Source: a virus | Lineage: Duplodnaviria; Caudoviricetes | DNA length: 64,000 nucleotides | Strand: one strand, 5' to 3' | Virus record (IMG/VR): IMGVR_UViG_3300028886_000035 | Location: 1 to 64,000 of that record | Shown: positions 1-64,000 of the stretch, in pieces | Numbering within the stretch: the stretch's first letter is position 1 | How the letters are laid out: each line of letters starts with the position of its first letter | Program-made: the position numbers and the translations under genes | The notes under the pieces: generated by a model | What the model saw: only the letters and a program-made list of their open reading frames with translations | The model's database searches: none | What the model was told of the DNA's origin: nothing

Positions 1-2
1 CC

Positions 3-3000
3 ATTCAATCCTAATTTATGAGCTAATGATAAATAAGACATTATACCATTTAAATATTCATTTTCATCGCCAGTAAAATATTGATAATTTCCTTTACCAG
101 ACTCTTCCATACCATATTTTAATAAATGTACATATTTTTTCAAATCGCCTTGTGCGATTGCTTCCTTTAATTGTGGTAATTGTTCTCTAACTGGGACTGT
201 ACCTTTTACATATGCTTCTGCGCCCTCTTGATTGTTTACATAAATACCAAATCCACTATCATTTTTTCCATGCCCCATATCAACAATAGTCCCACCATAA
301 TTATGAATTTTATCAGAATATGCCATATCAGATGGATTTTGACCCGTTTCAAATGCTAATTGCGCAAATATTACATCTGCTGGTAAACCAGTTAATTGAG
401 AAATCATTTTAGCTTGTTCTGCCATACTTGCATATGCTCCAGTATTTGAAACATTTGGAGCTGAATTTTGTTGAATTGACTTATTTTCTACATATTCTGG
501 ATTATTATCATTAATTAATTGTTTCGTTAAACTATCTTCATAATTTCCCATAGCCGCGCCATAAAAACCTGCGCTTTTAGCTATTTCTTCATCTTCTTCA
601 GCAGTATTTCCAATACCTTCCTTAATTTCTTCGGCAGGGATATATCCAATATAACCTGCTAGATTAGATAATTTTTCAGTAAATTCTTCACTGCTTCCAG
701 AACGACCTAGAGGATTATCATATGGGTCATTAACTATATATGATTTTTCGCCTAACAATCCAACATTATCTTCATCTGTGAGTTCATATGGTTCACCGCC
801 ATTCAATTCAACAATACGATGTTTTAAATAACGTAATGTTGCATAAGCGGCACTTTTTTTATCATAATCAAATTCACTTTCATGTTCATTAACATAATCT
901 TGTGTATAAACATATGTATGAATCGCCATATCAAGATTTGTAATTTCATTATCATCGCCAGGGAAAAATGCTTCAAGCTGATTTTTAATATATTCTTTTC
1001 CTTTTTCTGTTAATTGCTTATTTCCATTTTCATTCCCATTTAAATTAAAATTACCTGTTGTCCTTGCAACTTGTAATGCATGTATTGCATAAGCTAATAC
1101 CTTTGCAACACCATGTTGAGAAAATGCCAATTCATCTATCTGTAATTTAAAAAATTGTTTTTCTTGTTCATTTAAATCACCATATTCTATTCCATTTGCT
1201 TCTAAATATGACCTAAAATATTCTCCTTGTGTTGTTTCAGAATTAATTAATTGTTCAAAACTAGCACCTGTCAATCCTGTTTGGTCATTCATTTTATCAA
1301 GAAATTCTTCATTTCCTTCTTTATATTTTGCTTGAACACCAGCCAAGGCTTTTAATTTTTCTGATACCATTGACAAATAGTTAGTTCCAGCCAATAAAAA
1401 TGCTAACGGTTTACCAATAATTGGTATTTTTCCAACAGTTTTATCCAATAATTTAAATGTTGCCCACATAGAACCTGCTTCTATTCCACCTGCTACTGCT
1501 TTTTGTCCAAATGACCTATCATCATCAGATAAAACCTCTCCTGCAAATGCGCCAATGTACATCAATCTATTTAATAACTTTGATAAAGCACCCCCACTTT
1601 TTTTCGGCAGTTTTTCCTCTTTACCAGATGTTTTTGTTTTGTTCTTACTTTTTGTCTTGGTATTACCCATTTCTGATTTTAATCCAATGGCAGTTAATAC
1701 TGCATCCATTGTTGACATACCAGCTCTTGTTTCTTGTGGATTTGCTAATTTATCAACTTTTGGTAAATCTTTTTCTGATAATTCTTTTGGCATTTTTACA
1801 TTCGGGAATTTTGGCATTTTTAAATCTTTTATCTGTTTATATTTATCATATGCTAATTTTCCAATCGAAGAAATTCCAATCGTAGCTATTGTAACTCCAA
1901 ACAAATTTGTTCCATATTGCATTAATAGACTATCTAATTGATTTTTACCTGTAATATCAATTAATTTACCGTCTTTATTATAAAAAGTGACTTTTGCATT
2001 ACCAGTCTTAAACATTGTATACATACTATTGATACTTTGTTCATCGTCTTGTTCTTCTTGTTGCTTTGCATTATCCTCATTATTTGAAGCATTGGCAGAA
2101 ACGTTTTTAGAACCTAATAACATTGTCCCTGCAATTGCACCGGCAGTTAAAATGCTTCCTAACATCCCACCTCCACGAAATCCTTTTAATCCTTTTCCAA
2201 TAGAAGATAATGTTTTCCTTGATGGTTTTAATTTATTTAATCCACTTTTTAAATTGCCAAAAAATCCTTTTCCATTTTTCAATTCTGTTTTTGGTTTTTC
2301 AGATTCTACTTGTTGTTTTACATTTTCTTCTGCTAATTGTTCATGGTCTACATCATTATGATGTCCTAATTTATTTTTTGCATATTCAAATACTTTTTTA
2401 CCTGTAAATTTACCAAATGCTTTTATACCACCTAATCCTAATCCTGCTAATGCTAATGCAGTTAAAGGATTTTGAGAAGCAAACGTTAATGCTTTTGTTA
2501 ACGTTGGAGATTCTTCAATAAATTTTTTAATTTCAGGAATTAATGCAAGTAAACTTGCCATAGCATTTGTAATTAACTTAATTCCTTCTACAATTATATT
2601 TTCAAATTGTTGCATACCTTCATTATTGCCAACCAATAAATCAGATAATTTATTAGCAGAAGCCAACATCATAGATTTATTTTTATCTACTTCAGATAAT
2701 TGATTTGATGCTTGTTCTAACTGTTTTGTAAAATCTTTGGTTGCGTTTGTAGCTTTTTTATTTTTTGCTAATTCATCATTTTTTGAACCTTCTAAGTGTT
2801 CTGCTAATTTATCATAATTTCCATTTTCTACATCGTTCATTAATACCTGCGTTTCTTTCATGTTCATACCGCCAATCATACTAGCAGCTGCATGAACACC
2901 AAATTGTTTCATCACAGGGTTATCAAACATATCTGTAACCATACGTACACGAGAATACATTTGTGAACCTATATAATGTTGTCTATCTGCGTATGGATTA

Positions 3001-5474
3001 CCATATCTATCATGGGTTTTTAAATTTGCGAACATACCTTGCCACATGTTCGCAGCTCCACCGCCCAAAACAGAAAATATAGAATTATATTTATTTTGAG
3101 AAAAGTTTCCTTGCGCACCTATAACTTGACCAACAAATGAAGCAGAATCCTCCATACGATATCCATCTGCAATTAAAGAACCCATATTATCTACAACTTG
3201 TTTACCACTATATCCTAATTGACGATAGTGATTAACCAATTGTGATATTTGTCCCATATATCTATTAACAGGTATTTGAGCCTTATTTGCATCACCAATT
3301 ACTTGCATCATCATATCAATGGTTTGTTTTGTAGACATACGATTTTGATAATAAAAGGCATTGATTCCACTTGCTATTGTACCGTTATCCAAACCATATA
3401 TTTGTGATGGTAATACAAGTGCTTTTGTAAAAGCCATTATATCAGACGCTTTATCTGCACCTGTTCTACCTGGTTGATTCATTACAGAACTAGCTAAATT
3501 TTGATACATTGTTGATGGAACATTAAATCCAATTTGTCCATATGATTTTTCAAATAATTCTTGTCCCATATTAAATACTAAATCATGAGCATTTTGAGAC
3601 ATAGGTGCTCCCATAGAAGCATTTGCCAAATAATTTGAATACATCATTTGACCATTTTCATTTGCACGGTCTTTTACCATATCAAACCATTTATGAAATG
3701 AAAATAATCCACCCAATCCCATCATAGCCAAGGCTTTTGTAAAAAATCCTTTAACACTTTTTATATTTTTAAATAAATCATGTTGTTTCTTTAATTCTGC
3801 GTTTTTAATACTATCATCTAAATCTTGTTTTTCTTCTTCTAATTGTTTTGCTTGTTGATATAATGCTTTCAACAATTTAGAATCAGGGTCAAAACGAGAC
3901 TTGCTATAAATTTGTTGATAAGTACGATGAATAGCTTCTCCAATAACAGAACTTAATTCTTTCGCAGATATAATATCTTGTTTATTACCTTTGGGCAAAT
4001 TTTTCCTATTAAATTCATGTGATAATTGAATTAAACTATCATTATTATTTTTTAATGGATTTGAAAATCTATCATTTTTTATATCTTCTAATAAATATTT
4101 AGAGGAATCTATTCCTGTTTGTTCTGCTAAGTCACTTTCTTCTTTTGAAATTTTACTTACTTCTTGATTATACAATAATGTATTTCTTGCATAATTGTTA
4201 TAAAGTTGATTTAAATTCTTGTCTTTAGAAAAGATGCCACCATACAAATTATGATAACGGAAATTATTATAATTAGAGTTGATTTGTCCTGTAAATGCTC
4301 CTTGCATTTGTAACATTTGGAAATTATAATAATCTGTTTTATCATCACTATTTTTTTTCTTATTATATACAGTTACAAATTGATGAATACTTTTATCAAC
4401 TAATTTTTTAGCAATCTCATTTTTTTCAGATAAAGCATTTTTTAAAATTTGTGTTGTTTGTTCACTTATATTTGTAATAGTTTTATCATCACTATTTGCT
4501 TGTGTATTTTGTTGCGTGAATATAGTTATTTCATTAATATATTTATCTAATTTTTCGTTTGATAAATACGATGATATGTCTTTATAATCTGAAAATTCAT
4601 TTGTTGAGTTTAAATTATTTTCTAAATTGTTTCCTTTATCTACAATATCTTTTTGCATTACTTGGGCTAAATTAATTAAAATTTCGCCCATGTTTTCTGA
4701 ATCTTTTACATTACCTGTATCATTTAATTTTAATTTTCTAATAAAATCAAGTTGGTTTAATAAATTTTTAGAACCTTCACTATATGGTCGTTGCTTAATA
4801 TTTGATTTTATATCACTATCAATATTTTTAATTAAATTCGTCAATCTAGTACGAGCTTGTGATGCAAATTTATTTCTAGCACCTATTTCTTGTGTTTTAT
4901 CATCTAAGCTATTGATAATATCAACTAATCTATTTGTTTGTTCTGCATTGTAACTTTGTTTAATATTTAAAGTTACTTTGTATAAAATATTGATGAAGTT
5001 TTCATGTGCTTCTTGTTGTTTTTGTTGTTCAGATACACCTGTGTTTAACAAATCTTCTAAAATTTTTGTTTGTTCGTTTACACTCTTTAAATATTCAACA
5101 TTAATATTGTTTAATTCATCAACAATTTTTTGTATACTTTCATCTGTACTATTTTTAAAACTAAAAGAAACTTCCTGCATTTTAGATAACATTTGAAGAA
5201 CATTCTTACTATAACTATCAATGTTATCCATTGCAACTGTTACTGTTTCTGAAGAAAAAGGCTTAGATAATACTTCTAAAATTTCTTTTCTTTCTTTTTT
5301 AAAATGTTCGATTATATCAAATATTTTTTGTAATTCTTCTAATTTATTATTTTTAATTATTTTTGTAATTAAATCAGAATAATTTTTGTTGATTTTTTCT
5401 AATTCTTTTGATACATTATCAAACTTATCTTTTACTGCATATAACTCTGTATTAGATATTGTAGCATTTTCCAT
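3..5474 (-). CDS. Tape-measure-like protein 3 (partial, >1824 aa, runs off window start) with GH73/glucosaminidase-like domain near the truncated end
   Basis: Not in ORF track. ATG at 5474 after GGTG SD; same frame at 5474, ~3723 and 3. Central part (ALAMMGLGGLFS...NENGQMMY...SYGQIGF...AQIPV...GYRMEDSAS) is homologous to the two neighbouring giant ORFs. Positions ~1-440 read ISQLTGLPADVIFAQLAFETG...HNYGG...YFTGDENEY, matching the GH73/FlgJ pattern (AQAALESG...NNLFG...YATD). Confidence 0.75.
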   Translation of the reverse strand, partial: MENATISNTELYAVKDKFDNVSKELEKINKNYSDLITKIIKNNKLEELQKIFDIIEHFKKERKEILEVLSKPFSSETVTVAMDNIDSYSKNVLQMLSKMQEVSFSFKNSTDESIQKIVDELNNINVEYLKSVNEQTKILEDLLNTGVSEQQKQQEAHENFINILYKVTLNIKQSYNAEQTNRLVDIINSLDDKTQEIGARNKFASQARTRLTNLIKNIDSDIKSNIKQRPYSEGSKNLLNQLDFIRKLKLNDTGNVKDSENMGEILINLAQVMQKDIVDKGNNLENNLNSTNEFSDYKDISSYLSNEKLDKYINEITIFTQQNTQANSDDKTITNISEQTTQILKNALSEKNEIAKKLVDKSIHQFVTVYNKKKNSDDKTDYYNFQMLQMQGAFTGQINSNYNNFRYHNLYGGIFSKDKNLNQLYNNYARNTLLYNQEVSKISKEESDLAEQTGIDSSKYLLEDIKNDRFSNPLKNNNDSLIQLSHEFNRKNLPKGNKQDIISAKELSSVIGEAIHRTYQQIYSKSRFDPDSKLLKALYQQAKQLEEEKQDLDDSIKNAELKKQHDLFKNIKSVKGFFTKALAMMGLGGLFSFHKWFDMVKDRANENGQMMYSNYLANASMGAPMSQNAHDLVFNMGQELFEKSYGQIGFNVPSTMYQNLASSVMNQPGRTGADKASDIMAFTKALVLPSQIYGLDNGTIASGINAFYYQNRMSTKQTIDMMMQVIGDANKAQIPVNRYMGQISQLVNHYRQLGYSGKQVVDNMGSLIADGYRMEDSASFVGQVIGAQGNFSQNKYNSIFSVLGGGAANMWQGMFANLKTHDRYGNPYADRQHYIGSQMYSRVRMVTDMFDNPVMKQFGVHAAASMIGGMNMKETQVLMNDVENGNYDKLAEHLEGSKNDELAKNKKATNATKDFTKQLEQASNQLSEVDKNKSMMLASANKLSDLLVGNNEGMQQFENIIVEGIKLITNAMASLLALIPEIKKFIEESPTLTKALTFASQNPLTALALAGLGLGGIKAFGKFTGKKVFEYAKNKLGHHNDVDHEQLAEENVKQQVESEKPKTELKNGKGFFGNLKSGLNKLKPSRKTLSSIGKGLKGFRGGGMLGSILTAGAIAGTMLLGSKNVSANASNNEDNAKQQEEQDDEQSINSMYTMFKTGNAKVTFYNKDGKLIDITGKNQLDSLLMQYGTNLFGVTIATIGISSIGKLAYDKYKQIKDLKMPKFPNVKMPKELSEKDLPKVDKLANPQETRAGMSTMDAVLTAIGLKSEMGNTKTKSKNKTKTSGKEEKLPKKSGGALSKLLNRLMYIGAFAGEVLSDDDRSFGQKAVAGGIEAGSMWATFKLLDKTVGKIPIIGKPLAFLLAGTNYLSMVSEKLKALAGVQAKYKEGNEEFLDKMNDQTGLTGASFEQLINSETTQGEYFRSYLEANGIEYGDLNEQEKQFFKLQIDELAFSQHGVAKVLAYAIHALQVARTTGNFNLNGNENGNKQLTEKGKEYIKNQLEAFFPGDDNEITNLDMAIHTYVYTQDYVNEHESEFDYDKKSAAYATLRYLKHRIVELNGGEPYELTDEDNVGLLGEKSYIVNDPYDNPLGRSGSSEEFTEKLSNLAGYIGYIPAEEIKEGIGNTAEEDEEIAKSAGFYGAAMGNYEDSLTKQLINDNNPEYVENKSIQQNSAPNVSNTGAYASMAEQAKMISQLTGLPADVIFAQLAFETGQNPSDMAYSDKIHNYGGTIVDMGHGKNDSGFGIYVNNQEGAEAYVKGTVPVREQLPQLKEAIAQGDLKKYVHLLKYGMEESGKGNYQYFTGDENEYLNGIMSYLSLAHKLGLN

Positions 5475-5498
5475 AATTTTCACCAACTTCATATAGTA

Positions 5499-5513
5499 TC
5501 TATTAAAAAAATA
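5499..5513 (-). promoter_or_regulatory. Phage promoter-like motif TATTT-N6-TAGA (tape-measure 3)
   Basis: TATTT TTTTAA TAGA, 25 nt before the ATG. Confidence 0.55.
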
Positions 5514-5520
5514 CAAAAAA

Positions 5521-5554
5521 AAAGTGGTTCTATCTTAATCAGAACCACGCTTTT
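5521..5554 (-). terminator. Intrinsic terminator
   Basis: GTGGTTCT/AGAACCAC stem followed by a T-run on the minus strand. Confidence 0.65.
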
Positions 5555-5570
5555 ATTAATGATTGTTTAA

Positions 5571-5984
5571 TTATGCATCAATTGTTGTATTACCTATCGT
5601 TTCTTCTGTAACTTCATTTTCTTTTTTAGCAATTTCATCATCACTCTTATGACGAATTGCTTCAAATTCATTATAAAGTGTTGTTAAAACGGCAGGACTA
5701 ATAGCATTGAGGATTTTATTCTTCTGTTCATCTGTAAGAATTAATCCATTTACAGAAACAAGTGCGTGTTTCAAAATACTAATCTGCATACCAAACATAC
5801 GTGTAAGGTCATCCTGCTTATAACTTTGACTTTCCTTCAATGCATCAAGATATTCCTGTGAAGAAATTGGACGCATAGCCCATTTCTTACCATACTTTTC
5901 TACAATTTCTGTTTCTTCACTTGGGTCAATCAAATCTGCAAGCATTTCAGAAATAATCTTATCATTTTTATTCTTTGTTGCCAT
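5571..5984 (-). CDS. Tail assembly chaperone, short form (paralogue of the N-terminal part of 17804..18775)
   Basis: Lies between tape-measure genes. KYGKKWAMRPISSQE...LKHALVSVNG...ISPAVLTTLYNEF aligns with KFNKEWEFRTLDSEE...LQMALVSINH...LPPKVIETLYNEY. Confidence 0.6.
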   Translation of the reverse strand: MATKNKNDKIISEMLADLIDPSEETEIVEKYGKKWAMRPISSQEYLDALKESQSYKQDDLTRMFGMQISILKHALVSVNGLILTDEQKNKILNAISPAVLTTLYNEFEAIRHKSDDEIAKKENEVTEETIGNTTIDA

Positions 5985-6083
5985 AATATTATGTCAAATC
6001 CTTCCTATATGAAAAATTTAATTATCTTCTATTAAAAATATAGAAATTTTTATTGATATTATTATATGAAATAATTTTTAATT

Positions 6084-9000
6084 TTAACCATTAAATGAAA
6101 TTTTTAAGCTAGATGGTTCATAAAAATCTTGAATGGTGTTTTTAACTTCTGTAGTAAAAGCAATTATTTTATCCGAACGCATTTGTTTCTTATCAAAACG
6201 CATTTGAATTTTTTCATGGTCTATAGATTCTTGGTTTTTTAATCCTTGAAATTGTTTCGATTGTTCTACGGTATCTATATCATCTGATAATTTTCCCCAT
6301 TGTTTAATATTTTTTTCTCTAATTTCTTTACCTATTTCTTCAATAGATTGAAATTTCTGATTAGGGTCAACATATAAACCATTAATAATTCTACCTTGAA
6401 CTTCTTTACCGTTTCCTACCGCCACCTTATATTTTCTTAAATTTTCATCCCATTGTTCTTTTAATGTTTTCGGTTTTATATCTTCAAAATTCAAATTAAG
6501 ATTTAATTTTGGATTTGCTCCTGAACTACCATTAGAATTTGCATCATCCCAAGAAAACTGTTGTGTTAAAAGTGTTCCTTCGTAACCTCCTGTTCCTTCT
6601 AACAATATATCAAAATGAGTTCCAGCTTCATTAACTACACCAACATGGGCTTCATTACCAGCTCTTATTATAGCACCTACATCTACTCCGCCCAATTCCA
6701 TATCTATTTTTCTTCCTGTACTATGTGGCGTACCAGGGTCATGCCCTAATGTAGCTACGTTCCATTCTAATGTGCCACCACCACTATATTTTGCATATAA
6801 TTGGGTAAACAAATTTAGTCTTTGTTTCGCTTTTGGAGTTAATCTACCAATATCCATGGCAATATATTGTGCAGAATTTGCATGTGCATCATAACTATGG
6901 TCCCATCCTTTATCTGCTACGAATCCACTCCATCTTAAATGAGAAAAATCAACACCTAAATCCCCACTATATATACCACCACTATTAGAATATGAACTCG
7001 GACTAATATTAGCAGATATAGGTACATACCCTGCCGTTTGTTCTGTTTCAGGAACCGGATTATTATTGCTATCAATCATATGAAATTTTCTAGCATAATC
7101 AACTTGGTCAGGTAAATCTCTCCAATCATCACCATAATATCCTCTATTATATGCCAATACTGCTTTAAAAGTAGAACCTCCATATTTATCAAGAAGATTC
7201 CTTAAATAATGCGCAGCACCTAATACAGACGCATGAGGGTCATTTGGGTCAAAACCAAATCCAGCAGCAGTACTAGGCATAAATTGTGCTATACCAACTG
7301 CTCCAGCAGTACTATGAGCAGGATTTTTGTTCATTCCAGATTCAATCTGTAATACACCTGCTATTAACCATTTTGGTACATTCCACTTTGCACTTGCTTC
7401 ATCAATCCATGATTTTACGTCAGCAGGGGCATTGGCATAACAAGCATTACCATATTCAATAGCAGAAGCATTTGTATAAATACTGCCTGTTCCACCACCT
7501 GCCATAGATTGAATTTTAATAAGTGCTTGCGCAGCCATTTCTAACGCCTTTTTATTATCTCTAAAAATTTGCAAGAAGCTTTCATAACTATTCTGCCAAA
7601 TTCGCTTTTCATGGTCTGCTACTTTTGACCAATTAATGCCATGTTTTTCTAAAACCGCATCTCTTGCTTTTGTATATGTTTCATTCGATTCATTAATTGT
7701 AAAAGAAGTTTTATTCGCAGAAAGATTTTGAATTTCCATTTCTTTTGATTTATTGTATGCTTCTGTTTCTTGTTGATAGGCTTTAACATAAGCATTGTAT
7801 TGAGCAGATTGTTTTTTAGATGTTTTATCTTGTTGACTAGCTTGTTTTTGCTGGTCTTGTGTTTGTTGTTGTGTTGGTTCTTCACGAACTAACCCTGCCA
7901 AGCTATCTTGTGTAGTTTGTTTGTCATAATTATTTAATGCATTTTGTGCTTTTACATCATTTGTACGCAACAATTCCATAGCACCTGCACCAATTCCTGC
8001 GCCTAATGCAGCTCCTTTTGAACCACCTAAAGCATATCCAATAAATCCACCTGCTAAACCAGAAACAAAATCTCCTATTGGTCTATTATCTTGAACATCT
8101 TTATCAAATAAACTAGTTAAAAATGCTCCACCTAAAGCTAGTAAACCACCTTTTTTAGCATATTTTAATCTCTTTGCCCATTTCATAGAATTATATAATT
8201 GTTTTCTTCGATTAATTCTCATTTGCTCTAATCGTTTAGCTTTTTCCATTATAGCTTTGTTTTTTGCTTCTATTTTTTTTGCTTGTTTTACTTGTTGTTC
8301 GTATAATCTTTTCTCTCTTTGATATTGTTGCCATTTTTTTCTTTTTAATTTTTTACCTTCTGCTTCTATTTTTTTCTTTTGTTCTTCTAATTTTTTATAT
8401 CGTTCACTTTTTTCAGGTATTTTACCATCTTTTACTTGTTTATTTAAACCACTAGACAAATGTTTTATTCTTCTTAAAATTCCTTGATGTTTTATTTTAC
8501 CTTTTGTTGAAATTTTACCTAATATACTAGCTATCGTTGCTACACTAGCACCTGCTAATGCTAATGCAAGCGCATATTTAATCAAAGTATAATCTTTTTT
8601 ATCCTGTGTACCTGGTCCAATTATTAATGTAGCTTTTGCAGTACCATTTTGGAACATTTCAATTAATTGACCTTTTTGGTCTTTATTTCCCATTTTTTGT
8701 GCTTGTTCTTGTAATCCTTCGTATTGATTCCATGCTCCTAATCCAACACCGGCAGTTACCGCCGTTGCAGTAGCAATAGCTTTACCTGTTGAAATACCTG
8801 ATGACTTACCTGATAAAACATTTTTAAATGCACCAAATCCACCTTTGAGTACTTTTCCTGCACCAAATCTAAGAGCACCTAACCCAACAATTGTACCTGC
8901 AATTGTTAATAATGGACTATTATTAAACGCATTGGTATACATTTTACCTAAAGGTGAATTTAAAATTCCTCCAATTTGACGAATTAATTCAGCCATAGCA

Positions 9001-11942
9001 TTTGTAAACATAGCTATTATTTTTTCTATTGCTTTTAATCCTTTTGTTAATTCAGGCGATAATATTTTATCAAATTTAAATGACAAATCGTTCAAAAATT
9101 TAATATATGTAGCTTGAATTTTTGTAAATTCACTTAATTGTTCTCCTGCTTGACTTAATTGTTTTGTATAATCTTGTGTTGTGTGTGGTAAAGCCAATGG
9201 GTCATTTTTTAACTTATCCCAACCTTTTAATTTTGCTTTTAGTTCTTCATCACGACCTTGTTCCTTCATTTGCATAATTTCTTGTGCTTGTTTAATTGTA
9301 TATCCTTGGTCTAATATATGACTAAAAGCATCTGTTTGACCTAATGCAGTTCCTAAACCGCCCCAACGAGAACCAAAATAATTTTGTTCAGAAAACATAC
9401 GGTCAACTAAATTATCATAATACGAATCTATTGGATTTCCGTGCATATCATGCGACTTTACACCTGATAACAAAGTGTCAAATGTTGATTGTTTTGGATT
9501 ATTCCATAATCCCCAAAAAATATTTCTTGCCCAATCATTAGAAAAAGTTTTTGCGTTATTTGCAGTAGATGTAACTAAGGCATTAGCATCTTCTACGCGC
9601 ATACCATTTACTCCAACAAGAGAAGTCATAGCATCCAAATATTTATCAGCGTTAACACCTACTGAACGCATAGCTTCATTTGTACTATTAAATATTGATA
9701 CCAATTGAGAAACAGGTATACCTTGCGTTTGTGCAAATCTTTCAACAGTTCTTAATTTAGTTAATGCTTCATTAGCAGAATTGCCCATATCACGATAAAA
9801 CGTTTTTAAAAACTGTTCCATTCCACCAATATCGCCAAACATTTCTTTATCAGGAACTAAATTTTTAGATAACCATGCAGTATCTCTACGATTTTCTTCA
9901 GGACTATTGCCTTTTTGTCCACCAACAGTGGACTGTAATCCACGATATATTTCTCCAACTGTACCATATCCAATTTGTCCATACGTAGCATTAAAATAGT
10001 TTGATGGTGCATAATAACTTAAATCATCTATATTTGACTGACTAGGAGTTATACCAAAAGCGGTATCAGTCAAAGCAATATTATATCTAAGTTGACCATT
10101 TTCTTTTGACCTGTTTACAACACCCATTAACATTTGCATTGGATGCAAAATAGCACCTATACCTAAAAATGTTAAACCGCCTGATAATATATTCATCATT
10201 TTGTCTTTAAACATTTTTACATAATGTAATGCCTGTTTCATACCTTCTAATGATTGTTGTAATTCATTAATTTGTTTCAATTCATATTCTAATGCTTCTT
10301 TTTCTTCTTTTAACTGATAATATTCATTTGGTTTTTTGTCTAAATCGTAAAAAGCAAATAACAATTTGTTTAACTGCATTATTGTTTGACTTACAGAAAA
10401 AGAAATTTGTTGTAAATTAGCTTTTTCTTTATCATTTGTAAATAGCAAATATGATAAGCTATTTTTATTAACTTTTGACAACATATTTCTATTCACAGAT
10501 GTAACTTCTAAAGCTCCACTTGTAATTGGTATTAATAAATCATTACTATAGTTTTCGTTTGTAGTGATTTTGTTATTTTTAAAAAAACTTTTCATTTGTA
10601 GATTGAACATTGTATTAGTTCTACGAACATTATCTACATCATTAGCGAAACTTATACTACCACCATTATATAAATGATTATTATTTGAATTAATTTTTAA
10701 AAAAGAAGAGACATTATCCAAATTTTGATTACTAAAAGATAATTTAGATACTGTTTTCATTCTTTGTTGTTTTACTAAAGAATGCGCATATTGATATTCA
10801 GGTGAAGAAACATTGTTTAAACTACCATTAGTAAAAGTTTTAACAAAATTAATAATCCTACCTTCAGAAGATAATTTAGATATATCTTCCATCAAATCTT
10901 TATTAGCAAGTACTGTTATTATGCTTTCTTTATAACTGCCTAACAATTGTTCATATTCTTGTTGAACAATATCTCTTTTCTTTTTACTTCCTTTTGTTTC
11001 TTCATCAAATTTTACAAAAAAATCATTTATTTTTGTAATAGCGTCTTTATATTTTTTAAAATTTGATGAATTATCATTACTATCATTTTCTAAATCCTTG
11101 TCAAACTTTGTATTTAAATCTTCAACTGCACTAGCTATTCTTTTTTTAAAATCATCTAAATCATCTATTAAAATTTTTTGTTGTTCTTTTTCATCTGATT
11201 TCGGAAATAATTTATTCGCAAGATTTTGTAATATTTCTACTTCTGTCTTACCCTTTTCGTCCTGTATCTTATTTTGAATATGATGGATTCTATCTAATTG
11301 TAAACGAATTAAGTCTACGTATTTTTCTTTAATTGTATCCATCAAATTAACAGAATCTTGTGTATTTAAATCATTAGAAGTACGAACTTTATAAAATTGT
11401 TCTAATTGATTAGTAGTAAGTGCAGATAAAATACCAATATCACTTGTATTTGGCAAATAAGAAATTTGTGCTTGTAATTGTTCTTTTTTTATATTATCTG
11501 CATAATTTTTAATTCTTTCAGATAATCTTGTTATTCCTTTAAATATATACTTGTTTTCACCACTAGATAATAATACTCTATTTAAATCTTTTTTTAATGA
11601 ATTTATACTCCCTGCTCCATTTGCATTTTCAATTAATTGTATGGCTTTTGTCAAATCATTCACAAAATCATTTTGTTTTTTTATATTATGAGTAATGTAT
11701 CCATTTTTATTTATATCATTTAAATTGTTATAGTATGCAATTACCTGACCTAAAACATCTATTTGATGTATAAGTGCTTCTATTTCTTCTTTTTTCAAAG
11801 CATCTTGTGTTTTATCAAATTCTTTTATTAATTCTTTAACTTTTACAATTTTTTGATTTTGTACTTCTTTTAATCCAGCAGAAGTTACTAAAATTTTATC
11901 GTTTATATCTCTTTGGACTTTGCTTGCTTTTACAATAGCCAT
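6084..11942 (-). CDS. Tape-measure-like protein 2 (1952 aa) with lytic transglycosylase (SLT) and a possible M15-type peptidase domain
   Basis: Long helical protein with hydrophobic Gly/Ala segments. SLT motifs IAGVLQIESG...GAVGIAQFMPSTA...AHYLRNLLDKY...AVLAYNRG (~7120-7420). HSTGRKID...HFD (~6600-6730) resembles the M15 H-x6-D...H zinc site. Confidence 0.8.
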   Translation of the reverse strand: MAIVKASKVQRDINDKILVTSAGLKEVQNQKIVKVKELIKEFDKTQDALKKEEIEALIHQIDVLGQVIAYYNNLNDINKNGYITHNIKKQNDFVNDLTKAIQLIENANGAGSINSLKKDLNRVLLSSGENKYIFKGITRLSERIKNYADNIKKEQLQAQISYLPNTSDIGILSALTTNQLEQFYKVRTSNDLNTQDSVNLMDTIKEKYVDLIRLQLDRIHHIQNKIQDEKGKTEVEILQNLANKLFPKSDEKEQQKILIDDLDDFKKRIASAVEDLNTKFDKDLENDSNDNSSNFKKYKDAITKINDFFVKFDEETKGSKKKRDIVQQEYEQLLGSYKESIITVLANKDLMEDISKLSSEGRIINFVKTFTNGSLNNVSSPEYQYAHSLVKQQRMKTVSKLSFSNQNLDNVSSFLKINSNNNHLYNGGSISFANDVDNVRRTNTMFNLQMKSFFKNNKITTNENYSNDLLIPITSGALEVTSVNRNMLSKVNKNSLSYLLFTNDKEKANLQQISFSVSQTIMQLNKLLFAFYDLDKKPNEYYQLKEEKEALEYELKQINELQQSLEGMKQALHYVKMFKDKMMNILSGGLTFLGIGAILHPMQMLMGVVNRSKENGQLRYNIALTDTAFGITPSQSNIDDLSYYAPSNYFNATYGQIGYGTVGEIYRGLQSTVGGQKGNSPEENRRDTAWLSKNLVPDKEMFGDIGGMEQFLKTFYRDMGNSANEALTKLRTVERFAQTQGIPVSQLVSIFNSTNEAMRSVGVNADKYLDAMTSLVGVNGMRVEDANALVTSTANNAKTFSNDWARNIFWGLWNNPKQSTFDTLLSGVKSHDMHGNPIDSYYDNLVDRMFSEQNYFGSRWGGLGTALGQTDAFSHILDQGYTIKQAQEIMQMKEQGRDEELKAKLKGWDKLKNDPLALPHTTQDYTKQLSQAGEQLSEFTKIQATYIKFLNDLSFKFDKILSPELTKGLKAIEKIIAMFTNAMAELIRQIGGILNSPLGKMYTNAFNNSPLLTIAGTIVGLGALRFGAGKVLKGGFGAFKNVLSGKSSGISTGKAIATATAVTAGVGLGAWNQYEGLQEQAQKMGNKDQKGQLIEMFQNGTAKATLIIGPGTQDKKDYTLIKYALALALAGASVATIASILGKISTKGKIKHQGILRRIKHLSSGLNKQVKDGKIPEKSERYKKLEEQKKKIEAEGKKLKRKKWQQYQREKRLYEQQVKQAKKIEAKNKAIMEKAKRLEQMRINRRKQLYNSMKWAKRLKYAKKGGLLALGGAFLTSLFDKDVQDNRPIGDFVSGLAGGFIGYALGGSKGAALGAGIGAGAMELLRTNDVKAQNALNNYDKQTTQDSLAGLVREEPTQQQTQDQQKQASQQDKTSKKQSAQYNAYVKAYQQETEAYNKSKEMEIQNLSANKTSFTINESNETYTKARDAVLEKHGINWSKVADHEKRIWQNSYESFLQIFRDNKKALEMAAQALIKIQSMAGGGTGSIYTNASAIEYGNACYANAPADVKSWIDEASAKWNVPKWLIAGVLQIESGMNKNPAHSTAGAVGIAQFMPSTAAGFGFDPNDPHASVLGAAHYLRNLLDKYGGSTFKAVLAYNRGYYGDDWRDLPDQVDYARKFHMIDSNNNPVPETEQTAGYVPISANISPSSYSNSGGIYSGDLGVDFSHLRWSGFVADKGWDHSYDAHANSAQYIAMDIGRLTPKAKQRLNLFTQLYAKYSGGGTLEWNVATLGHDPGTPHSTGRKIDMELGGVDVGAIIRAGNEAHVGVVNEAGTHFDILLEGTGGYEGTLLTQQFSWDDANSNGSSGANPKLNLNLNFEDIKPKTLKEQWDENLRKYKVAVGNGKEVQGRIINGLYVDPNQKFQSIEEIGKEIREKNIKQWGKLSDDIDTVEQSKQFQGLKNQESIDHEKIQMRFDKKQMRSDKIIAFTTEVKNTIQDFYEPSSLKISFNG

Positions 11943-11957
11943 CTTACAACCCTCTTT

Positions 11958-14900
11958 TTATGCTTCTTTTAATGCCTGTGCTTGATTACGTTCTTCTTCT
12001 GAAGCAGTATTATTAGCTTGCGGTTTAGGAACATTTTTAAAGTAATTATTAACAATATTATTAATATTTATACTTGCCATTTCCATTTGTTGTTTTTCTT
12101 TATTTAATTCTTCTTGACGTTTTCTATTTTCTGCATAGGTTTTTTCTTGTTGCTCGTGGTCTGATTTATACTGTTCTGCCATTTTTTGAAGTGCTCCATC
12201 ATATCCCTCTGTACTCATACGATACCTAGAACTAGCTTTAATAGCTTTAAAATCTACTTTTTGTTCTTTATCCATTTTTTTACCAATATCAGATGGACCT
12301 GAATTTGTCAAATATTTGCCATCACCACTATAAGCACCATTTTTTAAACTAACACCAAATAAATCTTTATCATGAACACCTGAAAATGCTCTAAACCTAT
12401 CTCTTAATCCACGTAAAGATAACATACGTCCATTTGAAGATAAAGCAGTAGAACCATCCAAAATCAATTGACCTGTAGCAACTCTATCATTTAACAATTC
12501 TTTGTCTTTTAATCCTGCCAATTCACCAATTTGTTTCTGCATATTCATAATATTTTTTTCTGCATCTGCATATGTACTTTCTAATGTTTGGTCTTTATTT
12601 TGTGACGTTGTTTGTTGCGTATCTTGATGTGGATTATCAGGAGGATTTGGCTTGTTGAGTTGCATTTTGTCTCCAACATCTTTAGGATTAGGCGTAGTAG
12701 AGACAATGCTTTCCATATTTTTCTTTATGGCATCTTCATTTTGTGTAGACGAAACATAAGCAACTTCATTATAAGCCATATTATATGCTTTATTAATATC
12801 TTCATCACTAAAATTTTCTAAATTAGAATCTTGGAATATATTAGCTATTGTTGCTCTATCTCCGTTTCTAAATGGACCTGAAACTAAATGACCGGCTATA
12901 TCTGTCCAATCGCTATCATTCATAATAGCATTTGCAATTTTATCTTCACCAGAACCAGCATTCGTTCCACCCATAATTTGACCTAACAAACTTAAGCGTT
13001 GTTTCTTTTCTTCTATAGAAAGATTATTATCTTTCCCACCATCTTCTAAATACATACCTCCGAGTTTCAAAGACCAAGTTGTATCATGCCCTGATAATTC
13101 ATTTGGGTCTAAACTTTCAAATCCTTGTTCTTTTTGTTCATCTGTCATCCACTCATTAGCTGCAACCTCTGCCGTTTTTTTCATTCCTTTGCCTTTTGAT
13201 ATTTCATCATTATTAAAAGCATATTCTGCATCATTTTTTTGCTTATCTGCTACTGTACCTGTAGCTAATCCTGCAACAAACGCAGCAACTTCATCTGCCA
13301 ATCCACGAGACTTTAAATCATTATATACATCATTAATATATTTTTCTTGGTCATTTGTTAAATCTTCCAATTTAACACCATGTTTAGAAAGTGCATCTGC
13401 TGTAGCTTTTTGCCTACTATCATTTGAAGAAACAATAGATTTTGTAGCATCTCCATATAAACTAGCCGATTGTTTTACTTTTGCAGCATAAGAATCATGG
13501 GCAGTTTTAATGGCAGATTTATCTGAAATTCCTAATGCATCACCAACAGATGAATTTTGCAAACCTTCTCCTGCAAATCCACCAATTAGAGCACCTGCCG
13601 TACCACCTAAAAATCCTCCAACAATAGTACCAACTGGGCCAACAAAAGAACCTGCTAAAGCTCCTAATTTTGCACCTGCTAGACCACCTGCAATTGCACC
13701 GCCACCTCTAAAAGCAACTCTTGCTACGTGTTGTCCCATACTATAGTTATCGCTATTTTCGTCACTAAATTCGTTAATTATTTCGTCTGCAAGAGTAATC
13801 CCAGCTCCAAGAGGACCGCCAAATTTACCTAATTTGGCAAATCTTGACCACCATTTGCCTTTTTTTGCAACATTATTTAATGCATCCCATCTATCTTTAT
13901 TAATCAAATTATATTTTTTAGCAACTGCCAATGCAGCTGCACCAGGAACTGCAATCGTTCCACCTGCGATTAATCCTGCATTATTAATTAATGTTGTTTT
14001 GTCAAGATTTTTTTCACGTTGTTCCCAATCTTCTGTAGCTTCACCTGTATTTGCATCTACATAAACATCATTTGGATTTGCTATTTTATAATTCTCTATT
14101 TCATCACCATATCGTTCTGCTATAGACTGATTAATAAATTCAGCGTTACTTAAACTTTCATTATAATTTCCTTTTTTATCTATTAAATTAGGGTCAATTT
14201 GACTATAATCTTCAGACCATCCTGTACCATAATAATAGCTATTTTCATCACCTGTATGTTCTTTTGCATATGTATTACTTTCACTTGGTTGTAGTGCTCC
14301 ATCACTATCAGGAGAATAACCTGTTGAATTTTGTAAGTTATCAACTATTGTTTGAACATCAGATAAATCTTGTTCTGCATTATTATTTGTTTGAACTTTA
14401 GCTTCACCTGTTGTGAACATAGACACAAGCGCACTTAATCCTGCACCGCCAACTAATGCAGCACCAGCAACCAAAGCCATACCGCCTGATATAATAGCAC
14501 CTTTTCCACCTAAATGGCTTCCTGCTTTAGCTATATTTTTAACAACAGAGGGAGAAGATTTTAACGCTTTTTGTCCTAAAGCCTTTAATCCATATACACC
14601 TGCTCCTGCGGCAGTTGCACCACCCAATATACCTAATCCTGTCGCCACTTTATGATTACTCATAGTATCTACTGCATCAGAAACAGTTTCACCAACTTTA
14701 TGTTTACCCATAAAATCAGTAATGGCTTTCATCAATTCGCCAACAGTAGTTACTAAAGTATTTAATATTTTTGCAAAACCTTCACGGAATTTAGCAAGTG
14801 GACCAGACAAATATTCATTAATTGCCCATCCTAATTTCTTTTGAGCTTCAGATAAATCCGTTTCTAATTTTTGGAAAATAGATACTTGGTCACCAGCAGT

Positions 14901-17780
14901 TTTTAACTTTTCTTTAGCATCTAAAATGGCTTCTGTATACGCCTGTTTACCGCCATCTTTTTCTTCATCTGCTTTTTTCAATATATCCTGTACTAAACTC
15001 ATATCTCCTTTAGATACTGCGTCTTGTAACATAGAAGCATTTTTTTGAGAAAAACCTCTTTTCATAAGTGTATCAATGTACATAATGCCACCTAAAGCAT
15101 TATCTCCGCCAATTCCACCCATTAAATTAGCTTCTGCCATAACACGTTGAGCCATCATTGGATAATAATTTTCATCAACTCTACCATTAGCCTTATATGG
15201 CTTATATCCTTGTACAATTAAATCAAATGGACTACCACCTTGACCTGCCATCATACCAAAAAATGCACTACTATTCATATCTGTAGCCATTTTTTCATTA
15301 GCACCAGCCATTTCAGTAATCATACTACTTGCATCTTCGGGACGTAAATGAGAATGATTAATTAATGCATTCATTGATGACATAACTTGACGAGCACTTA
15401 CACCATGATTAATTAAATTAGAAGATAAATTATTAATCATAGTCATATATGCTTTTACAGGAATACCTGCTGATGTAGCAGCCTGGCCTACATTAACCAT
15501 TGCTTGTGTAGCTTCGCTTGCAGACATACCTAAATCTTTATATGTATTTTTAAAGAAAGTACCTATTGTACCTGCATCTACATTGAATACTTTTCCCCAT
15601 GCAAATGAATTATCTGTTAATTGTGCCATGTCCTCCATATTTGCATTAGGGTCTGTGTTATAATGACCACCAACAGTTTGAGTTAATGTTTTATAATGAT
15701 TAAGAAATTCTCCTTCCTTAATCATTCCATTTGTATTTTTCCAATATTCAAAATCTTTATCTCTTGCAATATAATTAATTCTTCCTTGGTTTAAATTAGC
15801 TCCCATAGAAAAATCATTCATTGCAACTGCGTATCTACGTTGTCCTTCTTGTGTTTCATACCCAATAGCTTTATTAAGCATTACCATAGGAGACAAAAGT
15901 GCTCCTAGACCAAGCATAGACAACCCGCCCGCTAGTAGATTTTTTAATTTGCTTACGCCACTAGCTATATCAGAAAATATATTTGACAAAGCTGAAGAAC
16001 TTTCTTTAGCATCATCAGCATTTTGTTTTAATTTTAATAACGCTTTTTGTTCTTCACGTAATTTTTTCAAAGATTTGTTTTCAGGGTCTAAATCTTCTAT
16101 TGCATTAATCGTTTTAGTTAAATTGCCCAATGCATTATCTACTTGTTTTGTAAATGCTTCAAAAACTTTTTTATCTTCTGCATTTAGATTTTTGCCACCA
16201 CCTGTATGTAAATTCATACCTTTAGCAGTATCTAACACAGATTGACCCATAGATACATTAACTTTTGCTAATTCGGCAATTCCTTGCGCTTTTTGTTTAT
16301 TATTCCAATTACCACTCATTACATTATTTACTAAATCAGAATAACGAGAACTAGCCAAAAAACCTTCTCTTTGTGTATTTTCCATACCTCTAGCGAGAGA
16401 AGTTTTATTACCTAATAAATTGCCTGTTGTAACATATTGATACCAAGGATTATTTTTACCTTGTGAATATTCCAAATTAATTAATGCGTCGTTAGCACCT
16501 GTTGTTAAATCATTAAAACTAATACTAGCTAATGATTGTGTTGCCATAGCATTACTTACCGAATTATATTCATCTGTACCAGGTTTTATGGCATTTTGTT
16601 GCGCAGTTACGAATGCATTTTTTGCATTTTGTATAGCACTATTTGTAGCAGAAATAAGACTCTGATTATTTTCTTTAAAATCATTGTTAAAAGCAGTTAA
16701 TTGTTGCCTAATAGCTTTTACTATATCTGCTATCCCACTATTAGCATTACCTTGTTGTTCTAATATACTTGCGAATTGATTAAGTGTATTATTTACATTA
16801 TTAGCAACTTTTATATTTAATTCTTGTGTTGCTCTAATATGGCTTAAATTACTCCCATCTTCATTAGCTTTTAATGAAGATGAAATTGCAGACATAACTG
16901 ACTTGGCATTACCAACTAATCCACGTAAATTGTTTAATGTATTTTCAGAAAAATTATCAGAACTAATATCATTTTTTACATCATTTTTAAATTGTTGTAA
17001 ACTTTGTATTAATTGATTATCAATACTTTCAACTGCCGTTTTTGATAATTCGTCAACAGAATCTAACAGTTGACTAGTTGCACCTGTTCCTTGTTCAATG
17101 TTAGCAAGAGTAGTCTGTACTTCTTCAAACAATCTACTCTCTGCATCACTTAACGTATTTGCACTATCAGCAGTTTGTTTTATGTCTTGCGTAGCCTGAT
17201 TCATAGCTTGCGTATGTACTTGCGCTACATCATTTGTTTCTTTAATTTGTTGTTGTGTACTATCTAAAACAGATTGTTTTGTTTCTTGTAAAGTGTTTTG
17301 TAACTGCGATAATTTATTTGTTGTTTCACTTACACTATTAGCAACACTTTGAATAATATTATCATAATCTTCTGTATTTTGTATTTTATTTGTTTGAACA
17401 ATCTCTTGTACTTGTTTACTAACAGAAGTTATAATTTCATTTTTAATTGTATTGATATTATTTATAGCAGATTCCATCTGTTGTATAATATCATTACTAT
17501 TAGTAGTATCTTGTGAATTTTTTAACCCTTCAATTTTTTGGTCAACATCTTTTAATTTTGATAATATTTCATTAAATCCTTCAATGTGAAAATGATTATT
17601 ATTAATACTACTAATTGTATCTCTTAAACCATCTGTTGCATTAGAAATAATATTAAAATTATCATTCATATTAATTCTGCTACCTGTACTCCCTACAGAT
17701 ATAGTAGAACTTGTTTCAGAAATAGGTTGTGTATTATTACTTGTATCAAATTTACCAAATGTTGTATCATTTTTATCCAT
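11958..17780 (-). CDS. Tape-measure-like protein 1 (1940 aa)
   Basis: Follows a tail chaperone gene. Coiled-coil N-terminus, central block shared with the other two giant ORFs, and a glycine-zipper segment GGLAGAKLGALAGSFVGPVGTIVGGFLGG. No recognisable enzyme domain. Confidence 0.75.
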   Translation of the reverse strand: MDKNDTTFGKFDTSNNTQPISETSSTISVGSTGSRINMNDNFNIISNATDGLRDTISSINNNHFHIEGFNEILSKLKDVDQKIEGLKNSQDTTNSNDIIQQMESAINNINTIKNEIITSVSKQVQEIVQTNKIQNTEDYDNIIQSVANSVSETTNKLSQLQNTLQETKQSVLDSTQQQIKETNDVAQVHTQAMNQATQDIKQTADSANTLSDAESRLFEEVQTTLANIEQGTGATSQLLDSVDELSKTAVESIDNQLIQSLQQFKNDVKNDISSDNFSENTLNNLRGLVGNAKSVMSAISSSLKANEDGSNLSHIRATQELNIKVANNVNNTLNQFASILEQQGNANSGIADIVKAIRQQLTAFNNDFKENNQSLISATNSAIQNAKNAFVTAQQNAIKPGTDEYNSVSNAMATQSLASISFNDLTTGANDALINLEYSQGKNNPWYQYVTTGNLLGNKTSLARGMENTQREGFLASSRYSDLVNNVMSGNWNNKQKAQGIAELAKVNVSMGQSVLDTAKGMNLHTGGGKNLNAEDKKVFEAFTKQVDNALGNLTKTINAIEDLDPENKSLKKLREEQKALLKLKQNADDAKESSSALSNIFSDIASGVSKLKNLLAGGLSMLGLGALLSPMVMLNKAIGYETQEGQRRYAVAMNDFSMGANLNQGRINYIARDKDFEYWKNTNGMIKEGEFLNHYKTLTQTVGGHYNTDPNANMEDMAQLTDNSFAWGKVFNVDAGTIGTFFKNTYKDLGMSASEATQAMVNVGQAATSAGIPVKAYMTMINNLSSNLINHGVSARQVMSSMNALINHSHLRPEDASSMITEMAGANEKMATDMNSSAFFGMMAGQGGSPFDLIVQGYKPYKANGRVDENYYPMMAQRVMAEANLMGGIGGDNALGGIMYIDTLMKRGFSQKNASMLQDAVSKGDMSLVQDILKKADEEKDGGKQAYTEAILDAKEKLKTAGDQVSIFQKLETDLSEAQKKLGWAINEYLSGPLAKFREGFAKILNTLVTTVGELMKAITDFMGKHKVGETVSDAVDTMSNHKVATGLGILGGATAAGAGVYGLKALGQKALKSSPSVVKNIAKAGSHLGGKGAIISGGMALVAGAALVGGAGLSALVSMFTTGEAKVQTNNNAEQDLSDVQTIVDNLQNSTGYSPDSDGALQPSESNTYAKEHTGDENSYYYGTGWSEDYSQIDPNLIDKKGNYNESLSNAEFINQSIAERYGDEIENYKIANPNDVYVDANTGEATEDWEQREKNLDKTTLINNAGLIAGGTIAVPGAAALAVAKKYNLINKDRWDALNNVAKKGKWWSRFAKLGKFGGPLGAGITLADEIINEFSDENSDNYSMGQHVARVAFRGGGAIAGGLAGAKLGALAGSFVGPVGTIVGGFLGGTAGALIGGFAGEGLQNSSVGDALGISDKSAIKTAHDSYAAKVKQSASLYGDATKSIVSSNDSRQKATADALSKHGVKLEDLTNDQEKYINDVYNDLKSRGLADEVAAFVAGLATGTVADKQKNDAEYAFNNDEISKGKGMKKTAEVAANEWMTDEQKEQGFESLDPNELSGHDTTWSLKLGGMYLEDGGKDNNLSIEEKKQRLSLLGQIMGGTNAGSGEDKIANAIMNDSDWTDIAGHLVSGPFRNGDRATIANIFQDSNLENFSDEDINKAYNMAYNEVAYVSSTQNEDAIKKNMESIVSTTPNPKDVGDKMQLNKPNPPDNPHQDTQQTTSQNKDQTLESTYADAEKNIMNMQKQIGELAGLKDKELLNDRVATGQLILDGSTALSSNGRMLSLRGLRDRFRAFSGVHDKDLFGVSLKNGAYSGDGKYLTNSGPSDIGKKMDKEQKVDFKAIKASSRYRMSTEGYDGALQKMAEQYKSDHEQQEKTYAENRKRQEELNKEKQQMEMASININNIVNNYFKNVPKPQANNTASEEERNQAQALKEA

Positions 17781-17803
17781 TAATTATTTCCTCCTTTCTT
17801 TAA

Positions 17804-18775
17804 TTATTTATCATCGTCTTGTACCATAATTACATCTAAATTATCAGGATTTACACCTGCTTCTTTAGCTTCTTTTTCTAAATTCTTCATTATATTATCA
17901 TTCTCTTTTTGAATTGTTTTTTCCGCACCTAATACGCGAGACAAGAAATCTTCTTTTGTTTCACTTGAATTTCCTTTATGAGTATCATCATCCAATACAG
18001 TTACAGGCTCATCATCACCCATAAACATTTTCAACTTTTCGTCAAAATCTTCATCAACTGTAGTATCTCCATAATGAATTACTTCATTTGGATTATATGG
18101 ATTTTGTTCATCATGTGCTTTTACTCGTGTAATATTTCCTGATTTTGTTGTATATTGTTCTGCACTTTTTTCATTATCACGTACCGCTTTTGCCAATTCA
18201 GGATTAACATAATAAGCCAAATAATCTAATTTCATTTTATCATTTTTTTCTTTTTCTAATTCTTCTTGACTTATATTTTCATATAACCACATGAGTTGGT
18301 GGTCATTTAAATGCATGAACTCCTTATCAGTAGGTAGTTTTTTAAAATACGACATTATTTTAAATTTAATTTTACTGTAAGGATTTTGTGCAATTTTTTT
18401 AACAAAATTAATATCCGAAGTTGCCTCTACCTGAATTTTATCTAATTTTTGATATTCGTTATACAAAGTTTCAATAACTTTAGGTGGTAACTTTTCAATA
18501 ATTTGTTCTTTCATATTTTCAGTTGGCTCTATATGGTTAATACTAACTAATGCCATTTGCAACATTGTTTTCTTTAAAACCGCCCAACTAGTAGCGTCAT
18601 CATCATCAACCATAGCTATTGACCATAATTGTTTATGTTCTTCCGAATCTAATGTACGAAATTCCCATTCTTTATTAAATTTTTTGAAAGTTTTTGTTCC
18701 ATATCCTTTAAAGATAATATCCTGTATAATTAGTTCTTTTTCACGTTCTTCTTCTATCTTTTTATCATCTGCCAT
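17804..18775 (-). CDS. Tail assembly chaperone, long form (chaperone domain plus C-terminal extension)
   Basis: Directly upstream of tape-measure 1. N-terminal ~120 aa is paralogous to 5571..5984. Start placed at ATG 18775 behind GGGAG (ORF track starts at 18796). Confidence 0.6.
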   Translation of the reverse strand: MADDKKIEEEREKELIIQDIIFKGYGTKTFKKFNKEWEFRTLDSEEHKQLWSIAMVDDDDATSWAVLKKTMLQMALVSINHIEPTENMKEQIIEKLPPKVIETLYNEYQKLDKIQVEATSDINFVKKIAQNPYSKIKFKIMSYFKKLPTDKEFMHLNDHQLMWLYENISQEELEKEKNDKMKLDYLAYYVNPELAKAVRDNEKSAEQYTTKSGNITRVKAHDEQNPYNPNEVIHYGDTTVDEDFDEKLKMFMGDDEPVTVLDDDTHKGNSSETKEDFLSRVLGAEKTIQKENDNIMKNLEKEAKEAGVNPDNLDVIMVQDDDK

Positions 18776-18812
18776 AATATTAAAACTCCCATCCATTTTC
18801 GTACATTTTTAA

Positions 18813-18827
18813 TCTACTAATAAAATA
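18813..18827 (-). promoter_or_regulatory. Phage promoter-like motif TATTT-N6-TAGA (chaperone/tape-measure operon)
   Basis: TATTT TATTAG TAGA. Confidence 0.55.
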
Positions 18828-18857
18828 GATTTTTCATACCCCTTCATTACTTACAAT

Positions 18858-18887
18858 AAAAAAGACTATGAATTATTCATAGTCTTT
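18858..18887 (-). terminator. Intrinsic terminator
   Basis: AAAGACTATGAA/TTCATAGTCTTT inverted repeat. Confidence 0.65.
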
Positions 18888-19209
18888 ATTCAATATCCAT
18901 TTCTAATACTTGATAATATCCATTTTCATTAATTTCTTTTGGCTTATCCCAATCACATGGGGGTATTTTGTTTTCATCATTAATATCCCATTTTAATTCA
19001 TATGCAGGAACAAAACCATCAGAATCTATTTCATCACCAATTTTAATACCTATTCCTTTGTAATATTCTTGTTTATTATGTCCTTTGTATATTGAATCGT
19101 AATAAGGTACTTCATTGACGATAATATATTCTCCATCTTTAGTTTTTATATCTCCATAATCTTCTTTTAATTTATCATATGTTAATATATTTTCTCCCAT
19201 ATATATCAC
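18886..19209 (-). CDS. Hypothetical protein
   Basis: ORF with AGGTG SD, flanked by hairpin terminators. Confidence 0.6.
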   Translation of the reverse strand: MIYMGENILTYDKLKEDYGDIKTKDGEYIIVNEVPYYDSIYKGHNKQEYYKGIGIKIGDEIDSDGFVPAYELKWDINDENKIPPCDWDKPKEINENGYYQVLEMDIE

Positions 19210-19216
19210 CTTATAT

Positions 19217-19250
19217 AAATAGGAGTAGAATATTATCTACTCCTATTTTT
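19217..19250 (-). terminator. Intrinsic terminator
   Basis: AATAGGAGTAGA/TCTACTCCTATT inverted repeat. Confidence 0.65.
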
Positions 19251-19259
19251 ATAATTTAA

Positions 19260-19511
19260 TTATTCATCTTCATCTTCATCTTCGTCACTATAATCAATGC
19301 CTAGTGTAGATAAAACATCTTCATCTTCAAACCAAAGATAATCATTAATGGAAGTTAAATCAGAACCATCAAATTGTTCTGCTAAAAGTTCCATAAGTTC
19401 TTCTTCTTTATCTTCATCTTCTACAATTTTAAGTGTATCTAATGCACCACCCCAACAAGCATCCATCAAATCATTAAAATTCATTTCTGTTGTAACATTA
19501 ACTGTTGCCAT
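19260..19511 (-). CDS. Small highly acidic protein
   Basis: 83 aa, D/E-rich, AAGGA SD; weakly similar to 25538..25774. Confidence 0.65.
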   Translation of the reverse strand: MATVNVTTEMNFNDLMDACWGGALDTLKIVEDEDKEEELMELLAEQFDGSDLTSINDYLWFEDEDVLSTLGIDYSDEDEDEDE

Positions 19512-19578
19512 ATATTAATCATCCTTTTATATACAAAATTTAATAAATTTATTTTTCATTAACAATATATATATTTAT

Positions 19579-20442
19579 TTACAAATTATTCAATGAATTA
19601 TAAATTTTTTTAGCTATATTTTTTGCTATTGGTTGGAAAATCGTCCTACCTGCTCTTTCATACAAGGCAGAATTTGATAATCCTGTATTAATCAATTTAT
19701 CTATATCACTATCGTTCATACCTTGTAAACGAAAACATTCTCTAGGAGTAAGTTTTCTTAATTTATTATCTGTTATAACCATCGGTACATTATTACCACC
19801 TGTACCCATAGAAGCAGTTAAAGTTGGTACATATCCTTTAGTAATTCTAAATCTTTTTCTTCTATATTGGTAGACTTTAATGTTTCTATCATATGCGAAA
19901 CTCTTTGTTTCGATAGGAAAAATTTCTTTTGTGGGTTTTTCTCTAAAATGTCCGACAATGAATACCCTTTCTCTGATGATTGGGTAGCCTGTATCTTTCG
20001 CGTTTGGACAAAACCATTCGACATCATACCCCAATTCATCCAACTTCCGCAATATTGATTTAAAGGAATTTCCTTCATCGTGATTTAACAATCCTTTCAC
20101 ATTTTCAAACCAAAACATAGTTGGCTTTTTAATTTCTAATATTTTAGCCAATTCCCAAAACATTTGTGCTCTAGGGTCTTGCGAAGCAAAACCCATTCTA
20201 TCCCCTGCCATAGAAAATTTACAGCAAGGAAACCCGCCACACAATAAATCTATATCGGGAATATCGTAATAATTATATTTACGAATATCTTCCGTATAAG
20301 GTAATTCTCCATGTAATGCTTGATAACAAATTTGTGCATTTTTATCATAATCAGAACTAAATACACATTCTGATGGAACAGAATTTAAAGCTAAACGAAA
20401 ACCACCTATTCCACAAAACATATCTGCATATCTTATCTTCAA
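19579..20442 (-). CDS. C5 DNA cytosine methyltransferase family protein with atypical motif X (AGRT instead of AGNS); candidate carboxymethyltransferase
   Basis: Motif I DMFCGIGG, IV GGFPC, VI FENVKGL, VIII RERVFIVG, IX RKLTPRECFRLQG, X LYERAGRTI. Confidence 0.9.
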   Translation of the reverse strand: MKIRYADMFCGIGGFRLALNSVPSECVFSSDYDKNAQICYQALHGELPYTEDIRKYNYYDIPDIDLLCGGFPCCKFSMAGDRMGFASQDPRAQMFWELAKILEIKKPTMFWFENVKGLLNHDEGNSFKSILRKLDELGYDVEWFCPNAKDTGYPIIRERVFIVGHFREKPTKEIFPIETKSFAYDRNIKVYQYRRKRFRITKGYVPTLTASMGTGGNNVPMVITDNKLRKLTPRECFRLQGMNDSDIDKLINTGLSNSALYERAGRTIFQPIAKNIAKKIYNSLNNL

Positions 20443-20452
20443 AATTTTTACC

Positions 20453-21169
20453 TCATTTCAAAGCCACAATTCCTTCAAAATTTAAACATTTCCAAAATGT
20501 TTCCATTTTAGTAAATCCTGCCTGTTTTAACAAGTCTCTATTCCAATTAGAAGTAACAGGAACTAAAACACCTTCTAAAGATTTTTTCTTCCTATTAATA
20601 GCATCGTAACTATAACCATTATCCGATTTTATATCATAATACGATTTAACCAACATATTATTAATTACATTATCAGAACCTAATATTTTTTCAACAAAAA
20701 TAAAAACACCATTTTTATTCAAATGATTATAAATATCTGATAAAATAGATTGTCTATATTCAATTGGCGTAAATTGAATGGTTAAAACGGATGTAATTAT
20801 ATCAAACCCTTCTACACCAATTTTGCCACACAAAGAATTTAAACCTGTTAAAACATTAAACTGTTCAATTACAACATTATTATTTTTTACAAAACGTTCT
20901 CTAGCTTGTTGTAACATTGGTTCACTTATATCAATTCCATAACATTTCATATCATTACAAAAATCATCAATATTAATACCATTAGAACAGCCAATATCTA
21001 ACAAAGTATGTTTATTAGACACAGAATTATTAATAATTAATTTTTCTAATTTACGCATATTTTGATAATCAGGAATGGAACGTTCTAACATATTATCAAA
21101 ACATTTTGCTACTTCTTCATTAAATTTCCATTTTCCTTTTGGTTGAACAAAATCTATAACTTTTTCCAC
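20453..21169 (-). CDS. cmoA: CmoA-like carboxy-S-adenosylmethionine synthase
   Basis: WKFNEEVAKCFDNMLERSIPDY, DIGCSNG, LTIQF, FVEKI, NGYS...KKKSLEGVL, AGF...LNFEGIVALK follow CmoA over the whole length. Probable GTG start at 21169 behind AAAGGA. Confidence 0.8.
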   Translation of the reverse strand: MEKVIDFVQPKGKWKFNEEVAKCFDNMLERSIPDYQNMRKLEKLIINNSVSNKHTLLDIGCSNGINIDDFCNDMKCYGIDISEPMLQQARERFVKNNNVVIEQFNVLTGLNSLCGKIGVEGFDIITSVLTIQFTPIEYRQSILSDIYNHLNKNGVFIFVEKILGSDNVINNMLVKSYYDIKSDNGYSYDAINRKKKSLEGVLVPVTSNWNRDLLKQAGFTKMETFWKCLNFEGIVALK

Positions 21170-21183
21170 AATATAAAATCCTT

Positions 21184-21630
21184 TCAATCACTTTCAGATT
21201 CTATAATTTTTATTCTTTCAACAACCATACTACTTGATATTCTATACTTTATTATTATATCAGATAATTTAGTAATTGGTTTAATTGCTTTTCGTGGAAT
21301 CAAATACATAATTGCAAAATGTGAAACAATATTTTCTAATTCAAAATTTCTTGTATTATATGGAATATCTAACAATATATTTCCTAACATCCTTATTATA
21401 TCAAATATTTCTTGGTATTTATTTATTCCATTACATATATACAACGTATATCCATTATCGTTTTTAATAATACATTTATCATATAAAAAATCAATATCAT
21501 TTTTATATTCAATTGTAATATTATAAAATCTTAACAACTTATAATATTCTATACTAGGGATTTCTATGTTAAATTTATTATATAAATTTTGCACCAAATT
21601 TTCTAGGTCTTGCAAAACATCTTTTTTCAT
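21184..21630 (-). CDS. ImmA/IrrE (DUF955)-like protein lacking the HExxH zinc motif
   Basis: IFDIIRMLGNILL and ELENIVSHFAIMYLIP resemble RFTIAHELGHILL and ExEANxFAxxLLxP. True start is ATG 21630; the ORF-track extension lies inside the IS end. Confidence 0.45.
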   Translation of the reverse strand: MKKDVLQDLENLVQNLYNKFNIEIPSIEYYKLLRFYNITIEYKNDIDFLYDKCIIKNDNGYTLYICNGINKYQEIFDIIRMLGNILLDIPYNTRNFELENIVSHFAIMYLIPRKAIKPITKLSDIIIKYRISSSMVVERIKIIESESD

Positions 21631-21650
21631 AATTCCGAAGCGCACCCCCA

Positions 21651-21885
21651 CTGACTGTACCCACAGGCAAGCCTGTGGGGTTCGTTCTTTCAAGTTTAGC
21701 CCATATCCTTACATCATTTTCAGACTTTGGGAGTATGGGTATAAGTCTGTTTGAGAGCGAACATCATTTATTACCGAGCATCCCGTTGGACACATCTCTC
21801 AAGGTCACTTATGTTTCCTTGGTATGGCAAATTTCTGTCATAAGACAAGGAGGCGAGCAGTCAGTCCCCCTATATTAAAATTTGT
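21651..21885 (-). ncRNA. Putative TnpB omegaRNA scaffold
   Basis: Non-coding stretch between tnpB stop and right end. 5' CTGACTG (21858-21864) is complementary to the terminal CAGTCAG. Internal hairpin CAGACTT/AAGTCTG has loop CCCATA able to pair with downstream TATGGG. Confidence 0.65.
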
Positions 21886-23499
21886 TTACGCTATCTTAAT
21901 ACCGCTATTCAAAATCTTTATCTTATTTGTCTTAATCCATGTGATTAAGGCTTTTTCTTTGGCTAAGTGTTTTTTAAACTCATTGTGACATTTCTCCTTA
22001 TCAATACCTTGCGTTGTGAAATCAAAACAATATAGCAAAAATGAGGAATACCAATCCCTCTGAACTTTTGTACCATCTGTGAGATTATACATTCTCTGGG
22101 ACAGTTTTTTCTTTATGTATTCATCAGCGATGTGGTCATACTGGGAAGCTCGATAATTATATGGAACTTCAATATAAGCACCACCAGTAGAATTAAACTT
22201 AGCTTCTACAGTAGACTGAAATCCTCCTGGACAACGGTTTTTGATGGACTTGCCGAACCGTTTCTTGCGGTTGATTTTGCCTGTCTTTTTACTAACAGTA
22301 GTTTCTTTAGCTCGTTTCATAAGTTTTGAGGCATTCTTTGGCTCAGTAACAAATATATCTCCTAAACTACGGAGATAGTTTGCGTCTTCATTGATTGCCA
22401 AATGCCTGTTAATGGCGTTCTTTCGGCAAAGTTCGGCGTGTTTATACCGAAGCACCTTATAGTGCTTGGAATAAACCCACTTCTTCTTTCCTTTCTTAAT
22501 CGTTCCGTTCTCGTTATAATTTTGTGGGTTTGTTGCCCGTCTTGACCTATCCATTGCCCGATAATATAGCCGTTCCAAACGCTCGGATTTCTGGATACTG
22601 TTACCATGCTCGGAAAGATTCTTCAAACCAACCTCAGTATCGGACGTATAAGCAAAGGTTTGTGTACCAATATCAGAACCAACTATACCTTTGCCGTAGT
22701 GATGACGATGATTGCCATATCTATCGTACTTTCTGACAGCTTTGCCCTCAATCGTTAAATGCAGATATAATCTATACCTACCTCTGATTTTCTTAGGAAC
22801 AAGCGTTGCATAGCAGGGGCGATATGTGTCAATACAAATACCTTCACAAAGGAATGTGTTGACCGCTTTTTCATCAATAGCGGAAACATTCGCCAGATAA
22901 TGCAAAACAGCATGGATTTCGTCTTTTTGAAATCTATCACGGACATTTAAGCCAAACTTAATGCCTTGAAATTTGAAAGTCAGACCACTTTCTTCCACGG
23001 ACATCGGAATGCCACGATTGGTTTGCTTTGCCCTGATACAAGGCAAATTATCATACTTGGCAAAATGTATGGTTGCTCCATTACCATACAGACATTTTTC
23101 GATACCACGCCAAACGTCCTCGGCTTTAGTCAGAGCAAAGATTGAGTCTACGTCATATTTTTTTCGGATATAAGTCATGGAGTTTCTACAAAAATCCCAT
23201 GTAACATTGTATATTTGTTGCATTTCGTTGAGTTGTTGGGCTAACATTTTTCTTTTGTTCTTATGCTTAGTTTTTCCATACAAAGTCAATAATTTGCGAT
23301 ACCGTTTCGTCTGAATAAGTTGTTCATACTGTTTTCGCATAAGTCCAATAAGTTCATTTCCCGCCTTGCGGATTTTGTTAGCATAAGCCACAACATTAAG
23401 AACATCACAATAAGGCATATCAGTTTCAACGACCAAAATATGCCTGTTAGAAGCCTTATGATATTTTTTAAGAGCTTGTTGAAATTCCTTCTCTGTCAT
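21886..23499 (-). CDS. tnpB: TnpB-family RNA-guided nuclease, large (~537 aa), no C-terminal Cys4 zinc finger
   Basis: RuvC-I GIVGSDIG, RuvC-II FVTEP, RuvC-III QRDWYSS; downstream of tnpA inside the IS. Confidence 0.8.
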   Translation of the reverse strand: MTEKEFQQALKKYHKASNRHILVVETDMPYCDVLNVVAYANKIRKAGNELIGLMRKQYEQLIQTKRYRKLLTLYGKTKHKNKRKMLAQQLNEMQQIYNVTWDFCRNSMTYIRKKYDVDSIFALTKAEDVWRGIEKCLYGNGATIHFAKYDNLPCIRAKQTNRGIPMSVEESGLTFKFQGIKFGLNVRDRFQKDEIHAVLHYLANVSAIDEKAVNTFLCEGICIDTYRPCYATLVPKKIRGRYRLYLHLTIEGKAVRKYDRYGNHRHHYGKGIVGSDIGTQTFAYTSDTEVGLKNLSEHGNSIQKSERLERLYYRAMDRSRRATNPQNYNENGTIKKGKKKWVYSKHYKVLRYKHAELCRKNAINRHLAINEDANYLRSLGDIFVTEPKNASKLMKRAKETTVSKKTGKINRKKRFGKSIKNRCPGGFQSTVEAKFNSTGGAYIEVPYNYRASQYDHIADEYIKKKLSQRMYNLTDGTKVQRDWYSSFLLYCFDFTTQGIDKEKCHNEFKKHLAKEKALITWIKTNKIKILNSGIKIA

Positions 23500-23905
23500 G
23501 ACTTTTCTGTTCCTCAATATACTTAATTACAGTGGACTCGCTAATATGTCCTACGGTAGAGATAAAATAGCCTCGTGACCACAATACCCCACAACGGGCA
23601 TAAAATTGTTTTAGTAAGGGGAATGCTTTGAACATTTCTATGGTACTAAGACTTTTTAAGGTACGCACAATGTCGCACGGGGCAACAGTTTGTGGTGCAT
23701 CAATAAAGATATGGATATGGTCTGGCATGACTTCCAGTGCCTTGATGACATAGCTGTATCTATCGCAAATACCGTGGAGAATTTGTTTCAATGTGTCCTC
23801 GACATTCCCGTTTAAAACAGAAAACCGAAACTTGGGACACCAGATGATATGATATTGAACAAGATATTTGCAATGAGACGCACTATGATATTGGTCATCA
23901 TACAT
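23468..23905 (-). CDS. tnpA: IS200-family Y1 (HUH) transposase TnpA
   Basis: YHIIWCPKFR, EVMPDHIHIFI (HUH), LWSRGYFISTVG, IKYIEEQ (catalytic Tyr). Likely start ATG 23905. Confidence 0.95.
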   Translation of the reverse strand: MYDDQYHSASHCKYLVQYHIIWCPKFRFSVLNGNVEDTLKQILHGICDRYSYVIKALEVMPDHIHIFIDAPQTVAPCDIVRTLKSLSTIEMFKAFPLLKQFYARCGVLWSRGYFISTVGHISESTVIKYIEEQKSHDREGISTSS

Positions 23906-24081
23906 GACTTGGTTCTCCCAACTGGTATTTTTCTTTAATTCCACACCTCATAAGGTCAAGAAAAGTAATGGTTTTTCCCTTCCTCCACAGAATATATCCT
24001 TGCAAGGCTTTCAAGCTCTGTCTTCCATACAATCGGAATAGAAATATTGATTTGGACGTTATCGCTCTTTGGTCTAGCCAT
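23898..24081 (-). pseudogene. Small ribbon-helix-helix-like accessory gene of the IS, frameshifted
   Basis: GAAAGGAG SD, then MARPKSDNVQINISIPIVWKTELESLARIYSVEEGK. An extra A in GGGAAAAAC (~23972-23976) gives a stop at 23956. The shifted frame continues TITFLDLMRCGIKEKYQLG to 23898, overlapping the tnpA start. Confidence 0.5.
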
Positions 24082-24120
24082 TTAAACAGACTCCTTTCTT
24101 GATATTTTTATTATACATAG

Positions 24121-24149
24121 ATTATATATTATGTCTATGCTTTTGTCAA
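24121..24149 (-). promoter_or_regulatory. Consensus sigma70/sigmaA promoter inside the IS left end
   Basis: TTGACA-17 nt-TATAAT on the minus strand. Confidence 0.8.
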
Positions 24150-24209
24150 GGAAAAAGAAAGGTGGCTTTCATCCCACGGGCAAGACCCGTGGGTTTTCGC
24201 CACCGTTTT

Positions 24210-25480
24210 ATAACAATTTTCTTTTGTGAAATTGTCAAATTCATTTTTCCTACAAAAAATCGAATTTTTTGGCTTGTTCCCAACATCATTTAAAAATGTT
24301 TCAAAACTACTTTCCCATTGTTTACATATAGAAATTCCTTTTTCACCATAGTATTTGTATTTAGGATTATTTTTATTATTACACCATTGTTTTATATTAT
24401 TCCACACGGTATATTCTTCTTTATTTATTGATGTAATTCCGATTCGATTAATCTTACATCCACAAGAAGTGGTATGATTTGTTGTTAAACTATTTCCTAA
24501 TTTATCACAATAGTTTCCACAATCGCACCTACATAACCATCTTATTTTCCCTTTTTTATTTGTTAATCTTGCAACAACTGTGAGTGCTCCAAATTTTTGT
24601 CCAATTAAATTGTTAAAATTTTTTCTTGTCGAAATTGATATAATTTCATTTTTATAATCATCATATGATAATAGTTCTTTTGTTATTTTATTTATTTTTT
24701 TCTTTTTTTTAAAAATATCTTCAACGGAAAAATTCTTATTATATCTATAACTTAATGTACCTACTGGTATTCCTGTAATTTCGCTCCATTCAGAAAGATT
24801 ATGCGTTTCTGAACGATAAGTTATCAGAACATCATAATTATTTGATTTCTCTTTTTTGTTCTTTTTAATAATTTTTTCTATACTCCATCCTAAAGATAAC
24901 CTTTCATAGATACATTTTGATGATATATATATAATTTTACTTAATTCATTAACCGTATATTCTTTATCCTTATATTTAATTACAATGTTTCTTGTTGTGT
25001 TTTGATTTTGTTCTTTTATTGTAGCCCATCTACAATTTTCTTTACAATAATTTCCATTTACATCAATTCTATCTATGGTAGTATTTTTTCTCCATATTTT
25101 TTAATATGTTGCAAATAAGAATCATACATATCATTTTTAAATTCTTCAAAACTATTCCATTCTACTTTAATTCCTCTACCACCATAATTTTTATATCGTT
25201 TATTATTTGGATTATAGCAACGACTTTTCATTCCATAAAATTTTTTATAAAATTTTGTTTTAGACATACCGTGCAATTTTTCTTTTTTTGATATTTTCTC
25301 ATATTTTTTACAACCACAAGATGTTGTATTTCCATATTTTAAATCATACGCATATCGTTCTACATACTTTCCACAGGAACATCTGCATAACCATCTTGTT
25401 CTACCATATCTATCTTCTGCACGTTTTATAACCGTCAAATCTCCAAAAACTTGATTTGTTAAATCTACAAATTTAGACAT
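24210..25480 (-). pseudogene. Tandem two-module HNH-type (homing) endonuclease, broken by a frameshift at ~25085 and by the IS; last 7 codons at 21627..21650
   Basis: Two copies of FGxLTV..WLCRCxCG...TTSCGC...YKxYGxxGI...ENCxW. One A is missing in GAAAAAAT at 25084-25089. The shifted frame (TTIDRIDVNGNYCKENCRWAT...) is open by hand translation from 25082 to 24210. Confidence 0.8.
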
Positions 25481-25502
25481 ACTTATCACCAAAATATTAT
25501 AT

Positions 25503-25533
25503 AAAAAAGAGGAACATTTCATTGTTCCTCTTT
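25503..25533 (-). terminator. Intrinsic terminator
   Basis: AAAGAGGAACA/TGTTCCTCTTT. Confidence 0.65.
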
Positions 25534-25537
25534 ATCA

Positions 25538-25774
25538 TCATACATCTAAATAATCTTTCTCAGGAATATCCATCCAATGACATATCATTCTTAATCCTAA
25601 ATCACTATTTAAACAATCAAGAATTTCATCAAATGTCTCTTCATCAAAAATATCCATAAATTGGTCTTCTAATCCTAAATCTTCAACTTTCCGTAAAAAT
25701 TTTCTTGCTCTATCATTTGCACAATATTCTATATCAGCAAAATCTACATCAAGTACACATTTAATTGTTTTCAT
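25538..25774 (-). CDS. Small acidic protein
   Basis: 78 aa, own SD, promoter motif and terminator; weak similarity to 19260..19511. Confidence 0.6.
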   Translation of the reverse strand: MKTIKCVLDVDFADIEYCANDRARKFLRKVEDLGLEDQFMDIFDEETFDEILDCLNSDLGLRMICHWMDIPEKDYLDV

Positions 25775-25820
25775 ATTTATCCGTCCTTTTTTATTTTTCT
25801 ATTTGTAAAATAAAACATAA

Positions 25821-25851
25821 GAAAAGAAATATCATAGTGATATTTCTTTTC
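25821..25851 (-). terminator. Terminator after the tube genes
   Basis: GAAAAGAAATATCA/TGATATTTCTTTTC. Confidence 0.6.
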
Positions 25852-25858
25852 CTGTATA

Positions 25859-26536
25859 TTAATAAACATCTGCATACATAATAGAAGCTGATTCAGCAAC
25901 AGTAATGTTTGATACTGTATAGCTCTTTGAATAAGAAGATAACCAACAATCAATGTATGTTTCAACATAGAATTCATCATCAGAACCATTACGTCTAGTT
26001 TTTGTTTGAATTTCCAAAGGAACTTTTTGGTCTTTCAACGTCTTAAATACTCTACGTGTATTAACATGATAGCTATCTGCACCATCATCATTTTCAAGCG
26101 TTGGAGCATCCCAATTATTAGATGTACCATCTTTTTCTTTATAGACTTTACTACCAACTTCGTTAAATGCACGACCATTAGTTGTTAAACCAATAGCGTT
26201 CCAAATAGAAGATTCATACAATGCAATACGGTTGACTTGTAATGTACCTCCACGGTAATTCGTTGGAACTGCCTGTACAACACCTTCCCAACCGATAGCT
26301 TGTAATTTATTAACCTGTCTTTGTTCACTAACATTAAAACTTTGTATCATTCCTACAATATATCCATTTGCATAAACAAATATATTCGTAGAAGTTGTAA
26401 TCAACGAGTTATCATTAGATGAAGTCGGTTGCATTGTATTATTTGCAACACGAATATCATTTCTAGTAGCACGATGGGTATTTGTAGAAGTGTTTTGACC
26501 AAAGTTATTAAAATGTTTACTTGCATCATAAGCCAT
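25859..26536 (-). CDS. Tail tube protein paralogue 2
   Basis: Clear paralogue of 26552..27184 (ITTSTNI.VG.IQSF..SE.R..G.EGVVQ..RIAL...LEIQ.KT...YVETY.DCWLS.YSK...ITVAE.A.I.Y.DVY); downstream of the sheath gene. Confidence 0.75.
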   Translation of the reverse strand: MAYDASKHFNNFGQNTSTNTHRATRNDIRVANNTMQPTSSNDNSLITTSTNIFVYANGYIVGMIQSFNVSEQRQVNKLQAIGWEGVVQAVPTNYRGGTLQVNRIALYESSIWNAIGLTTNGRAFNEVGSKVYKEKDGTSNNWDAPTLENDDGADSYHVNTRRVFKTLKDQKVPLEIQTKTRRNGSDDEFYVETYIDCWLSSYSKSYTVSNITVAESASIMYADVY

Positions 26537-26551
26537 ATTCTACTTCACCCC

Positions 26552-27184
26552 TTAATCTTTTGCCGTAACATAATCAGAATACACATCTGAATACTGTATT
26601 GTAGCCGTTTCTGCTACTGTTATTTGACCTGCACTAATAGCTTTTGAATAAGCTGATAACCAACAATCTACATATGTTTCTACATAGTATGCTTTTGTTT
26701 CCATATCAGGCATTTTAGTTTTAACTTGAATTTCAAGTGGTACACGTTGTTCTTTTAAATTTTTAAAAGGATTACCTAACGTATTTCCTGTACCGCCTTG
26801 GGCTACTGCGTTACCAGGGATTTGTTCAGAATATGTAGCAAAATGTCCTGTTTTTGTCATACCTAAAGCATTAAACAAATTACCATTGAAAAGAGCAATA
26901 CGGTTAATAGAAATCTGACCACCATTCGTATTACCTGGTGCCATTTGAACGACACCTTCTGTTCCTAATTCTTGAATAGGGGTAATTGTACGAGATTCAG
27001 AAGGGGAGAAGGATTGAATAAATCCAACCCTCTGATTATTACAATAAATTTCAATGTTTGTAGATGTAATAGGTAATGATGCACTATTATCTAAAATGCC
27101 TACCATACCTGTAGCACGTTGGGTATTTAGCCATTTATTAGTATCAGATGTGTACGCTGACTGCGTACCATTGACTAATGCCAT
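26552..27184 (-). CDS. Tail tube protein paralogue 1
   Basis: Immediately after sheath; ~210 aa beta-rich, with tube-like YxDCW motif. Confidence 0.75.
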   Translation of the reverse strand: MALVNGTQSAYTSDTNKWLNTQRATGMVGILDNSASLPITSTNIEIYCNNQRVGFIQSFSPSESRTITPIQELGTEGVVQMAPGNTNGGQISINRIALFNGNLFNALGMTKTGHFATYSEQIPGNAVAQGGTGNTLGNPFKNLKEQRVPLEIQVKTKMPDMETKAYYVETYVDCWLSAYSKAISAGQITVAETATIQYSDVYSDYVTAKD

Positions 27185-27225
27185 GAAAAATCACCTACCA
27201 ATTTATTAAACCTTAATTAAATTAA

Positions 27226-29391
27226 TTACGAACCTGTTGAAGAAAATCCAAAGGAGATTGTAATATAATTCAATGGATATACTGCTTCGATTTCAAATTT
27301 AACAAGAATTTCGCGTGGGTCATCAGGTGAATCTGAAACAGAAGGACCAGTATAACCTAAGATGATTTCTTGGCTTACAAACTGACTAAGAATACTATTA
27401 ATAGAATACTGAACATTACTCTTAGCAGAAGGAAGGTTTTTAATACCAACATATAATTCATCACAAGTCTTACGAACCTGTGCAATTACATAGTCCTTAA
27501 TCTGAATAAGTGTAATTTCTGTTGTATTTACTTCATCATCACAAGTTGTAATACCATGACGTACAACAAGAGCATTACTCTTTTCATGAACTACTGTACA
27601 ACCGCTTTCAGCAAGAGCATTTTTCTCTGTTTCTGTATATGTATCAAGCAATTCTTTAAAACCGCAACCAATCTTCTTACGTGTTAATGGTTCTGCTACA
27701 TCATGTGTAAAACCAACTGTAGCTACACCCAAAGCAAGATAGCAACCAGGTAATGTACGAGTATTAATACGACCTGTATTAACATTCTTTACATCATAAG
27801 CAACACGACCTGGGACAACATAGACAACACGTTCATCGTTATATGCTTCTGCCTGTTGTTTCATACCCAAGGTCTTATCCGCTGCAGTAGCATTTTTATT
27901 AATCTTCTGTCCTGCATAAGCAGAAAGATAAACCATACGTTCATGTCTACCTTGTTCACTTGACATTGCATCAACGTGAGCCTGTGCATGAGCACCAACT
28001 ACTGTTGATGTAGTTAAAGGAACTATAGCATTAACATTTTCTGTTCCTGCTACATCTTTTTGTAACTTATCAATAGCTTTATTCATTTCATAATCTGAAT
28101 CGTTCTTTGCTTGTACACAACAAATCGTTGTTACGCCCGCACGGAAAGCTAATTCAGCACCTAATGTTAATGAATTTGTTACAATAGAAGAAGCCGTAAC
28201 ATCATAGTTACCATATTCTTGGACAACATCATCATAGGTATAAAAGATTTTTGGTTCATAATCTTCTTCCGATTTCTTATATTTATAAGAAACATAATAA
28301 ACATTATTTTCAGCAATTGCTTTACCAAAGACTGCTTTCTTTGTAATTATGCGTACACAATCTCCTGTTGTAATAACAGAAGAGTCAAAATCAGGAAGAA
28401 TAAATGTAATACCAGGGATTACATTAAGATATTCACTAACTGCACCAACTGCACCTTCATATAATGCAGGGGAAATTTCTGTACCAGTTTCATCTTCTTG
28501 ATAAATCTTGATTTCTTTTGTTAATGGGTCTGTAACCTGTACAACAAACTGACCACTAACAACTTCATCGGAATCAACAATCATGAAATATTCATATTTG
28601 GATTCATCATCAACCTTATCCTTATTTAATGGAAGGAAAGATTCACGAAGTTTCTGACTGTATTGTGTAATTGTTTCATCGAAAACAATCTGTGGTTCAA
28701 TTTCTGTTTTTGGTGCTTGTGTTTTAATTACTACACTATCACCAACATGAGTAATAGAATTACCATCTGCATCAGGTACAAACAAATCTTTAATCTGAAT
28801 TTTAAGACCTGGGATTGCAGCTGTATTAAATTCTTCACTTACTCCCCATTCGCCCATAATTTTCTTGGTAGCATTATCTGTTACACGATAGCAACCGCAA
28901 TTAACATGAGCGGAATCGGCATGGTCAAAAGCATCTTCCAAATATGTAATTTCAAGTGTATATGAACCATCAACAATCTGATATTGTAAATCATCATTTG
29001 GAACAATTGTAATTTGTCCTTTTAATTGTAAAGAACGTTCATTTGCTTGTGAAATTACTTTGTATTCTGCATCTTGAATAGTATTCCATGCAATTTTATT
29101 ACCATCTTTTAACATAAAGGCTTCATTAGCACCTTCATTGTAAACTGTAGAACCTTTTACAATAGCACCATTACTTAAAGCCTTATCTGTAACGGAAATA
29201 ATTTCAAAAACATTTTTGTATTTTAATGAATCATATGCTTGGGAATCGCTTTTCTTAATGGCTTCATTATATACTTCAAAATAATTTGCACCCGTGCCAA
29301 TTAAACCTAGAACACGAGTTGCACCAACATTATTTACTGTGCTTGCGGATTTTACAAATCGCGCATATGCACCAGGCACTCTATATGGCAT
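27226..29391 (-). CDS. Contractile tail sheath protein
   Basis: N-terminal YRVPGAY; C-terminal EPLTRKKI...LVVRHGITT...EILVKFEIEAVYPLNYITISF, typical of sheath C-domains. Confidence 0.9.
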   Translation of the reverse strand: MPYRVPGAYARFVKSASTVNNVGATRVLGLIGTGANYFEVYNEAIKKSDSQAYDSLKYKNVFEIISVTDKALSNGAIVKGSTVYNEGANEAFMLKDGNKIAWNTIQDAEYKVISQANERSLQLKGQITIVPNDDLQYQIVDGSYTLEITYLEDAFDHADSAHVNCGCYRVTDNATKKIMGEWGVSEEFNTAAIPGLKIQIKDLFVPDADGNSITHVGDSVVIKTQAPKTEIEPQIVFDETITQYSQKLRESFLPLNKDKVDDESKYEYFMIVDSDEVVSGQFVVQVTDPLTKEIKIYQEDETGTEISPALYEGAVGAVSEYLNVIPGITFILPDFDSSVITTGDCVRIITKKAVFGKAIAENNVYYVSYKYKKSEEDYEPKIFYTYDDVVQEYGNYDVTASSIVTNSLTLGAELAFRAGVTTICCVQAKNDSDYEMNKAIDKLQKDVAGTENVNAIVPLTTSTVVGAHAQAHVDAMSSEQGRHERMVYLSAYAGQKINKNATAADKTLGMKQQAEAYNDERVVYVVPGRVAYDVKNVNTGRINTRTLPGCYLALGVATVGFTHDVAEPLTRKKIGCGFKELLDTYTETEKNALAESGCTVVHEKSNALVVRHGITTCDDEVNTTEITLIQIKDYVIAQVRKTCDELYVGIKNLPSAKSNVQYSINSILSQFVSQEIILGYTGPSVSDSPDDPREILVKFEIEAVYPLNYITISFGFSSTGS

Positions 29392-29417
29392 ATTGTTATA
29401 CCTCCAATTTCATTTAT

Positions 29418-30086
29418 TTATAATGGATTATTAGTTTCTCCATTATCTTGTATGGTTTTATCTACCCTTGCGGAATCATAAAGTGTTGATAACTTTTCTC
29501 CATTTGCATTTTCTAATTCCATTTGCATTTGAATATTGAACTCGTTCGGGTCAAGCAAATCAACATCTTCTATCCAAGTAGACCACGTATTAAATCTCAA
29601 CTGTGATATATAAATTTTATCAGAATTGTATTCTATCGTTGTCTCACCTGCATAAGAAGCATCTTTTATGATAATACCTTGATTTTGAATGTATCTACGC
29701 AAAGAAAATCTTAAAGCCTTTGCAACTAAATCTGTAAAGACTTCTCTATCAAGAGGATTTCTACAACCAATATCTACTGTTATTGAAAATTCATAAACAC
29801 CTACATATCGATATGCTATAATCGCTCCTGTTCGTGGGTCAATAACCTCTCTACCCATATCTCCTAATCCTGTTGTAACCATATTACCTGAACCTGCACT
29901 TAAAATAACTGTAGGAAATTCACGTAATTCTTCTGGTTCAGAATCATAAAAAACTGCATGAGTAAAATGGTCATCTGATATTTGACGAGGTAATTTATTA
30001 CGATAATTTTTTGGATTATTAAAATATAATCTCAAAAATGTAATAAAAACGTCTTTTGTATGCTTAATAGCATCTTCCATTAACAT
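29418..30086 (-). CDS. Putative tail terminator/completion protein
   Basis: Directly upstream of sheath; REFPTVIL motif and size fit this class. Confidence 0.5.
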   Translation of the reverse strand: MLMEDAIKHTKDVFITFLRLYFNNPKNYRNKLPRQISDDHFTHAVFYDSEPEELREFPTVILSAGSGNMVTTGLGDMGREVIDPRTGAIIAYRYVGVYEFSITVDIGCRNPLDREVFTDLVAKALRFSLRRYIQNQGIIIKDASYAGETTIEYNSDKIYISQLRFNTWSTWIEDVDLLDPNEFNIQMQMELENANGEKLSTLYDSARVDKTIQDNGETNNPL

Positions 30087-30218
30087 TCCAGAAACACCCC
30101 AAATCTAAGTCTGTTCCTAACAATTAAATATTTATTATCATTATCTTTATTTTTTGTTTCATTATCATTAAAATTCCCTAGAATCTAATAAAGGTAATAA
30201 GAAAAATAACACAAATAC

Positions 30219-30251
30219 AAAAGTCTACTATAAAATTATAGTAGACTTTTT
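30219..30251 (-). terminator. Intrinsic terminator
   Basis: AAAAGTCTACTATAA/TTATAGTAGACTTTT. Confidence 0.65.
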
Positions 30252-30252
30252 A

Positions 30253-31086
30253 TTATAATCTAGGATATAAAGTTGTACGTTTCATATCATATATTGGGTC
30301 ATTTGGGTCATATGGCTTTAGATTTAGTTCTTGATGAAATAAATAACCTCCCGCCTGGTTTATCATAGAATTAATTACCTGATAAATAGTTCCTGTTGGA
30401 GAAATTAGCACGTCACGATTTTGTATTTGAGTATCTGAAATTGTCCATGCTCCACATGGTTTATTGTATACCATCATTTGATTAGGAGTTACATCCATAG
30501 ACGCTTGTGCTGGTTTTAATCGCACATACAATTGAAATGCAGGGTCATATCCACCAACATAACCTGTACCATAACAAACAGGACAATCTAACGTACCTGC
30601 TCTACCTCTAATTGGGTCATAGCATTGTGGACAACGTTCACCATCTTTTTTCCTAGTATATAAGTCAAACAACATACCTGTATTTTTCAATATCCACAAA
30701 CTACGTTCATTCATTTTTAAAAACCATCTATCTGTATTATGAACTTGAAAACATACAGGTTGTGATAATTTTCCTTCTATATATTCTCCATCTGTTTCAT
30801 ATACTGTAGATACTTTATACCAATTTTGAACTTGTGGATTTTTAGAAACACCAAAATCTTCAAAACGATTTGTTTCTAACGGTTTATTATTTTGTTTATA
30901 AAAAATACCATTTTGTGTAAATCCTTTATATACATTATAACATACTTTTTTTATATTCTTACCATTATGCGAACTAGGATTTTTTATTTCGTTCCACGTA
31001 ATAACAGAACAACTATTATCTCTAGGATATGAAATATCTATATGCACAGGTGGATTTAAATCTTTTTGAAAAACTTCAATATTCAT
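30253..31086 (-). CDS. Putative neck/head-closure protein with FnIII-like N-terminus and Zn finger
   Basis: CPQC...CPVCYGTGYVGGY; located before terminator and sheath genes. Confidence 0.5.
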   Translation of the reverse strand: MNIEVFQKDLNPPVHIDISYPRDNSCSVITWNEIKNPSSHNGKNIKKVCYNVYKGFTQNGIFYKQNNKPLETNRFEDFGVSKNPQVQNWYKVSTVYETDGEYIEGKLSQPVCFQVHNTDRWFLKMNERSLWILKNTGMLFDLYTRKKDGERCPQCYDPIRGRAGTLDCPVCYGTGYVGGYDPAFQLYVRLKPAQASMDVTPNQMMVYNKPCGAWTISDTQIQNRDVLISPTGTIYQVINSMINQAGGYLFHQELNLKPYDPNDPIYDMKRTTLYPRL

Positions 31087-31112
31087 GTAAAATCACCACA
31101 AAATTTATTAAA

Positions 31113-31889
31113 TCATAAATATATCATTTGTTTTTTACTAAACAAATTTGAATTAGAAATTAATTGTTCACCAAATCCATGTGTATCATCTATTTCAATA
31201 TCATTCATTTTTACAGGAGAATCTTTTGCCCTTATTTTTACTTTATATTTACCATTTTTTATTGCAAAAGAATATTTACCATCATTATCTGTTTTACGAT
31301 ATACACATAATCCATTATTATCTAAAATAATTATTTCTGCATTTTCTATTGGAGTGTTTTTATTATCTACCAATTGACCATAAATCATTTTATAGTCCGT
31401 ACCACAAAATTTTACCATATCCTTATATTTATCTAAAATCATTCCATTAACAGTAAAATAATATTCATATTTCAATTTACTAGAAATATTAATATTATGT
31501 TTGGTAATCTTTTGATTATTAATAAAAATATCTATATTGTATACGCCTGATGGAATATATGCCTTATATCTCCCACCATCATCTGTATAACAAATATCCG
31601 TTATAACATTCCCAAACGAACTATTAATTTCATTCATTTTAATAAATTCAACTTTTGTATGTATATAACTTTTATTTTTATTCTGTAGAATGCCACTTAC
31701 AGGAACAATTTTATAACGAATCAAATCTAAATTCGATGGATTATTTATTGTTTGATTATTTGTATGCAAAATAAGATTTGTGGATATTTCATCTGTTATA
31801 TCGAAAAAACAATTCCAACTATGTGATGATTGTCTACCAATTACATCAAAGCTACATTGAAAATTTACTTTTTTACTTCTCATAGACAA
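31113..31889 (-). CDS. Protein with carboxypeptidase-regulatory-like (prealbumin-fold) domains, probably virion-associated
   Basis: YGQLVDNKNTPIENAEIII...TDNDGKYSF..NGKYKVKI. Confidence 0.5.
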   Translation of the reverse strand: MSMRSKKVNFQCSFDVIGRQSSHSWNCFFDITDEISTNLILHTNNQTINNPSNLDLIRYKIVPVSGILQNKNKSYIHTKVEFIKMNEINSSFGNVITDICYTDDGGRYKAYIPSGVYNIDIFINNQKITKHNINISSKLKYEYYFTVNGMILDKYKDMVKFCGTDYKMIYGQLVDNKNTPIENAEIIILDNNGLCVYRKTDNDGKYSFAIKNGKYKVKIRAKDSPVKMNDIEIDDTHGFGEQLISNSNLFSKKQMIYL

Positions 31890-31900
31890 AGCATCACCTC

Positions 31901-32299
31901 TTATAATAAGACTATATTTTTATTTTGTATTAACTCATTTCCATCAAATTTTTGAGCTACCAAAACAATACTATAAGTATCAATTCGTAACGTATAAGTA
32001 TAATTATATTTATTATCTTCTGTATTTACCCCTAAACAAAATACAGTATTATTATTTCCATCCATTAATCCATGAGTATTTTCTTTATACTGAAAATACT
32101 TTAATACATTTTGATTTAACTTTAAATCATATACAGTATGATTTAAAAAAAATGTTAAATTTTTATTAATACCACAGTAAATATTATCGTCTGTAAAATA
32201 AGCAGTTTTTATTTCTTTTGGGTCATTAATAAAAATATTATTATTTTCTTTTAATAACAAACCATTATTTGTTATTATTTCCCAATGCATATTATTCAT
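31901..32299 (-). CDS. Hypothetical protein
   Basis: ORF tightly coupled to neighbours. Confidence 0.55.
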   Translation of the reverse strand: MNNMHWEIITNNGLLLKENNNIFINDPKEIKTAYFTDDNIYCGINKNLTFFLNHTVYDLKLNQNVLKYFQYKENTHGLMDGNNNTVFCLGVNTEDNKYNYTYTLRIDTYSIVLVAQKFDGNELIQNKNIVLL

Positions 32300-32795
32300 A
32301 ATTATACAAAAAATCTAATGTAAAGAAATATTTATACTTCTTTACCATAGAATTTTCCTTTAACTTTATTTTTGTTTGAATTGTAGCATGGTCTGATACA
32401 CCTAGAATTGCTCCATATTCATCAGAAGCATTTCCTTGAATATCTTTTAACTCTCTATGAGACATATCTACTGGTTGAAATTCAGATTTCATATCATACG
32501 TAGTACAACGTGCATATAAAAATGGATTCAAATCTCTACTTTCAGGAGGAATAGTAATACGTAACCTGCAATTGTTTGCATTTTGACAAATCATTTGTGG
32601 CGTACCACCATCCCATGCAGGTTCATTATTCCAAATATCAAATTCAACAATAAATTCAGATTCTCCACCTGTTAAACCATTACATTTACCATAATAAATT
32701 TTTTTATTCTGAGCGGTACTAGCTAATCCTAATACTTGTTCACCTGTAGCATTATCAACTACTCTAGTATAATAAGTCATTCTAGGATAAATCAT
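32292..32795 (-). CDS. Hypothetical protein
   Basis: ORF with GAGGTGG SD. Confidence 0.6.
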   Translation of the reverse strand: MIYPRMTYYTRVVDNATGEQVLGLASTAQNKKIYYGKCNGLTGGESEFIVEFDIWNNEPAWDGGTPQMICQNANNCRLRITIPPESRDLNPFLYARCTTYDMKSEFQPVDMSHRELKDIQGNASDEYGAILGVSDHATIQTKIKLKENSMVKKYKYFFTLDFLYNYE

Positions 32796-32808
32796 TTGTT
32801 ATACCACC

Positions 32809-33045
32809 TCATTGAACCACATATACAACATCATCAAATATTTTATATGCAGTACCACAATTTTTACATACCAAATATCCTTCTTTTTCTGTCAAAGGAG
32901 AATATTTACATTCCGGACAACGATAATTTTTTACATCAGCAGAATCTAATTCTTTTAAAGGTATCATATCTTCCCCATCTAGCGGATTAATTTCTACATC
33001 AATGTATTCCAAATCTCCATTTGTAATAGCAACTAAGCGTTTCAT
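32809..33045 (-). CDS. Small Zn-ribbon protein
   Basis: CPEC-x11-CKNC; GAGGTG SD. Confidence 0.65.
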   Translation of the reverse strand: MKRLVAITNGDLEYIDVEINPLDGEDMIPLKELDSADVKNYRCPECKYSPLTEKEGYLVCKNCGTAYKIFDDVVYVVQ

Positions 33046-33060
33046 TTAAACACCTCGTTA

Positions 33061-33459
33061 TTATTCTTCTTCTATTTCTTTGTTTTCTTCAAGAATTTCA
33101 CTTAATTCAGGAGGATAATCTGTACTATCTCCATATTCAATTACATCATCTGACAAAGTATCAATATCAATATATCCTTTTATATAATCTTCGTCACATG
33201 AACGCAAATTACCATATCCATCAATTAATACAAAATCATCTGAAAAATTAAAATCAGAAAAACAACCAAGTCTAAAACATTCTTCTTTATCCTTAGTCTC
33301 TAAAAATTCGTCTAATTCATCCATTGGAAAAAAATCTATATATTGAAATACATATGAATTACATGCATCTGATACAGACATTAATTCATATACACCCATA
33401 TCATTTAAACAATTCATTACATCATCTTTTAAACTAGCAATAACTTTACGATTTTTCAT
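33061..33459 (-). CDS. Acidic hypothetical protein
   Basis: D/E-rich, IDGYGNL motif, short basic N-terminus. Confidence 0.6.
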   Translation of the reverse strand: MKNRKVIASLKDDVMNCLNDMGVYELMSVSDACNSYVFQYIDFFPMDELDEFLETKDKEECFRLGCFSDFNFSDDFVLIDGYGNLRSCDEDYIKGYIDIDTLSDDVIEYGDSTDYPPELSEILEENKEIEEE

Positions 33460-33510
33460 AATATAATCATTCCTTTACTATTTTTTAGCATCTAATAAAA
33501 ATATAAAAAT

Positions 33511-34638
33511 TTACACATCTATTATTTGATTATTCTGCATAAACCCATCACAATCTACAACTAATTTATATTTCCCATGATTTAAATTTAATTCAAATTG
33601 TCCTTCTAAAGTAGTTGTATCTTGACATTCTAATTCATACATATCTTTTTCTATATTATATTTATATGCTTTAACGATAGCATTTTCAATTCCATTACCA
33701 TGAGCATCTAATATAAAATCAATTAATTTTTCTGTACCATGACCATTATCAACTTTAGTTTCTGTAATTTGTGTATTATTAATTTTAATTTCCTCTATTG
33801 ATTTTGAACCATCATTATACACATTCATTTGAAATTTTTTCTTTACACCTGATGGCAGTTGTATCTGCATAATATATGAACCATTATCTAAAAACGCTTT
33901 CCACTTACCTTTTTGATTTGTTTTTGTTTCTATAAGCGGATGTTCCAAATCATTTGTATCATATATCACAATATTTATACCTGATACACCCATTTTGTTT
34001 TTTGCAGTAAATTCATCTTCAATTTTAAACAATCCATTACCTAAACTTACATCAGATAACTTTTCTATACCTATATTATTAAATTGAATTTCTTCTTTTG
34101 AATCTCCAATTTGTGCTCTAATAGAACGAGTTTCATAACCATCTAGCGCGAATTTAAATTCATAATCACTAGGGAAAATTTTTGCTTCCCATTTACCATC
34201 TTCATCTGTTGTTGTTTGATATACTATATTATTATTCTCTAAATCTATAATTTGCACTTTTACATCTTTTATAATTCTATTACTATTTATATCATTTACA
34301 TATCCATATAAATAAACTGTATTATTATCATCTATATTTTTTGGCACAATATTAAAAGAATCTAATGAATTTAATTTTTCTCCATTATATTCTCCTTGAT
34401 AAACAATTACATATTTCCCATAATTTTCACATACATTTGTATCAAAATTATATATATAACCATTATCAAACTGTTCCATTGCTTGCCAAGGTAAATCTTC
34501 ATATACTTTGTCTTTATATTCATGTAATATTCTAACTTTTGGATTTTTTACATTAACAATATTATTATCTTTCTTAAATTCATAATATAATGTTTTTGTA
34601 TCTCCTTTATATAAATCCATTGTATCACCACCATTCAT
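33511..34638 (-). CDS. Protein with three repeated carboxypeptidase-regulatory-like domains, probably virion-associated
   Basis: Repeats TTDEDGKWE / TNQKGKWK / TTLEGQFE, each followed by Y-x-hydrophobic strands. Likely start ATG ~34620. Confidence 0.55.
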   Translation of the reverse strand: MNGGDTMDLYKGDTKTLYYEFKKDNNIVNVKNPKVRILHEYKDKVYEDLPWQAMEQFDNGYIYNFDTNVCENYGKYVIVYQGEYNGEKLNSLDSFNIVPKNIDDNNTVYLYGYVNDINSNRIIKDVKVQIIDLENNNIVYQTTTDEDGKWEAKIFPSDYEFKFALDGYETRSIRAQIGDSKEEIQFNNIGIEKLSDVSLGNGLFKIEDEFTAKNKMGVSGINIVIYDTNDLEHPLIETKTNQKGKWKAFLDNGSYIMQIQLPSGVKKKFQMNVYNDGSKSIEEIKINNTQITETKVDNGHGTEKLIDFILDAHGNGIENAIVKAYKYNIEKDMYELECQDTTTLEGQFELNLNHGKYKLVVDCDGFMQNNQIIDV

Positions 34639-34640
34639 AC

Positions 34641-34655
34641 TCTATAAATAAAATA
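34641..34655 (-). promoter_or_regulatory. Phage promoter-like motif TATTT-N6-TAGA
   Basis: TATTT TATTTA TAGA abutting a terminator. Confidence 0.55.
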
Positions 34656-34690
34656 AAGCGTAATTAGTGTTATATACTAATTACGCTTTT
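34655..34690 (-). terminator. Intrinsic terminator
   Basis: AAAGCGTAATTAGT/ACTAATTACGCTTT. Confidence 0.65.
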
Positions 34691-34708
34691 ATTATAAATT
34701 AAATTTTA

Positions 34709-35281
34709 TCAAAACTTAAAGTTAAGACCTGTTTCCTTCATCTTTGCTTCAACCTGCTTGCAAATTGAATGTGTGGAAGAAACACGATGTTTTGGAAAAT
34801 GCTTCTTTGCAACATTACGAATAGCAGAATGGCAAGCGTCAAGAGTTTCCTCTGTTGCGTCAACCGTAGCCTTTGTAATCTTTTCAATAGCTTCTTTGCA
34901 CTCATCTGGTGTAATATCGCTCTTTGCAGTCTTAATACGAGCTTGCTTAGAAACTCTCTTATCAAAACGGGAAGAAATACCTTCTTGAAGAAGGTTCTTC
35001 TGTAAACGTGTAAGTGAAGCACTTACATACTTCGCAGGAAAATACTGCTTAACAAGTGTCTCTGCGTCAAGAAGAATCTTCTCCATACGAGCATCAAGTT
35101 TCTTTGCAAAACGGTCTGCAAGAATACTTGTCTGCTTTGCAATCTTCTTACGCTCTGCAATAGCTTCCTTCATAGCAATCTTCTTATTATCAACTTTCTT
35201 AGCAACAGTCTTACGTTGCTCTGCACGTTTCTTATCCATAGCATGTTTCTTAATAATTCTACGCATTTGTTCCTTTGTCAT
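34709..35281 (-). CDS. Basic Lys/Ala-rich protein (possible internal head protein)
   Basis: AAGGAG SD before ATG 35281; AAG/CTT-rich codon usage like the sheath gene. Confidence 0.55.
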   Translation of the reverse strand: MTKEQMRRIIKKHAMDKKRAEQRKTVAKKVDNKKIAMKEAIAERKKIAKQTSILADRFAKKLDARMEKILLDAETLVKQYFPAKYVSASLTRLQKNLLQEGISSRFDKRVSKQARIKTAKSDITPDECKEAIEKITKATVDATEETLDACHSAIRNVAKKHFPKHRVSSTHSICKQVEAKMKETGLNFKF

Positions 35282-35304
35282 TATACAATAATCTCCTTTT
35301 ATAA

Positions 35305-36123
35305 TCAATGCTTTAACATAGCCATAAGAATTGGGTTCTTACGTTTCTTAGCAACCTTCTTGCTTGCAGCAACAGGTTTCTTATCTTCTGTGTCCGTATC
35401 TTCTTCTACAGGAGCTTCATCTTCAGAATGAACTTCATCTACATCTTCTGTATCTTCAGAAACTTCTTTTTCATCAAAAGGTTCTTCGTCTACATCATCA
35501 AATGTAAAATCATCTTCTGGTTCATCATCAACAGGCATTTTGTCCTCTACAGGAGTTTCTTCTGTATCTTCTTCAACAACAGGGACATCTTCATCAGAAG
35601 GAACTTCATCTGTTACTTCTGCATCAGGTACAAGTTCCTCTGTTTCAACAGGAGCACTTTCTTCCATAAGAACAGGATTCTGATAACGTGCTTGTGGTGT
35701 TGTATCATGGTCTACAGTATCTTCCTTAGCGATTTGTTCTTCTGTCTTACGAGCAGCTTCTTCAAAATCAGAAATTTCTGATGTTTCACGAACATTATAA
35801 TCATAAACTGCACCTGGGTCTGTATAAGCGCGTGTTTCAGGGCTTGTAAGTGGCTTTGTATCAATACCTGCAACCTTCTTCATAACGATACCTTCGCCTT
35901 TGGCATCTTTATAAGAAGCGTTTACTACCTTCCACTTAACATTCTGATATTTAACTGTATTACCGTTAACTGCCTTTGGAAGCATTGACTTAGCAATAAT
36001 AATCATATCAGCACTGGCAATACTTTTCTTCGCAACCTTCTTACTAGCAACTGTTGTCTTTTGTTTAGTTGCACTCTTTTTACGAGATTCAGCAAAATCT
36101 TCTAACCATGAGATTTTCTTCAT
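35305..36123 (-). CDS. Protein with basic termini and long acidic low-complexity region (possible scaffold/internal head protein)
   Basis: ASKKVAKK at both ends, D/E/P-rich centre. Confidence 0.55.
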   Translation of the reverse strand: MKKISWLEDFAESRKKSATKQKTTVASKKVAKKSIASADMIIIAKSMLPKAVNGNTVKYQNVKWKVVNASYKDAKGEGIVMKKVAGIDTKPLTSPETRAYTDPGAVYDYNVRETSEISDFEEAARKTEEQIAKEDTVDHDTTPQARYQNPVLMEESAPVETEELVPDAEVTDEVPSDEDVPVVEEDTEETPVEDKMPVDDEPEDDFTFDDVDEEPFDEKEVSEDTEDVDEVHSEDEAPVEEDTDTEDKKPVAASKKVAKKRKNPILMAMLKH

Positions 36124-36167
36124 TTATATACACATCCTTAAATTTGCAAATTTAAAAATATTTGTTA

Positions 36168-36719
36168 TTATTTTGAACTTTTACGAGTTGTTGTTTTTTT
36201 TGTCGTAGAAGTTGTTTTTTTAGTTGATGCTTTATTTGTTTTCGTTGTACTTTTAGCACCTGTTTTAGAAGCACCATCAGCAACAACAACATCTGATTTT
36301 ACATCAGATTTAGTTTCTTTTGAAGAAGTACTTGACGCACCTGTAGCATCTACCACATCATCGTCTTTTTCTCCATTTTTTTCTTCAACCAAAGTCTTTT
36401 TATTTTCCTTTAGCTTATCAGCAGAAGAAGTCTTTGAAGCATTTGTTGCATTAATTACAGTAGTTTCTTCTTCTACATTCTTTGTTTTTACAGGAACTTC
36501 TTTAACATCAGAAGAAACCTTCTTTTCAGCAACTTTTTTAGCTTGCTTTTCGTTCCCAACCTTTGTTGCCGTAAGATATTCGCCTAGAAAAACTTTTATA
36601 TCTGTTGAATTTTCAAATTCTTCATCGGAAAATGTTTTTACAGTTTTAATAGGAGTGAACTCAAAGTTAAGGTCTTTGACATATATATTATAGTTGCCAT
36701 TTAAAGTAACCTTATACAA
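36168..36719 (-). CDS. Hypothetical protein with K/T/S-rich low-complexity tail
   Basis: TTG start behind AAGGA; promoter motif upstream. Confidence 0.6.
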   Translation of the reverse strand: MYKVTLNGNYNIYVKDLNFEFTPIKTVKTFSDEEFENSTDIKVFLGEYLTATKVGNEKQAKKVAEKKVSSDVKEVPVKTKNVEEETTVINATNASKTSSADKLKENKKTLVEEKNGEKDDDVVDATGASSTSSKETKSDVKSDVVVADGASKTGAKSTTKTNKASTKKTTSTTKKTTTRKSSK

Positions 36720-36799
36720 AGAACATCATCCTTTTCTTTTTATAATTAAAATTCCTATCTAAAGAGAAAATATAAATTAAATGATAAAATATAACTCAA

Positions 36800-37243
36800 T
36801 TACAACGAATATTCATATACCTCTATACCTTTATCGTTTGCCATTTGAAATTCTTTTATTGATTGTTTCCCTCCACCTATTTTATATAAAATATCTAGCC
36901 GATTAATAAATTCTTCACTTTCATCACCAAAATTTTCTCCATATGAATATATTTCATCACATGGATATAATTCATATTGATAACCTTCTTTTGCCATCAC
37001 ACCAACTAGCGTAAACCATTTCCCATATTTAATGTTTTCATTGTTAGCAATTTCATATACAATAGCAGGAATACCTAAATTAGTAGCACCTGTAATAATA
37101 TTAATTTTTGTATTTAAATTATCATCTGTACAATATTTCCTTTCGATAATTTGGAAAATATCATATATAATTTGTTTTGCTATTTTTTTATCAAATTTAG
37201 TATCACTATAACCAATAAATCCAATATTAATTTCTTTATCCAT
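36800..37243 (-). CDS. SLOG-superfamily (LOG/DprA-like) protein
   Basis: NIGFIGYS...IITGATNLGI...IGGGKQSIKE match the SLOG Rossmannoid motifs. Confidence 0.5.
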   Translation of the reverse strand: MDKEINIGFIGYSDTKFDKKIAKQIIYDIFQIIERKYCTDDNLNTKINIITGATNLGIPAIVYEIANNENIKYGKWFTLVGVMAKEGYQYELYPCDEIYSYGENFGDESEEFINRLDILYKIGGGKQSIKEFQMANDKGIEVYEYSL

Positions 37244-37287
37244 ATATTTTCACTACTTTCTATAAAACATTTTTCTGTTTATATTAT

Positions 37288-37326
37288 AAAAAATACTCCA
37301 TAGTTTTATACTATGGAGTGTTTTTT
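37288..37326 (-). terminator. Terminator closing the modification-enzyme operon
   Basis: ACTCCATAGT/ACTATGGAGT with flanking A/T runs. Confidence 0.65.
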
Positions 37327-37642
37327 ATTCGCCATTATAATATTTATAAATTTTCAAATTCTTAATAGTGTAATCCAAATTATCTAATTTATCAGATATA
37401 TTTTCACAAGATGTTTTTAAATCTTCTATATCATTTGTATTGTTATTTGACATAATCATACTATCCCCTGTGTTACGCAGAATAACTTGCTGATTATGTT
37501 CTAATTTATCAATACGATTAGATAATTTTTCTCCTTGTTGCTTGATTTCATCAATTTGTCTCATCAAAGTAATGATTCCTTCTAAAATTGAATCAATTTT
37601 AGCACCATTATTATTTGAATAACTGTCAAACTTTGTATCCAT
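37325..37642 (-). CDS. Coiled-coil hypothetical protein
   Basis: Heptad pattern; coupled to the upstream ORF. Confidence 0.55.
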   Translation of the reverse strand: MDTKFDSYSNNNGAKIDSILEGIITLMRQIDEIKQQGEKLSNRIDKLEHNQQVILRNTGDSMIMSNNNTNDIEDLKTSCENISDKLDNLDYTIKNLKIYKYYNGE

Positions 37643-37643
37643 C

Positions 37644-37886
37644 TTACATCAACTCTGTCGTTGTATAAGAAACATTATATTCACCCTTGGAAGTGAACTT
37701 AACCGTTGCCTTTTTCCCTGCACCATCATCAACTGTAATTTTTACAAGACCATGTGATACAAGAAAATTGAGTAGGTCGCCTTTTGCAAATTTTTCCCAT
37801 TGAAGATTATCCATTACTGCCGTTGTTGAATCTACTGCCTGTTCATTTGTTTTTAGTTCATCTGACATAATAAATACCTCTTTCAA
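37644..37886 (-). CDS. Hypothetical protein
   Basis: GAGGT SD; probable start at MSDELK. Confidence 0.55.
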   Translation of the reverse strand: MKEVFIMSDELKTNEQAVDSTTAVMDNLQWEKFAKGDLLNFLVSHGLVKITVDDGAGKKATVKFTSKGEYNVSYTTTELM

Positions 37887-37928
37887 AAAAACAATTTAAA
37901 CATTTATATTTATATTATACATATACAA

Positions 37929-39719
37929 TTAAATAATGTCAACACATTTATCTATTTTTTTTATTAGACCATCATCTTGACACAACATGCTTTTCAAAAA
38001 TTCATAATCATTTTTATTCAAATGACCACAAATCATTGAATATTTATATAATGCCCATATACCGATTTCTTTTTTAGTTTTATAAATTCTATAAAGTTCT
38101 TCAATATCATTTGTACATAATATATTATATAATTCAGATATATAATTTAAATCATTATCAACATCAACAACAACATTAAATTTATTTAGAATATTGTTGT
38201 TTTCTTTTTCAATATGCTTCTCTAATATATTTAATATGTTACTTCTATTAATATTTTTTTTAGGAATCAATTTATAATCAATTATATATTTAATACAATC
38301 ATCAGGAATTAATCCGTACAATTCATTATATTTTTGCAATTTTATCAATTTTCTTACGAATGTTCCATTTATATCAAAATTTTTATTTTTTAGTTTTTTT
38401 CTTGGTATACATATTACATTAATATCATATTGCCAAAACATAGTTTTAAGAAGATTGATATGTTGTGATGTTACATTATCATTTGTTTCTATTCCACATA
38501 AAAAATGTTTTATATTAAATTTTATAAAAATATTCCTTACTATATCCAACAAAGTATATGTATTGCTACCAATATAATTTTTATTTTTCCTTATGCATAA
38601 ATTGTTATATTCCTTCCAAAATGTTTGATAAGAAAAAATATCTGGTAGTGTAATTACAACAACGTTATTATATTTCTTAGTCCCAATTTTAACTAAACTC
38701 TCACAATTTTTTTTATCAAAAATTAAGTCTATACCACTTTGCATTAAAAATACAATGAATTTATCAAACAACTTTGACCCAACTGATACCAAATAATCAT
38801 GTCCTAATGTATATGGATTACAACTCATAACTGTTGCTCCTACATTTTCATAAGCATACAAATTCATATTATTTAATTCATTATATAACGTTTGTATTTT
38901 GGTATTATTTATTTTATTATTATTAATAAAATCATATACTTTTAATTTTAAATAAATTAAATTAGAAATTTCTTCATATGCAAATGATGTATAGTGTGCA
39001 AAATCAATAAATTTATTATATGTTGTATTAGAATTAAAATAATCGTTTAAATAAATTGTTGCATAGTTATTAACAAAATCATTAAAATATATTTTTGGTA
39101 TACAACATATTACAATATCATTATTTAATATTTTTGTGTTTATTACTCTATGAAACATATTTTCTATAGTTTCACCATTTGTAGCGAAATTATGAACACA
39201 AAAACTTTTAACTTTTTTCTGCAAATAGCTTGCCATCGTTTCTTCATCAGAAACATAATATCCTAATATAGTTGAATTACCAAACAAAAAAATGTTTTTA
39301 TTCACATTTTTTTGATTTACAGTTCTTCGTTCTCCGTTTTTTATATTCATTGTTTTAGATTGATAATCTTCAACACAAAAAAATGATGAGTGTTGTACGT
39401 TATCAGGATTATCATTTGATATTGACAATAAATATTCTTCATCATATTCACGAAAACAATTATAATATAATTTTTTATTATGTTGAACAACATCTATAAA
39501 TTTATCTTTTGAAAAATTCTTTAACACAACATTAAATTCATTGTTATATGAATATTTATTATTGTATACATCGTCAGAAAATATATTACTAATACACCTT
39601 TCAAAATTATTTTTATTTATTACGTCTTTAACACACGGTTGTTCTAATAAAAATAATTTCCCACCCCTTATAGAAACATATTTATCTATATCTTTTAAAA
39701 TTGTATTTATATTTCCCAT
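37929..39719 (-). CDS. Fusion of an SGNH-like domain and a citrate-lyase-ligase (CitC) C-terminal-like nucleotidyltransferase domain
   Basis: IFLFGNSTILG...NFATNG...FIDFAHY (SGNH blocks with DxxH); GATVMSCNPYTLGHDYLV resembles CitC VMNxNPFTxGH. Confidence 0.55.
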   Translation of the reverse strand: MGNINTILKDIDKYVSIRGGKLFLLEQPCVKDVINKNNFERCISNIFSDDVYNNKYSYNNEFNVVLKNFSKDKFIDVVQHNKKLYYNCFREYDEEYLLSISNDNPDNVQHSSFFCVEDYQSKTMNIKNGERRTVNQKNVNKNIFLFGNSTILGYYVSDEETMASYLQKKVKSFCVHNFATNGETIENMFHRVINTKILNNDIVICCIPKIYFNDFVNNYATIYLNDYFNSNTTYNKFIDFAHYTSFAYEEISNLIYLKLKVYDFINNNKINNTKIQTLYNELNNMNLYAYENVGATVMSCNPYTLGHDYLVSVGSKLFDKFIVFLMQSGIDLIFDKKNCESLVKIGTKKYNNVVVITLPDIFSYQTFWKEYNNLCIRKNKNYIGSNTYTLLDIVRNIFIKFNIKHFLCGIETNDNVTSQHINLLKTMFWQYDINVICIPRKKLKNKNFDINGTFVRKLIKLQKYNELYGLIPDDCIKYIIDYKLIPKKNINRSNILNILEKHIEKENNNILNKFNVVVDVDNDLNYISELYNILCTNDIEELYRIYKTKKEIGIWALYKYSMICGHLNKNDYEFLKSMLCQDDGLIKKIDKCVDII

Positions 39720-40540
39720 TCTTTTTCCTCCATTGAACTAATTTTCCAATCAACCAAGGAATGTTTATGGCAATATTTACAAAAATTTATTCCTTCATCT
39801 TTATTATTTAATTCTATTATCTTATCTAAATTATTTATATTAAAAATATTAACATAATCTTTTCCATAGACCACTTTATATTTTTTATAAAAATAAACAT
39901 TGTACTTATCAATATTAGCAGGAATAATACAGGGGAAATAATCTCCGTTCCAATTTAATTGAGCACATGGAAATACATTATAAAATTCATAATTATTTTT
40001 ATCTTCATTTTGCTTAATTATGTCAATATCACAAGTATAATTATTACAACATTTGTATTTATTATTCCCATCAATATTTAAATTTGTTTTATAAAATTTT
40101 TTGCCAACATAATATTTTGAACACAAAATTTCAATATTATGACAAAAACAGTAGTCCTTAATTCTATCATTTAATAATATTCCATTTGTTACAATTTTCA
40201 AATTAATATTTGGAAAAATTCTTTTTGAAATGTCTAGTATTTCAAAAAGTTTGCTATGTAATAATGGTTCTCCACCCATTAAACTAATTCCATAAAATTT
40301 TTTATCTTTAATAATAAACTTAATCCTATTTAATAAATTTTCAAAAACCTGAACACCTATTTCTTTGTGTTTATAAACTAATGGGGCAAAATGGTCGCAG
40401 TAAGCACAATTTAAATTACAATCTTCAACAATAGATATATCTATTTTTCCTAATCCATTTTTTCGATATGATAATTCATCTATATATTTTTTTATTGTAT
40501 GCATATCTTTTTTTACTAATAAATCTATCATACCAATCAA
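39707..40540 (-). CDS. Radical SAM enzyme (short, non-SPASM)
   Basis: CNLNCAYCDHFAPL, MGGEPLLH, IVTNG; paralogue of 42376..43140. Confidence 0.9.
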   Translation of the reverse strand: MIGMIDLLVKKDMHTIKKYIDELSYRKNGLGKIDISIVEDCNLNCAYCDHFAPLVYKHKEIGVQVFENLLNRIKFIIKDKKFYGISLMGGEPLLHSKLFEILDISKRIFPNINLKIVTNGILLNDRIKDYCFCHNIEILCSKYYVGKKFYKTNLNIDGNNKYKCCNNYTCDIDIIKQNEDKNNYEFYNVFPCAQLNWNGDYFPCIIPANIDKYNVYFYKKYKVVYGKDYVNIFNINNLDKIIELNNKDEGINFCKYCHKHSLVDWKISSMEEKEWEI

Positions 40541-40541
40541 C

Positions 40542-41405
40542 TCACCCCATGATTAATTTAAGAATTAAGTCATCTTTTTTCATAAATAATTTATTTTCTA
40601 TTTCATTTTTTGTTATATTTAAATTTTGCTCTACATTATCATCAATATTAAATAACGAAAGATAATCAGTTAAACCATCATCTTGTGACTTATTTTTCGG
40701 AGAATAATGTACTTTTTTACCTAACCACAAAAATTCAAATATCATTTTCCCTATATTTTCAGAATATATTCCTTTTGTTATTTCTCTCCACCGTTGATAT
40801 TCTAATTTATTATACATCATATATTTAAATTTAATTTCATCTGTATCTTCAGTATTTCTTACGCTTTCATTAAATACCTGATTTATTACTGGAAATTTAT
40901 TTTTTATAAATTCTAACCTTTCATTTGAAAATTTATGATAATATAAATAATAATTATTCCTATAAAAATTCATATTAATTCGATTACCTAAAACAAAAAC
41001 ATTTTCCATCTGTTCAATATAATTATTTTTTATATTGTTATTTGTAATGTAATCATAAAACATTAAGCCTGAATCCAAAACAATTATTTTATTATAACAA
41101 AATTTCAAACAAGATAAATATTTTGTAATAGAAAATGAAACAATTAAAACATTAAATTTATTATTTTTATAAAATTTATCAATATTATTTATATCTATAA
41201 ATTCACAATTTACTTTATTAAGAGGTAAAGATTTATATATAGTTTTTATGTATAACATTTGTTCTTGTAGCTTCAAGCAATCAATAAAAATATAACATTT
41301 TAAATTAACTACACCATATTTTTTTAAATTGAAATATAAATCAAACAAAGATGTGGTTATTCCATTCATTTGTGGATAAAACAATATAATCCCAACATTA
41401 TCCAT
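40542..41405 (-). CDS. Putative divergent GT-B glycosyltransferase
   Basis: N-terminal NGITTS and C-terminal ENIGKMIFE (E-x7-E); paralogue of 45998..46909. Confidence 0.45.
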   Translation of the reverse strand: MDNVGIILFYPQMNGITTSLFDLYFNLKKYGVVNLKCYIFIDCLKLQEQMLYIKTIYKSLPLNKVNCEFIDINNIDKFYKNNKFNVLIVSFSITKYLSCLKFCYNKIIVLDSGLMFYDYITNNNIKNNYIEQMENVFVLGNRINMNFYRNNYYLYYHKFSNERLEFIKNKFPVINQVFNESVRNTEDTDEIKFKYMMYNKLEYQRWREITKGIYSENIGKMIFEFLWLGKKVHYSPKNKSQDDGLTDYLSLFNIDDNVEQNLNITKNEIENKLFMKKDDLILKLIMG

Positions 41406-42388
41406 TATTCTATCATACCTTTTATAATATTCTTTAAATTGTTTTCATCTTTTATTTTTAATATAATATTTCCTTTTTTTGTGACATAATTGTTATTTTT
41501 GATTTTAAAAAATAAATCATTTAAACATTCATCATATAAATTATTTATTATTACTAAATAGTTATAATTATAATATTTTTGTATTGCTTTTAAAACATTA
41601 ATCTTCTTTTCTATATCAAAATCAATAAAATACGATATATCAAAATGTAATTGGTTTACATCAATTTTTAAATCGGTTAAAACAATAGCTTTTCCTTTAT
41701 ACAACTGATAAAACTCATTATATAACATTCTCATATATTGAATTTGTGGATAAACATTCATTATTCTCTTAATATTTTTTCTAATAAAAAATTTTGCTAT
41801 TGGATAATCACAAAATTTATAATTTTTTGTTTTTGAAACATATCTAAAAATAATTTCATCATCTGCCATACGTTTATATCTTAAATCCCACCCACCAAAT
41901 TTATCATAACAAATTCTTTTATGAGCAAAAGAACAAGTGTCAACTTGATTATTTTCAAATATATCAACTTTAGAACAATCTAATCCTTTTTCTTCTATTT
42001 TACCATTATCATATACAATTAAATATTTTGTTGTAATAACTTCTGTATTTTTATCAATATAATTTAATAATTTTTCACAACAATATTTATCAACCTGGTC
42101 ATCATCATCAGGATAAATTACCCATTCACCGGTTGAATGTTCAACACCATAATTTCTTGCATAACAATGTCCATGATTTTTATCAAACCTATATAAAAAT
42201 ACTCTATCATCATTTAATTTATCAATAAAATTTTTCTTTAATTTATATTGATTTTTTTCGGAACAATCATCTACAACAATTAGTTCTATATTTTTATATG
42301 TTTGATTTACAATTGCTTGCACAGATAGCTTGAAATATTCATACCTATTAAAAGTTGGCATTATAAAAGAAAATTTTATTCCATCCAT
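41405..42388 (-). CDS. GT2-family glycosyltransferase
   Basis: FSFIMPTFNR, IVVDDCS, GHCYARNYG, YPDDDD. Confidence 0.9.
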   Translation of the reverse strand: MDGIKFSFIMPTFNRYEYFKLSVQAIVNQTYKNIELIVVDDCSEKNQYKLKKNFIDKLNDDRVFLYRFDKNHGHCYARNYGVEHSTGEWVIYPDDDDQVDKYCCEKLLNYIDKNTEVITTKYLIVYDNGKIEEKGLDCSKVDIFENNQVDTCSFAHKRICYDKFGGWDLRYKRMADDEIIFRYVSKTKNYKFCDYPIAKFFIRKNIKRIMNVYPQIQYMRMLYNEFYQLYKGKAIVLTDLKIDVNQLHFDISYFIDFDIEKKINVLKAIQKYYNYNYLVIINNLYDECLNDLFFKIKNNNYVTKKGNIILKIKDENNLKNIIKGMIE

Positions 42389-43140
42389 TCGTTCTTATCC
42401 TTTTTAGATTTTTCCCACTCTATATTTTCAATTGGTTTTCTACAATATTTACAAAAATCGTTCTTGTGAGTATAAAAATTACAGATTGTCTCATCTGTAA
42501 CTGAATCATCATATATATCTAATATGTCACCATCTTTTACTACAAAATTTTCATTAAAATAGTCATTAAATATATCTATATATGCTTGTATTGGGCATAA
42601 AAACAATTTCCCATCTTTTAGTTGTATACTTTCCCAATGTATCATACAACAATCAAATTCTGTTTGTTTTGCTTCATGTGTTAATATATGTTTTCTTAAA
42701 ATTTTTGTATATTGTTTTTTATTAAAATCTTTTGTTCTAATTCCTTCTATTTCTAACAATTTGAATATACCTTTATAATCAATGTTTACAGGATATTTAG
42801 TTATTTCAACTAAAATATCATATTTTTTTATATACGGTAATAACTCATGTAATCTTTGTAACAAAAGTAATCCATTAGTCAAAAAAGAAATATTTGTATT
42901 AGGGCTAATCTCTTTTATAGCATCAAAAAATAAACATATATTTTTATGTAATAATGGCTCCCCACCAAATATCCTAACATTATCCACATTAATTTTATTA
43001 GTTAATTGTTTAAAATCTTTTTTAAATTCTTCAACATTAGCAAACCATGATTTTGACAATGGGGCAAAATGAGCACACCCTTTACAATTTAAATTACAAT
43101 GGTTTGTAATATGATATTCTATCATTCTAAGATGTTTCAT
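42376..43140 (-). CDS. Radical SAM enzyme (short, non-SPASM)
   Basis: CNLNCKGCAHFAPL, FGGEPLLH, FLTNG, GKLFLCP, FCKYC. Confidence 0.9.
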   Translation of the reverse strand: MKHLRMIEYHITNHCNLNCKGCAHFAPLSKSWFANVEEFKKDFKQLTNKINVDNVRIFGGEPLLHKNICLFFDAIKEISPNTNISFLTNGLLLLQRLHELLPYIKKYDILVEITKYPVNIDYKGIFKLLEIEGIRTKDFNKKQYTKILRKHILTHEAKQTEFDCCMIHWESIQLKDGKLFLCPIQAYIDIFNDYFNENFVVKDGDILDIYDDSVTDETICNFYTHKNDFCKYCRKPIENIEWEKSKKDKNEWME

Positions 43141-43145
43141 AAAAT

Positions 43146-44387
43146 TTAGACTCCCTTATCTAATATTTTTTTTATTAACGATATTTTACTTAAATTCTGC
43201 CAAGTTGTATCGTCTGTTCTAAAAATATTAATTTTTACATTTTCAATATTTACAATTTTATCTAATGGAAAATACATCCATATATTTTTAACTAATTCTT
43301 TATCAGCAATTGAATTTGCATTTTTATTAATAGCATATGAATTTTTATAAACATATAAGCAACCTGGATTTAATACACAATCTTTAATTTTATTTAAAAT
43401 TATTTTGCTATCTTCTCCAACGATAAGCCAATCAAAAGCATTTTTTATATCAAATATACTAGTTCCAATAGTAAACTGTTTTGGATTTATATTTTTATTA
43501 TTAGTTGATATACAAACCTCATCAACTTTTTTTAATTGCTCCATTTTTAATTCATTCCATTTATAATTATTTTTTTTATAATCTTCTTTAGTAATAAGTT
43601 TTACGTTGTTTAATTTAATATTATCATTTTTTAATAACATATTAAATACTGTTTTACTCATATATGTAATATTTTCATTATCCATCGCCATTGGCAATCC
43701 TAATCTTGCTCCACAAAATTGACACCAATACATTTGTTTTTGATAACTAGTTTCTTTCCACCAATCTTTTTGAACTTTGAATCCTGTATTACCATCATAT
43801 AGCATGTCCATAGCTCCAGCCATTTCACAAAAAAAAGCACCATGATTATTAATTACTGCTCCACAATCATTATTTACCCAACAATTTTTACTTTGCTTAA
43901 TAAATTCTTCATCAGATATTCCAAGGTCTTTATAATAAACCATAGTTGTAAAATGATTAGTATAATTACTATGGTCATTACATCTTAAAGAATGAAATGT
44001 ATCATCAATATCTTCAAAATAATCATAAAACTGCTTTGGAACACTTGTAAATAATCTTAGTTTACCATTATTATCAGGCATAGTATTTAAAGCATAATCA
44101 TATATATCACTAATTGGATAACGAAAAAATCCATACTTTTTTTTGTATTTCGTTTGTAAATATTTCATTATTTCTTTAAAAAATGGATGTAATAATGGTT
44201 CTCCACCCATAATTGATATTTGCCCATTCCAATTATCCAATGAATCTATTGCATTTTTTACATCATGCAAATTCATAAAATATGGATTATTATTCAATTG
44301 ACAAAATCTCATACAATTAGCACATTTATTTACACATGAATTTGTAATATCTATCAAAATAGATTTTTTATCTTTAATTAATTTCAT
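43146..44387 (-). CDS. Radical SAM enzyme with C-terminal extension
   Basis: CVNKCANC, MGGEPLLHP, CW...C...GAFFCE...CQFC. Confidence 0.85.
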   Translation of the reverse strand: MKLIKDKKSILIDITNSCVNKCANCMRFCQLNNNPYFMNLHDVKNAIDSLDNWNGQISIMGGEPLLHPFFKEIMKYLQTKYKKKYGFFRYPISDIYDYALNTMPDNNGKLRLFTSVPKQFYDYFEDIDDTFHSLRCNDHSNYTNHFTTMVYYKDLGISDEEFIKQSKNCWVNNDCGAVINNHGAFFCEMAGAMDMLYDGNTGFKVQKDWWKETSYQKQMYWCQFCGARLGLPMAMDNENITYMSKTVFNMLLKNDNIKLNNVKLITKEDYKKNNYKWNELKMEQLKKVDEVCISTNNKNINPKQFTIGTSIFDIKNAFDWLIVGEDSKIILNKIKDCVLNPGCLYVYKNSYAINKNANSIADKELVKNIWMYFPLDKIVNIENVKINIFRTDDTTWQNLSKISLIKKILDKGV

Positions 44388-44392
44388 TATAA

Positions 44393-45982
44393 TTATTCCT
44401 TATACGAAACTTTATTTTCAATAATTAACCCATCTAATTTTTCTTGATACATTCTATACATATCACTAAAATAATTAAAAATTGGTAATCCACTATCATT
44501 AAACGATGTATTAATTAAAATTGCAACTCCTGTTTTGTTGCCAAACGCATATAACAAATTATATAACCATTTATCATCTTTTTCACTAACTGTTTGTATA
44601 CGAATTGTTCCATCTTTATGTATAGCACCTAACAAATTATCAATTTTAGGTTTAGCTAAAATATTCATATATGGAACTTGAATATTAATGTCAAAATATT
44701 CACTTATTTTATCATCAGGTACAATAATTCCGTATGGTCTATACCATTCTCTACCTTTAATGGTATTTAATCTATCATGCATTTCTTTATGAAATGGAGA
44801 AGCCAATATACTACGTCTACCTAACGCCCTAGCTCCCATTTCTATGTTACCACGACAAACGCCAACAATTTTATCATCATTTAATTTATCAACAAGCTCA
44901 TCTATATCGAATGTTTTAAATTTATTTTGTTTTCTCTCAAAAATTTCTTTTTCTTCCATATTATTCGTACAAGAATAATTATTTGATGAAATATATTTCA
45001 ATTCATCAGGTTTATAATGCAATAAATAATTTAAAACTGCACCGTATGACTGTCCTGTATCTGCAACTATAGGAGTATAATATACATGGTTAAACCAATT
45101 GGTTTTTTCAATCATATAATTTAGCATACAATTCATAGCGCAACCGCCCGAAAATACTAAATTATCACTTTCATGACGATATTGAGCCAATTCTCTCATT
45201 ATCCAATCAATCCATAATTTTTGCATTGTATATGCTAAATCATACTTATCAAATTCTTTACTTTGTTCATCCAAAAAATTATAAATATATGTTTCAATCG
45301 CTTCTTTATCTTCCCATATATTCCAATTTACATCTTTTATTGCTTTTTCAAAATCATCAATATTTTTAATCTGAACAAAATTATTAGATAAACCTGCATA
45401 AGCCATAAATTTTCCTTCTAAACCTTGTTCGTACTTATGACGCTTATCTAAAAAATAACAAGAAAGAACTTCATAATACATACCATAAGAAAATTTCTGT
45501 TCTTGATATAATTTTGTTAATTTATTATTTTGCCAATGATAGAAAGCATGATTTCCATCACCTTTACCATCTATAGATAAGCAAAGTGCGTCCTTTAAAT
45601 TATTTTCAATTATAGCAGGTAACACATGGTTTTCTTGATGATGGAATTTAATTACATCACAACGTTCCAACATTTTAACAAAATCATATGATTCTTTTTT
45701 CAAATACCCATCTTTAAATGTTTTATAATTCCAACAAACTACATCAAAATGGTCTACACCAAATTGTTCTTTGATAATTTTTTGACATTTATATAAATTA
45801 TTACGAAGTTTATCGTTATAAATTCTATCTATTTCAGGCATATAATCAATTATATCTGAATGAAAAGAAAAATGCTTCTTTTTTAAGAATTTTTCTAATT
45901 CAATATATTTTAATTCTTTTGTATCTGTATTATAATATGTAACATTATAGTCTTGATAACATTGTATTCCTAGAATTTTCAT
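44393..45982 (-). CDS. O-carbamoyltransferase (NodU/CmcH/TobZ family)
   Basis: HHxxH, IDGKGD, EGKFMAYA, FSGGCAMN, EMGARALGRRSILA, KGREWYRPY, HKDGTIRIQTV, LINTSFN. Confidence 0.9.
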   Translation of the reverse strand: MKILGIQCYQDYNVTYYNTDTKELKYIELEKFLKKKHFSFHSDIIDYMPEIDRIYNDKLRNNLYKCQKIIKEQFGVDHFDVVCWNYKTFKDGYLKKESYDFVKMLERCDVIKFHHQENHVLPAIIENNLKDALCLSIDGKGDGNHAFYHWQNNKLTKLYQEQKFSYGMYYEVLSCYFLDKRHKYEQGLEGKFMAYAGLSNNFVQIKNIDDFEKAIKDVNWNIWEDKEAIETYIYNFLDEQSKEFDKYDLAYTMQKLWIDWIMRELAQYRHESDNLVFSGGCAMNCMLNYMIEKTNWFNHVYYTPIVADTGQSYGAVLNYLLHYKPDELKYISSNNYSCTNNMEEKEIFERKQNKFKTFDIDELVDKLNDDKIVGVCRGNIEMGARALGRRSILASPFHKEMHDRLNTIKGREWYRPYGIIVPDDKISEYFDINIQVPYMNILAKPKIDNLLGAIHKDGTIRIQTVSEKDDKWLYNLLYAFGNKTGVAILINTSFNDSGLPIFNYFSDMYRMYQEKLDGLIIENKVSYKE

Positions 45983-45997
45983 ATATCCAACTTCTTT

Positions 45998-46909
45998 CTA
46001 AAACAATGATAAAAATTCATCATTTGATTGCATAAATAATTTTTCTTCAAAATATTGTTTTTCTTTGTTTGTAAAAATATATGTATTATTATCATCTAAA
46101 TCCAAATAATTCATATATTCACTTAAACCATCATAAAACTTTTTGTTTTTTGGTAAATACTGTGATTCTTTCCCCAATAAAATAAATTCAAACATTAATT
46201 TACCAATATTTTCGTAATATCTCGCACCATCATCTGTGTATAAATTATCATTATTTTTTTTATCATATCTATAATATAAATATTTTTTATAATCAAACGG
46301 TTTAATATTATTACCATTTATTTTATTTTTATAATAATCTTCTGCAATTAAAATATCATTTTTTGTTGTAGATAACTTCTTTAATTTTTCTATTCGTTCT
46401 TTAGAAAATTTCATATACCAAATAAAATTATCTTCCACAAATTTAGAATTATATTGATTGCAAACTGTCAAAACTTTGTGTTCCTTTATATAATTTATTT
46501 CATCATTGTATATTGTTAAATCTTTTTGTTGTTTTTTATATATAAATGCAGGATATAATAAAATCTCTTGTTTTGCAGATTGTTTAAAACGATTATTTTT
46601 TTGCAATTTGATTATTTCTGAACTTATGATATTTATATCACCTTTTATATTATAAGTCATTTTTTTATGTTTAATGATACTTGTATTTCCATACGTATCC
46701 ATGTATTTTCCAACCCATAAAGGCAAATAACAAATACCATCACCAAATGCTAAATATTCCCTAAATCGTCTTAACAAATTTTTATCTTCGTATAAAATAA
46801 TAAATCTTACATCATGATTTGTAAACTTTCTTAAATTATAAAATGTATCTTCAAATGATGTATAAGCTCCATTTAATTCATAAAACAAATAAATTAAGTT
46901 AATTTTCAT
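45998..46909 (-). CDS. Putative divergent GT-B glycosyltransferase
   Basis: NGAYTS and ENIGKLMFE (E-x7-E); paralogue of 40542..41405. Confidence 0.45.
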   Translation of the reverse strand: MKINLIYLFYELNGAYTSFEDTFYNLRKFTNHDVRFIILYEDKNLLRRFREYLAFGDGICYLPLWVGKYMDTYGNTSIIKHKKMTYNIKGDINIISSEIIKLQKNNRFKQSAKQEILLYPAFIYKKQQKDLTIYNDEINYIKEHKVLTVCNQYNSKFVEDNFIWYMKFSKERIEKLKKLSTTKNDILIAEDYYKNKINGNNIKPFDYKKYLYYRYDKKNNDNLYTDDGARYYENIGKLMFEFILLGKESQYLPKNKKFYDGLSEYMNYLDLDDNNTYIFTNKEKQYFEEKLFMQSNDEFLSLF

Positions 46910-48044
46910 CGTCTACACTCTCAATACATTCATTGATTTTTTTCATAATATTATTTATATCATATTTTTTTGCTTCGTCTAAACAATTTTGTCTCATATT
47001 AGATTTGCCAATCTTCATAATTTTATCCATATTTTCATCAAAATTATTATCGATTAACCATCCATTATATCCATCTTTAATAAGGTAATTCATTACTTTA
47101 CATTCTTTAAACCCAACTATGGGTACACCATACGATAATGCTTCTATAATAACTGTCGGCAATCCTTCATATTTTGATGGAACAACCAAAACATCTGCAT
47201 TTTTGTAAAATGCACTTACATTTTCTTGATAACCGTAATAATGTATATTTGGATAATTATATTTATCCATATCTATATATCCAAAACCTTTATAACTATA
47301 TCCGACTACATCACATTCATAATCTGTATTTTTAACCCAATCTAACAATATATGTGTTCTTTTTGTATCACTATTAATACGCCCAACATATAATATTTTA
47401 TTTCTATTAGATTTAATATCAATATTATTCGGGATATCTATGCAATTATAAAAGACAACCGACTTTTCTTTATATTTTTCACTTATATATTGCGGTAATA
47501 AAAAAGCCAATATATCACAATTTTTTAATACTAATTCATATAAACTTTTTTCATCTTTTAAAATTTCTTGTTTACGAATATAATCCATAGCACGAATATG
47601 AGTAATAGTATCCATCATAAACTGCGGTTCATTATGAAAAAACATAATAATTGGTATTTTAGAAACTTTTGATATAATTGTCCAAAATAATGCATCTTGT
47701 CCACAACTAGCATTACAAAATATACATTTAGGTTTTATATTTCTAATTTTAACTACATAATCATTAATTAGTCCACGAGATAAATATGTATTTATATTTG
47801 TATGTATTGTAACATTATCAATATCAACACATTTTTCTCCTGAAATAAATAAATGGACATTATATTTTTTGCTCAATTCATTGCAAATTTTTAATGTATA
47901 TCTTTCTGCTCCCCACAAATAATTATGTGTTTCTCTTTTACCCATACTATTTGTAACGACTACTGTATTATTGTCACCTATATATGTATCAAATTTATTT
48001 CCTATCATAAATTGCAATAGAAACATATCATTTTTTGTATTCAC
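46899..48044 (-). CDS. GT4-family (GT-B) glycosyltransferase
   Basis: GAERY, ILYVGRI, ADVLVVPSKYEGLPTVIIEALSYGVPIV, DGYNGWL. Confidence 0.9.
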   Translation of the reverse strand: MNTKNDMFLLQFMIGNKFDTYIGDNNTVVVTNSMGKRETHNYLWGAERYTLKICNELSKKYNVHLFISGEKCVDIDNVTIHTNINTYLSRGLINDYVVKIRNIKPKCIFCNASCGQDALFWTIISKVSKIPIIMFFHNEPQFMMDTITHIRAMDYIRKQEILKDEKSLYELVLKNCDILAFLLPQYISEKYKEKSVVFYNCIDIPNNIDIKSNRNKILYVGRINSDTKRTHILLDWVKNTDYECDVVGYSYKGFGYIDMDKYNYPNIHYYGYQENVSAFYKNADVLVVPSKYEGLPTVIIEALSYGVPIVGFKECKVMNYLIKDGYNGWLIDNNFDENMDKIMKIGKSNMRQNCLDEAKKYDINNIMKKINECIESVDDEN

Positions 48045-48867
48045 GGCAAGCCATCCTCAAAAGTTTAGTTTCGTATTCTTTATTTATTCTATCTTCTGCA
48101 TACATCTTCCAAATTTCACCAAATAAAGAACTTTTCTTCCACGGTTTAGGATTACTAGCAAAATGTAAAATTCGTATATTATCAGATTTTATTTTTTCAC
48201 CATAAATACGAATTAATTCATTAAACCTATATTTGCTATATGTATTAGCTAAAAAATTATATCCATAACTAATATATTTTATTTTCCCTAAAAATGCTTT
48301 ATTTAAAACATCTTGCTCCCATAAAAAACCTTTATTTTCTTTTAGTTCTTTATTCAATTCGTCATAATAAACATACATTGTTTTATCTTTATCTATTATA
48401 CTTTCTCTAATCTTTTTTAAATTAAAATACACATTACCTGCATTAAAATATGAAAATCCATTTATTTTGTCTCTTACTGCTCCACAAAAATAATCTGATA
48501 TATTGATATTAAATATATCAGATATATCTTTTATAACAATAGTATCTGAATCAATATGAAATACTGTATCACAATCTAATAAATTATGTAACAATAATTT
48601 GTAATATACAACACCTGCATTATCATCTGATACAAAAATATTTTTATCTATATAAATTGGTATTATATGAAAATCATCACTATCTAAACTTTTAATATCC
48701 TGTATATCTTTAAATTCTATACATAATAAATAAACATCGTAACAAATGTCACGATGTTTATTGAATTTCAATGATTTCATTGAAATATATGTTTGAAATA
48801 GATAAGATTGATTTGTCATATAAACTATATTAAAACAGTTTTCCTGACAACTCATAATAAGCCTCAC
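48028..48867 (-). CDS. GT8-family glycosyltransferase
   Basis: HIDSDT (DxD), YFNAG, EQDVLN, ILHFASNPKPW. Confidence 0.9.
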   Translation of the reverse strand: MRLIMSCQENCFNIVYMTNQSYLFQTYISMKSLKFNKHRDICYDVYLLCIEFKDIQDIKSLDSDDFHIIPIYIDKNIFVSDDNAGVVYYKLLLHNLLDCDTVFHIDSDTIVIKDISDIFNINISDYFCGAVRDKINGFSYFNAGNVYFNLKKIRESIIDKDKTMYVYYDELNKELKENKGFLWEQDVLNKAFLGKIKYISYGYNFLANTYSKYRFNELIRIYGEKIKSDNIRILHFASNPKPWKKSSLFGEIWKMYAEDRINKEYETKLLRMACREYKK

Positions 48868-49465
48868 TAATTTCTTGTTTTGTCTTTGCAGCTTTAATCT
48901 TTTCTTTATATTCTTTATATTTCATATAAACTGCATCAATAGCATTAAAATCATCAAGAGAATCAAGATATTCTGAAAGTTTTTCTAGTGTTTCTGTATC
49001 GCCACTATTAATTACTTCCAAATATTTTTCTTCCCTATTTTCATCTGTAATAAAGAAACCTTTAGCTTCAAGATAATGGTTTAATTTAAAGAAATGATAT
49101 AATTCAAAATTAGAAATCATTAATTGATTACTAATTAATTCATTAATCATTCTTAATGTTTTTTCTTTATAAGCATCTAAAACATCTTCGTCTGTTTCTT
49201 CTTGTAATTGTTCTACCTTAATTAAATCAGATACATCATATACTTTACTAGCATCTATTTCTCCATCAATATAAATAAGCATACGTGGTTCACGATGTTC
49301 CAAATCTAATTCTTGAACAACATAAGTATATGCTTCTGGTGTTAACCAAACATATTCTTTATTACTTAGCAAAACTTGTTCCATATCTAATTTCTGAAAT
49401 GGTTCAATTAAAAAATTTTTACCATCTTGTTCAAGAGTTTTACAAAAAAAATTCATTGTCGCCAT
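48830..49465 (-). CDS. Hypothetical protein (possible fibre-assembly/accessory protein)
   Basis: Acidic, helical; C-terminus KEKIKAAKTKQEI is reminiscent of fibre-assembly proteins (weak). Confidence 0.45.
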   Translation of the reverse strand: MATMNFFCKTLEQDGKNFLIEPFQKLDMEQVLLSNKEYVWLTPEAYTYVVQELDLEHREPRMLIYIDGEIDASKVYDVSDLIKVEQLQEETDEDVLDAYKEKTLRMINELISNQLMISNFELYHFFKLNHYLEAKGFFITDENREEKYLEVINSGDTETLEKLSEYLDSLDDFNAIDAVYMKYKEYKEKIKAAKTKQEISEAYYELSGKLF

Positions 49466-49731
49466 TATTCTGTCTCCTTATTAATTTCTTCAATAATACT
49501 ATCAATATTTTTTTCTTCTTTTTCTTCTTTTAATTGTACGTTTTCATCATAGTCTAATCCATATTTTCTTCCCATACTTATCATAGACATAGATATAATA
49601 CTATTAATAGCTTGATATGCAACCTTATCTAACGGATAAATCATTTGACGAGCCATTTCTAAAAAATTTCGTTCCGTCAACATAAATTCCAAAATTTTCT
49701 GTTTTTCTTCTTTTGTTTGTTCTTTTATCAA
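49465..49731 (-). CDS. Small hypothetical protein
   Basis: AAAGGA SD; stop overlaps the next start. Confidence 0.55.
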   Translation of the reverse strand: MIKEQTKEEKQKILEFMLTERNFLEMARQMIYPLDKVAYQAINSIISMSMISMGRKYGLDYDENVQLKEEKEEKNIDSIIEEINKETE

Positions 49732-49752
49732 AATACTATATCCTTTCTTATA

Positions 49753-51138
49753 TTATACAATATATTGATATGAATAGCACCAACCACGAACTTTAACAAC
49801 ATAACAAGCACAGGAAGCTTCATGTCCAAAACAAGAGCAATAATTACAATTGCAAACACATAAACTAGAAATTAAATTGATAGCTTTCATAAAATATGTT
49901 GCTACATTCGTACCTGCAATATTTAATGTATATTCACCTCTTGTAATTCCTAAAGGATTCATACAAAATCTTGCTACTGTAATATTTGATTCTTGTGAAA
50001 AATTCCTTGTTTCTATCTGTTTTATTGGATTACCATTAACATCTTTCATAATGTTACCGTTTTTATCTTTAACCACGGTTTCTCTTGTACCAATACAATT
50101 TTGAACAAACATTGGGTCAATATCACCTGCTTCAGATATTCCACCTAATAAAGCAGTTCTCCATCTGTACACATAAGTATATAGGTCTGAAGGTATATAT
50201 CCAAATACATCAAATGCAGGTTTTCTAATGCCATCATCATAAGTTACATACTTAACATAATCTATATTGCCATATGGTCTGCGTTTAGGTTGATATATAA
50301 CACCCCCACCTAAATTATATATTGGTTGCGTTGAATATCCATAAATATCACTTGTTAGTAGATTGTCTGGTTCATGTGCAGAAACAACAGTATTGCCTTC
50401 AATATTGTTTATTTCATCTTGCTGTATTCCTGAATGTCGATATACATATTCTCTCATATCTGAACCTGTAAACCAGTTATTCCCTTTATGTGAACCAACA
50501 TTTATTTCAGAAGCATTAGGATTATAATCTAATTGAGCGAAATCAGGTTCATTCTTTGCAGATGTATTAACGGTAGTTGAAGAACCACCACTACTATAAG
50601 TTATAATACTGTCACTTTTATCTACTGACAATGGGAACGTTTGTATAGGCAATCTATCATTAACAGAACTTGATGCTTTAGCTGGTAACTCAATTTTAAA
50701 TAATGTCAATATATCAGAAAAAATTTTTTCTATATCACTTTGGCGTATTTTGTCACCACTAGCCATATATCCACTATGCCCATTTTGGGAATCCAATTGA
50801 GCACTCATTGGTTGCAAAGTTCCTGGTCCATTCATAAAATTATTTCTTAACATAAATTCTTGGCGAATTTTAATTAGCAAAGCATTCCATTCATCATTTG
50901 TAATTGGATTATCATCAAAATTTTCTCTCAATCTAGTTGAACGCCTTTGATAGCTATGATTTGCTAAATATGATTGTGAACTACTATCGAATGTTGACCA
51001 CAAACTAGTGGAAAATTCATAGTCTTTATCACCACCTGGTGTACCATATGGTTTGCATATAGGAAATTTTCCTGTTGGGTCAGGAACATATTGATAAAAT
51101 CCGTCGCCTTTAAATCTATTTGCTATTTGTACTGACAT
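49753..51138 (-). CDS. 461-aa protein with Cys-rich C-terminus; candidate substrate of the adjacent SPASM enzymes
   Basis: Ends CVCNCNYCSCFGHEASCACYVVKVRGWCYSYQYIV; own promoter motif upstream. Confidence 0.6.
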   Translation of the reverse strand: MSVQIANRFKGDGFYQYVPDPTGKFPICKPYGTPGGDKDYEFSTSLWSTFDSSSQSYLANHSYQRRSTRLRENFDDNPITNDEWNALLIKIRQEFMLRNNFMNGPGTLQPMSAQLDSQNGHSGYMASGDKIRQSDIEKIFSDILTLFKIELPAKASSSVNDRLPIQTFPLSVDKSDSIITYSSGGSSTTVNTSAKNEPDFAQLDYNPNASEINVGSHKGNNWFTGSDMREYVYRHSGIQQDEINNIEGNTVVSAHEPDNLLTSDIYGYSTQPIYNLGGGVIYQPKRRPYGNIDYVKYVTYDDGIRKPAFDVFGYIPSDLYTYVYRWRTALLGGISEAGDIDPMFVQNCIGTRETVVKDKNGNIMKDVNGNPIKQIETRNFSQESNITVARFCMNPLGITRGEYTLNIAGTNVATYFMKAINLISSLCVCNCNYCSCFGHEASCACYVVKVRGWCYSYQYIV

Positions 51139-51183
51139 ATCTATATCAACTCCATTATATATTTATTTTCAAAAAATTGATTA

Positions 51184-51198
51184 TCTATTTAATAAATA
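51184..51198 (-). promoter_or_regulatory. Phage promoter-like motif TATTT-N6-TAGA (Cys-rich protein and glycosylation cluster)
   Basis: TATTT ATTAAA TAGA in a 60-nt intergenic gap. Confidence 0.55.
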
Positions 51199-52275
51199 TT
51201 AATGAGTCAATTTATAATATGCTTTAATATAATCAGAGATTTTATTATATAATTTACAAACATCTTCTTTATTTGAATTATTCCATTGTTCTTTTTTACC
51301 ATTGCTATTTAAAGCATTACATCTAAAACAAAATATAGATTCACAATTAGAACATTTTTCATTTTTTTTAAACATATTGTTTGCAACTAAATAATTACAA
51401 TCTACCTTATGCAAAAAATTATCTTCAAAAATATTCGTATATACTAAATCTTGTTTCCCATACAAACAACCGTGACAATAAGATACATCACCATTCAAAT
51501 CTATTTGAAATGAATTATATCCACCTGAACAATCCGCATTACTATTTGGCTGGTCAAACCATAAAAATCCTGTTTGACCAAACTCTTTATTTTTCAAGAA
51601 ATAACGGATTAATTTAATAAACTGATTATTCATTTTATTATAATCCACATTGCCTACATTTAATGTATCTGGTGTTAACGCAAATGGAATTTTTTTCTTT
51701 AATTCTTTATTTAATTTCTCAAAATTCAAATATTGTTCAAATAAATGTTCTTCTAAATCATTAATTGTACACGTAGATTTTGTGCCAACATAAAAATCAT
51801 TTTCATCAAACCATTTTATTGCTTCTCGTACCATTTTATCTGTTTCTTCCGCACTATGATTTAATTGTATACGTTGATTATTTTCTATATTATGATAATC
51901 ATATGATACTTGAATCTGTAATCTTCTTCCTACGTGTTCTTTTATTTCTAATAAATCATTTTTATATGCTTGCACTAACGAACCATTTGTATACATGAAA
52001 AAGCTAACATCTTTATTATCATAAAATTCTGATATTATTTTTTTAATTTTATCAAAATAAACTGTTGGTTCTCCACCCCAAAATTCAATTCTTAGTTCAT
52101 TAACTTCTGCTAATTCATGTAATACTTCTATAATTCTGTCAAAAACATTTTGTGGAATACTTTCGTTTTTTTCAACTGCTCCATTTTTAACCTCAAAGCA
52201 ATATTTACAACGGAAATTACAACCGCTCCCCATATTAATAGAAACTGACATAGGTGTTTTCATAATTATTATCAT
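51199..52275 (-). CDS. Radical SAM/SPASM-domain enzyme
   Basis: CNFRCKYC, FWGGEP, CSGG...GDVSYCHGC...CSNC...CFRC...C. Confidence 0.9.
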   Translation of the reverse strand: MIIIMKTPMSVSINMGSGCNFRCKYCFEVKNGAVEKNESIPQNVFDRIIEVLHELAEVNELRIEFWGGEPTVYFDKIKKIISEFYDNKDVSFFMYTNGSLVQAYKNDLLEIKEHVGRRLQIQVSYDYHNIENNQRIQLNHSAEETDKMVREAIKWFDENDFYVGTKSTCTINDLEEHLFEQYLNFEKLNKELKKKIPFALTPDTLNVGNVDYNKMNNQFIKLIRYFLKNKEFGQTGFLWFDQPNSNADCSGGYNSFQIDLNGDVSYCHGCLYGKQDLVYTNIFEDNFLHKVDCNYLVANNMFKKNEKCSNCESIFCFRCNALNSNGKKEQWNNSNKEDVCKLYNKISDYIKAYYKLTH

Positions 52276-53315
52276 TCCTTATTTAATATATTAATATTAT
52301 ATTTATTTTTCATATATTGATATAATTTTGTAACCATATGAAAACATATTTTCAAAACTTCACAATATCCATCTATAATACCATTATTCTGTATTTGTGA
52401 ATATAAACACCCTTGATTACAAAAATTATTCAAAATACATTTATTACATTTATCATTATATGTATTATTAATAGATTTTATATATGATATATTATCTTCA
52501 AAATATGTATCGTTATTACTGTCATACAATGGATATTGATGATTTGTATAAAATCTTGAACAAGGATAAATTATACCTTCAGGAGTTATACTAAATCCAC
52601 TACTACCTGCAAAACATATAAAATTTCTTTTTCCATTTAACAAATTTTGTAATATCTTTTCAACAAATCCTATATAAATCCATCTATTATAATTGTCATA
52701 ATTCATTACCATAAAATCATATAAATTGTTTACCTGATTTTTTAATTCATTTAAACTATTTTTGTCCCATATATTATCCTTGACAAAAGATACATCTATA
52801 TAAAAATTATCTATATCATTCTTCATAGCTAATTTATAAAAATAAACGATGTTTTTCATCATATTATAAACATTATGATTATCTATCATCATTTTTGGTT
52901 GCATTTCTACAATTTTATTTTTGTATAATTGTTCTATATATTTATGATTATTGTCATTACAACCATCACAACTAATTCCTATATGAATATTTCTTGTGTC
53001 AAATTCATTTTTAATTTTATCATTCAATAATATACCATTCGTTTGCATAAAACTATGCACTACATTTAAATTAGTTTTTAAGTACTCGTCAAATAATAAA
53101 ATATTTTCATATTCTAATAAAGGTTCTCCACCAAAATATGTTACATCATATTCTCCGTCAAAACTATCATCTATTTTTTTAGATAAATATTGTATATTTT
53201 TGATTTGTTTTTTTAATACATCAAATGTTAATTTTTTTGAATTTTGATTTATATAACAATACTCACATTTTAAATTACAAGCATTCGTCATATGAATTTG
53301 TATAACATGCTTCAT
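52272..53315 (-). CDS. Radical SAM/SPASM-domain enzyme
   Basis: CNLKCEYC, YFGGEPLL, QTNG, CFAG...GIIYPC...CNKC...CNQGC...YC. Confidence 0.9.
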   Translation of the reverse strand: MKHVIQIHMTNACNLKCEYCYINQNSKKLTFDVLKKQIKNIQYLSKKIDDSFDGEYDVTYFGGEPLLEYENILLFDEYLKTNLNVVHSFMQTNGILLNDKIKNEFDTRNIHIGISCDGCNDNNHKYIEQLYKNKIVEMQPKMMIDNHNVYNMMKNIVYFYKLAMKNDIDNFYIDVSFVKDNIWDKNSLNELKNQVNNLYDFMVMNYDNYNRWIYIGFVEKILQNLLNGKRNFICFAGSSGFSITPEGIIYPCSRFYTNHQYPLYDSNNDTYFEDNISYIKSINNTYNDKCNKCILNNFCNQGCLYSQIQNNGIIDGYCEVLKICFHMVTKLYQYMKNKYNINILNKE

Positions 53316-53326
53316 TTTTCTCTCCT

Positions 53327-53363
53327 AAAAAAAGAAGTATATGTATATTATACTTCTTTTTTT
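53327..53363 (-). terminator. Intrinsic terminator
   Basis: AAAAGAAGTATA/TATACTTCTTTT. Confidence 0.6.
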
Positions 53364-53365
53364 AC

Positions 53366-56098
53366 TTATTCTCCTTTTTCATTAATTACCATATCGTTCA
53401 TATACGTATTCCTATTTTTTATATTCAATGGATATTGATAAGAATATTTTGCCATATAACCATACCTATTATCATTTGGTATACCACTAATACTTGTTAT
53501 ATTTTTCATTTCATGATAAATGTTATCATATCCACCATAATATAATTTATTAAAATCACTTATTGAAAATACATACATATCTCTTTCTATTGTATCATAC
53601 AAATATGATTTACTTAATAATACACTAAATGATGTTAGTTGTTGTTGTGCATAACTATAAATATCATTAAAATGTATATCTGTTTCAATAATTTCTTGAC
53701 CTATTTGTTTCTTTAAAATAATATTTATAGTCGTTTTTATCAATTTACCTTTTAACCAATTTAAAATTACATATGTATTTTCGTCCATTTCATAAATTCT
53801 TGCTCTACACAAATCTTTATATACAAAATGCTCTCTTGTATCATCATTCCCATAAAAATCTTGTGGCTTTGCAGAATATAAGTTAATTCCACCATAATAT
53901 ATATTGCAATTTCTAAAAATTGCATAATCATCAATGTTTTTTGTTTTAAATGGTTTTGATACTTTGATAAAATATTTATTATTTAGACTTTCATATCCTA
54001 TCTGTGGTATTAAATTCAATCCATCGTCTATATAATGATAATTCAAATTAATATTGTCTATATCTATATCATATCTAGGATTTCCTTCAGAAATATTATC
54101 ATCATATATTAGAAAATCTTCTCTACAAGTTACATCTATATTCGCATTAAATTTAATATTTACATTCGTTGTTTTATTTTGAAATTTAACAATTACAGGA
54201 ATAGTAATTTTATAGAAAAACATTTGAGCAGAAAATTTTAAATTATAGTCAGTATAACCCATATCTTTATAATAATAATCTTTCGTCTTATACGAAGATG
54301 TAGTATTATTATACTTTAATTCATATTCTACTCCATCTTTTGTTATCGTAGGTAAATTTTGTATATAAGACATTAATTTTGATTTTAATTCTCCATATAT
54401 ATTCGTTATCATATCATTACAATTAATTACAGTCAATTCATAATTCTCTATAATTACTTTTTGAAAAATATTTCTACCATCAAAATTAATAAATTTAATT
54501 AGTAAATTATCTTTTTTATCAAAACAACAAATATCATGCTCTTTTACATAATTTATTGTATTTTGCGTTAATCTCACATTAAAATCATATTTTTCATAAT
54601 TAATTCCATCATATTGAATAATGTGTACACCAAATTCATCAAAATTAACAAAGAAAAAATATTTATCATTATATGTAATATAATCACAATCAAAATATTT
54701 TTCTTGACTTTCTGTAATTGGTAATTTTACTTTTTTAGGTACTGTAATCGTAGATGATGCTAAACTTGTTCCTACAGGAATAAAATTTAAATCATAATTT
54801 TTCTTATTTAAAGTAAAATATCCATCTAATGCATTTTCGTCTACTGTATTATCTACATAAGTAGAATCAAATTCAATATTAATTTTGTTTTTACTATATT
54901 TAACAATCTTATTACCTGTTTTACTTGTACTTAAAGCAAGTGAATTATCATGTTGTGGTGTAATCACAAAAGAAGTAAAAATATCATCACCACAAGATAA
55001 TAATATATTAAAAGAACAGGTATCTTTATGGATTATTTTTCTATCTTTATCTATAACTTTTGTTATAATACCTTTTCCTGTAAATTCAAATTTGTTTGGG
55101 TCTTTATTTGTTGCATGTTTTTTATATTTCTTCCTTAAATATTGAGTGGAAAATTTTTCTGCGTGAAACAAATAGTCACCAATCTTAATCTCAACAAATC
55201 CATTATACTTTTCTCTTTTATCAATTACCATTTCAAATACTTTACCATCATATTCAGGATTTACAATGTCTTTAGATGTATCATCAATAGTATTGTTAAT
55301 AACCCCAACAATTCCACCATAAATACCATATTCTTTATCTGTATCTTCATGCAAGTATGAAATTGTATTCAAAGAAAGAGAATTTGGATAGATTAACGTG
55401 GATAATATAATAGGTTTCGTGATTCCATTTGTTGTAATAATAACTGCTTTATATAAAACTGTCCTTGTTTCTTTTAATGTGGTATCAAATGAAAAATGTG
55501 TATAATAATATTGATGGTCTTTTATTTCCATTTGACCTAGATAACTCCATTTTATATCTCTAGTATCATAATGATTATTATAATCAGATTCTTCTGATAT
55601 ACGACTATGTTCATCTATTTCAGTTAATGGAGCTATATGATTATATAGTAAAACCTTATCTATTTGATATTCTGTTTCTAAATTCAATATTATATCTAAA
55701 TAAGAATAGTTTTCATGTAATCCATAAGTAGAAAAACTTCTTATTTTTATTTTATCTTCTACATTTGAATATACAATTTTAAAATAAAAATCATTCTTAA
55801 ATATTTTTCCACCTTCAAGAATTAATTCTACTGCATAATTGTAATTACCAAAACCTAACCAATTATCATCTTTAATTTCATATTTTGTACTTGAACGTTG
55901 ATTAATTTTATAATCGTTATATACTTCTCCGTTTTTATAAATAATGATATGATTAATTGGTGATTCCAAATGATTTACAGCAAAATTAAAAGCAAAATTA
56001 TATATATATTCTCTTGCAAAAAACACATCTTTAGTATCTTCTAATATATGTTCATATTTATTATCTGCAAATGAAAATACTATATCACGATTTATCAT
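53366..56098 (-). CDS. Large hypothetical protein (910 aa, beta-rich)
   Basis: Long ORF with GGTG SD and downstream terminator; no motif recognised. Confidence 0.6.
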   Translation of the reverse strand: MINRDIVFSFADNKYEHILEDTKDVFFAREYIYNFAFNFAVNHLESPINHIIIYKNGEVYNDYKINQRSSTKYEIKDDNWLGFGNYNYAVELILEGGKIFKNDFYFKIVYSNVEDKIKIRSFSTYGLHENYSYLDIILNLETEYQIDKVLLYNHIAPLTEIDEHSRISEESDYNNHYDTRDIKWSYLGQMEIKDHQYYYTHFSFDTTLKETRTVLYKAVIITTNGITKPIILSTLIYPNSLSLNTISYLHEDTDKEYGIYGGIVGVINNTIDDTSKDIVNPEYDGKVFEMVIDKREKYNGFVEIKIGDYLFHAEKFSTQYLRKKYKKHATNKDPNKFEFTGKGIITKVIDKDRKIIHKDTCSFNILLSCGDDIFTSFVITPQHDNSLALSTSKTGNKIVKYSKNKINIEFDSTYVDNTVDENALDGYFTLNKKNYDLNFIPVGTSLASSTITVPKKVKLPITESQEKYFDCDYITYNDKYFFFVNFDEFGVHIIQYDGINYEKYDFNVRLTQNTINYVKEHDICCFDKKDNLLIKFINFDGRNIFQKVIIENYELTVINCNDMITNIYGELKSKLMSYIQNLPTITKDGVEYELKYNNTTSSYKTKDYYYKDMGYTDYNLKFSAQMFFYKITIPVIVKFQNKTTNVNIKFNANIDVTCREDFLIYDDNISEGNPRYDIDIDNINLNYHYIDDGLNLIPQIGYESLNNKYFIKVSKPFKTKNIDDYAIFRNCNIYYGGINLYSAKPQDFYGNDDTREHFVYKDLCRARIYEMDENTYVILNWLKGKLIKTTINIILKKQIGQEIIETDIHFNDIYSYAQQQLTSFSVLLSKSYLYDTIERDMYVFSISDFNKLYYGGYDNIYHEMKNITSISGIPNDNRYGYMAKYSYQYPLNIKNRNTYMNDMVINEKGE

Positions 56099-56108
56099 TT
56101 CATCACCA

Positions 56109-56402
56109 TCATTCTGCTAAAAATAAATTTCCTGTTTTTATAGCCTTTGGTATTAAATCTCTTAATCCTTCCATACAATCTATCGCCAAATCATAATCTT
56201 TAAAATGCATCCTATCATTTTTTGATTTTTCCTCTGAATGATATTCGTTAATGATAAAATATTTTAAATCTTCAGGATTTAAATTTAATGTCATAGCTAA
56301 AGTTTTATTTGTATTAAATTGTATTTCCACTCCACCTACAAGACGATATGCAACTACATAGTATCCATATTCATCTTCTTCTACTTTAAAGTCTATAAGC
56401 AT
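56109..56402 (-). CDS. Hypothetical protein
   Basis: Likely start MLIDFK behind GGAGG. Confidence 0.55.
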   Translation of the reverse strand: MLIDFKVEEDEYGYYVVAYRLVGGVEIQFNTNKTLAMTLNLNPEDLKYFIINEYHSEEKSKNDRMHFKDYDLAIDCMEGLRDLIPKAIKTGNLFLAE

Positions 56403-56531
56403 AATTATTCCTCCTTCTAAAAACATATACAAATGTGTACAAAAGTGTATTTTACGCACGTTTGAACACACTTGCGTATGCTTTTGGATGCTTAACGATT
56501 AGTCCTATGTAATATATCTCTAATTAATAAA

Positions 56532-56565
56532 TAAAAGGACGTACAATTTAATATACGTCCTTTTA
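56532..56565 (-). terminator. Intrinsic terminator
   Basis: AAAAGGACGTA/TACGTCCTTTT. Confidence 0.65.
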
Positions 56566-56567
56566 AC

Positions 56568-56801
56568 TTAATTTATATGTAATAACAACCATCGAAACAC
56601 AAAATCATCATTCAACAGATTTATTTGTTTATCTTGTAATTGAAATTGTCCATTAATCATTTTATTACAATAACAATTCCAAACCGGACCAGACATCATT
56701 ACTGATAAACGTGTATCTCCTTTATCAAAATAATGACCTAATGGGTCTTTAAAATATCTATATCCTAATTTTTTCATATGACCTATAATTTTTCCTGTCA
56801 T
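56568..56801 (-). CDS. Hypothetical protein
   Basis: Coupled to the HD-GYP-like gene, followed by a terminator. Confidence 0.55.
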   Translation of the reverse strand: MTGKIIGHMKKLGYRYFKDPLGHYFDKGDTRLSVMMSGPVWNCYCNKMINGQFQLQDKQINLLNDDFVFRWLLLHIN

Positions 56802-56805
56802 ATCA

Positions 56806-57348
56806 TCACCACAAATCTAATTCATCTGTGATTAACATTTTAATAAATGGAGTAATCATTTTTTTAGGGAACATAATATCTGTCTGCTTACGAATTTTTG
56901 CAGTAGCAGAATTATGTGAATCTCCATTCATACGACAACTATCATAAAAATCACATAAATGTAACATAATCGCATATAGATGAATATTATTTACATCCAG
57001 TCCGCTAGGATAACCGCTACCATCTAAATTTTCCATATGTTGTGATACAATATCTGCAATTCTATCATAATCGCCTAAATTACAAATAACTGCTTTTGAA
57101 AATAATGGATATACATTATCTAAAGAAACTATATCTTTCCCAATTTTAATTTCTTTATCAAAATTACATTTGCCAACTTCATGTAAAAATCCTGCAATAT
57201 ATAATGTTTCTCTATCCACACTATCTATATCAAACTTTTTTCCAAATTCATAGCACATCATAGCTACACGTTCAGAATGTTTATAGATTTCAGGATATTT
57301 TTGTTCCATTATATCTAAAAGTTTATTTACTTTTTCCATTCGCTTCAA
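56806..57348 (-). CDS. Stand-alone HD-GYP-like protein with degenerate metal ligands
   Basis: HSERVA, LHEVGK (HD->HE), QHMENLDGSGYP (HHE->HME), CDFYD. Confidence 0.7.
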   Translation of the reverse strand: MKRMEKVNKLLDIMEQKYPEIYKHSERVAMMCYEFGKKFDIDSVDRETLYIAGFLHEVGKCNFDKEIKIGKDIVSLDNVYPLFSKAVICNLGDYDRIADIVSQHMENLDGSGYPSGLDVNNIHLYAIMLHLCDFYDSCRMNGDSHNSATAKIRKQTDIMFPKKMITPFIKMLITDELDLW

Positions 57349-57390
57349 TGGAAATCACATCCTTCTAAATATTTAAATCGAATATAATTT

Positions 57391-57440
57391 TATTTAATTA
57401 ATAGATAAAAATATTTTTATAATCATCTATTAAAAAAATA
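57391..57440. promoter_or_regulatory. Oppositely oriented pair of TATTT-N6-TAGA motifs between divergent genes
   Basis: Plus copy 57391..57405 and minus copy 57426..57440, each matching the strand of a flanking gene. Confidence 0.55.
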
Positions 57441-57510
57441 ATAATCTTGATTAAAATAATAACGATTTTCTATAATATTTATGAAAATTTTTCAGAAAGG
57501 TAAAAATAGT

Positions 57511-58230
57511 ATGGAAAAACAAATGGATATAGAATATACAGAATTAGATAGTTCATATAATACATTGGCAAAAGCTCTAGCTAATTTAATTAAACAACAT
57601 ACAAAAACACAAAAAAAAATTCAAGAAATAAAGCAACAATTAGAAGTTATATATAACAGGTTAGAAATTTATATTAAAAATGAATTTTATGATACATATT
57701 GTTATAAAAAACAAGTATTTATTTTAGATAAAGATAAAATCATATTCTATAAACAATCTGATATGGACAAAGCAAAAGAAGCATATGAGGATTATATAGA
57801 TGAAGAAGATGATTTTGACAAAGAATTTGAAGATATGTATAATTTAGATTTTATGGATATAGACCAAATCGAAGAAGAAGATAGTAATACATATCGCAAA
57901 ATGGTAGATTTTCTAAAAAAAGAATTAAAAAAACCTTTATATGAAAAAGATATAAACCCTAGACAAATTAAAACTATGAATAAAATCATTTCTTCTAGTT
58001 TACATATAAAAGAAAAATATAATTATGCACAACAAAAACTATCAGATTTAGAAGCAGATTATACAGATTGTTTAAATGAAATTCTTCAACAATTAACTGA
58101 AGATGAAAAATATAATTTTAATTATGATAAAGACGAATTAGTATCTGTAAGGGACGAGAAAACAATGACTTGGCATTTAATCTTTTATCCACGAGCTAAC
58201 ACAGATACTTTAAATAAATTATTAAATTAA
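57511..58230 (+). CDS. Acidic coiled-coil hypothetical protein (only convincing plus-strand gene)
   Basis: AAAGGT SD before ATG 57511; divergent promoter motif; shared bidirectional terminator. Confidence 0.65.
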   Translation: MEKQMDIEYTELDSSYNTLAKALANLIKQHTKTQKKIQEIKQQLEVIYNRLEIYIKNEFYDTYCYKKQVFILDKDKIIFYKQSDMDKAKEAYEDYIDEEDDFDKEFEDMYNLDFMDIDQIEEEDSNTYRKMVDFLKKELKKPLYEKDINPRQIKTMNKIISSSLHIKEKYNYAQQKLSDLEADYTDCLNEILQQLTEDEKYNFNYDKDELVSVRDEKTMTWHLIFYPRANTDTLNKLLN

Positions 58231-58262
58231 AAAGGCTTTAGGAAAATTCCTAAAGCCTTTTT
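58229..58262. terminator. Bidirectional terminator between convergent genes
   Basis: AAAAAGGCTTTAGGAA/TTCCTAAAGCCTTTTT. Confidence 0.75.
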
Positions 58263-58264
58263 AA

Positions 58265-59806
58265 TTATTCTTCTTTATCTCCTAAAGATAATACATTTTC
58301 AAATTGCTTTTGTAATTCATCGGCAGTTATAGAAACATATCCATTAACTGTTGGGAGAACACCTGCAAAATAGCAAGACATATAAACACCTGCTGCTTTA
58401 TCCGTTCCTCTAAGTGATTTTTTAACCGTATCTGTCAAAGATAAATCATTTATTTTGTTATTTTTATTATATCTCTTAAATAATTCTAATGAATTAAATG
58501 CTTCTACAACACCTGGAGCATACCATTTAATTTTATGACTCTTTAATCCATCAAAAATTCTATCAATAATATTTTCTATTTGTTCTGTTTTTTCTACTGC
58601 CTTTTGTTGCAATTCATCTGCTGAAGAAAATCCATTTTTTATAGCGAACATATATGCTTGAACATCCCTATCAAATTCTTTGTTCTTAAACATATCTACG
58701 ATAGTATTATACATTTTATTGTATTCGTCACTACCATTTTCGATTTCTTTGTCATTCTTTAATTCATTTAATAAGAATTGTTTTGTTGCATCGTTTACCT
58801 TAGCATTTATTTGATTTCGTTTCATACCATCAACAAAACCCCATATCTTAGAGACAGGGAAACACTCATCTATATTCTTAGGTATATCTGCAACGTATTT
58901 ACATTTTTCAACTAATGCTTCAAATTTCTTATCTGCCGTTTGATTTAAATATGGATTACCTTGCTTATCTCCATTCCCACCAAATACTTTTCTTAATACG
59001 CCTTGGAAATTACCATCACCAACTTTGGGAACATTGTTACGACTTACATTGAATCCACGTTCTTTTTGTAATTTATCTTCTTCAATATCTAAATCTTCTT
59101 TATATTGTGGGTCAACTTTTAATTGTAAACTCTGATTGTCTACTATTTTAACAGTTTCATTTGTAGGCTTTAAATGCTTATCATTGGTAGTTCCTTCGTT
59201 ATTCAGTTTTTGAAATGTATATACTTTTACATCACCATAAACAAAAATATCTTTATAATCATCTTGAATATCTAAATTACTACGATAATATTTTTTTTCT
59301 TCCCCTTTTTCATCAGTTGCCTTATCAACATATTGAATATGGAATCCAATACCTTTTTTCGGATTATTAACATCTAATGGAACTAAATTTTTCTCTACTA
59401 TTTCCCAATTACTCCATCTTTTATGTTTTGATAATACATTTTGTACTTGTTCTATGGTGTTTGCTGTTAATTGCGGTAAACTTTTAACTTGACTCAAAAA
59501 TGGTTGTATATCATCCATACCTAATAATTGTGGTAAATTTCTAATGTCTACTTTTTCTATAGAAATTGGTTTAGAAGCCAAATATGTACTTCCAAAGTTT
59601 CCAGATAATGGTGTAAATCCTCCTTGCGAGACAATTGTATTTAACGCAATATAATCAGTTACATCATTATCTCCTTGTATCATAGGCATTGTTGATGTTT
59701 CAGACCATCTTCCCAATCTTTGAATCATAGCTAACACAACATTTTTCTGACGTTTTGGAAACATTGTATTAAGTTGTTTTAAAACAATATTCATACACTT
59801 ACACAA
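58265..59806 (-). CDS. Hypothetical protein (~510 aa)
   Basis: Long ORF with promoter motif upstream; no motif recognised. Confidence 0.6.
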   Translation of the reverse strand: MCKCMNIVLKQLNTMFPKRQKNVVLAMIQRLGRWSETSTMPMIQGDNDVTDYIALNTIVSQGGFTPLSGNFGSTYLASKPISIEKVDIRNLPQLLGMDDIQPFLSQVKSLPQLTANTIEQVQNVLSKHKRWSNWEIVEKNLVPLDVNNPKKGIGFHIQYVDKATDEKGEEKKYYRSNLDIQDDYKDIFVYGDVKVYTFQKLNNEGTTNDKHLKPTNETVKIVDNQSLQLKVDPQYKEDLDIEEDKLQKERGFNVSRNNVPKVGDGNFQGVLRKVFGGNGDKQGNPYLNQTADKKFEALVEKCKYVADIPKNIDECFPVSKIWGFVDGMKRNQINAKVNDATKQFLLNELKNDKEIENGSDEYNKMYNTIVDMFKNKEFDRDVQAYMFAIKNGFSSADELQQKAVEKTEQIENIIDRIFDGLKSHKIKWYAPGVVEAFNSLELFKRYNKNNKINDLSLTDTVKKSLRGTDKAAGVYMSCYFAGVLPTVNGYVSITADELQKQFENVLSLGDKEE

Positions 59807-60252
59807 CCTTTTTATATATAAAATGATATTTTTTCTATTTGTTCTAAATAAAAAATACGATAATACGTTTAAAACATTACCATAAAATAAAATCGTAGTA
59901 AATAGGGGTATACGAAATCCCTGACGATTTCAGGCGTTACTGTACACCAAATTATTTCAAGCACATCAATTCGTTTCTCTTGGCAAGCCAAGTATCACAA
60001 CTCCTATCAACAGTTGCGTCTATTTTATATCCCAAACTAGGTTGGAGAGCAACAATCTCTTGGAAGTTGTTCTCTCCTAGTTGGAGGTTTTTGTTTATGC
60101 TAATTTTTTGGTTTTTCTTTTCTTGGGTTTGATGTATTTGTCTATATAGCCTTGTCCCTTACGAGCAAATCACAAAACACTCTCCTTTTTTTCTTTCATT
60201 ATATCAAACAAAACTTCAACAAAAACGAAAAACCACCAGAAGGTGGCTTTTG

Positions 60253-61278
60253 TTAGAAAATAGATTTAATATTTTTTGCCATAGTATTCATAAAGAAATT
60301 ATTAATCTCCGTATAATTCGGTTCGTCTGGCAACGTGCTTTCTTTATAAGCACTTTTAAATTCTTTTTCTAATTCTTTCTGCAAAGCAAAAATTTCTTTA
60401 AAAGATTTCTCACCATTACGAATAGACATAAGTAACTCGTGTTCTGGTCGATAAGTTACAACCTCATGTTTTTTGAGAATGTCAATTCCCATAAGGTACA
60501 GCCTAATCAAGTGCATAGCGTGTTTTAAAAGATGTGGCTCATCTTTTTTACTATTACGCTTGTTTAATTTGCCATAGTTGCGTAACATATTGTTCATGCC
60601 AGCATTAATTCGTAAAAAATCTCTTAAAGGAATATGAGCAAGATTTATATCCAAGAAGATTTCTGTATCTAAATCTTCTTTTTTACTTTCATCGACAAAT
60701 AGATGGAGCTTATTATCTTCGCCATATCCTTTAAACAAATCTTTTGCCATAAACATTTCTGCTTCTAAAGATTTAAGAATATGTTTTTCTTTTTCAGCTT
60801 GTGGATATGAATCCCGTGCAAGCGCATTTTCAAGCCGTCTAAGTTGAGCCGTAGCATAGCCACCAAAAGTAGCATATGCCTTTTTAGAAAGAAATAACTC
60901 AAAATTATCCCTAAGATATTTAGAAGTTTCTGTTTGGAGAATAACATCTTCTTCTCTTGTACCTAACATTTCAATAACATTAGGATTACAATTCATCAAA
61001 AGAGAAAGAAACTTTTTTAAAGAATAAACAACAGTATCCGTTTCTTTGTTTTCAACTTCTTCTTTCTTTTCTTCTTTCAAAGAAAGAATGTCATCTGGTT
61101 TATTAAAATAAAAACCTCGAATATCTACATCGGAAGTTGGGGTGTTTGTACCATAAGCACGAGAACCTCCCAAAGTCAAATAACCGATATTGTTATTTAA
61201 ATTTTCATCCTCTCTTAGAAAACGATATTCTTTATGCTGAAATAAATCTTTATATTTCTTTTTAATTGTTTGCTCCAT
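60253..61278 (-). CDS. DNA polymerase beta-superfamily nucleotidyltransferase (RlaP/YcgL-like)
   Basis: GGSRAYGTNTPTSDVDIRG, NPNVIEML, KHAMHLIRL, LLMSIRNG, STLPDEP. Confidence 0.85.
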   Translation of the reverse strand: MEQTIKKKYKDLFQHKEYRFLREDENLNNNIGYLTLGGSRAYGTNTPTSDVDIRGFYFNKPDDILSLKEEKKEEVENKETDTVVYSLKKFLSLLMNCNPNVIEMLGTREEDVILQTETSKYLRDNFELFLSKKAYATFGGYATAQLRRLENALARDSYPQAEKEKHILKSLEAEMFMAKDLFKGYGEDNKLHLFVDESKKEDLDTEIFLDINLAHIPLRDFLRINAGMNNMLRNYGKLNKRNSKKDEPHLLKHAMHLIRLYLMGIDILKKHEVVTYRPEHELLMSIRNGEKSFKEIFALQKELEKEFKSAYKESTLPDEPNYTEINNFFMNTMAKNIKSIF

Positions 61279-61465
61279 AAATTAATCAAACTCCTTTCAA
61301 AAAAACAATTACGAAGCGTTGACAAGAATTTCAAATACATGAGATTATAAAGAATTATTAACAGAAAGAACTTCCAGATTCTCACTAGGAGTATTTTCAA
61401 TTTCCTCCATGTCTTTATTCAGAAAAAAAAATAGTATCTCCCGTTGCAACCGTGTTTATCCATTT

Positions 61466-61726
61466 TTAATCAAAATACACTCGTTCATAATTACGATATA
61501 ACTTGTTCAATTCATCATAATTATTACAGAAAATTTTTGGCTTATTTAATTCATATTCAAAATAATGTTCAATTTGTTTTTTCTCCCATGAAATATTATC
61601 ACCTTTCAAAGTAATATTTAATTCATGATTTGAATTAATACCTGTTAAATAATCAAATTCTTTTATTGATATATTCATTTTACCATCTAGCTGATTAATT
61701 GAACAAAAGAATATTTTATCTAGCAT
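61466..61726 (-). CDS. Hypothetical protein
   Basis: Overlaps the helicase stop. Confidence 0.5.
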   Translation of the reverse strand: MLDKIFFCSINQLDGKMNISIKEFDYLTGINSNHELNITLKGDNISWEKKQIEHYFEYELNKPKIFCNNYDELNKLYRNYERVYFD

Positions 61727-63449
61727 TCTTCATCCTGCTTTCATATTCTTCTACATCAAAATTGTTTACATTAACGATACGATTCTGAAACGATTTTGGT
61801 AACATATTTTTGTTATATCTCACAGTCGTTTCAAAAGCATTATCTAAAATATAAGTTACAGACCAATCTTTATCATTTCTTGTACTACGTCCACATTCCT
61901 GAATAAGATTACGTAGCATTTTGCACGTATACCATTTTTTATTTTTCTGCATTTTACGTTTTACACGTTCATCTGCAAGAGAAATGTATGGCAATTTAAC
62001 AATAATCTGAAATCTACTCAAATCATCATGCAAATCGACTCCTGCCATCAAAGAAGGACTAACCAAAACAGTTGGTTTATCAGAAGTGACATGATATTTA
62101 AGCAACGACTCATTAGATTCTCCCACTTCACGCACAACAAACCTATCACTATCAATAGCTTCTGTCAACTGTTTAGCAATATTATACGTAGAAGTATGAA
62201 TAATTCCTTTCTCATTTGGATGCATATCCATAATACGTTTTACTTCTTCAATTACATATGGCATAGTAGTTCCAATATTTTTATAATTCATAGAGCCAAT
62301 CGGGTCATATACAATTGGAGAATTTGCAGAAGAAAATGTACCGTCACGAGTAATAAAAGCCGTTTCGTTTGGAGTAATACCCATATCTTTACAGAAACCT
62401 ACTTTATCCAAAATAGTAGCAGACATAAAAACAACTTTTCTTTCTGCCCAACCATTAATCAACTTTTGAAATAAACCATCTACGTCAATTGGTTTAATAG
62501 ATAAAGTATTTTCTTTCACAGACATAATCCAATTATCTTTATTTTCGGAAAGAAAATACCCTTGAATTTTTTCATGCAAACGAAGAAGTTCTTCTTTTTT
62601 ATTTGCAAGTTTCATCAAATCCATATCTTCCAATTCGCTTAACTCATCTGCGGTCATTGTTGCACGATTCCCTGTTTTTACACATTGAATTTGCTTATCA
62701 ATAACCATCATTTTACGCATAATAATGCTATCAACCAAATGAACCCATTCAATATTCTTTTCATCTTCTCCATCTTTTAATTTTCTATTATAAAGACAAA
62801 GTTCTTTAAATCCTAATCCATGATTCGTTTTATAACGGTCATTCATTTTTTTAGAAGAAAGAGAAAAACCTGCACAATTAAGAAGCTGGTCCTCTAACAT
62901 ATGGCATTCATCAACAATAATCGCATTTCTCTTTGCAAATTTACCATGATAGTCTCCACCAGGCTGAAATTTACGAGAAATACGCAGAAAATAAGCATAC
63001 GATGTCACATACATTTCAGAACCTTCTGCTTCTTTTTTTGCATTATAATAAGGACATTCACCTGCCAAAGTACATTGCGTATAAATTCCTTTTGTAAATT
63101 TACATTCACCATTAGAACAAGGCATACCTTCATCACGAGAACACTCATAATTTACAGAACCTTTTACTGCCTTTGCTCCCATATTACCAAAGTCTTTAAT
63201 ATATTGGTCTTGAAGCTGTTTTGTTGCAGTAAGAAGATAACAATTCCCTTCCTTTTCAGAAATTGCTTTAGCAATAGCCGATTTTCCAATCCCTGTACCA
63301 GCTTCAATAACGATATAACGATACTTATTACCAAACGCATATATTTTATCCAATGACGAAAGAATATCCTTCTGCGCCGTTCTCACAGAGTTATATGGGA
63401 AATGTTCTGAAACAGTACCACCCTGCAACGTTTTATATGTTCCTGACAT
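61716..63449 (-). CDS. DinG/Rad3-like SF2 helicase with probable Fe-S Cys cluster
   Basis: EAGTGIGKS, TKQLQDQY, Cys cluster ending CPYY, DECH, MSAT, GVDL, QECGRSTRN.DW. Confidence 0.85.
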   Translation of the reverse strand: MSGTYKTLQGGTVSEHFPYNSVRTAQKDILSSLDKIYAFGNKYRYIVIEAGTGIGKSAIAKAISEKEGNCYLLTATKQLQDQYIKDFGNMGAKAVKGSVNYECSRDEGMPCSNGECKFTKGIYTQCTLAGECPYYNAKKEAEGSEMYVTSYAYFLRISRKFQPGGDYHGKFAKRNAIIVDECHMLEDQLLNCAGFSLSSKKMNDRYKTNHGLGFKELCLYNRKLKDGEDEKNIEWVHLVDSIIMRKMMVIDKQIQCVKTGNRATMTADELSELEDMDLMKLANKKEELLRLHEKIQGYFLSENKDNWIMSVKENTLSIKPIDVDGLFQKLINGWAERKVVFMSATILDKVGFCKDMGITPNETAFITRDGTFSSANSPIVYDPIGSMNYKNIGTTMPYVIEEVKRIMDMHPNEKGIIHTSTYNIAKQLTEAIDSDRFVVREVGESNESLLKYHVTSDKPTVLVSPSLMAGVDLHDDLSRFQIIVKLPYISLADERVKRKMQKNKKWYTCKMLRNLIQECGRSTRNDKDWSVTYILDNAFETTVRYNKNMLPKSFQNRIVNVNNFDVEEYESRMKNAR

Positions 63450-63495
63450 AATATGAACCTCTTTCTTTTATCTCTACACGATTTTCTATACTCTT

Positions 63496-63523
63496 ATTAT
63501 ATCATTTACATAAATTTTGTCAA
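63496..63523 (-). promoter_or_regulatory. Host sigmaA-type promoter for the helicase operon
   Basis: TTGACA-16 nt-TATAAT with extended -10 (TGn). Confidence 0.7.
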
Positions 63524-63540
63524 CACTTTTTTTAAATTTT

Positions 63541-63963
63541 TTAATATCCATATTTCTGTCTCAAAATATTTTCCACATTTTTATTTACATAAATTGTTCT
63601 AATTTCTTTTTCGTCCATTGTTAAAACACACAAATTAATAAATTCATGAAATACTACTGCATAAGCATCATATAATTTTTCATAATTAATAGTATCACTA
63701 GGTTTTTTCCAATGTTTCCATGAAATTTGCTGACGAACTAACGCACAAGCATCAGACAAACGGCAACTAGCCTTTAAAACAGTAATATCATGTGTTCTAT
63801 CAACAAATGAATTTAAATATTTTGGTAATGTAATAGATTGTCTATCATACGCTTCTTCAAACAAATCTACATTACTATATGTCCACCCAACATTATACAT
63901 ATCATTATAATGTTTCTTAATAATATTTTTATCTGCATTACCAACAATAAATAATTCCATCAT
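63541..63963 (-). CDS. Hypothetical protein (start may lie beyond the window end)
   Basis: ORF track; no clear SD before 63963. Confidence 0.5.
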   Translation of the reverse strand: MMELFIVGNADKNIIKKHYNDMYNVGWTYSNVDLFEEAYDRQSITLPKYLNSFVDRTHDITVLKASCRLSDACALVRQQISWKHWKKPSDTINYEKLYDAYAVVFHEFINLCVLTMDEKEIRTIYVNKNVENILRQKYGY

Positions 63964-64000
63964 AAAATGAAGAATATCAATTACTTCTTTCTTTAATTCT

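Follow-up and report, generated by a model that had tools for sequence, protein, structure and literature searches.

Three tandem tape-measure paralogs of coupled length in a giant phage related to Bacillus phage G

The tape measure protein (TMP) is the textbook protein ruler and, to our knowledge, has always been treated as the product of one gene that assembles into a homo-oligomer. The locus studied here carries three such genes in tandem and raises the question of whether their products share one tail or whether only one of them measures it. The window, that is, the whole stretch of DNA analyzed, comprises the first 64 kb of a single source contig of 281,186 bp with 28% G+C, and almost all of its genes lie on the minus strand. 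Judged by sequence comparison, the source is an uncultured giant myophage and kin of Bacillus phage G. The counterparts of the phage G sheath, gp175, gp177 and gp179/gp180 share 40-56% identity with the phage G proteins and are encoded in the same order.

The tail module includes a tail sheath gene of 721 aa (27226-29391, minus strand), which matches the tail sheath families phrog_2839/279 with an E value of 4e-37 and is 50% identical to gp178 of phage G. The preliminary description of this DNA had counted one sheath gene, and a tblastn search with the phage G sheath as query bears this out, returning one locus only (27241-29391) in the whole 281-kb contig. On the same strand lie two tube candidates of 210 aa (26552-27184) and 225 aa (25859-26536), which are paralogs of each other, match the virion structural protein family phrog_985 and are equivalent to gp179 and gp180, the tube candidates of phage G (PMC8570332). 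The order sheath, tube, tube, chaperones and TMP is common to the source contig and phage G. In the source genome, acquired mobile genes (an HNH endonuclease, an IS200/605 unit and two methyltransferases) separate the tube genes from the first chaperone gene, ch1; the genomes L007, L009 and L012 are free of these insertions. No baseplate genes were found in the 281-kb contig, because it breaks inside the third TMP gene.

All three TMP genes are encoded on the minus strand. TMP-A (1940 aa) occupies positions 11958-17780 and carries a conserved block at residues 608-1062 (window 14595-15959), and TMP-B (1952 aa) occupies 6084-11942 with the block at residues 578-1029 (window 8856-10211). The TMP-C open reading frame was called as 3-5516, open at the contig start, and has its block at window positions 2409-3773. 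Translation probably begins with the ATG at 5474 or 5492 and not with the TTG at 5516; counted from 5492 (3-5492), the protein has at least 1829 aa and is cut by the contig start. A homolog, P0081, which begins at the MENAT methionine, is 97.4% identical to TMP-C over 1835 aa and about 185 aa longer, reaching 2016 aa in all. Since P0081 extends this far past the end of TMP-C, the contig is not closed at that point, and a circular closure, which would have given a TMP-C of 1835-1843 aa, was ruled out. C is thus longer than about 1830 aa, and the 2016 aa of P0081 are taken as its length in the source type.

Pairwise BLASTP comparisons gave 27% identity over 609 aa for A and B (E 2e-51), 26% over ~750 aa for B and C (E 2e-33) and 25% over 323 aa for A and C (E 3e-18). 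The proposal of three tandem paralogs with a significant shared block is upheld by these values, and the motifs quoted for the block are all found in the three reading frames. Hydrophobic Gly/Ala segments, which had been described as following the block, were seen at residues ~1010-1130 and ~1270-1400. Segments common to A, B and C alike are located at ~590-630, at the block start, and at 1010-1130, past the block. The description of the proteins as diverging outside the block is correct at the level of BLAST only. When alignments of the orthologs were compared by hhalign, the paralogs were collinear almost end to end: A2-1489 with B22-1456 (E 3e-93), A37-1632 with C13-1589 (E 4e-71) and B11-1940 with C5-1999 (E 1e-85). 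By these profile-profile alignments, A, B and C are whole-gene paralogs.

The annotated tape measure of phage G, gp183, is a protein of 2893 aa for a 450-nm tail; it is the single TMP of this phage and has been detected in virions by mass spectrometry (PMC8570332). The block matched gp183 with an E value of 4e-16 in tblastn, as the only match among 50,697 phage records, and with 6e-57 in a profile search. In phage G, gp183 is encoded directly after the frameshifted G/GT chaperones. Among 17 block members, three matched PF10145 (PhageMin_Tail; best E 8.7e-7) and five PF20155 (TMP_3), all under the Pfam curated cut-offs, and a precomputed PF10145 match exists for P0072 of the A clade. A, B and C are long, mainly helical chains with hydrophobic segments, encoded downstream of sheath and tube in a tail module with G/GT chaperones. 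An AlphaFold model of the block is all-alpha with a mean pLDDT of 64. Foldseek searches of this model against the PDB returned designed helical repeats only and nothing at E <= 0.001, searching PDB sequences with the block profile yielded chance helical matches only, and NCBIfam held no match for the TMP core or the chaperones. On the strength of the gp183 homology, the weak PF10145/PF20155 matches and a tail module syntenic with that of phage G, A, B and C are gp183-type TMPs, in agreement with their initial assignment. A role of two of them as head-internal ejection or inner-body proteins, which the preliminary description had named as a refuting outcome, was ruled out, as the TMP core is present in each of A, B and C and their genes belong to the tail module, behind the chaperones.

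Two chaperone genes accompany the TMPs. The first, ch1 (17804-18796, minus strand, 330 aa), is GT-like and is encoded by a single open reading frame that requires no frameshift. Towards the C-terminus it aligns with the frameshifted region of phage G gp182 (E 4e-14), and at the N-terminus it shares 30% identity with ch2 (E 1e-12). The latter is a small G-like protein of 137 aa encoded between B and C (5571-5984, minus strand), to which phage G gp181 aligns in tblastn with E 6e-5. An open reading frame of 304-329 aa at the ch1 position precedes A in 6/7 relatives, and in L004 an RNA-ligase gene intervenes. At the ch2 position, between B and C, a frame of 122-149 aa is present in 7/7. The idea that ch2 is a dedicated chaperone of C was downgraded, as a precedent for a two-gene G + GT pair exists (PMC2147016).

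Genes A and B are 15 nt apart and each has a strong Shine-Dalgarno site. Between ch2 and gene C lies a terminator-like hairpin with a T-run (5524-5548, minus strand), followed by TTAATAGATA at 5497-5506. A TAGATA-type motif follows the hairpin, and ch1 is also preceded by such a motif. The hairpin and T-run ahead of C occur at the same place in 8/8 genomes with differing stem sequences, and this conservation indicates that C is probably a transcription unit separate from A and B. The dosage of C is perhaps different as well.

The C-terminal regions of the TMPs carry cell-wall enzymes. TMP-B contains an SLT lytic transglycosylase domain (PF01464, E 1.3e-17) at residues 1513-1601 (window 7140-7406), and TMP-C a weak glucosaminidase-like stretch (window 117-419). 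No enzyme domain was detected in TMP-A of the source genome, and no named family emerged from an ESM Atlas look-up of its last 500 aa; in L004, L007 and L009 the A ortholog carries NlpC/P60. B and C end in a common C-terminal domain with 60% identity, versus ~25% elsewhere in the proteins, which is absent from A. A common docking partner would explain this shared domain. In L012, which has a single TMP, glucosaminidase and NlpC/P60 reside on one chain, and the TMP of phage G likewise combines glucosaminidase and M23 (PMC8570332).

A word-indexed search retrieved many strain variants with 98-99% identity together with relatives at 40-63% identity. The preliminary description had suggested looking for the triple in related genomes, and the same gene order, ch1-A-B-ch2-C, was found in seven other metagenome contigs. 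For A, B and C, respectively, the lengths are 1940, 1952 and 2016 aa in the source type (C taken from P0081), 1956, 1963 and 2024 aa in L003/L017, 2023, 1876 and 1865 aa in L004, 1906, 1837 and 1849 aa in L005, 2067, 1947 and 2082 aa in L007, 2248, 2165 and 2155 aa in L015 (a 420-kb contig) and 2037, 1855 and 1865 aa in L018. In L009, A has 2028 aa and C 1952 aa, and B falls into a scaffold gap; apart from this gap, all copies in the genomes compared are intact. Downstream of C, the L015 contig also encodes the hub protein (581 aa and 1266 aa). In a tree of the block, A, B and C are each monophyletic (SH-aLRT 99-100), and their joint clade has a support of 100. As each paralog forms its own clade, the tree dates the triplication to before the genomes compared.

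An exhaustive profile search (E < 1e-10) extended the family to 111 representative clusters. Members range from fragments of ~60 aa to 4393 aa, with full-length proteins of ~1400-4393 aa, and each contains one block. The only TMP gene of L012 (2405 aa) lies between its chaperone and baseplate genes. In a separate clade the TMP genes come as tandem pairs: L011/L013 encode a paralog of 4266 aa with SLT and, after it, one of 3948 aa with M23, and a second genome type has 3676 aa followed by 3422 aa. In L014 the 3422-aa gene is broken into parts of 2378 and 977 aa, and it is intact as P0137; L010 has a Y-type fragment ahead of its 3649-aa gene. The paralogs of this clade fall into different subclades of one 11-row clade of the block tree, which points to a duplication independent of the triplication. 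Scans of IMG/VR with A1, P0093 and P0112 found no relatives.

As a sharper measure of coupling than total length, we used an internal spacer, defined as the stretch that separates the block anchor, R.ED[AS], from another motif, L..[HN]G[IV], that A, B and C have in common. In the source genome this spacer comprises 651, 649 and 651 aa for A, B and C, respectively. The corresponding values are 659, 642 and 652 aa in L003, 584, 578 and 564 aa in L018, 604, 568 and 554 aa in L005, 617, 610 and 609 aa in L007, and 649, 638 and 676 aa in L015. Across these six genomes the spacers of the three paralogs are correlated with a raw r of 0.93-0.96 (exact permutation p 2.8e-4). Independent contrasts yield r 0.81-0.96, with just five contrasts of which two large ones dominate. 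The spacers agree within 0.3-3% in the source genome, L003 and L007, and to within 6-9% at most in L015 and L005. Agreement of the total lengths is looser (4-10%), and inside the triple clade these are correlated with r 0.62-0.90 (permutation p 0.0015). The extra spacer residues fall into the same general zone in A, B and C, 260-600 aa past the anchor.

Over all multi-copy genomes, the coefficient of variation of length within a genome is 2-5.5%, compared with genome means of 1864-4107 aa. The independently duplicated clade likewise holds matched pairs, 4266/3948 and 3676/3422 aa. In this clade a second conserved island is found at ~2396/2306 for one genome type and at 2104/2124 for the other, and later landmarks are 90-230 aa out of register. 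Paralog lengths are thus seen to change jointly across genomes, with few independent contrasts behind the observation. The constant distance of the block from the N-terminus (~600 aa) was rejected as evidence for coupling, as it is found family-wide at lengths of 1600-4400 aa; it measures ~540-790 aa throughout, including single-copy L012, with phage G as an exception at 1066.

We consider it somewhat better than even (a probability of roughly 0.55) that A, B and C assemble jointly and in register inside a single tail lumen, and that each of them brings cell-wall enzymes of its own. A, B and C would be loaded into the same tail-tube lumen, parallel and in register, assisted by the G/GT-type chaperone pair with ch2 as G and ch1 as GT, and would jointly form a mixed ruler while the tail is being assembled. 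On infection all three would be expelled together, whereupon the hydrophobic segments would form a membrane channel and the different C-terminal enzymes could cut different bonds of the host wall: SLT in B, a glucosaminidase-like or SLT activity in C and NlpC/P60 in many A orthologs. Such a parallel, in-register arrangement would explain the matched totals, the tighter internal landmarks and the long retention of all three genes, and also the shared chaperone pair and the distribution of the enzymes over separate chains. It is compatible, by analogy, with the solved myophage Pa193, whose tail tip is the docking site of three TMP C-termini (PMC11456595).

A narrower version, which we put forward tentatively and hold to be possible rather than probable, is an obligate heterotrimer: one A, one B and one C in register, docked jointly on a threefold tip, would set the tail length, with a different wall-cutting enzyme brought in by every chain. 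If true, it would represent the first viral example of a hetero-oligomeric molecular ruler, and the sister clade with two paralogs would represent a 2:1 or 3:3 variant. The existence of that clade means that stoichiometry is not readable from gene number. Together with the terminator-like hairpin preceding C, it argues against assuming a strict 1:1:1 ratio. Several points count against co-assembly as such: the covariation stems from few independent events, tandem duplicates are equal in length at their origin, alternative rulers might also stay matched if a single optimal tail length is selected for, A lacks the C-terminal domain of B and C, later landmarks are out of register in the two-paralog clade, and the conserved hairpin suggests that C is expressed unequally.

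The most serious rival, in our view unlikely, is that a single protein measures the tail, most simply A, which follows the GT chaperone, and that B and C are ejected passengers derived from TMPs, which digest the wall or form pores and owe their length to descent. It would account for clear enzyme domains on B and C and none on A in the source genome, for the C-terminal domain that B and C have in common to the exclusion of A, and for the placement of C after a hairpin in a transcription unit of its own. Passengers would, however, be expected to drift, yet all three proteins shift jointly by 60-100 aa between clades, agree within 2 aa in the internal spacer of the source genome and retain the full TMP architecture from end to end; matched pairs, moreover, arose independently in the second clade. 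The concerted length change speaks more for joint assembly in one tail than for a single measuring protein accompanied by two passengers. A further reading, also improbable, takes the paralogs as alternative homo-oligomeric rulers, one per tail, so that three kinds of virion with equal tails but different wall enzymes would hedge bets across host wall types. The muralytic domains do differ between paralogs, known TMPs are homo-oligomers (PMC11456595), and a shared optimal tail length could account for the matched totals. Such an optimum, however, limits totals and not landmarks, and it is the spacer that agrees better (0.3-9% against 4-10%); furthermore, the chaperone pair is common to all instead of one being provided per TMP.

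That the three proteins are stacked end to end in series, so that tail length reflects their sum of ~5900 aa, roughly 0.9 µm if helical, appears very improbable. Long tails do occur in the lineage, as members of the family with a single block reach 4393 aa, but stacking requires neither equal lengths nor matched landmarks, and the C-terminal domain common to B and C is a feature expected at the tail tip. Staphylococcus jumbo phages with paralogs of 1962 and 1990 aa also have a tail of ~233 nm, which corresponds to one length. That the triple reflects faulty assembly or annotation, or else a neutral duplication of recent date, can practically be dismissed: the window does stem from a metagenome contig broken inside gene C, but the same order recurs in eight independent assemblies (JGI, ENA, Logan, GenBank), and paralogs that are ~25% identical and each form an old clade are not recent.

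A lineage with three, or two, diverged and length-coupled rulers offers a natural experiment on chain number and register in tape measures. It also bears on how a phage multiplies wall-breaching enzymes within a narrow lumen. In the annotation of giant phages from gut and rumen, any second or third TMP gene will probably carry a label such as 'tail lysin' or 'hypothetical', and a tail length predicted from just one of the TMPs or from their summed lengths would be ambiguous. Several tape measures with a built-in peptidoglycan hydrolase are known, among them Tmp of mycobacteriophage TM4, Pb2 of T5 and that of phiIPLA35. Like A, B and C, they represent rulers that double as ejected wall-digesting proteins; unlike them, they are encoded by single genes and form homo-oligomers.

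Phage G resembles the source genome in the homologous block, the same module order and the C-terminal muralytic domains on the TMP. It differs in its TMP, a single protein of 2893 aa bearing two enzymes as compared with three TMPs of ~1940-2016 aa, in a block that starts at residue 1066 versus ~600, and in chaperones that are frameshifted, whereas those of the source genome are encoded by two genes. For the latter, Bacillus phage 0305phi8-36 provides a precedent, as its gp143/gp144 form a two-gene tail chaperone equivalent to lambda G/GT without frameshift (PMC2147016). Both phages encode a short and a long protein with a shared paralogous domain; in 0305phi8-36, however, their genes are neighbours and precede the one TMP gene, whereas ch2 of the source genome lies between TMP-B and TMP-C.

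We found no literature on three tape measures or on a hetero-oligomeric TMP, and the side-by-side arrangement of paralogs in one tail, which we regard as probable here, is not known from any phage. The nearest account is one sentence that mentions "two potential tape measure proteins" for Staphylococcus jumbo phages; such twin TMP-like genes occur in MarsHill, Madawaska, Machias and vB_SauM-UFV_DC4 (bioRxiv 10.1101/2020.12.14.422802; PMC10638138). A search of the 50,697 phage records detected no similarity between the block and these genes, which belong to an unrelated, AR9/phiKZ-like lineage and come in two copies and not three. The twins, of 1962 and 1990 aa in vB_SauM-UFV_DC4, are paralogous to each other and, like A, B and C, they are adjacent, near-equal in length and helical with transmembrane segments, and they carry different wall enzymes.

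The tape-measure proteins B and C share a C-terminal domain that is absent from A. In B it lies at window positions 6318-6530 (residues about 1805-1875), and in P0081, the complete C ortholog of a relative, it falls within the last 185 aa. Over roughly 70 aa this domain is 60% identical between B and C, compared with about 25% for the remainder of the paralogs, and carries the signature TLKEQ..NLRKYKVAVGNGKE.QG.IINGLY. The similarity could mean that B and C dock onto the same partner, or that their genes have exchanged sequence more recently. We also compared the last 70 residues of the orthologs of all three proteins from the relatives' contigs L003-L018 and proteins P0078-P0081. Each paralog class ends in a K/E/Q-rich coil followed by a short conserved motif of its own, namely ..SATIN[VF].G.. 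for A, ..EY[FM]DNP.[IV].. for B and ..[VI]AHL.I.G.LKKG.. for C. These class-specific motifs may represent docking strands for the tail tip.

Beyond its SLT domain, B contains a stretch (window about 6500-6900, residues about 1680-1800) with the His/Asp motifs HSTGRKID ... THFD. This stretch matched no entry in any library; its motifs look like those of a small metallopeptidase, putatively of the VanY/LAS type.

The intergenic region between the second tail chaperone gene (ch2) and gene C holds a hairpin with a T-run, followed by a TTWDTAGATW-type motif (window 5497-5548). The hairpin and T-run are kept at the same intergenic site in eight genomes (the present one, L017, L004, L005, L007, L009, L015 and L018), with differing stem sequences. 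The motif, observed 21 times in the window versus 11.4 expected, is also found ahead of ch1, the first chaperone gene (18811-18887). Together, hairpin and motif may form a terminator and late-promoter pair dividing the tape-measure cluster into two transcription units.

The 281-kb contig starts within gene C (window 1-3; its other end is the G000:C1 end, L002), and no baseplate genes were detected in it: neither phage G gp184-189 nor the proteins that L015 encodes downstream of its gene C gave a hit. The record thus lacks part of the genome and does not close into a circle at gene C.

One assembly of the two-paralog clade, L014, has its second tape-measure gene (21110-31031) split into two ORFs of 2378 and 977 aa, while P0137, 97-99% identical to it, is intact at 3422 aa. 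The split may stem from an error in sequencing, from a genuine break in the gene or from a recoding site.

An IS200/IS605 unit encoding TnpA (158 aa) and a TnpB-like protein (543 aa) is inserted in the tail module (window 21886-23944), between the tube genes and the chaperone gene. Genes for an HNH endonuclease and two methyltransferases, one acting on DNA and one of the tRNA type, accompany it there (also window 25073-25522 and 19579-21187). Local G+C at the unit is 0.39 versus 0.28 for the genome. TnpB-like genes occur at similar, not identical, sites in the relatives L003, L004 and L015. The DNA methylase of L003 contains an intein.

Two paralogous tube-candidate genes occupy window 25859-27184. 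Since such a pair is also present in single-tape-measure relatives (L012), the tube duplication does not follow tape-measure copy number. The arrangement resembles that of Bacillus phage G, in which the corresponding pair is gp179/gp180.

Follow-up and report, generated by a model that had tools for sequence, protein, structure and literature searches.

Ten minus-strand open reading frames at positions 37929-48867 (~11 kb) of the window, i.e., the whole stretch of 64,000 nucleotides analysed here, very probably constitute a multi-enzyme line for an unusual, strain-variable tailored glycan. They belong to the 281-kb genome (98% complete) of an uncultured rumen phage. As a sequence-only reading of the window had proposed, the genes encode five glycosyltransferases together with an O-carbamoyltransferase and radical SAM enzymes of the sugar type. 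All ten frames were recovered at the coordinates given by that reading, and neighbouring frames either overlap by 1-38 nt or are separated by 1-15 nt. Such long frames at 20-25% G+C, together with coherent functions, are no product of chance. No protein encoded between 33 and 57 kb includes a hydrophobic stretch of transmembrane strength, and all ten operon proteins are soluble.

The unit had, however, been drawn too small. Upstream, the operon is coupled to the genes for p211, p88 and a 461-aa Cys-tailed protein, which are preceded by two SPASM radical SAM genes, and all of these partners had been left out (Table 1). The earlier claim that no terminator lies between 51138 and ~37326 was borne out: from 51138 to 37326, the minus strand has no terminator-like site other than two weak hairpins within genes. 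The perfect promoter of the next unit marks the operon's 3' border. The promoter-like word AATAGATAAT also occurs 49-51 nt upstream of the start codons of two other genes, one in the tail region (5571-5984) and one in the head region (82958-83437), and a promoter common to the operon and tail genes is in this respect plausible, but the case is thin because the genome contains only six intergenic copies of the word. Adjacency to virion genes holds in part: the tail sheath gene is 8.5 kb from the operon, whereas the direct neighbours have no known function, so the label of a structural region rests on genes several kb away.

Table 1. Features of the operon, its upstream partners and its borders.
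Feature	Coordinates	Strand	Basis or remark
SPASM-type radical SAM enzyme 1, 347 aa	52272..53315	-	PHROG radical SAM family, E 2e-33
SPASM-type radical SAM enzyme 2, 358 aa	51199..52275	-	Pfam Radical_SAM, E 7e-12
Promoter-like word AATAGATAAT	51175..51189	-	51 nt upstream of Cys-tailed protein gene start
Cys-tailed protein, 461 aa, candidate glycan acceptor	49753..51138	-	N-end FPICKPYG, 8-Cys tail CVCNCNYCSC...
p88, small coupled ORF	49465..49731	-	21 nt after Cys-tailed protein gene; 1-nt overlap with p211
p211, acidic protein	48830..49465	-	38-nt overlap with GT8 gene
GT8, retaining GT-A	48028..48867	-	DSD motif; Pfam PF01501, E 3.8e-20
GT4, GT-B	46899..48044	-	Pfam PF00534 (Glycos_transf_1), E 2.8e-24
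Compact GT-B A, 303 aa	45998..46909	-	Invariant E-x7-E; AlphaFold model
O-carbamoyltransferase, TobZ/NodU/GdmN type, 529 aa	44393..45982	-	Pfam, PHROG and PDB matches
Divergent radical SAM enzyme, 413 aa	43146..44387	-	CVNKCANC motif; Pfam Radical_SAM, E 4.9e-7, barely over cut-off
Twitch-type radical SAM enzyme, 254 aa, candidate SpeY/BtrN-like sugar dehydrogenase	42376..43140	-	Profile and Foldseek
GT2, inverting GT-A	41405..42388	-	DDDD motif; Pfam PF00535, E 8e-31
Compact GT-B B, 287 aa	40542..41405	-	Paralogue of A, 29% identity
Second Twitch-type radical SAM enzyme, 277 aa	39707..40540	-	Pfam Radical_SAM, E 4e-11
SGNH-like and CitC-like adenylate-forming nucleotidyltransferase, 596 aa	37929..39719	-	Domains ~127-243 and 294-479
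Promoter of next unit (80-aa gene), TTGACA-17-TATAAT	37914..37942	-	12/12 consensus matches
First good intrinsic terminator downstream of operon	37295..37319	-	10-bp stem and T run

The glycosyltransferases comprise a GT8, a GT4, a GT2 and two compact GT-B enzymes, and Pfam matches agree with the family calls made from the sequence for the first three, as well as for the carbamoyltransferase and the three radical SAM enzymes. Relatives in the PDB include 3tzt, GlyE (5gvv), LgtC and the Skp1 galactosyltransferase for GT8, PglH, SdgB, WaaB and GtfA for GT4, and heparosan synthase, TarP, GalT1, TarS and SpsA for GT2, which a genome-wide search showed to be the sole GT2 of the phage. The compact proteins A and B, earlier described as GT-B-like, have no Pfam or NCBIfam match. 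The AlphaFold (AF2) model of A (pLDDT 88.5) nevertheless aligns over its full length with GT4-type GT-B enzymes, in accordance with that description. Its structural relatives include HepE, PglH and BshA (VIA Z 13.1), the T4 alpha-glucosyltransferase (Z 12.1) and TarM. The E-x7-E residues E233 and E241 are invariant, the family has ~140 representatives in the whole protein library, and a third paralogue is encoded at genome positions 73406-74560. The model thus points to A and B as a new glycosyltransferase family with the GT-B fold. The identity of the glycosyltransferase families says nothing about the acceptor; their relatives act on teichoic acid (TarM, TarP, TarS) as well as on DNA.

The three Radical_SAM matches (E values 4.9e-7 to 7.9e-13) all pass the Pfam cut-off. 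The suggestion that these are non-SPASM enzymes was upheld for two of the three. Among enzymes of solved structure, these two are closest to the Twitch dehydrogenase SpeY and, after it, to BtrN. The 254-aa enzyme, whose gene overlaps that of GT2 by 13 nt, matches SpeY (PDB: 7wzv) by profile (E value 6.5e-18) and by Foldseek (E value 1.9e-11; TM 0.6), and BtrN by a full-length profile match (E value 1.6e-5). It includes the invariant CxxxCxxC motif together with C182, C230 and C233, and the 277-aa enzyme shares both its family and its conserved Cys residues. The 413-aa enzyme has no informative PDB relative; its gene is present in the related genome G003 and missing from G001 and G002. The carbamoyltransferase matches Carbam_trans_C (E value 1e-46) and Carbam_trans_N (E value 1e-14), both at full length, as well as PHROG 1601 (E value 1e-87), and its PDB relatives are NovN, GdmN and TobZ (E values 3e-27 to 5e-21). 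In the 596-aa protein, the CitC-like part of the earlier call is well founded (Pfam Citrate_ly_lig, E value 3.4e-21, full model length), whereas the SGNH part is weakly supported by an NCBIfam GDSL match far under its cut-off (E value 4e-6) and by the GNS and DxxH (DFAH) motifs visible in the sequence. A TLGH motif is visible as well. The protein is a candidate ATP-dependent O-acylating enzyme and has only five homologues in 5.8 billion proteins.

Upstream, the SPASM enzyme 1, whose gene overlaps that of enzyme 2 by 4 nt, is kept in relatives and in distant loci. Among relatives, conservation of the Cys-tailed protein is limited to both ends, while p88 is 83% identical to its G001 counterpart. 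Five distant viral contigs (L045, L048, L050, L053 and L054) share the order SPASM pair, Cys-ladder protein, p211 and enzyme array, and searches seeded separately with the GT-B family and with SPASM enzyme 2 both converged on them. Profile matches to SPASM enzyme 2 were found in L045, L048 and L053 (E values 1e-30 to 1e-42). Homologues of p211, none of them a named protein in the database, are present in all five (E values 1e-10 to 1e-19), always between the Cys-ladder gene and the array. The array genes that were annotated, a minority of the total, include radical SAM genes, a compact GT-B in four of the five, and at times a carbamoyltransferase (L053), DegT (L054) or GT2 (L045). Three of the distant Cys-ladder proteins end in SD[IK]RLK, and in L048 and L050 the next ORF shows a weak match to the C-terminus of a tail fibre of known structure (E value 0.09; conditional 1e-6). 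Two or three of these proteins thus appear to carry a self-cleaving C-terminal chaperone motif of the tail-fibre type and look like fibres. In the window's own protein this motif is absent and the Ser/Thr content is just moderate. The linkage suggests, through guilt by association, that the Cys-ladder proteins and the arrays work together.

Genes for a UDP-sugar dehydrogenase (75248-76546) and a DegT aminotransferase (80499-81569) are located in the neighbourhood of the capsid gene (78005-78850). In the closest relative, the corresponding position is occupied by a fuller locus, which comprises genes for a ThDP enzyme, a Twitch radical SAM enzyme and a GT2 as well as four DegT genes, and which adjoins a capsid gene that is 100% identical; there, a radical SAM dehydrogenase and aminotransferases stand side by side.

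Compared with G001, identity is 74-87% over the flanks and the first half of the operon. In the second half, it falls to 51% for the radical SAM gene and 31% for GT2, and three genes are missing from G001, while G003, more distant overall, has 71% and 56% identity for the same two genes. The four relatives present four differing gene sets or orders. Variation like that of a serotype locus, which the sequence-only reading had named as a check, was therefore found: the second half is exchanged like a serotype cassette between conserved flanks.

A protein of the phage's own particle is the most likely acceptor, because the operon is coupled to the Cys-tailed gene, whose distant counterparts are fibre-like, because the pairing of Cys-ladder gene and enzymes is kept in distant phages, and because sugar-nucleotide genes flank the capsid gene. 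These points are new support for the virion protein proposed earlier, although the acceptor is still a candidate. On balance, we slightly favour the reading in which a glycan that is tailored, carbamoylated and probably also aminated and acylated is built in the cytoplasm on a virion protein, the Cys-tailed protein being the leading candidate. The ten genes would be the enzyme half of a single late, translationally coupled operon running from the promoter-like word upstream of the Cys-tailed gene down to 37929. Since all products are soluble, synthesis would be cytoplasmic and would proceed straight on a macromolecular acceptor, without a lipid carrier or flippase. GT8, GT4, both compact GT-B enzymes and GT2 might add sugars sequentially from nucleotide-sugar donors, some of them remodelled by the capsid-side UDP-sugar dehydrogenase and DegT aminotransferase. 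Both Twitch enzymes could then transform a sugar hydroxyl into a ketone, which would allow transamination or epimerisation at the oxidised position. The carbamoyltransferase would form carbamoyl-AMP and O-carbamoylate a sugar, and the 596-aa protein may adenylate a small carboxylate, e.g., acetate, and pass it to a sugar hydroxyl. Stapling of the Cys tail is probably the task of the SPASM pair, and a role in presenting the Cys-tailed protein to the enzymes is possible for p211. The outcome would be a variable glycan at the surface, serving in receptor contact or as a shield, with its composition traded among related phages as a serotype cassette.

It is rather improbable, in our judgement, that the enzymes instead build a sugar-based carbamoylated adduct on a phage DNA base and so evade host nucleases. 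Such targets, DNA or nucleotides, stay alive because distant homologues of the Twitch radical SAM and GT2 pair (28-34% identity) are flanked in other phages by NrdD/NrdG, a dUTPase-like gene and RuvC; in L012, L015 and L018 the pair lies inside a replication/nucleotide module (PolIII alpha, NrdD, NrdG, dUTPase-like, RuvC). The 111 neighbours of distant homologues include dUTPase (4), 5'-3' exonuclease (3), ThyX (2) and NUDIX (2). The T4 enzyme resembled by the compact GT-B model glycosylates DNA, and an arms race with restriction enzymes would likewise account for cassette-like variation. As a published precedent, some phages have gene clusters whose products attach mono- to trisaccharides to 5hmC (bioRxiv 10.1101/2023.12.21.572611), and 5-carboxymethylcytosine has been described as an anchor for additional hypermodification (PMC12783734). 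The genome, however, has no ThyA-family hydroxymethylase; a TET/JBP search of it gave no match, its control being equally silent. Nor does the operon co-vary with CmoA/CmoX, since G001 has both Cmo genes and lacks the CitC-like gene, whereas G003 (86% complete) has the full operon and lacks the Cmo genes.

Decoration of a host polymer at the cytoplasmic face (teichoic acid, capsule or S-layer glycan precursor), whether to block superinfection or to keep progeny off debris, we consider unlikely. TarM, TarP and TarS, relatives of the GT4 and GT2 enzymes, are soluble and glycosylate wall teichoic acid; a lack of membrane proteins is compatible with such enzymes. The PHROG label of GT2 is 'GtrB-like O-antigen conversion' (E value 6e-13), and low genome G+C would fit a Gram-positive host. 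Yet the 98% complete genome has no integrase, while serotype conversion is typical of temperate phages, the operon encodes no initiating phosphoglycosyl transferase, flippase or membrane protein, five glycosyltransferases and six tailoring functions exceed known phage conversion modules by far, and the conserved partner gene encodes a phage fibre-like protein rather than a host-directed one. Least credible, and very unlikely, is a free product, either an aminoglycoside-like pseudo-oligosaccharide or a glycosylated, thioether-stapled peptide released from the Cys tail as a phage bacteriocin or host-control molecule. Sacti- and ranthipeptides follow the logic of SPASM enzymes combined with Cys-rich cores. 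Aminoglycoside pathways supply the nearest characterised relatives of three enzyme types (SpeY/BtrN, TobZ and DegT-type aminotransferases), and in a cyanophage, a homologue of the short radical SAM enzyme is encoded next to genes that its authors annotated as antibiotic synthesis (PMC12801897). Against this, no sugar-phosphate cyclase (DHQ synthase family) was found in G000, G001 or G003 by a search whose control worked, the operon has no exporter, leader-peptidase-like gene or membrane protein, the Cys-tailed proteins are full-size (164-470 aa) and two or three of the distant ones appear to bear the fibre-type motif, and five glycosyltransferases exceed the needs of such metabolites.

The proposed glycosylation of a virion protein in the cytoplasm has parallels among GlyE, SdgB, GtfA and GalT1, near relatives of the GT8, GT4 and GT2 enzymes, which glycosylate Ser-rich proteins in that compartment. 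For the proposed oxidation, the models are SpeY and BtrN, which oxidise a sugar hydroxyl to the ketone and need neither NAD nor oxygen. In the published DNA-glycan clusters, a methyltransferase and an oxygenase adjoin the glycosyltransferases, and at most three sugars are added to 5hmC (bioRxiv 10.1101/2023.12.21.572611), whereas the operon described here has five glycosyltransferases with tailoring enzymes and, as its conserved partner, a Cys-ladder gene.

The viral record is 281,186 bp long (about 98% complete by estimate), and its first 64 kb, which make up the window, have a G+C content of about 20-34% and carry nearly all genes on the minus strand. Genes for a tail sheath protein (27226-29391), for a helicase and for a nucleotidyltransferase mark the virus as a large tailed phage. 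The sequence-only reading had described a ten-gene operon in this region, and this observation is confirmed: all ten open reading frames are present, and adjacent frames either overlap by 1-38 nt or are separated by 1-15 nt. The operon extends beyond the limits first drawn, as the genes for p211, p88 and a 461-aa Cys-tailed protein lie upstream on the same strand and are coupled to the GT8 gene. A promoter-like word, AATAGATAAT, is positioned 51 nt ahead of the start of the 461-aa gene and is seen again 49-51 nt before one gene of the tail region and one of the head region. No convincing terminator occurs ahead of 37319-37295, in keeping with the earlier claim. The operon, the tail sheath gene (8.5 kb off) and the head genes share one strand, and the immediate neighbours of the operon are without annotation. 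The absence of membrane proteins also holds for 33-57 kb, where the top 19-residue hydropathy of any protein is 1.58, which corresponds to no transmembrane segment; on the same hydropathy analysis, the locus has no lipid-carrier (Wzx/Wzy or ABC type) membrane transferase, flippase or polymerase.

Features of the probable glycan operon, its upstream partners and associated loci
Feature	Position	Strand	Basis or remark
Two SPASM radical SAM genes	52272-53315 and 51199-52275	-	overlapping each other; ahead of the 461-aa protein gene
461-aa protein gene	49753-51138	-	same strand, upstream of GT8; eight-Cys tail
p211	48830-49465	-	same strand; 38-nt overlap with the GT8 gene (ORF coordinates)
GT8	48028-48867	-	Pfam, 73 bits (cut-off 24)
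GT4	46899-48044	-	Pfam, 86 bits (cut-off 26)
GT-B orphans A and B	45998-46909 and 40542-41405	-	paralogues, 29% identity
Two-domain carbamoyltransferase	44393-45982	-	Pfam
Three radical SAM genes (413, 254 and 277 aa)	43146-44387, 42376-43140 and 39707-40540	-	Pfam Radical_SAM above cut-off
GT2	41405-42388	-	Pfam, 108 bits (cut-off 23)
596-aa SGNH+CitC-like protein	37929-39719	-	Pfam citrate-lyase-ligase-like domain
Sigma-70 promoter	37942-37914	-	perfect consensus TTGACA-17-TATAAT; start of next unit (80-aa gene)
Sugar-nucleotide locus of the closest relative (G001)	8310-16763 of contig L014		beside the capsid gene

Two small genes near the downstream end of the operon deserve mention. The 80-aa gene which directly follows it (37644-37886) has 98.7% identity to its counterpart in the closest relative, compared with 70-87% for its neighbours, and its product is probably highly expressed and under strong constraint. 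Two genes downstream of the operon, a 183-aa protein (36168-36719) contains three V-x-A-[TD]-[NG]-A-S-K-[TS] repeats and a Thr/Lys-rich tail with 17 Ser/Thr per 30 residues; it is a candidate alternative glycan acceptor.

The GT8, GT4 and GT2 glycosyltransferases (GT) all exceed the curated Pfam cut-offs for their families. The two GT-B orphans are without a match in Pfam, NCBIfam or PHROGs at E <= 0.01, and their assignment to the GT-B fold, proposed earlier from the sequence, is borne out by an AlphaFold model (pLDDT 88.5) which superposes over its full length on the GT4-type enzymes HepE, PglH and BshA (Z 13.1; 242-255 residues aligned, rmsd 4.5-5.2 A). All of the top 30 matches in a structure search with this model were GT-B transferases. 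The E-x7-E motif of retaining GT4-type enzymes is present, with E233 and E241 invariant in alignments of 15 and 33 sequences. Among 1.84 billion proteins searched with a profile, only about 140 representatives were found, all of 260-310 aa, and these compact GT-B proteins form a small, separate and unannotated family. A third paralogue is encoded at genome position 73406-74560, while a scan of bacterial species genomes with the family patterns gave no confirmed member.

Among the three radical SAM enzymes, the 413-aa protein is divergent and has no informative relative. The 254-aa and 277-aa proteins are of the Twitch type and belong to one family, most of whose members are viral. The motif CxxxCxxC near the N-end (C15, C19, C22) is invariant among 8 aligned sequences, as are C182, C230 and C233 toward the C-terminus, and a fourth Cys near position 164 is nearly conserved; the AF2 model of the 254-aa enzyme has low confidence in this putative auxiliary-cluster region (pLDDT <50 at 141-165 and 233-254). 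By far the closest solved relative is PDB 7wzv (profile E value 6.5e-18; Foldseek E value 1.9e-11, TM 0.59-0.63), which carries the Foldseek title 'Twitch Radical SAM Dehydrogenase SpeY', and BtrN is matched over its full length (profile E value 1.6e-5). Thus both sequence and fold place SpeY and BtrN as the nearest solved relatives. It is established, and indicated by their PDB titles, that SpeY and BtrN oxidise a secondary alcohol group on a sugar-like ring, giving a ketone. The phage enzymes resemble SpeY (7wzv) and BtrN (4m7t) in size (254-277 aa here, 250-320 aa there), in the CxxxCxxC motif and in conserved C-terminal Cys residues that may bind an auxiliary [4Fe-4S] cluster. However, identity is only about 20%, and SpeY and BtrN act on aminocyclitol antibiotics, while the phage Twitch enzymes are predicted dehydrogenases.

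The likeness to BtrN extends to gene content, as the phage genome encodes a DegT-type aminotransferase just as BtrN is accompanied by its aminotransferase. Genes for a UDP-glucose/GDP-mannose-type dehydrogenase and a DegT aminotransferase flank the capsid gene, 10-17 kb past the window. In the closest relative, whose capsid gene is 100% identical, this site is intact and encodes a ThDP transketolase-like protein, a Twitch radical SAM enzyme, a GT2 and four DegT proteins. At this site (80499-82241), the genome under study has just a single DegT gene and a radical SAM fragment of 103 aa, which points to a recent deletion. By analogy, a Twitch dehydrogenase beside aminotransferases would follow the logic of BtrN, i.e., oxidation and then transamination.

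The carbamoyltransferase has both domains of its family, with Carbam_trans_N covering model positions 1-345 of 346 and Carbam_trans_C positions 2-167 of 170, each above the Pfam cut-off. Its PDB relatives are NovN, GdmN and TobZ. It shares with TobZ, NodU, GdmN and NovN the full-length Kae1-like and YrdC-like domains, and its sequence includes HHQENH, a candidate metal-binding His motif of the HHx3H form. Its identity to members from cyanophages and bacteria is about 26-30%. Since it scores 119 bits against the 1000-bit cut-off of the NodU equivalog NF041651, it is a member of the family and not a NodU orthologue. Similarly, the CitC-like domain of the 596-aa protein matches PF08218 over the entire model (E value 3.4e-21; 2-182 of 182) and has a TLGH motif, while the score with the CitC equivalog TIGR00124 is 49 bits against a cut-off of 262, and no citrate lyase was matched among the Pfam-scanned genes of 33-57 kb. 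The protein thus has the domain in common with CitC, but not the function. The N-terminal part gave only a weak NCBIfam GDSL/SGNH match (E value 4e-6; 26 bits, where the cut-off is 300), with GNS and DFAH (DxxH) motifs recognized by eye.

The whole block, from a 910-aa gene to the 80-aa gene, is kept in four related viral contigs. In a comparison with the closest relative, G001, identity is 74-87% in the flanks and in the operon's first half (GT8, GT4, GT-B A and the carbamoyltransferase), whereas past the carbamoyltransferase it falls to 51% for the Twitch enzyme and 31% for GT2; G001 has no counterpart of the 413-aa enzyme, GT-B B or the CitC-like gene. In G003, a relative that is more distant overall, the Twitch enzyme and GT2 are 71% and 56% identical, though gene order differs, and G002 has yet another gene set in the second half. 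Because identity drops in G001, is higher in the more distant G003, and the set of G002 differs, the second half is exchanged between lineages like a serotype cassette, a variation that the sequence-only reading had proposed to look for. Within the window, G+C is lowest (0.20, compared with 0.29-0.34 in the tail genes) at 38001-42000, in the variable half, which fits a separately exchanged cassette. In two related contigs, two genes for DNA methyltransferases with a DPPY motif are inserted at the two borders of the locus (L004, 5080-6282 and 18834-19766; L005, 5148-6350 and 19861-20793), and these are absent from the window. Searches of GenBank phages gave no megablast match to the whole locus and no tblastn match to the CitC-like protein or GT-B B; by tblastn, GT8 matched two fragments from human faecal samples only, and the Twitch enzyme one cyanophage and one marine virus. 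As no locus match was obtained among GenBank phages, we conclude that no cultured relative carries it.

Two independent locus searches, one with the compact GT-B family and one with the second SPASM protein (SPASM2) as query, converged on one gene order that is shared by five contigs of distant viruses (L045, L048, L050, L053 and L054). The SPASM pair is followed by one or two Cys-ladder proteins, which are distant counterparts of the 461-aa protein, then by a p211 homologue (E values 1e-10 to 1e-19) and an array of 10-20 closely spaced genes, all in one direction, for proteins of 270-340 aa; the L054 contig begins at p211 only. Compact GT-B proteins are present in four of the five arrays (E values 1e-54 to 1e-71), with none in L045, where 269- and 296-aa proteins encoded after p211 gave hhalign E values of 0.24 and 0.046 with the family, neither significant. 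Other array members include many radical SAM genes, two carbamoyltransferases (L053), a DegT (L054) and a GT2 (L045). SD[IK]RLK forms the C-terminal end of the Cys-ladder proteins in L048, L050 and L053, and the small ORF that follows in L048 and L050, with a GF/VIAQ motif, weakly matches the C-end of the solved tail fibre 8jov (E value 0.09, conditional 1e-6). We take this combination to be the signature of the self-cleaving intramolecular chaperone (Peptidase_S74) of phage fibres. The putative chaperone is split in L048 (4118-4920) and L050 (517-1328), the first dozen residues being on the Cys-ladder protein and the rest forming a separate ORF of 84-90 aa with its own RBS. In Campylobacter phage CP220, a SPASM2-like gene lies among tail genes and no glycan array is nearby. 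The SPASM pair adjoins a putative Cys-rich target, as do the SPASM thioether synthases CrpC/CrpA and CteB/SCIFF; this comparison, for which linkage alone was examined here, concerns the upstream module and not the glycan genes.

In toto, the operon very probably encodes a glycan assembly line, and a virion protein is its somewhat favored target. Because of the conserved linkage and the fibre-like Cys-ladder ends, the Cys-tailed protein is the best candidate for both the particle protein and the acceptor, although we name it as the specific target only tentatively. A further proposal, which must be considered speculative, is that the SPASM pair, p211 and the glycan operon constitute a single maturation line for a virion fibre, with stapling and glycan on the same protein and the cassette as its serotype locus. 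In such a line, the enzymes would staple the Cys ladder of the fibre end by thioethers, after which an oligosaccharide, O- or S-linked and bearing amino, carbamoyl and acyl groups, would be built on the stapled protein. The swappable half of the operon would then be a viral 'serotype locus' able to retune receptor recognition or antigenicity with the fibre gene unchanged.

Hypermodification of DNA by the operon enzymes is improbable. It would agree with the finding that distant homologues of the Twitch and GT2 pair are located in replication modules and that nucleotide-metabolism genes recur among the neighbours, but a ThyA-family hydroxymethylase was not found in the genome with a valid control, and published DNA-glycan clusters are smaller and adjoin their own methyltransferase and oxygenase genes (bioRxiv 10.1101/2023.12.21.572611). 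A search for TET/JBP also gave no match, its control being equally silent. Moreover, the operon and the CmoA/CmoX carboxymethylcytosine cassette do not co-vary among relatives, for which reason adenylation of DNA 5-carboxymethylcytosine by the CitC-like domain was also dropped. The CmoX-like cytosine methyltransferase homologue of G001 (96069-97958; L039/L040) lies in a 637-aa open frame, and its two matching parts are separated by an insert of about 1 kb, which may be an intein or a homing endonuclease. In viral contig L012 (8308-12110; also L015 and L018), genes for a short Twitch-like radical SAM enzyme and a 207-aa GT2 lie together, surrounded by NrdD/NrdG, a dUTPase-like gene and RuvC; the pair is a candidate module for nucleotide or DNA sugar modification.

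Modification of the host envelope, which is similarly improbable, might be suggested by the TarM/TarP/TarS-type relatives of the transferases, but the genome is without an integrase and the conserved partner is fibre-like. A temperate lifestyle with serotype conversion was likewise dropped, no integrase having been found in the genome. Synthesis of an aminoglycoside-like metabolite is unlikely, since a sugar-phosphate cyclase (DHQ synthase family, PF01761) is absent from the genome under study, G001 and G003, while the control matched 11 of 14 genomes; the aminoglycoside pathway was dropped as no cyclase of the 2-deoxy-scyllo-inosose synthase type was found in these three.

Few and small systems of particle self-glycosylation are known in phages, the elaborate factories being known from giant eukaryotic viruses, and the locus would bring a glycan factory of full complexity, with anaerobic chemistry, to bacterial viruses. 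Predicted radical SAM dehydrogenases would take the place of the NAD enzymes of aerobes, with carbamoylation and ATP-driven acylation added. The locus also offers the Cys-tailed protein as a concrete, testable candidate acceptor, and it defines both a gene architecture met repeatedly among large uncultured phages and a compact GT-B family that is new. Were the glycan to be on a fibre, cassette exchange would be a new route to changes in host range or immune evasion among gut and rumen phages, with a bearing on phage therapy and on the reading of 'auxiliary metabolic genes' in viromes. Should stapling and glycosylation indeed converge on one fibre, no earlier case would combine RiPP-type with glycan modification on a full-size structural protein of a virus, and radical SAM sugar chemistry would be attributed to a virus particle for the first time.

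The glycans of the Mimivirus fibril and the chlorovirus capsid are made from clade-specific clusters by a host-independent cytoplasmic line, include rare amino sugars and vary in content between close clades. With these the phage locus would share a virus-encoded glycosylation line, and its gene content likewise differs between close relatives. Giant viruses have eukaryotic hosts and NAD-dependent sugar chemistry, whereas here a bacterial virus from an anoxic habitat has predicted radical SAM sugar enzymes. Cytoplasmic O-glycosylation of the Ser-rich repeat adhesins of Firmicutes (GtfA/B, Gtf3, GlyE, GalT1; SdgA/B) employs the same mixture of soluble enzymes (GT4, small GT-B, GT8 and GT2), which work on the protein in sequence, and adhesin-glycosylation enzymes are among the nearest solved relatives of the operon GTs. 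However, the operon is without SecA2/Y2 export genes or a long Ser-rich repeat protein, and the resemblance is at the family level only.

Glycosylating mycobacteriophages are known to have only a few GT genes each, whereas here there are five, together with a carbamoyltransferase, three radical SAM enzymes, a candidate acylating enzyme and sugar-nucleotide genes at a separate site, and the acceptor is a predicted one. According to Freeman et al. (2023, Cell Host Microbe), as cited in PMC12619734, mycobacteriophages have their own GT genes among late and structural genes, with glycans on particle proteins serving as a surface shield; the present phage, too, has GT genes of its own. Phage DNA-glycan clusters combine a C5-methyltransferase, a 5mYOX/TET enzyme and GTs, and produce glycans of 1-3 sugars; they too are variable, and their GTs are akin to BshA, MshA and PglH, repurposed from envelope pathways (bioRxiv 10.1101/2023.12.21.572611). 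In contrast, such a methyltransferase and oxygenase were not found beside the operon here, and the published glycans are without carbamoyl or radical SAM tailoring (bioRxiv 10.1101/2023.12.21.572611). The tailoring enzymes of the operon were not met in the phage glycosylation literature searched, nor did our incomplete coverage of the literature return a published account of such a phage locus. Compared with these systems, the locus is a new and far more elaborate form of virus-encoded glycosylation, distinguished by predicted radical SAM sugar chemistry and carbamoylation, a new GT-B family and the conserved link to SPASM and Cys-ladder proteins.
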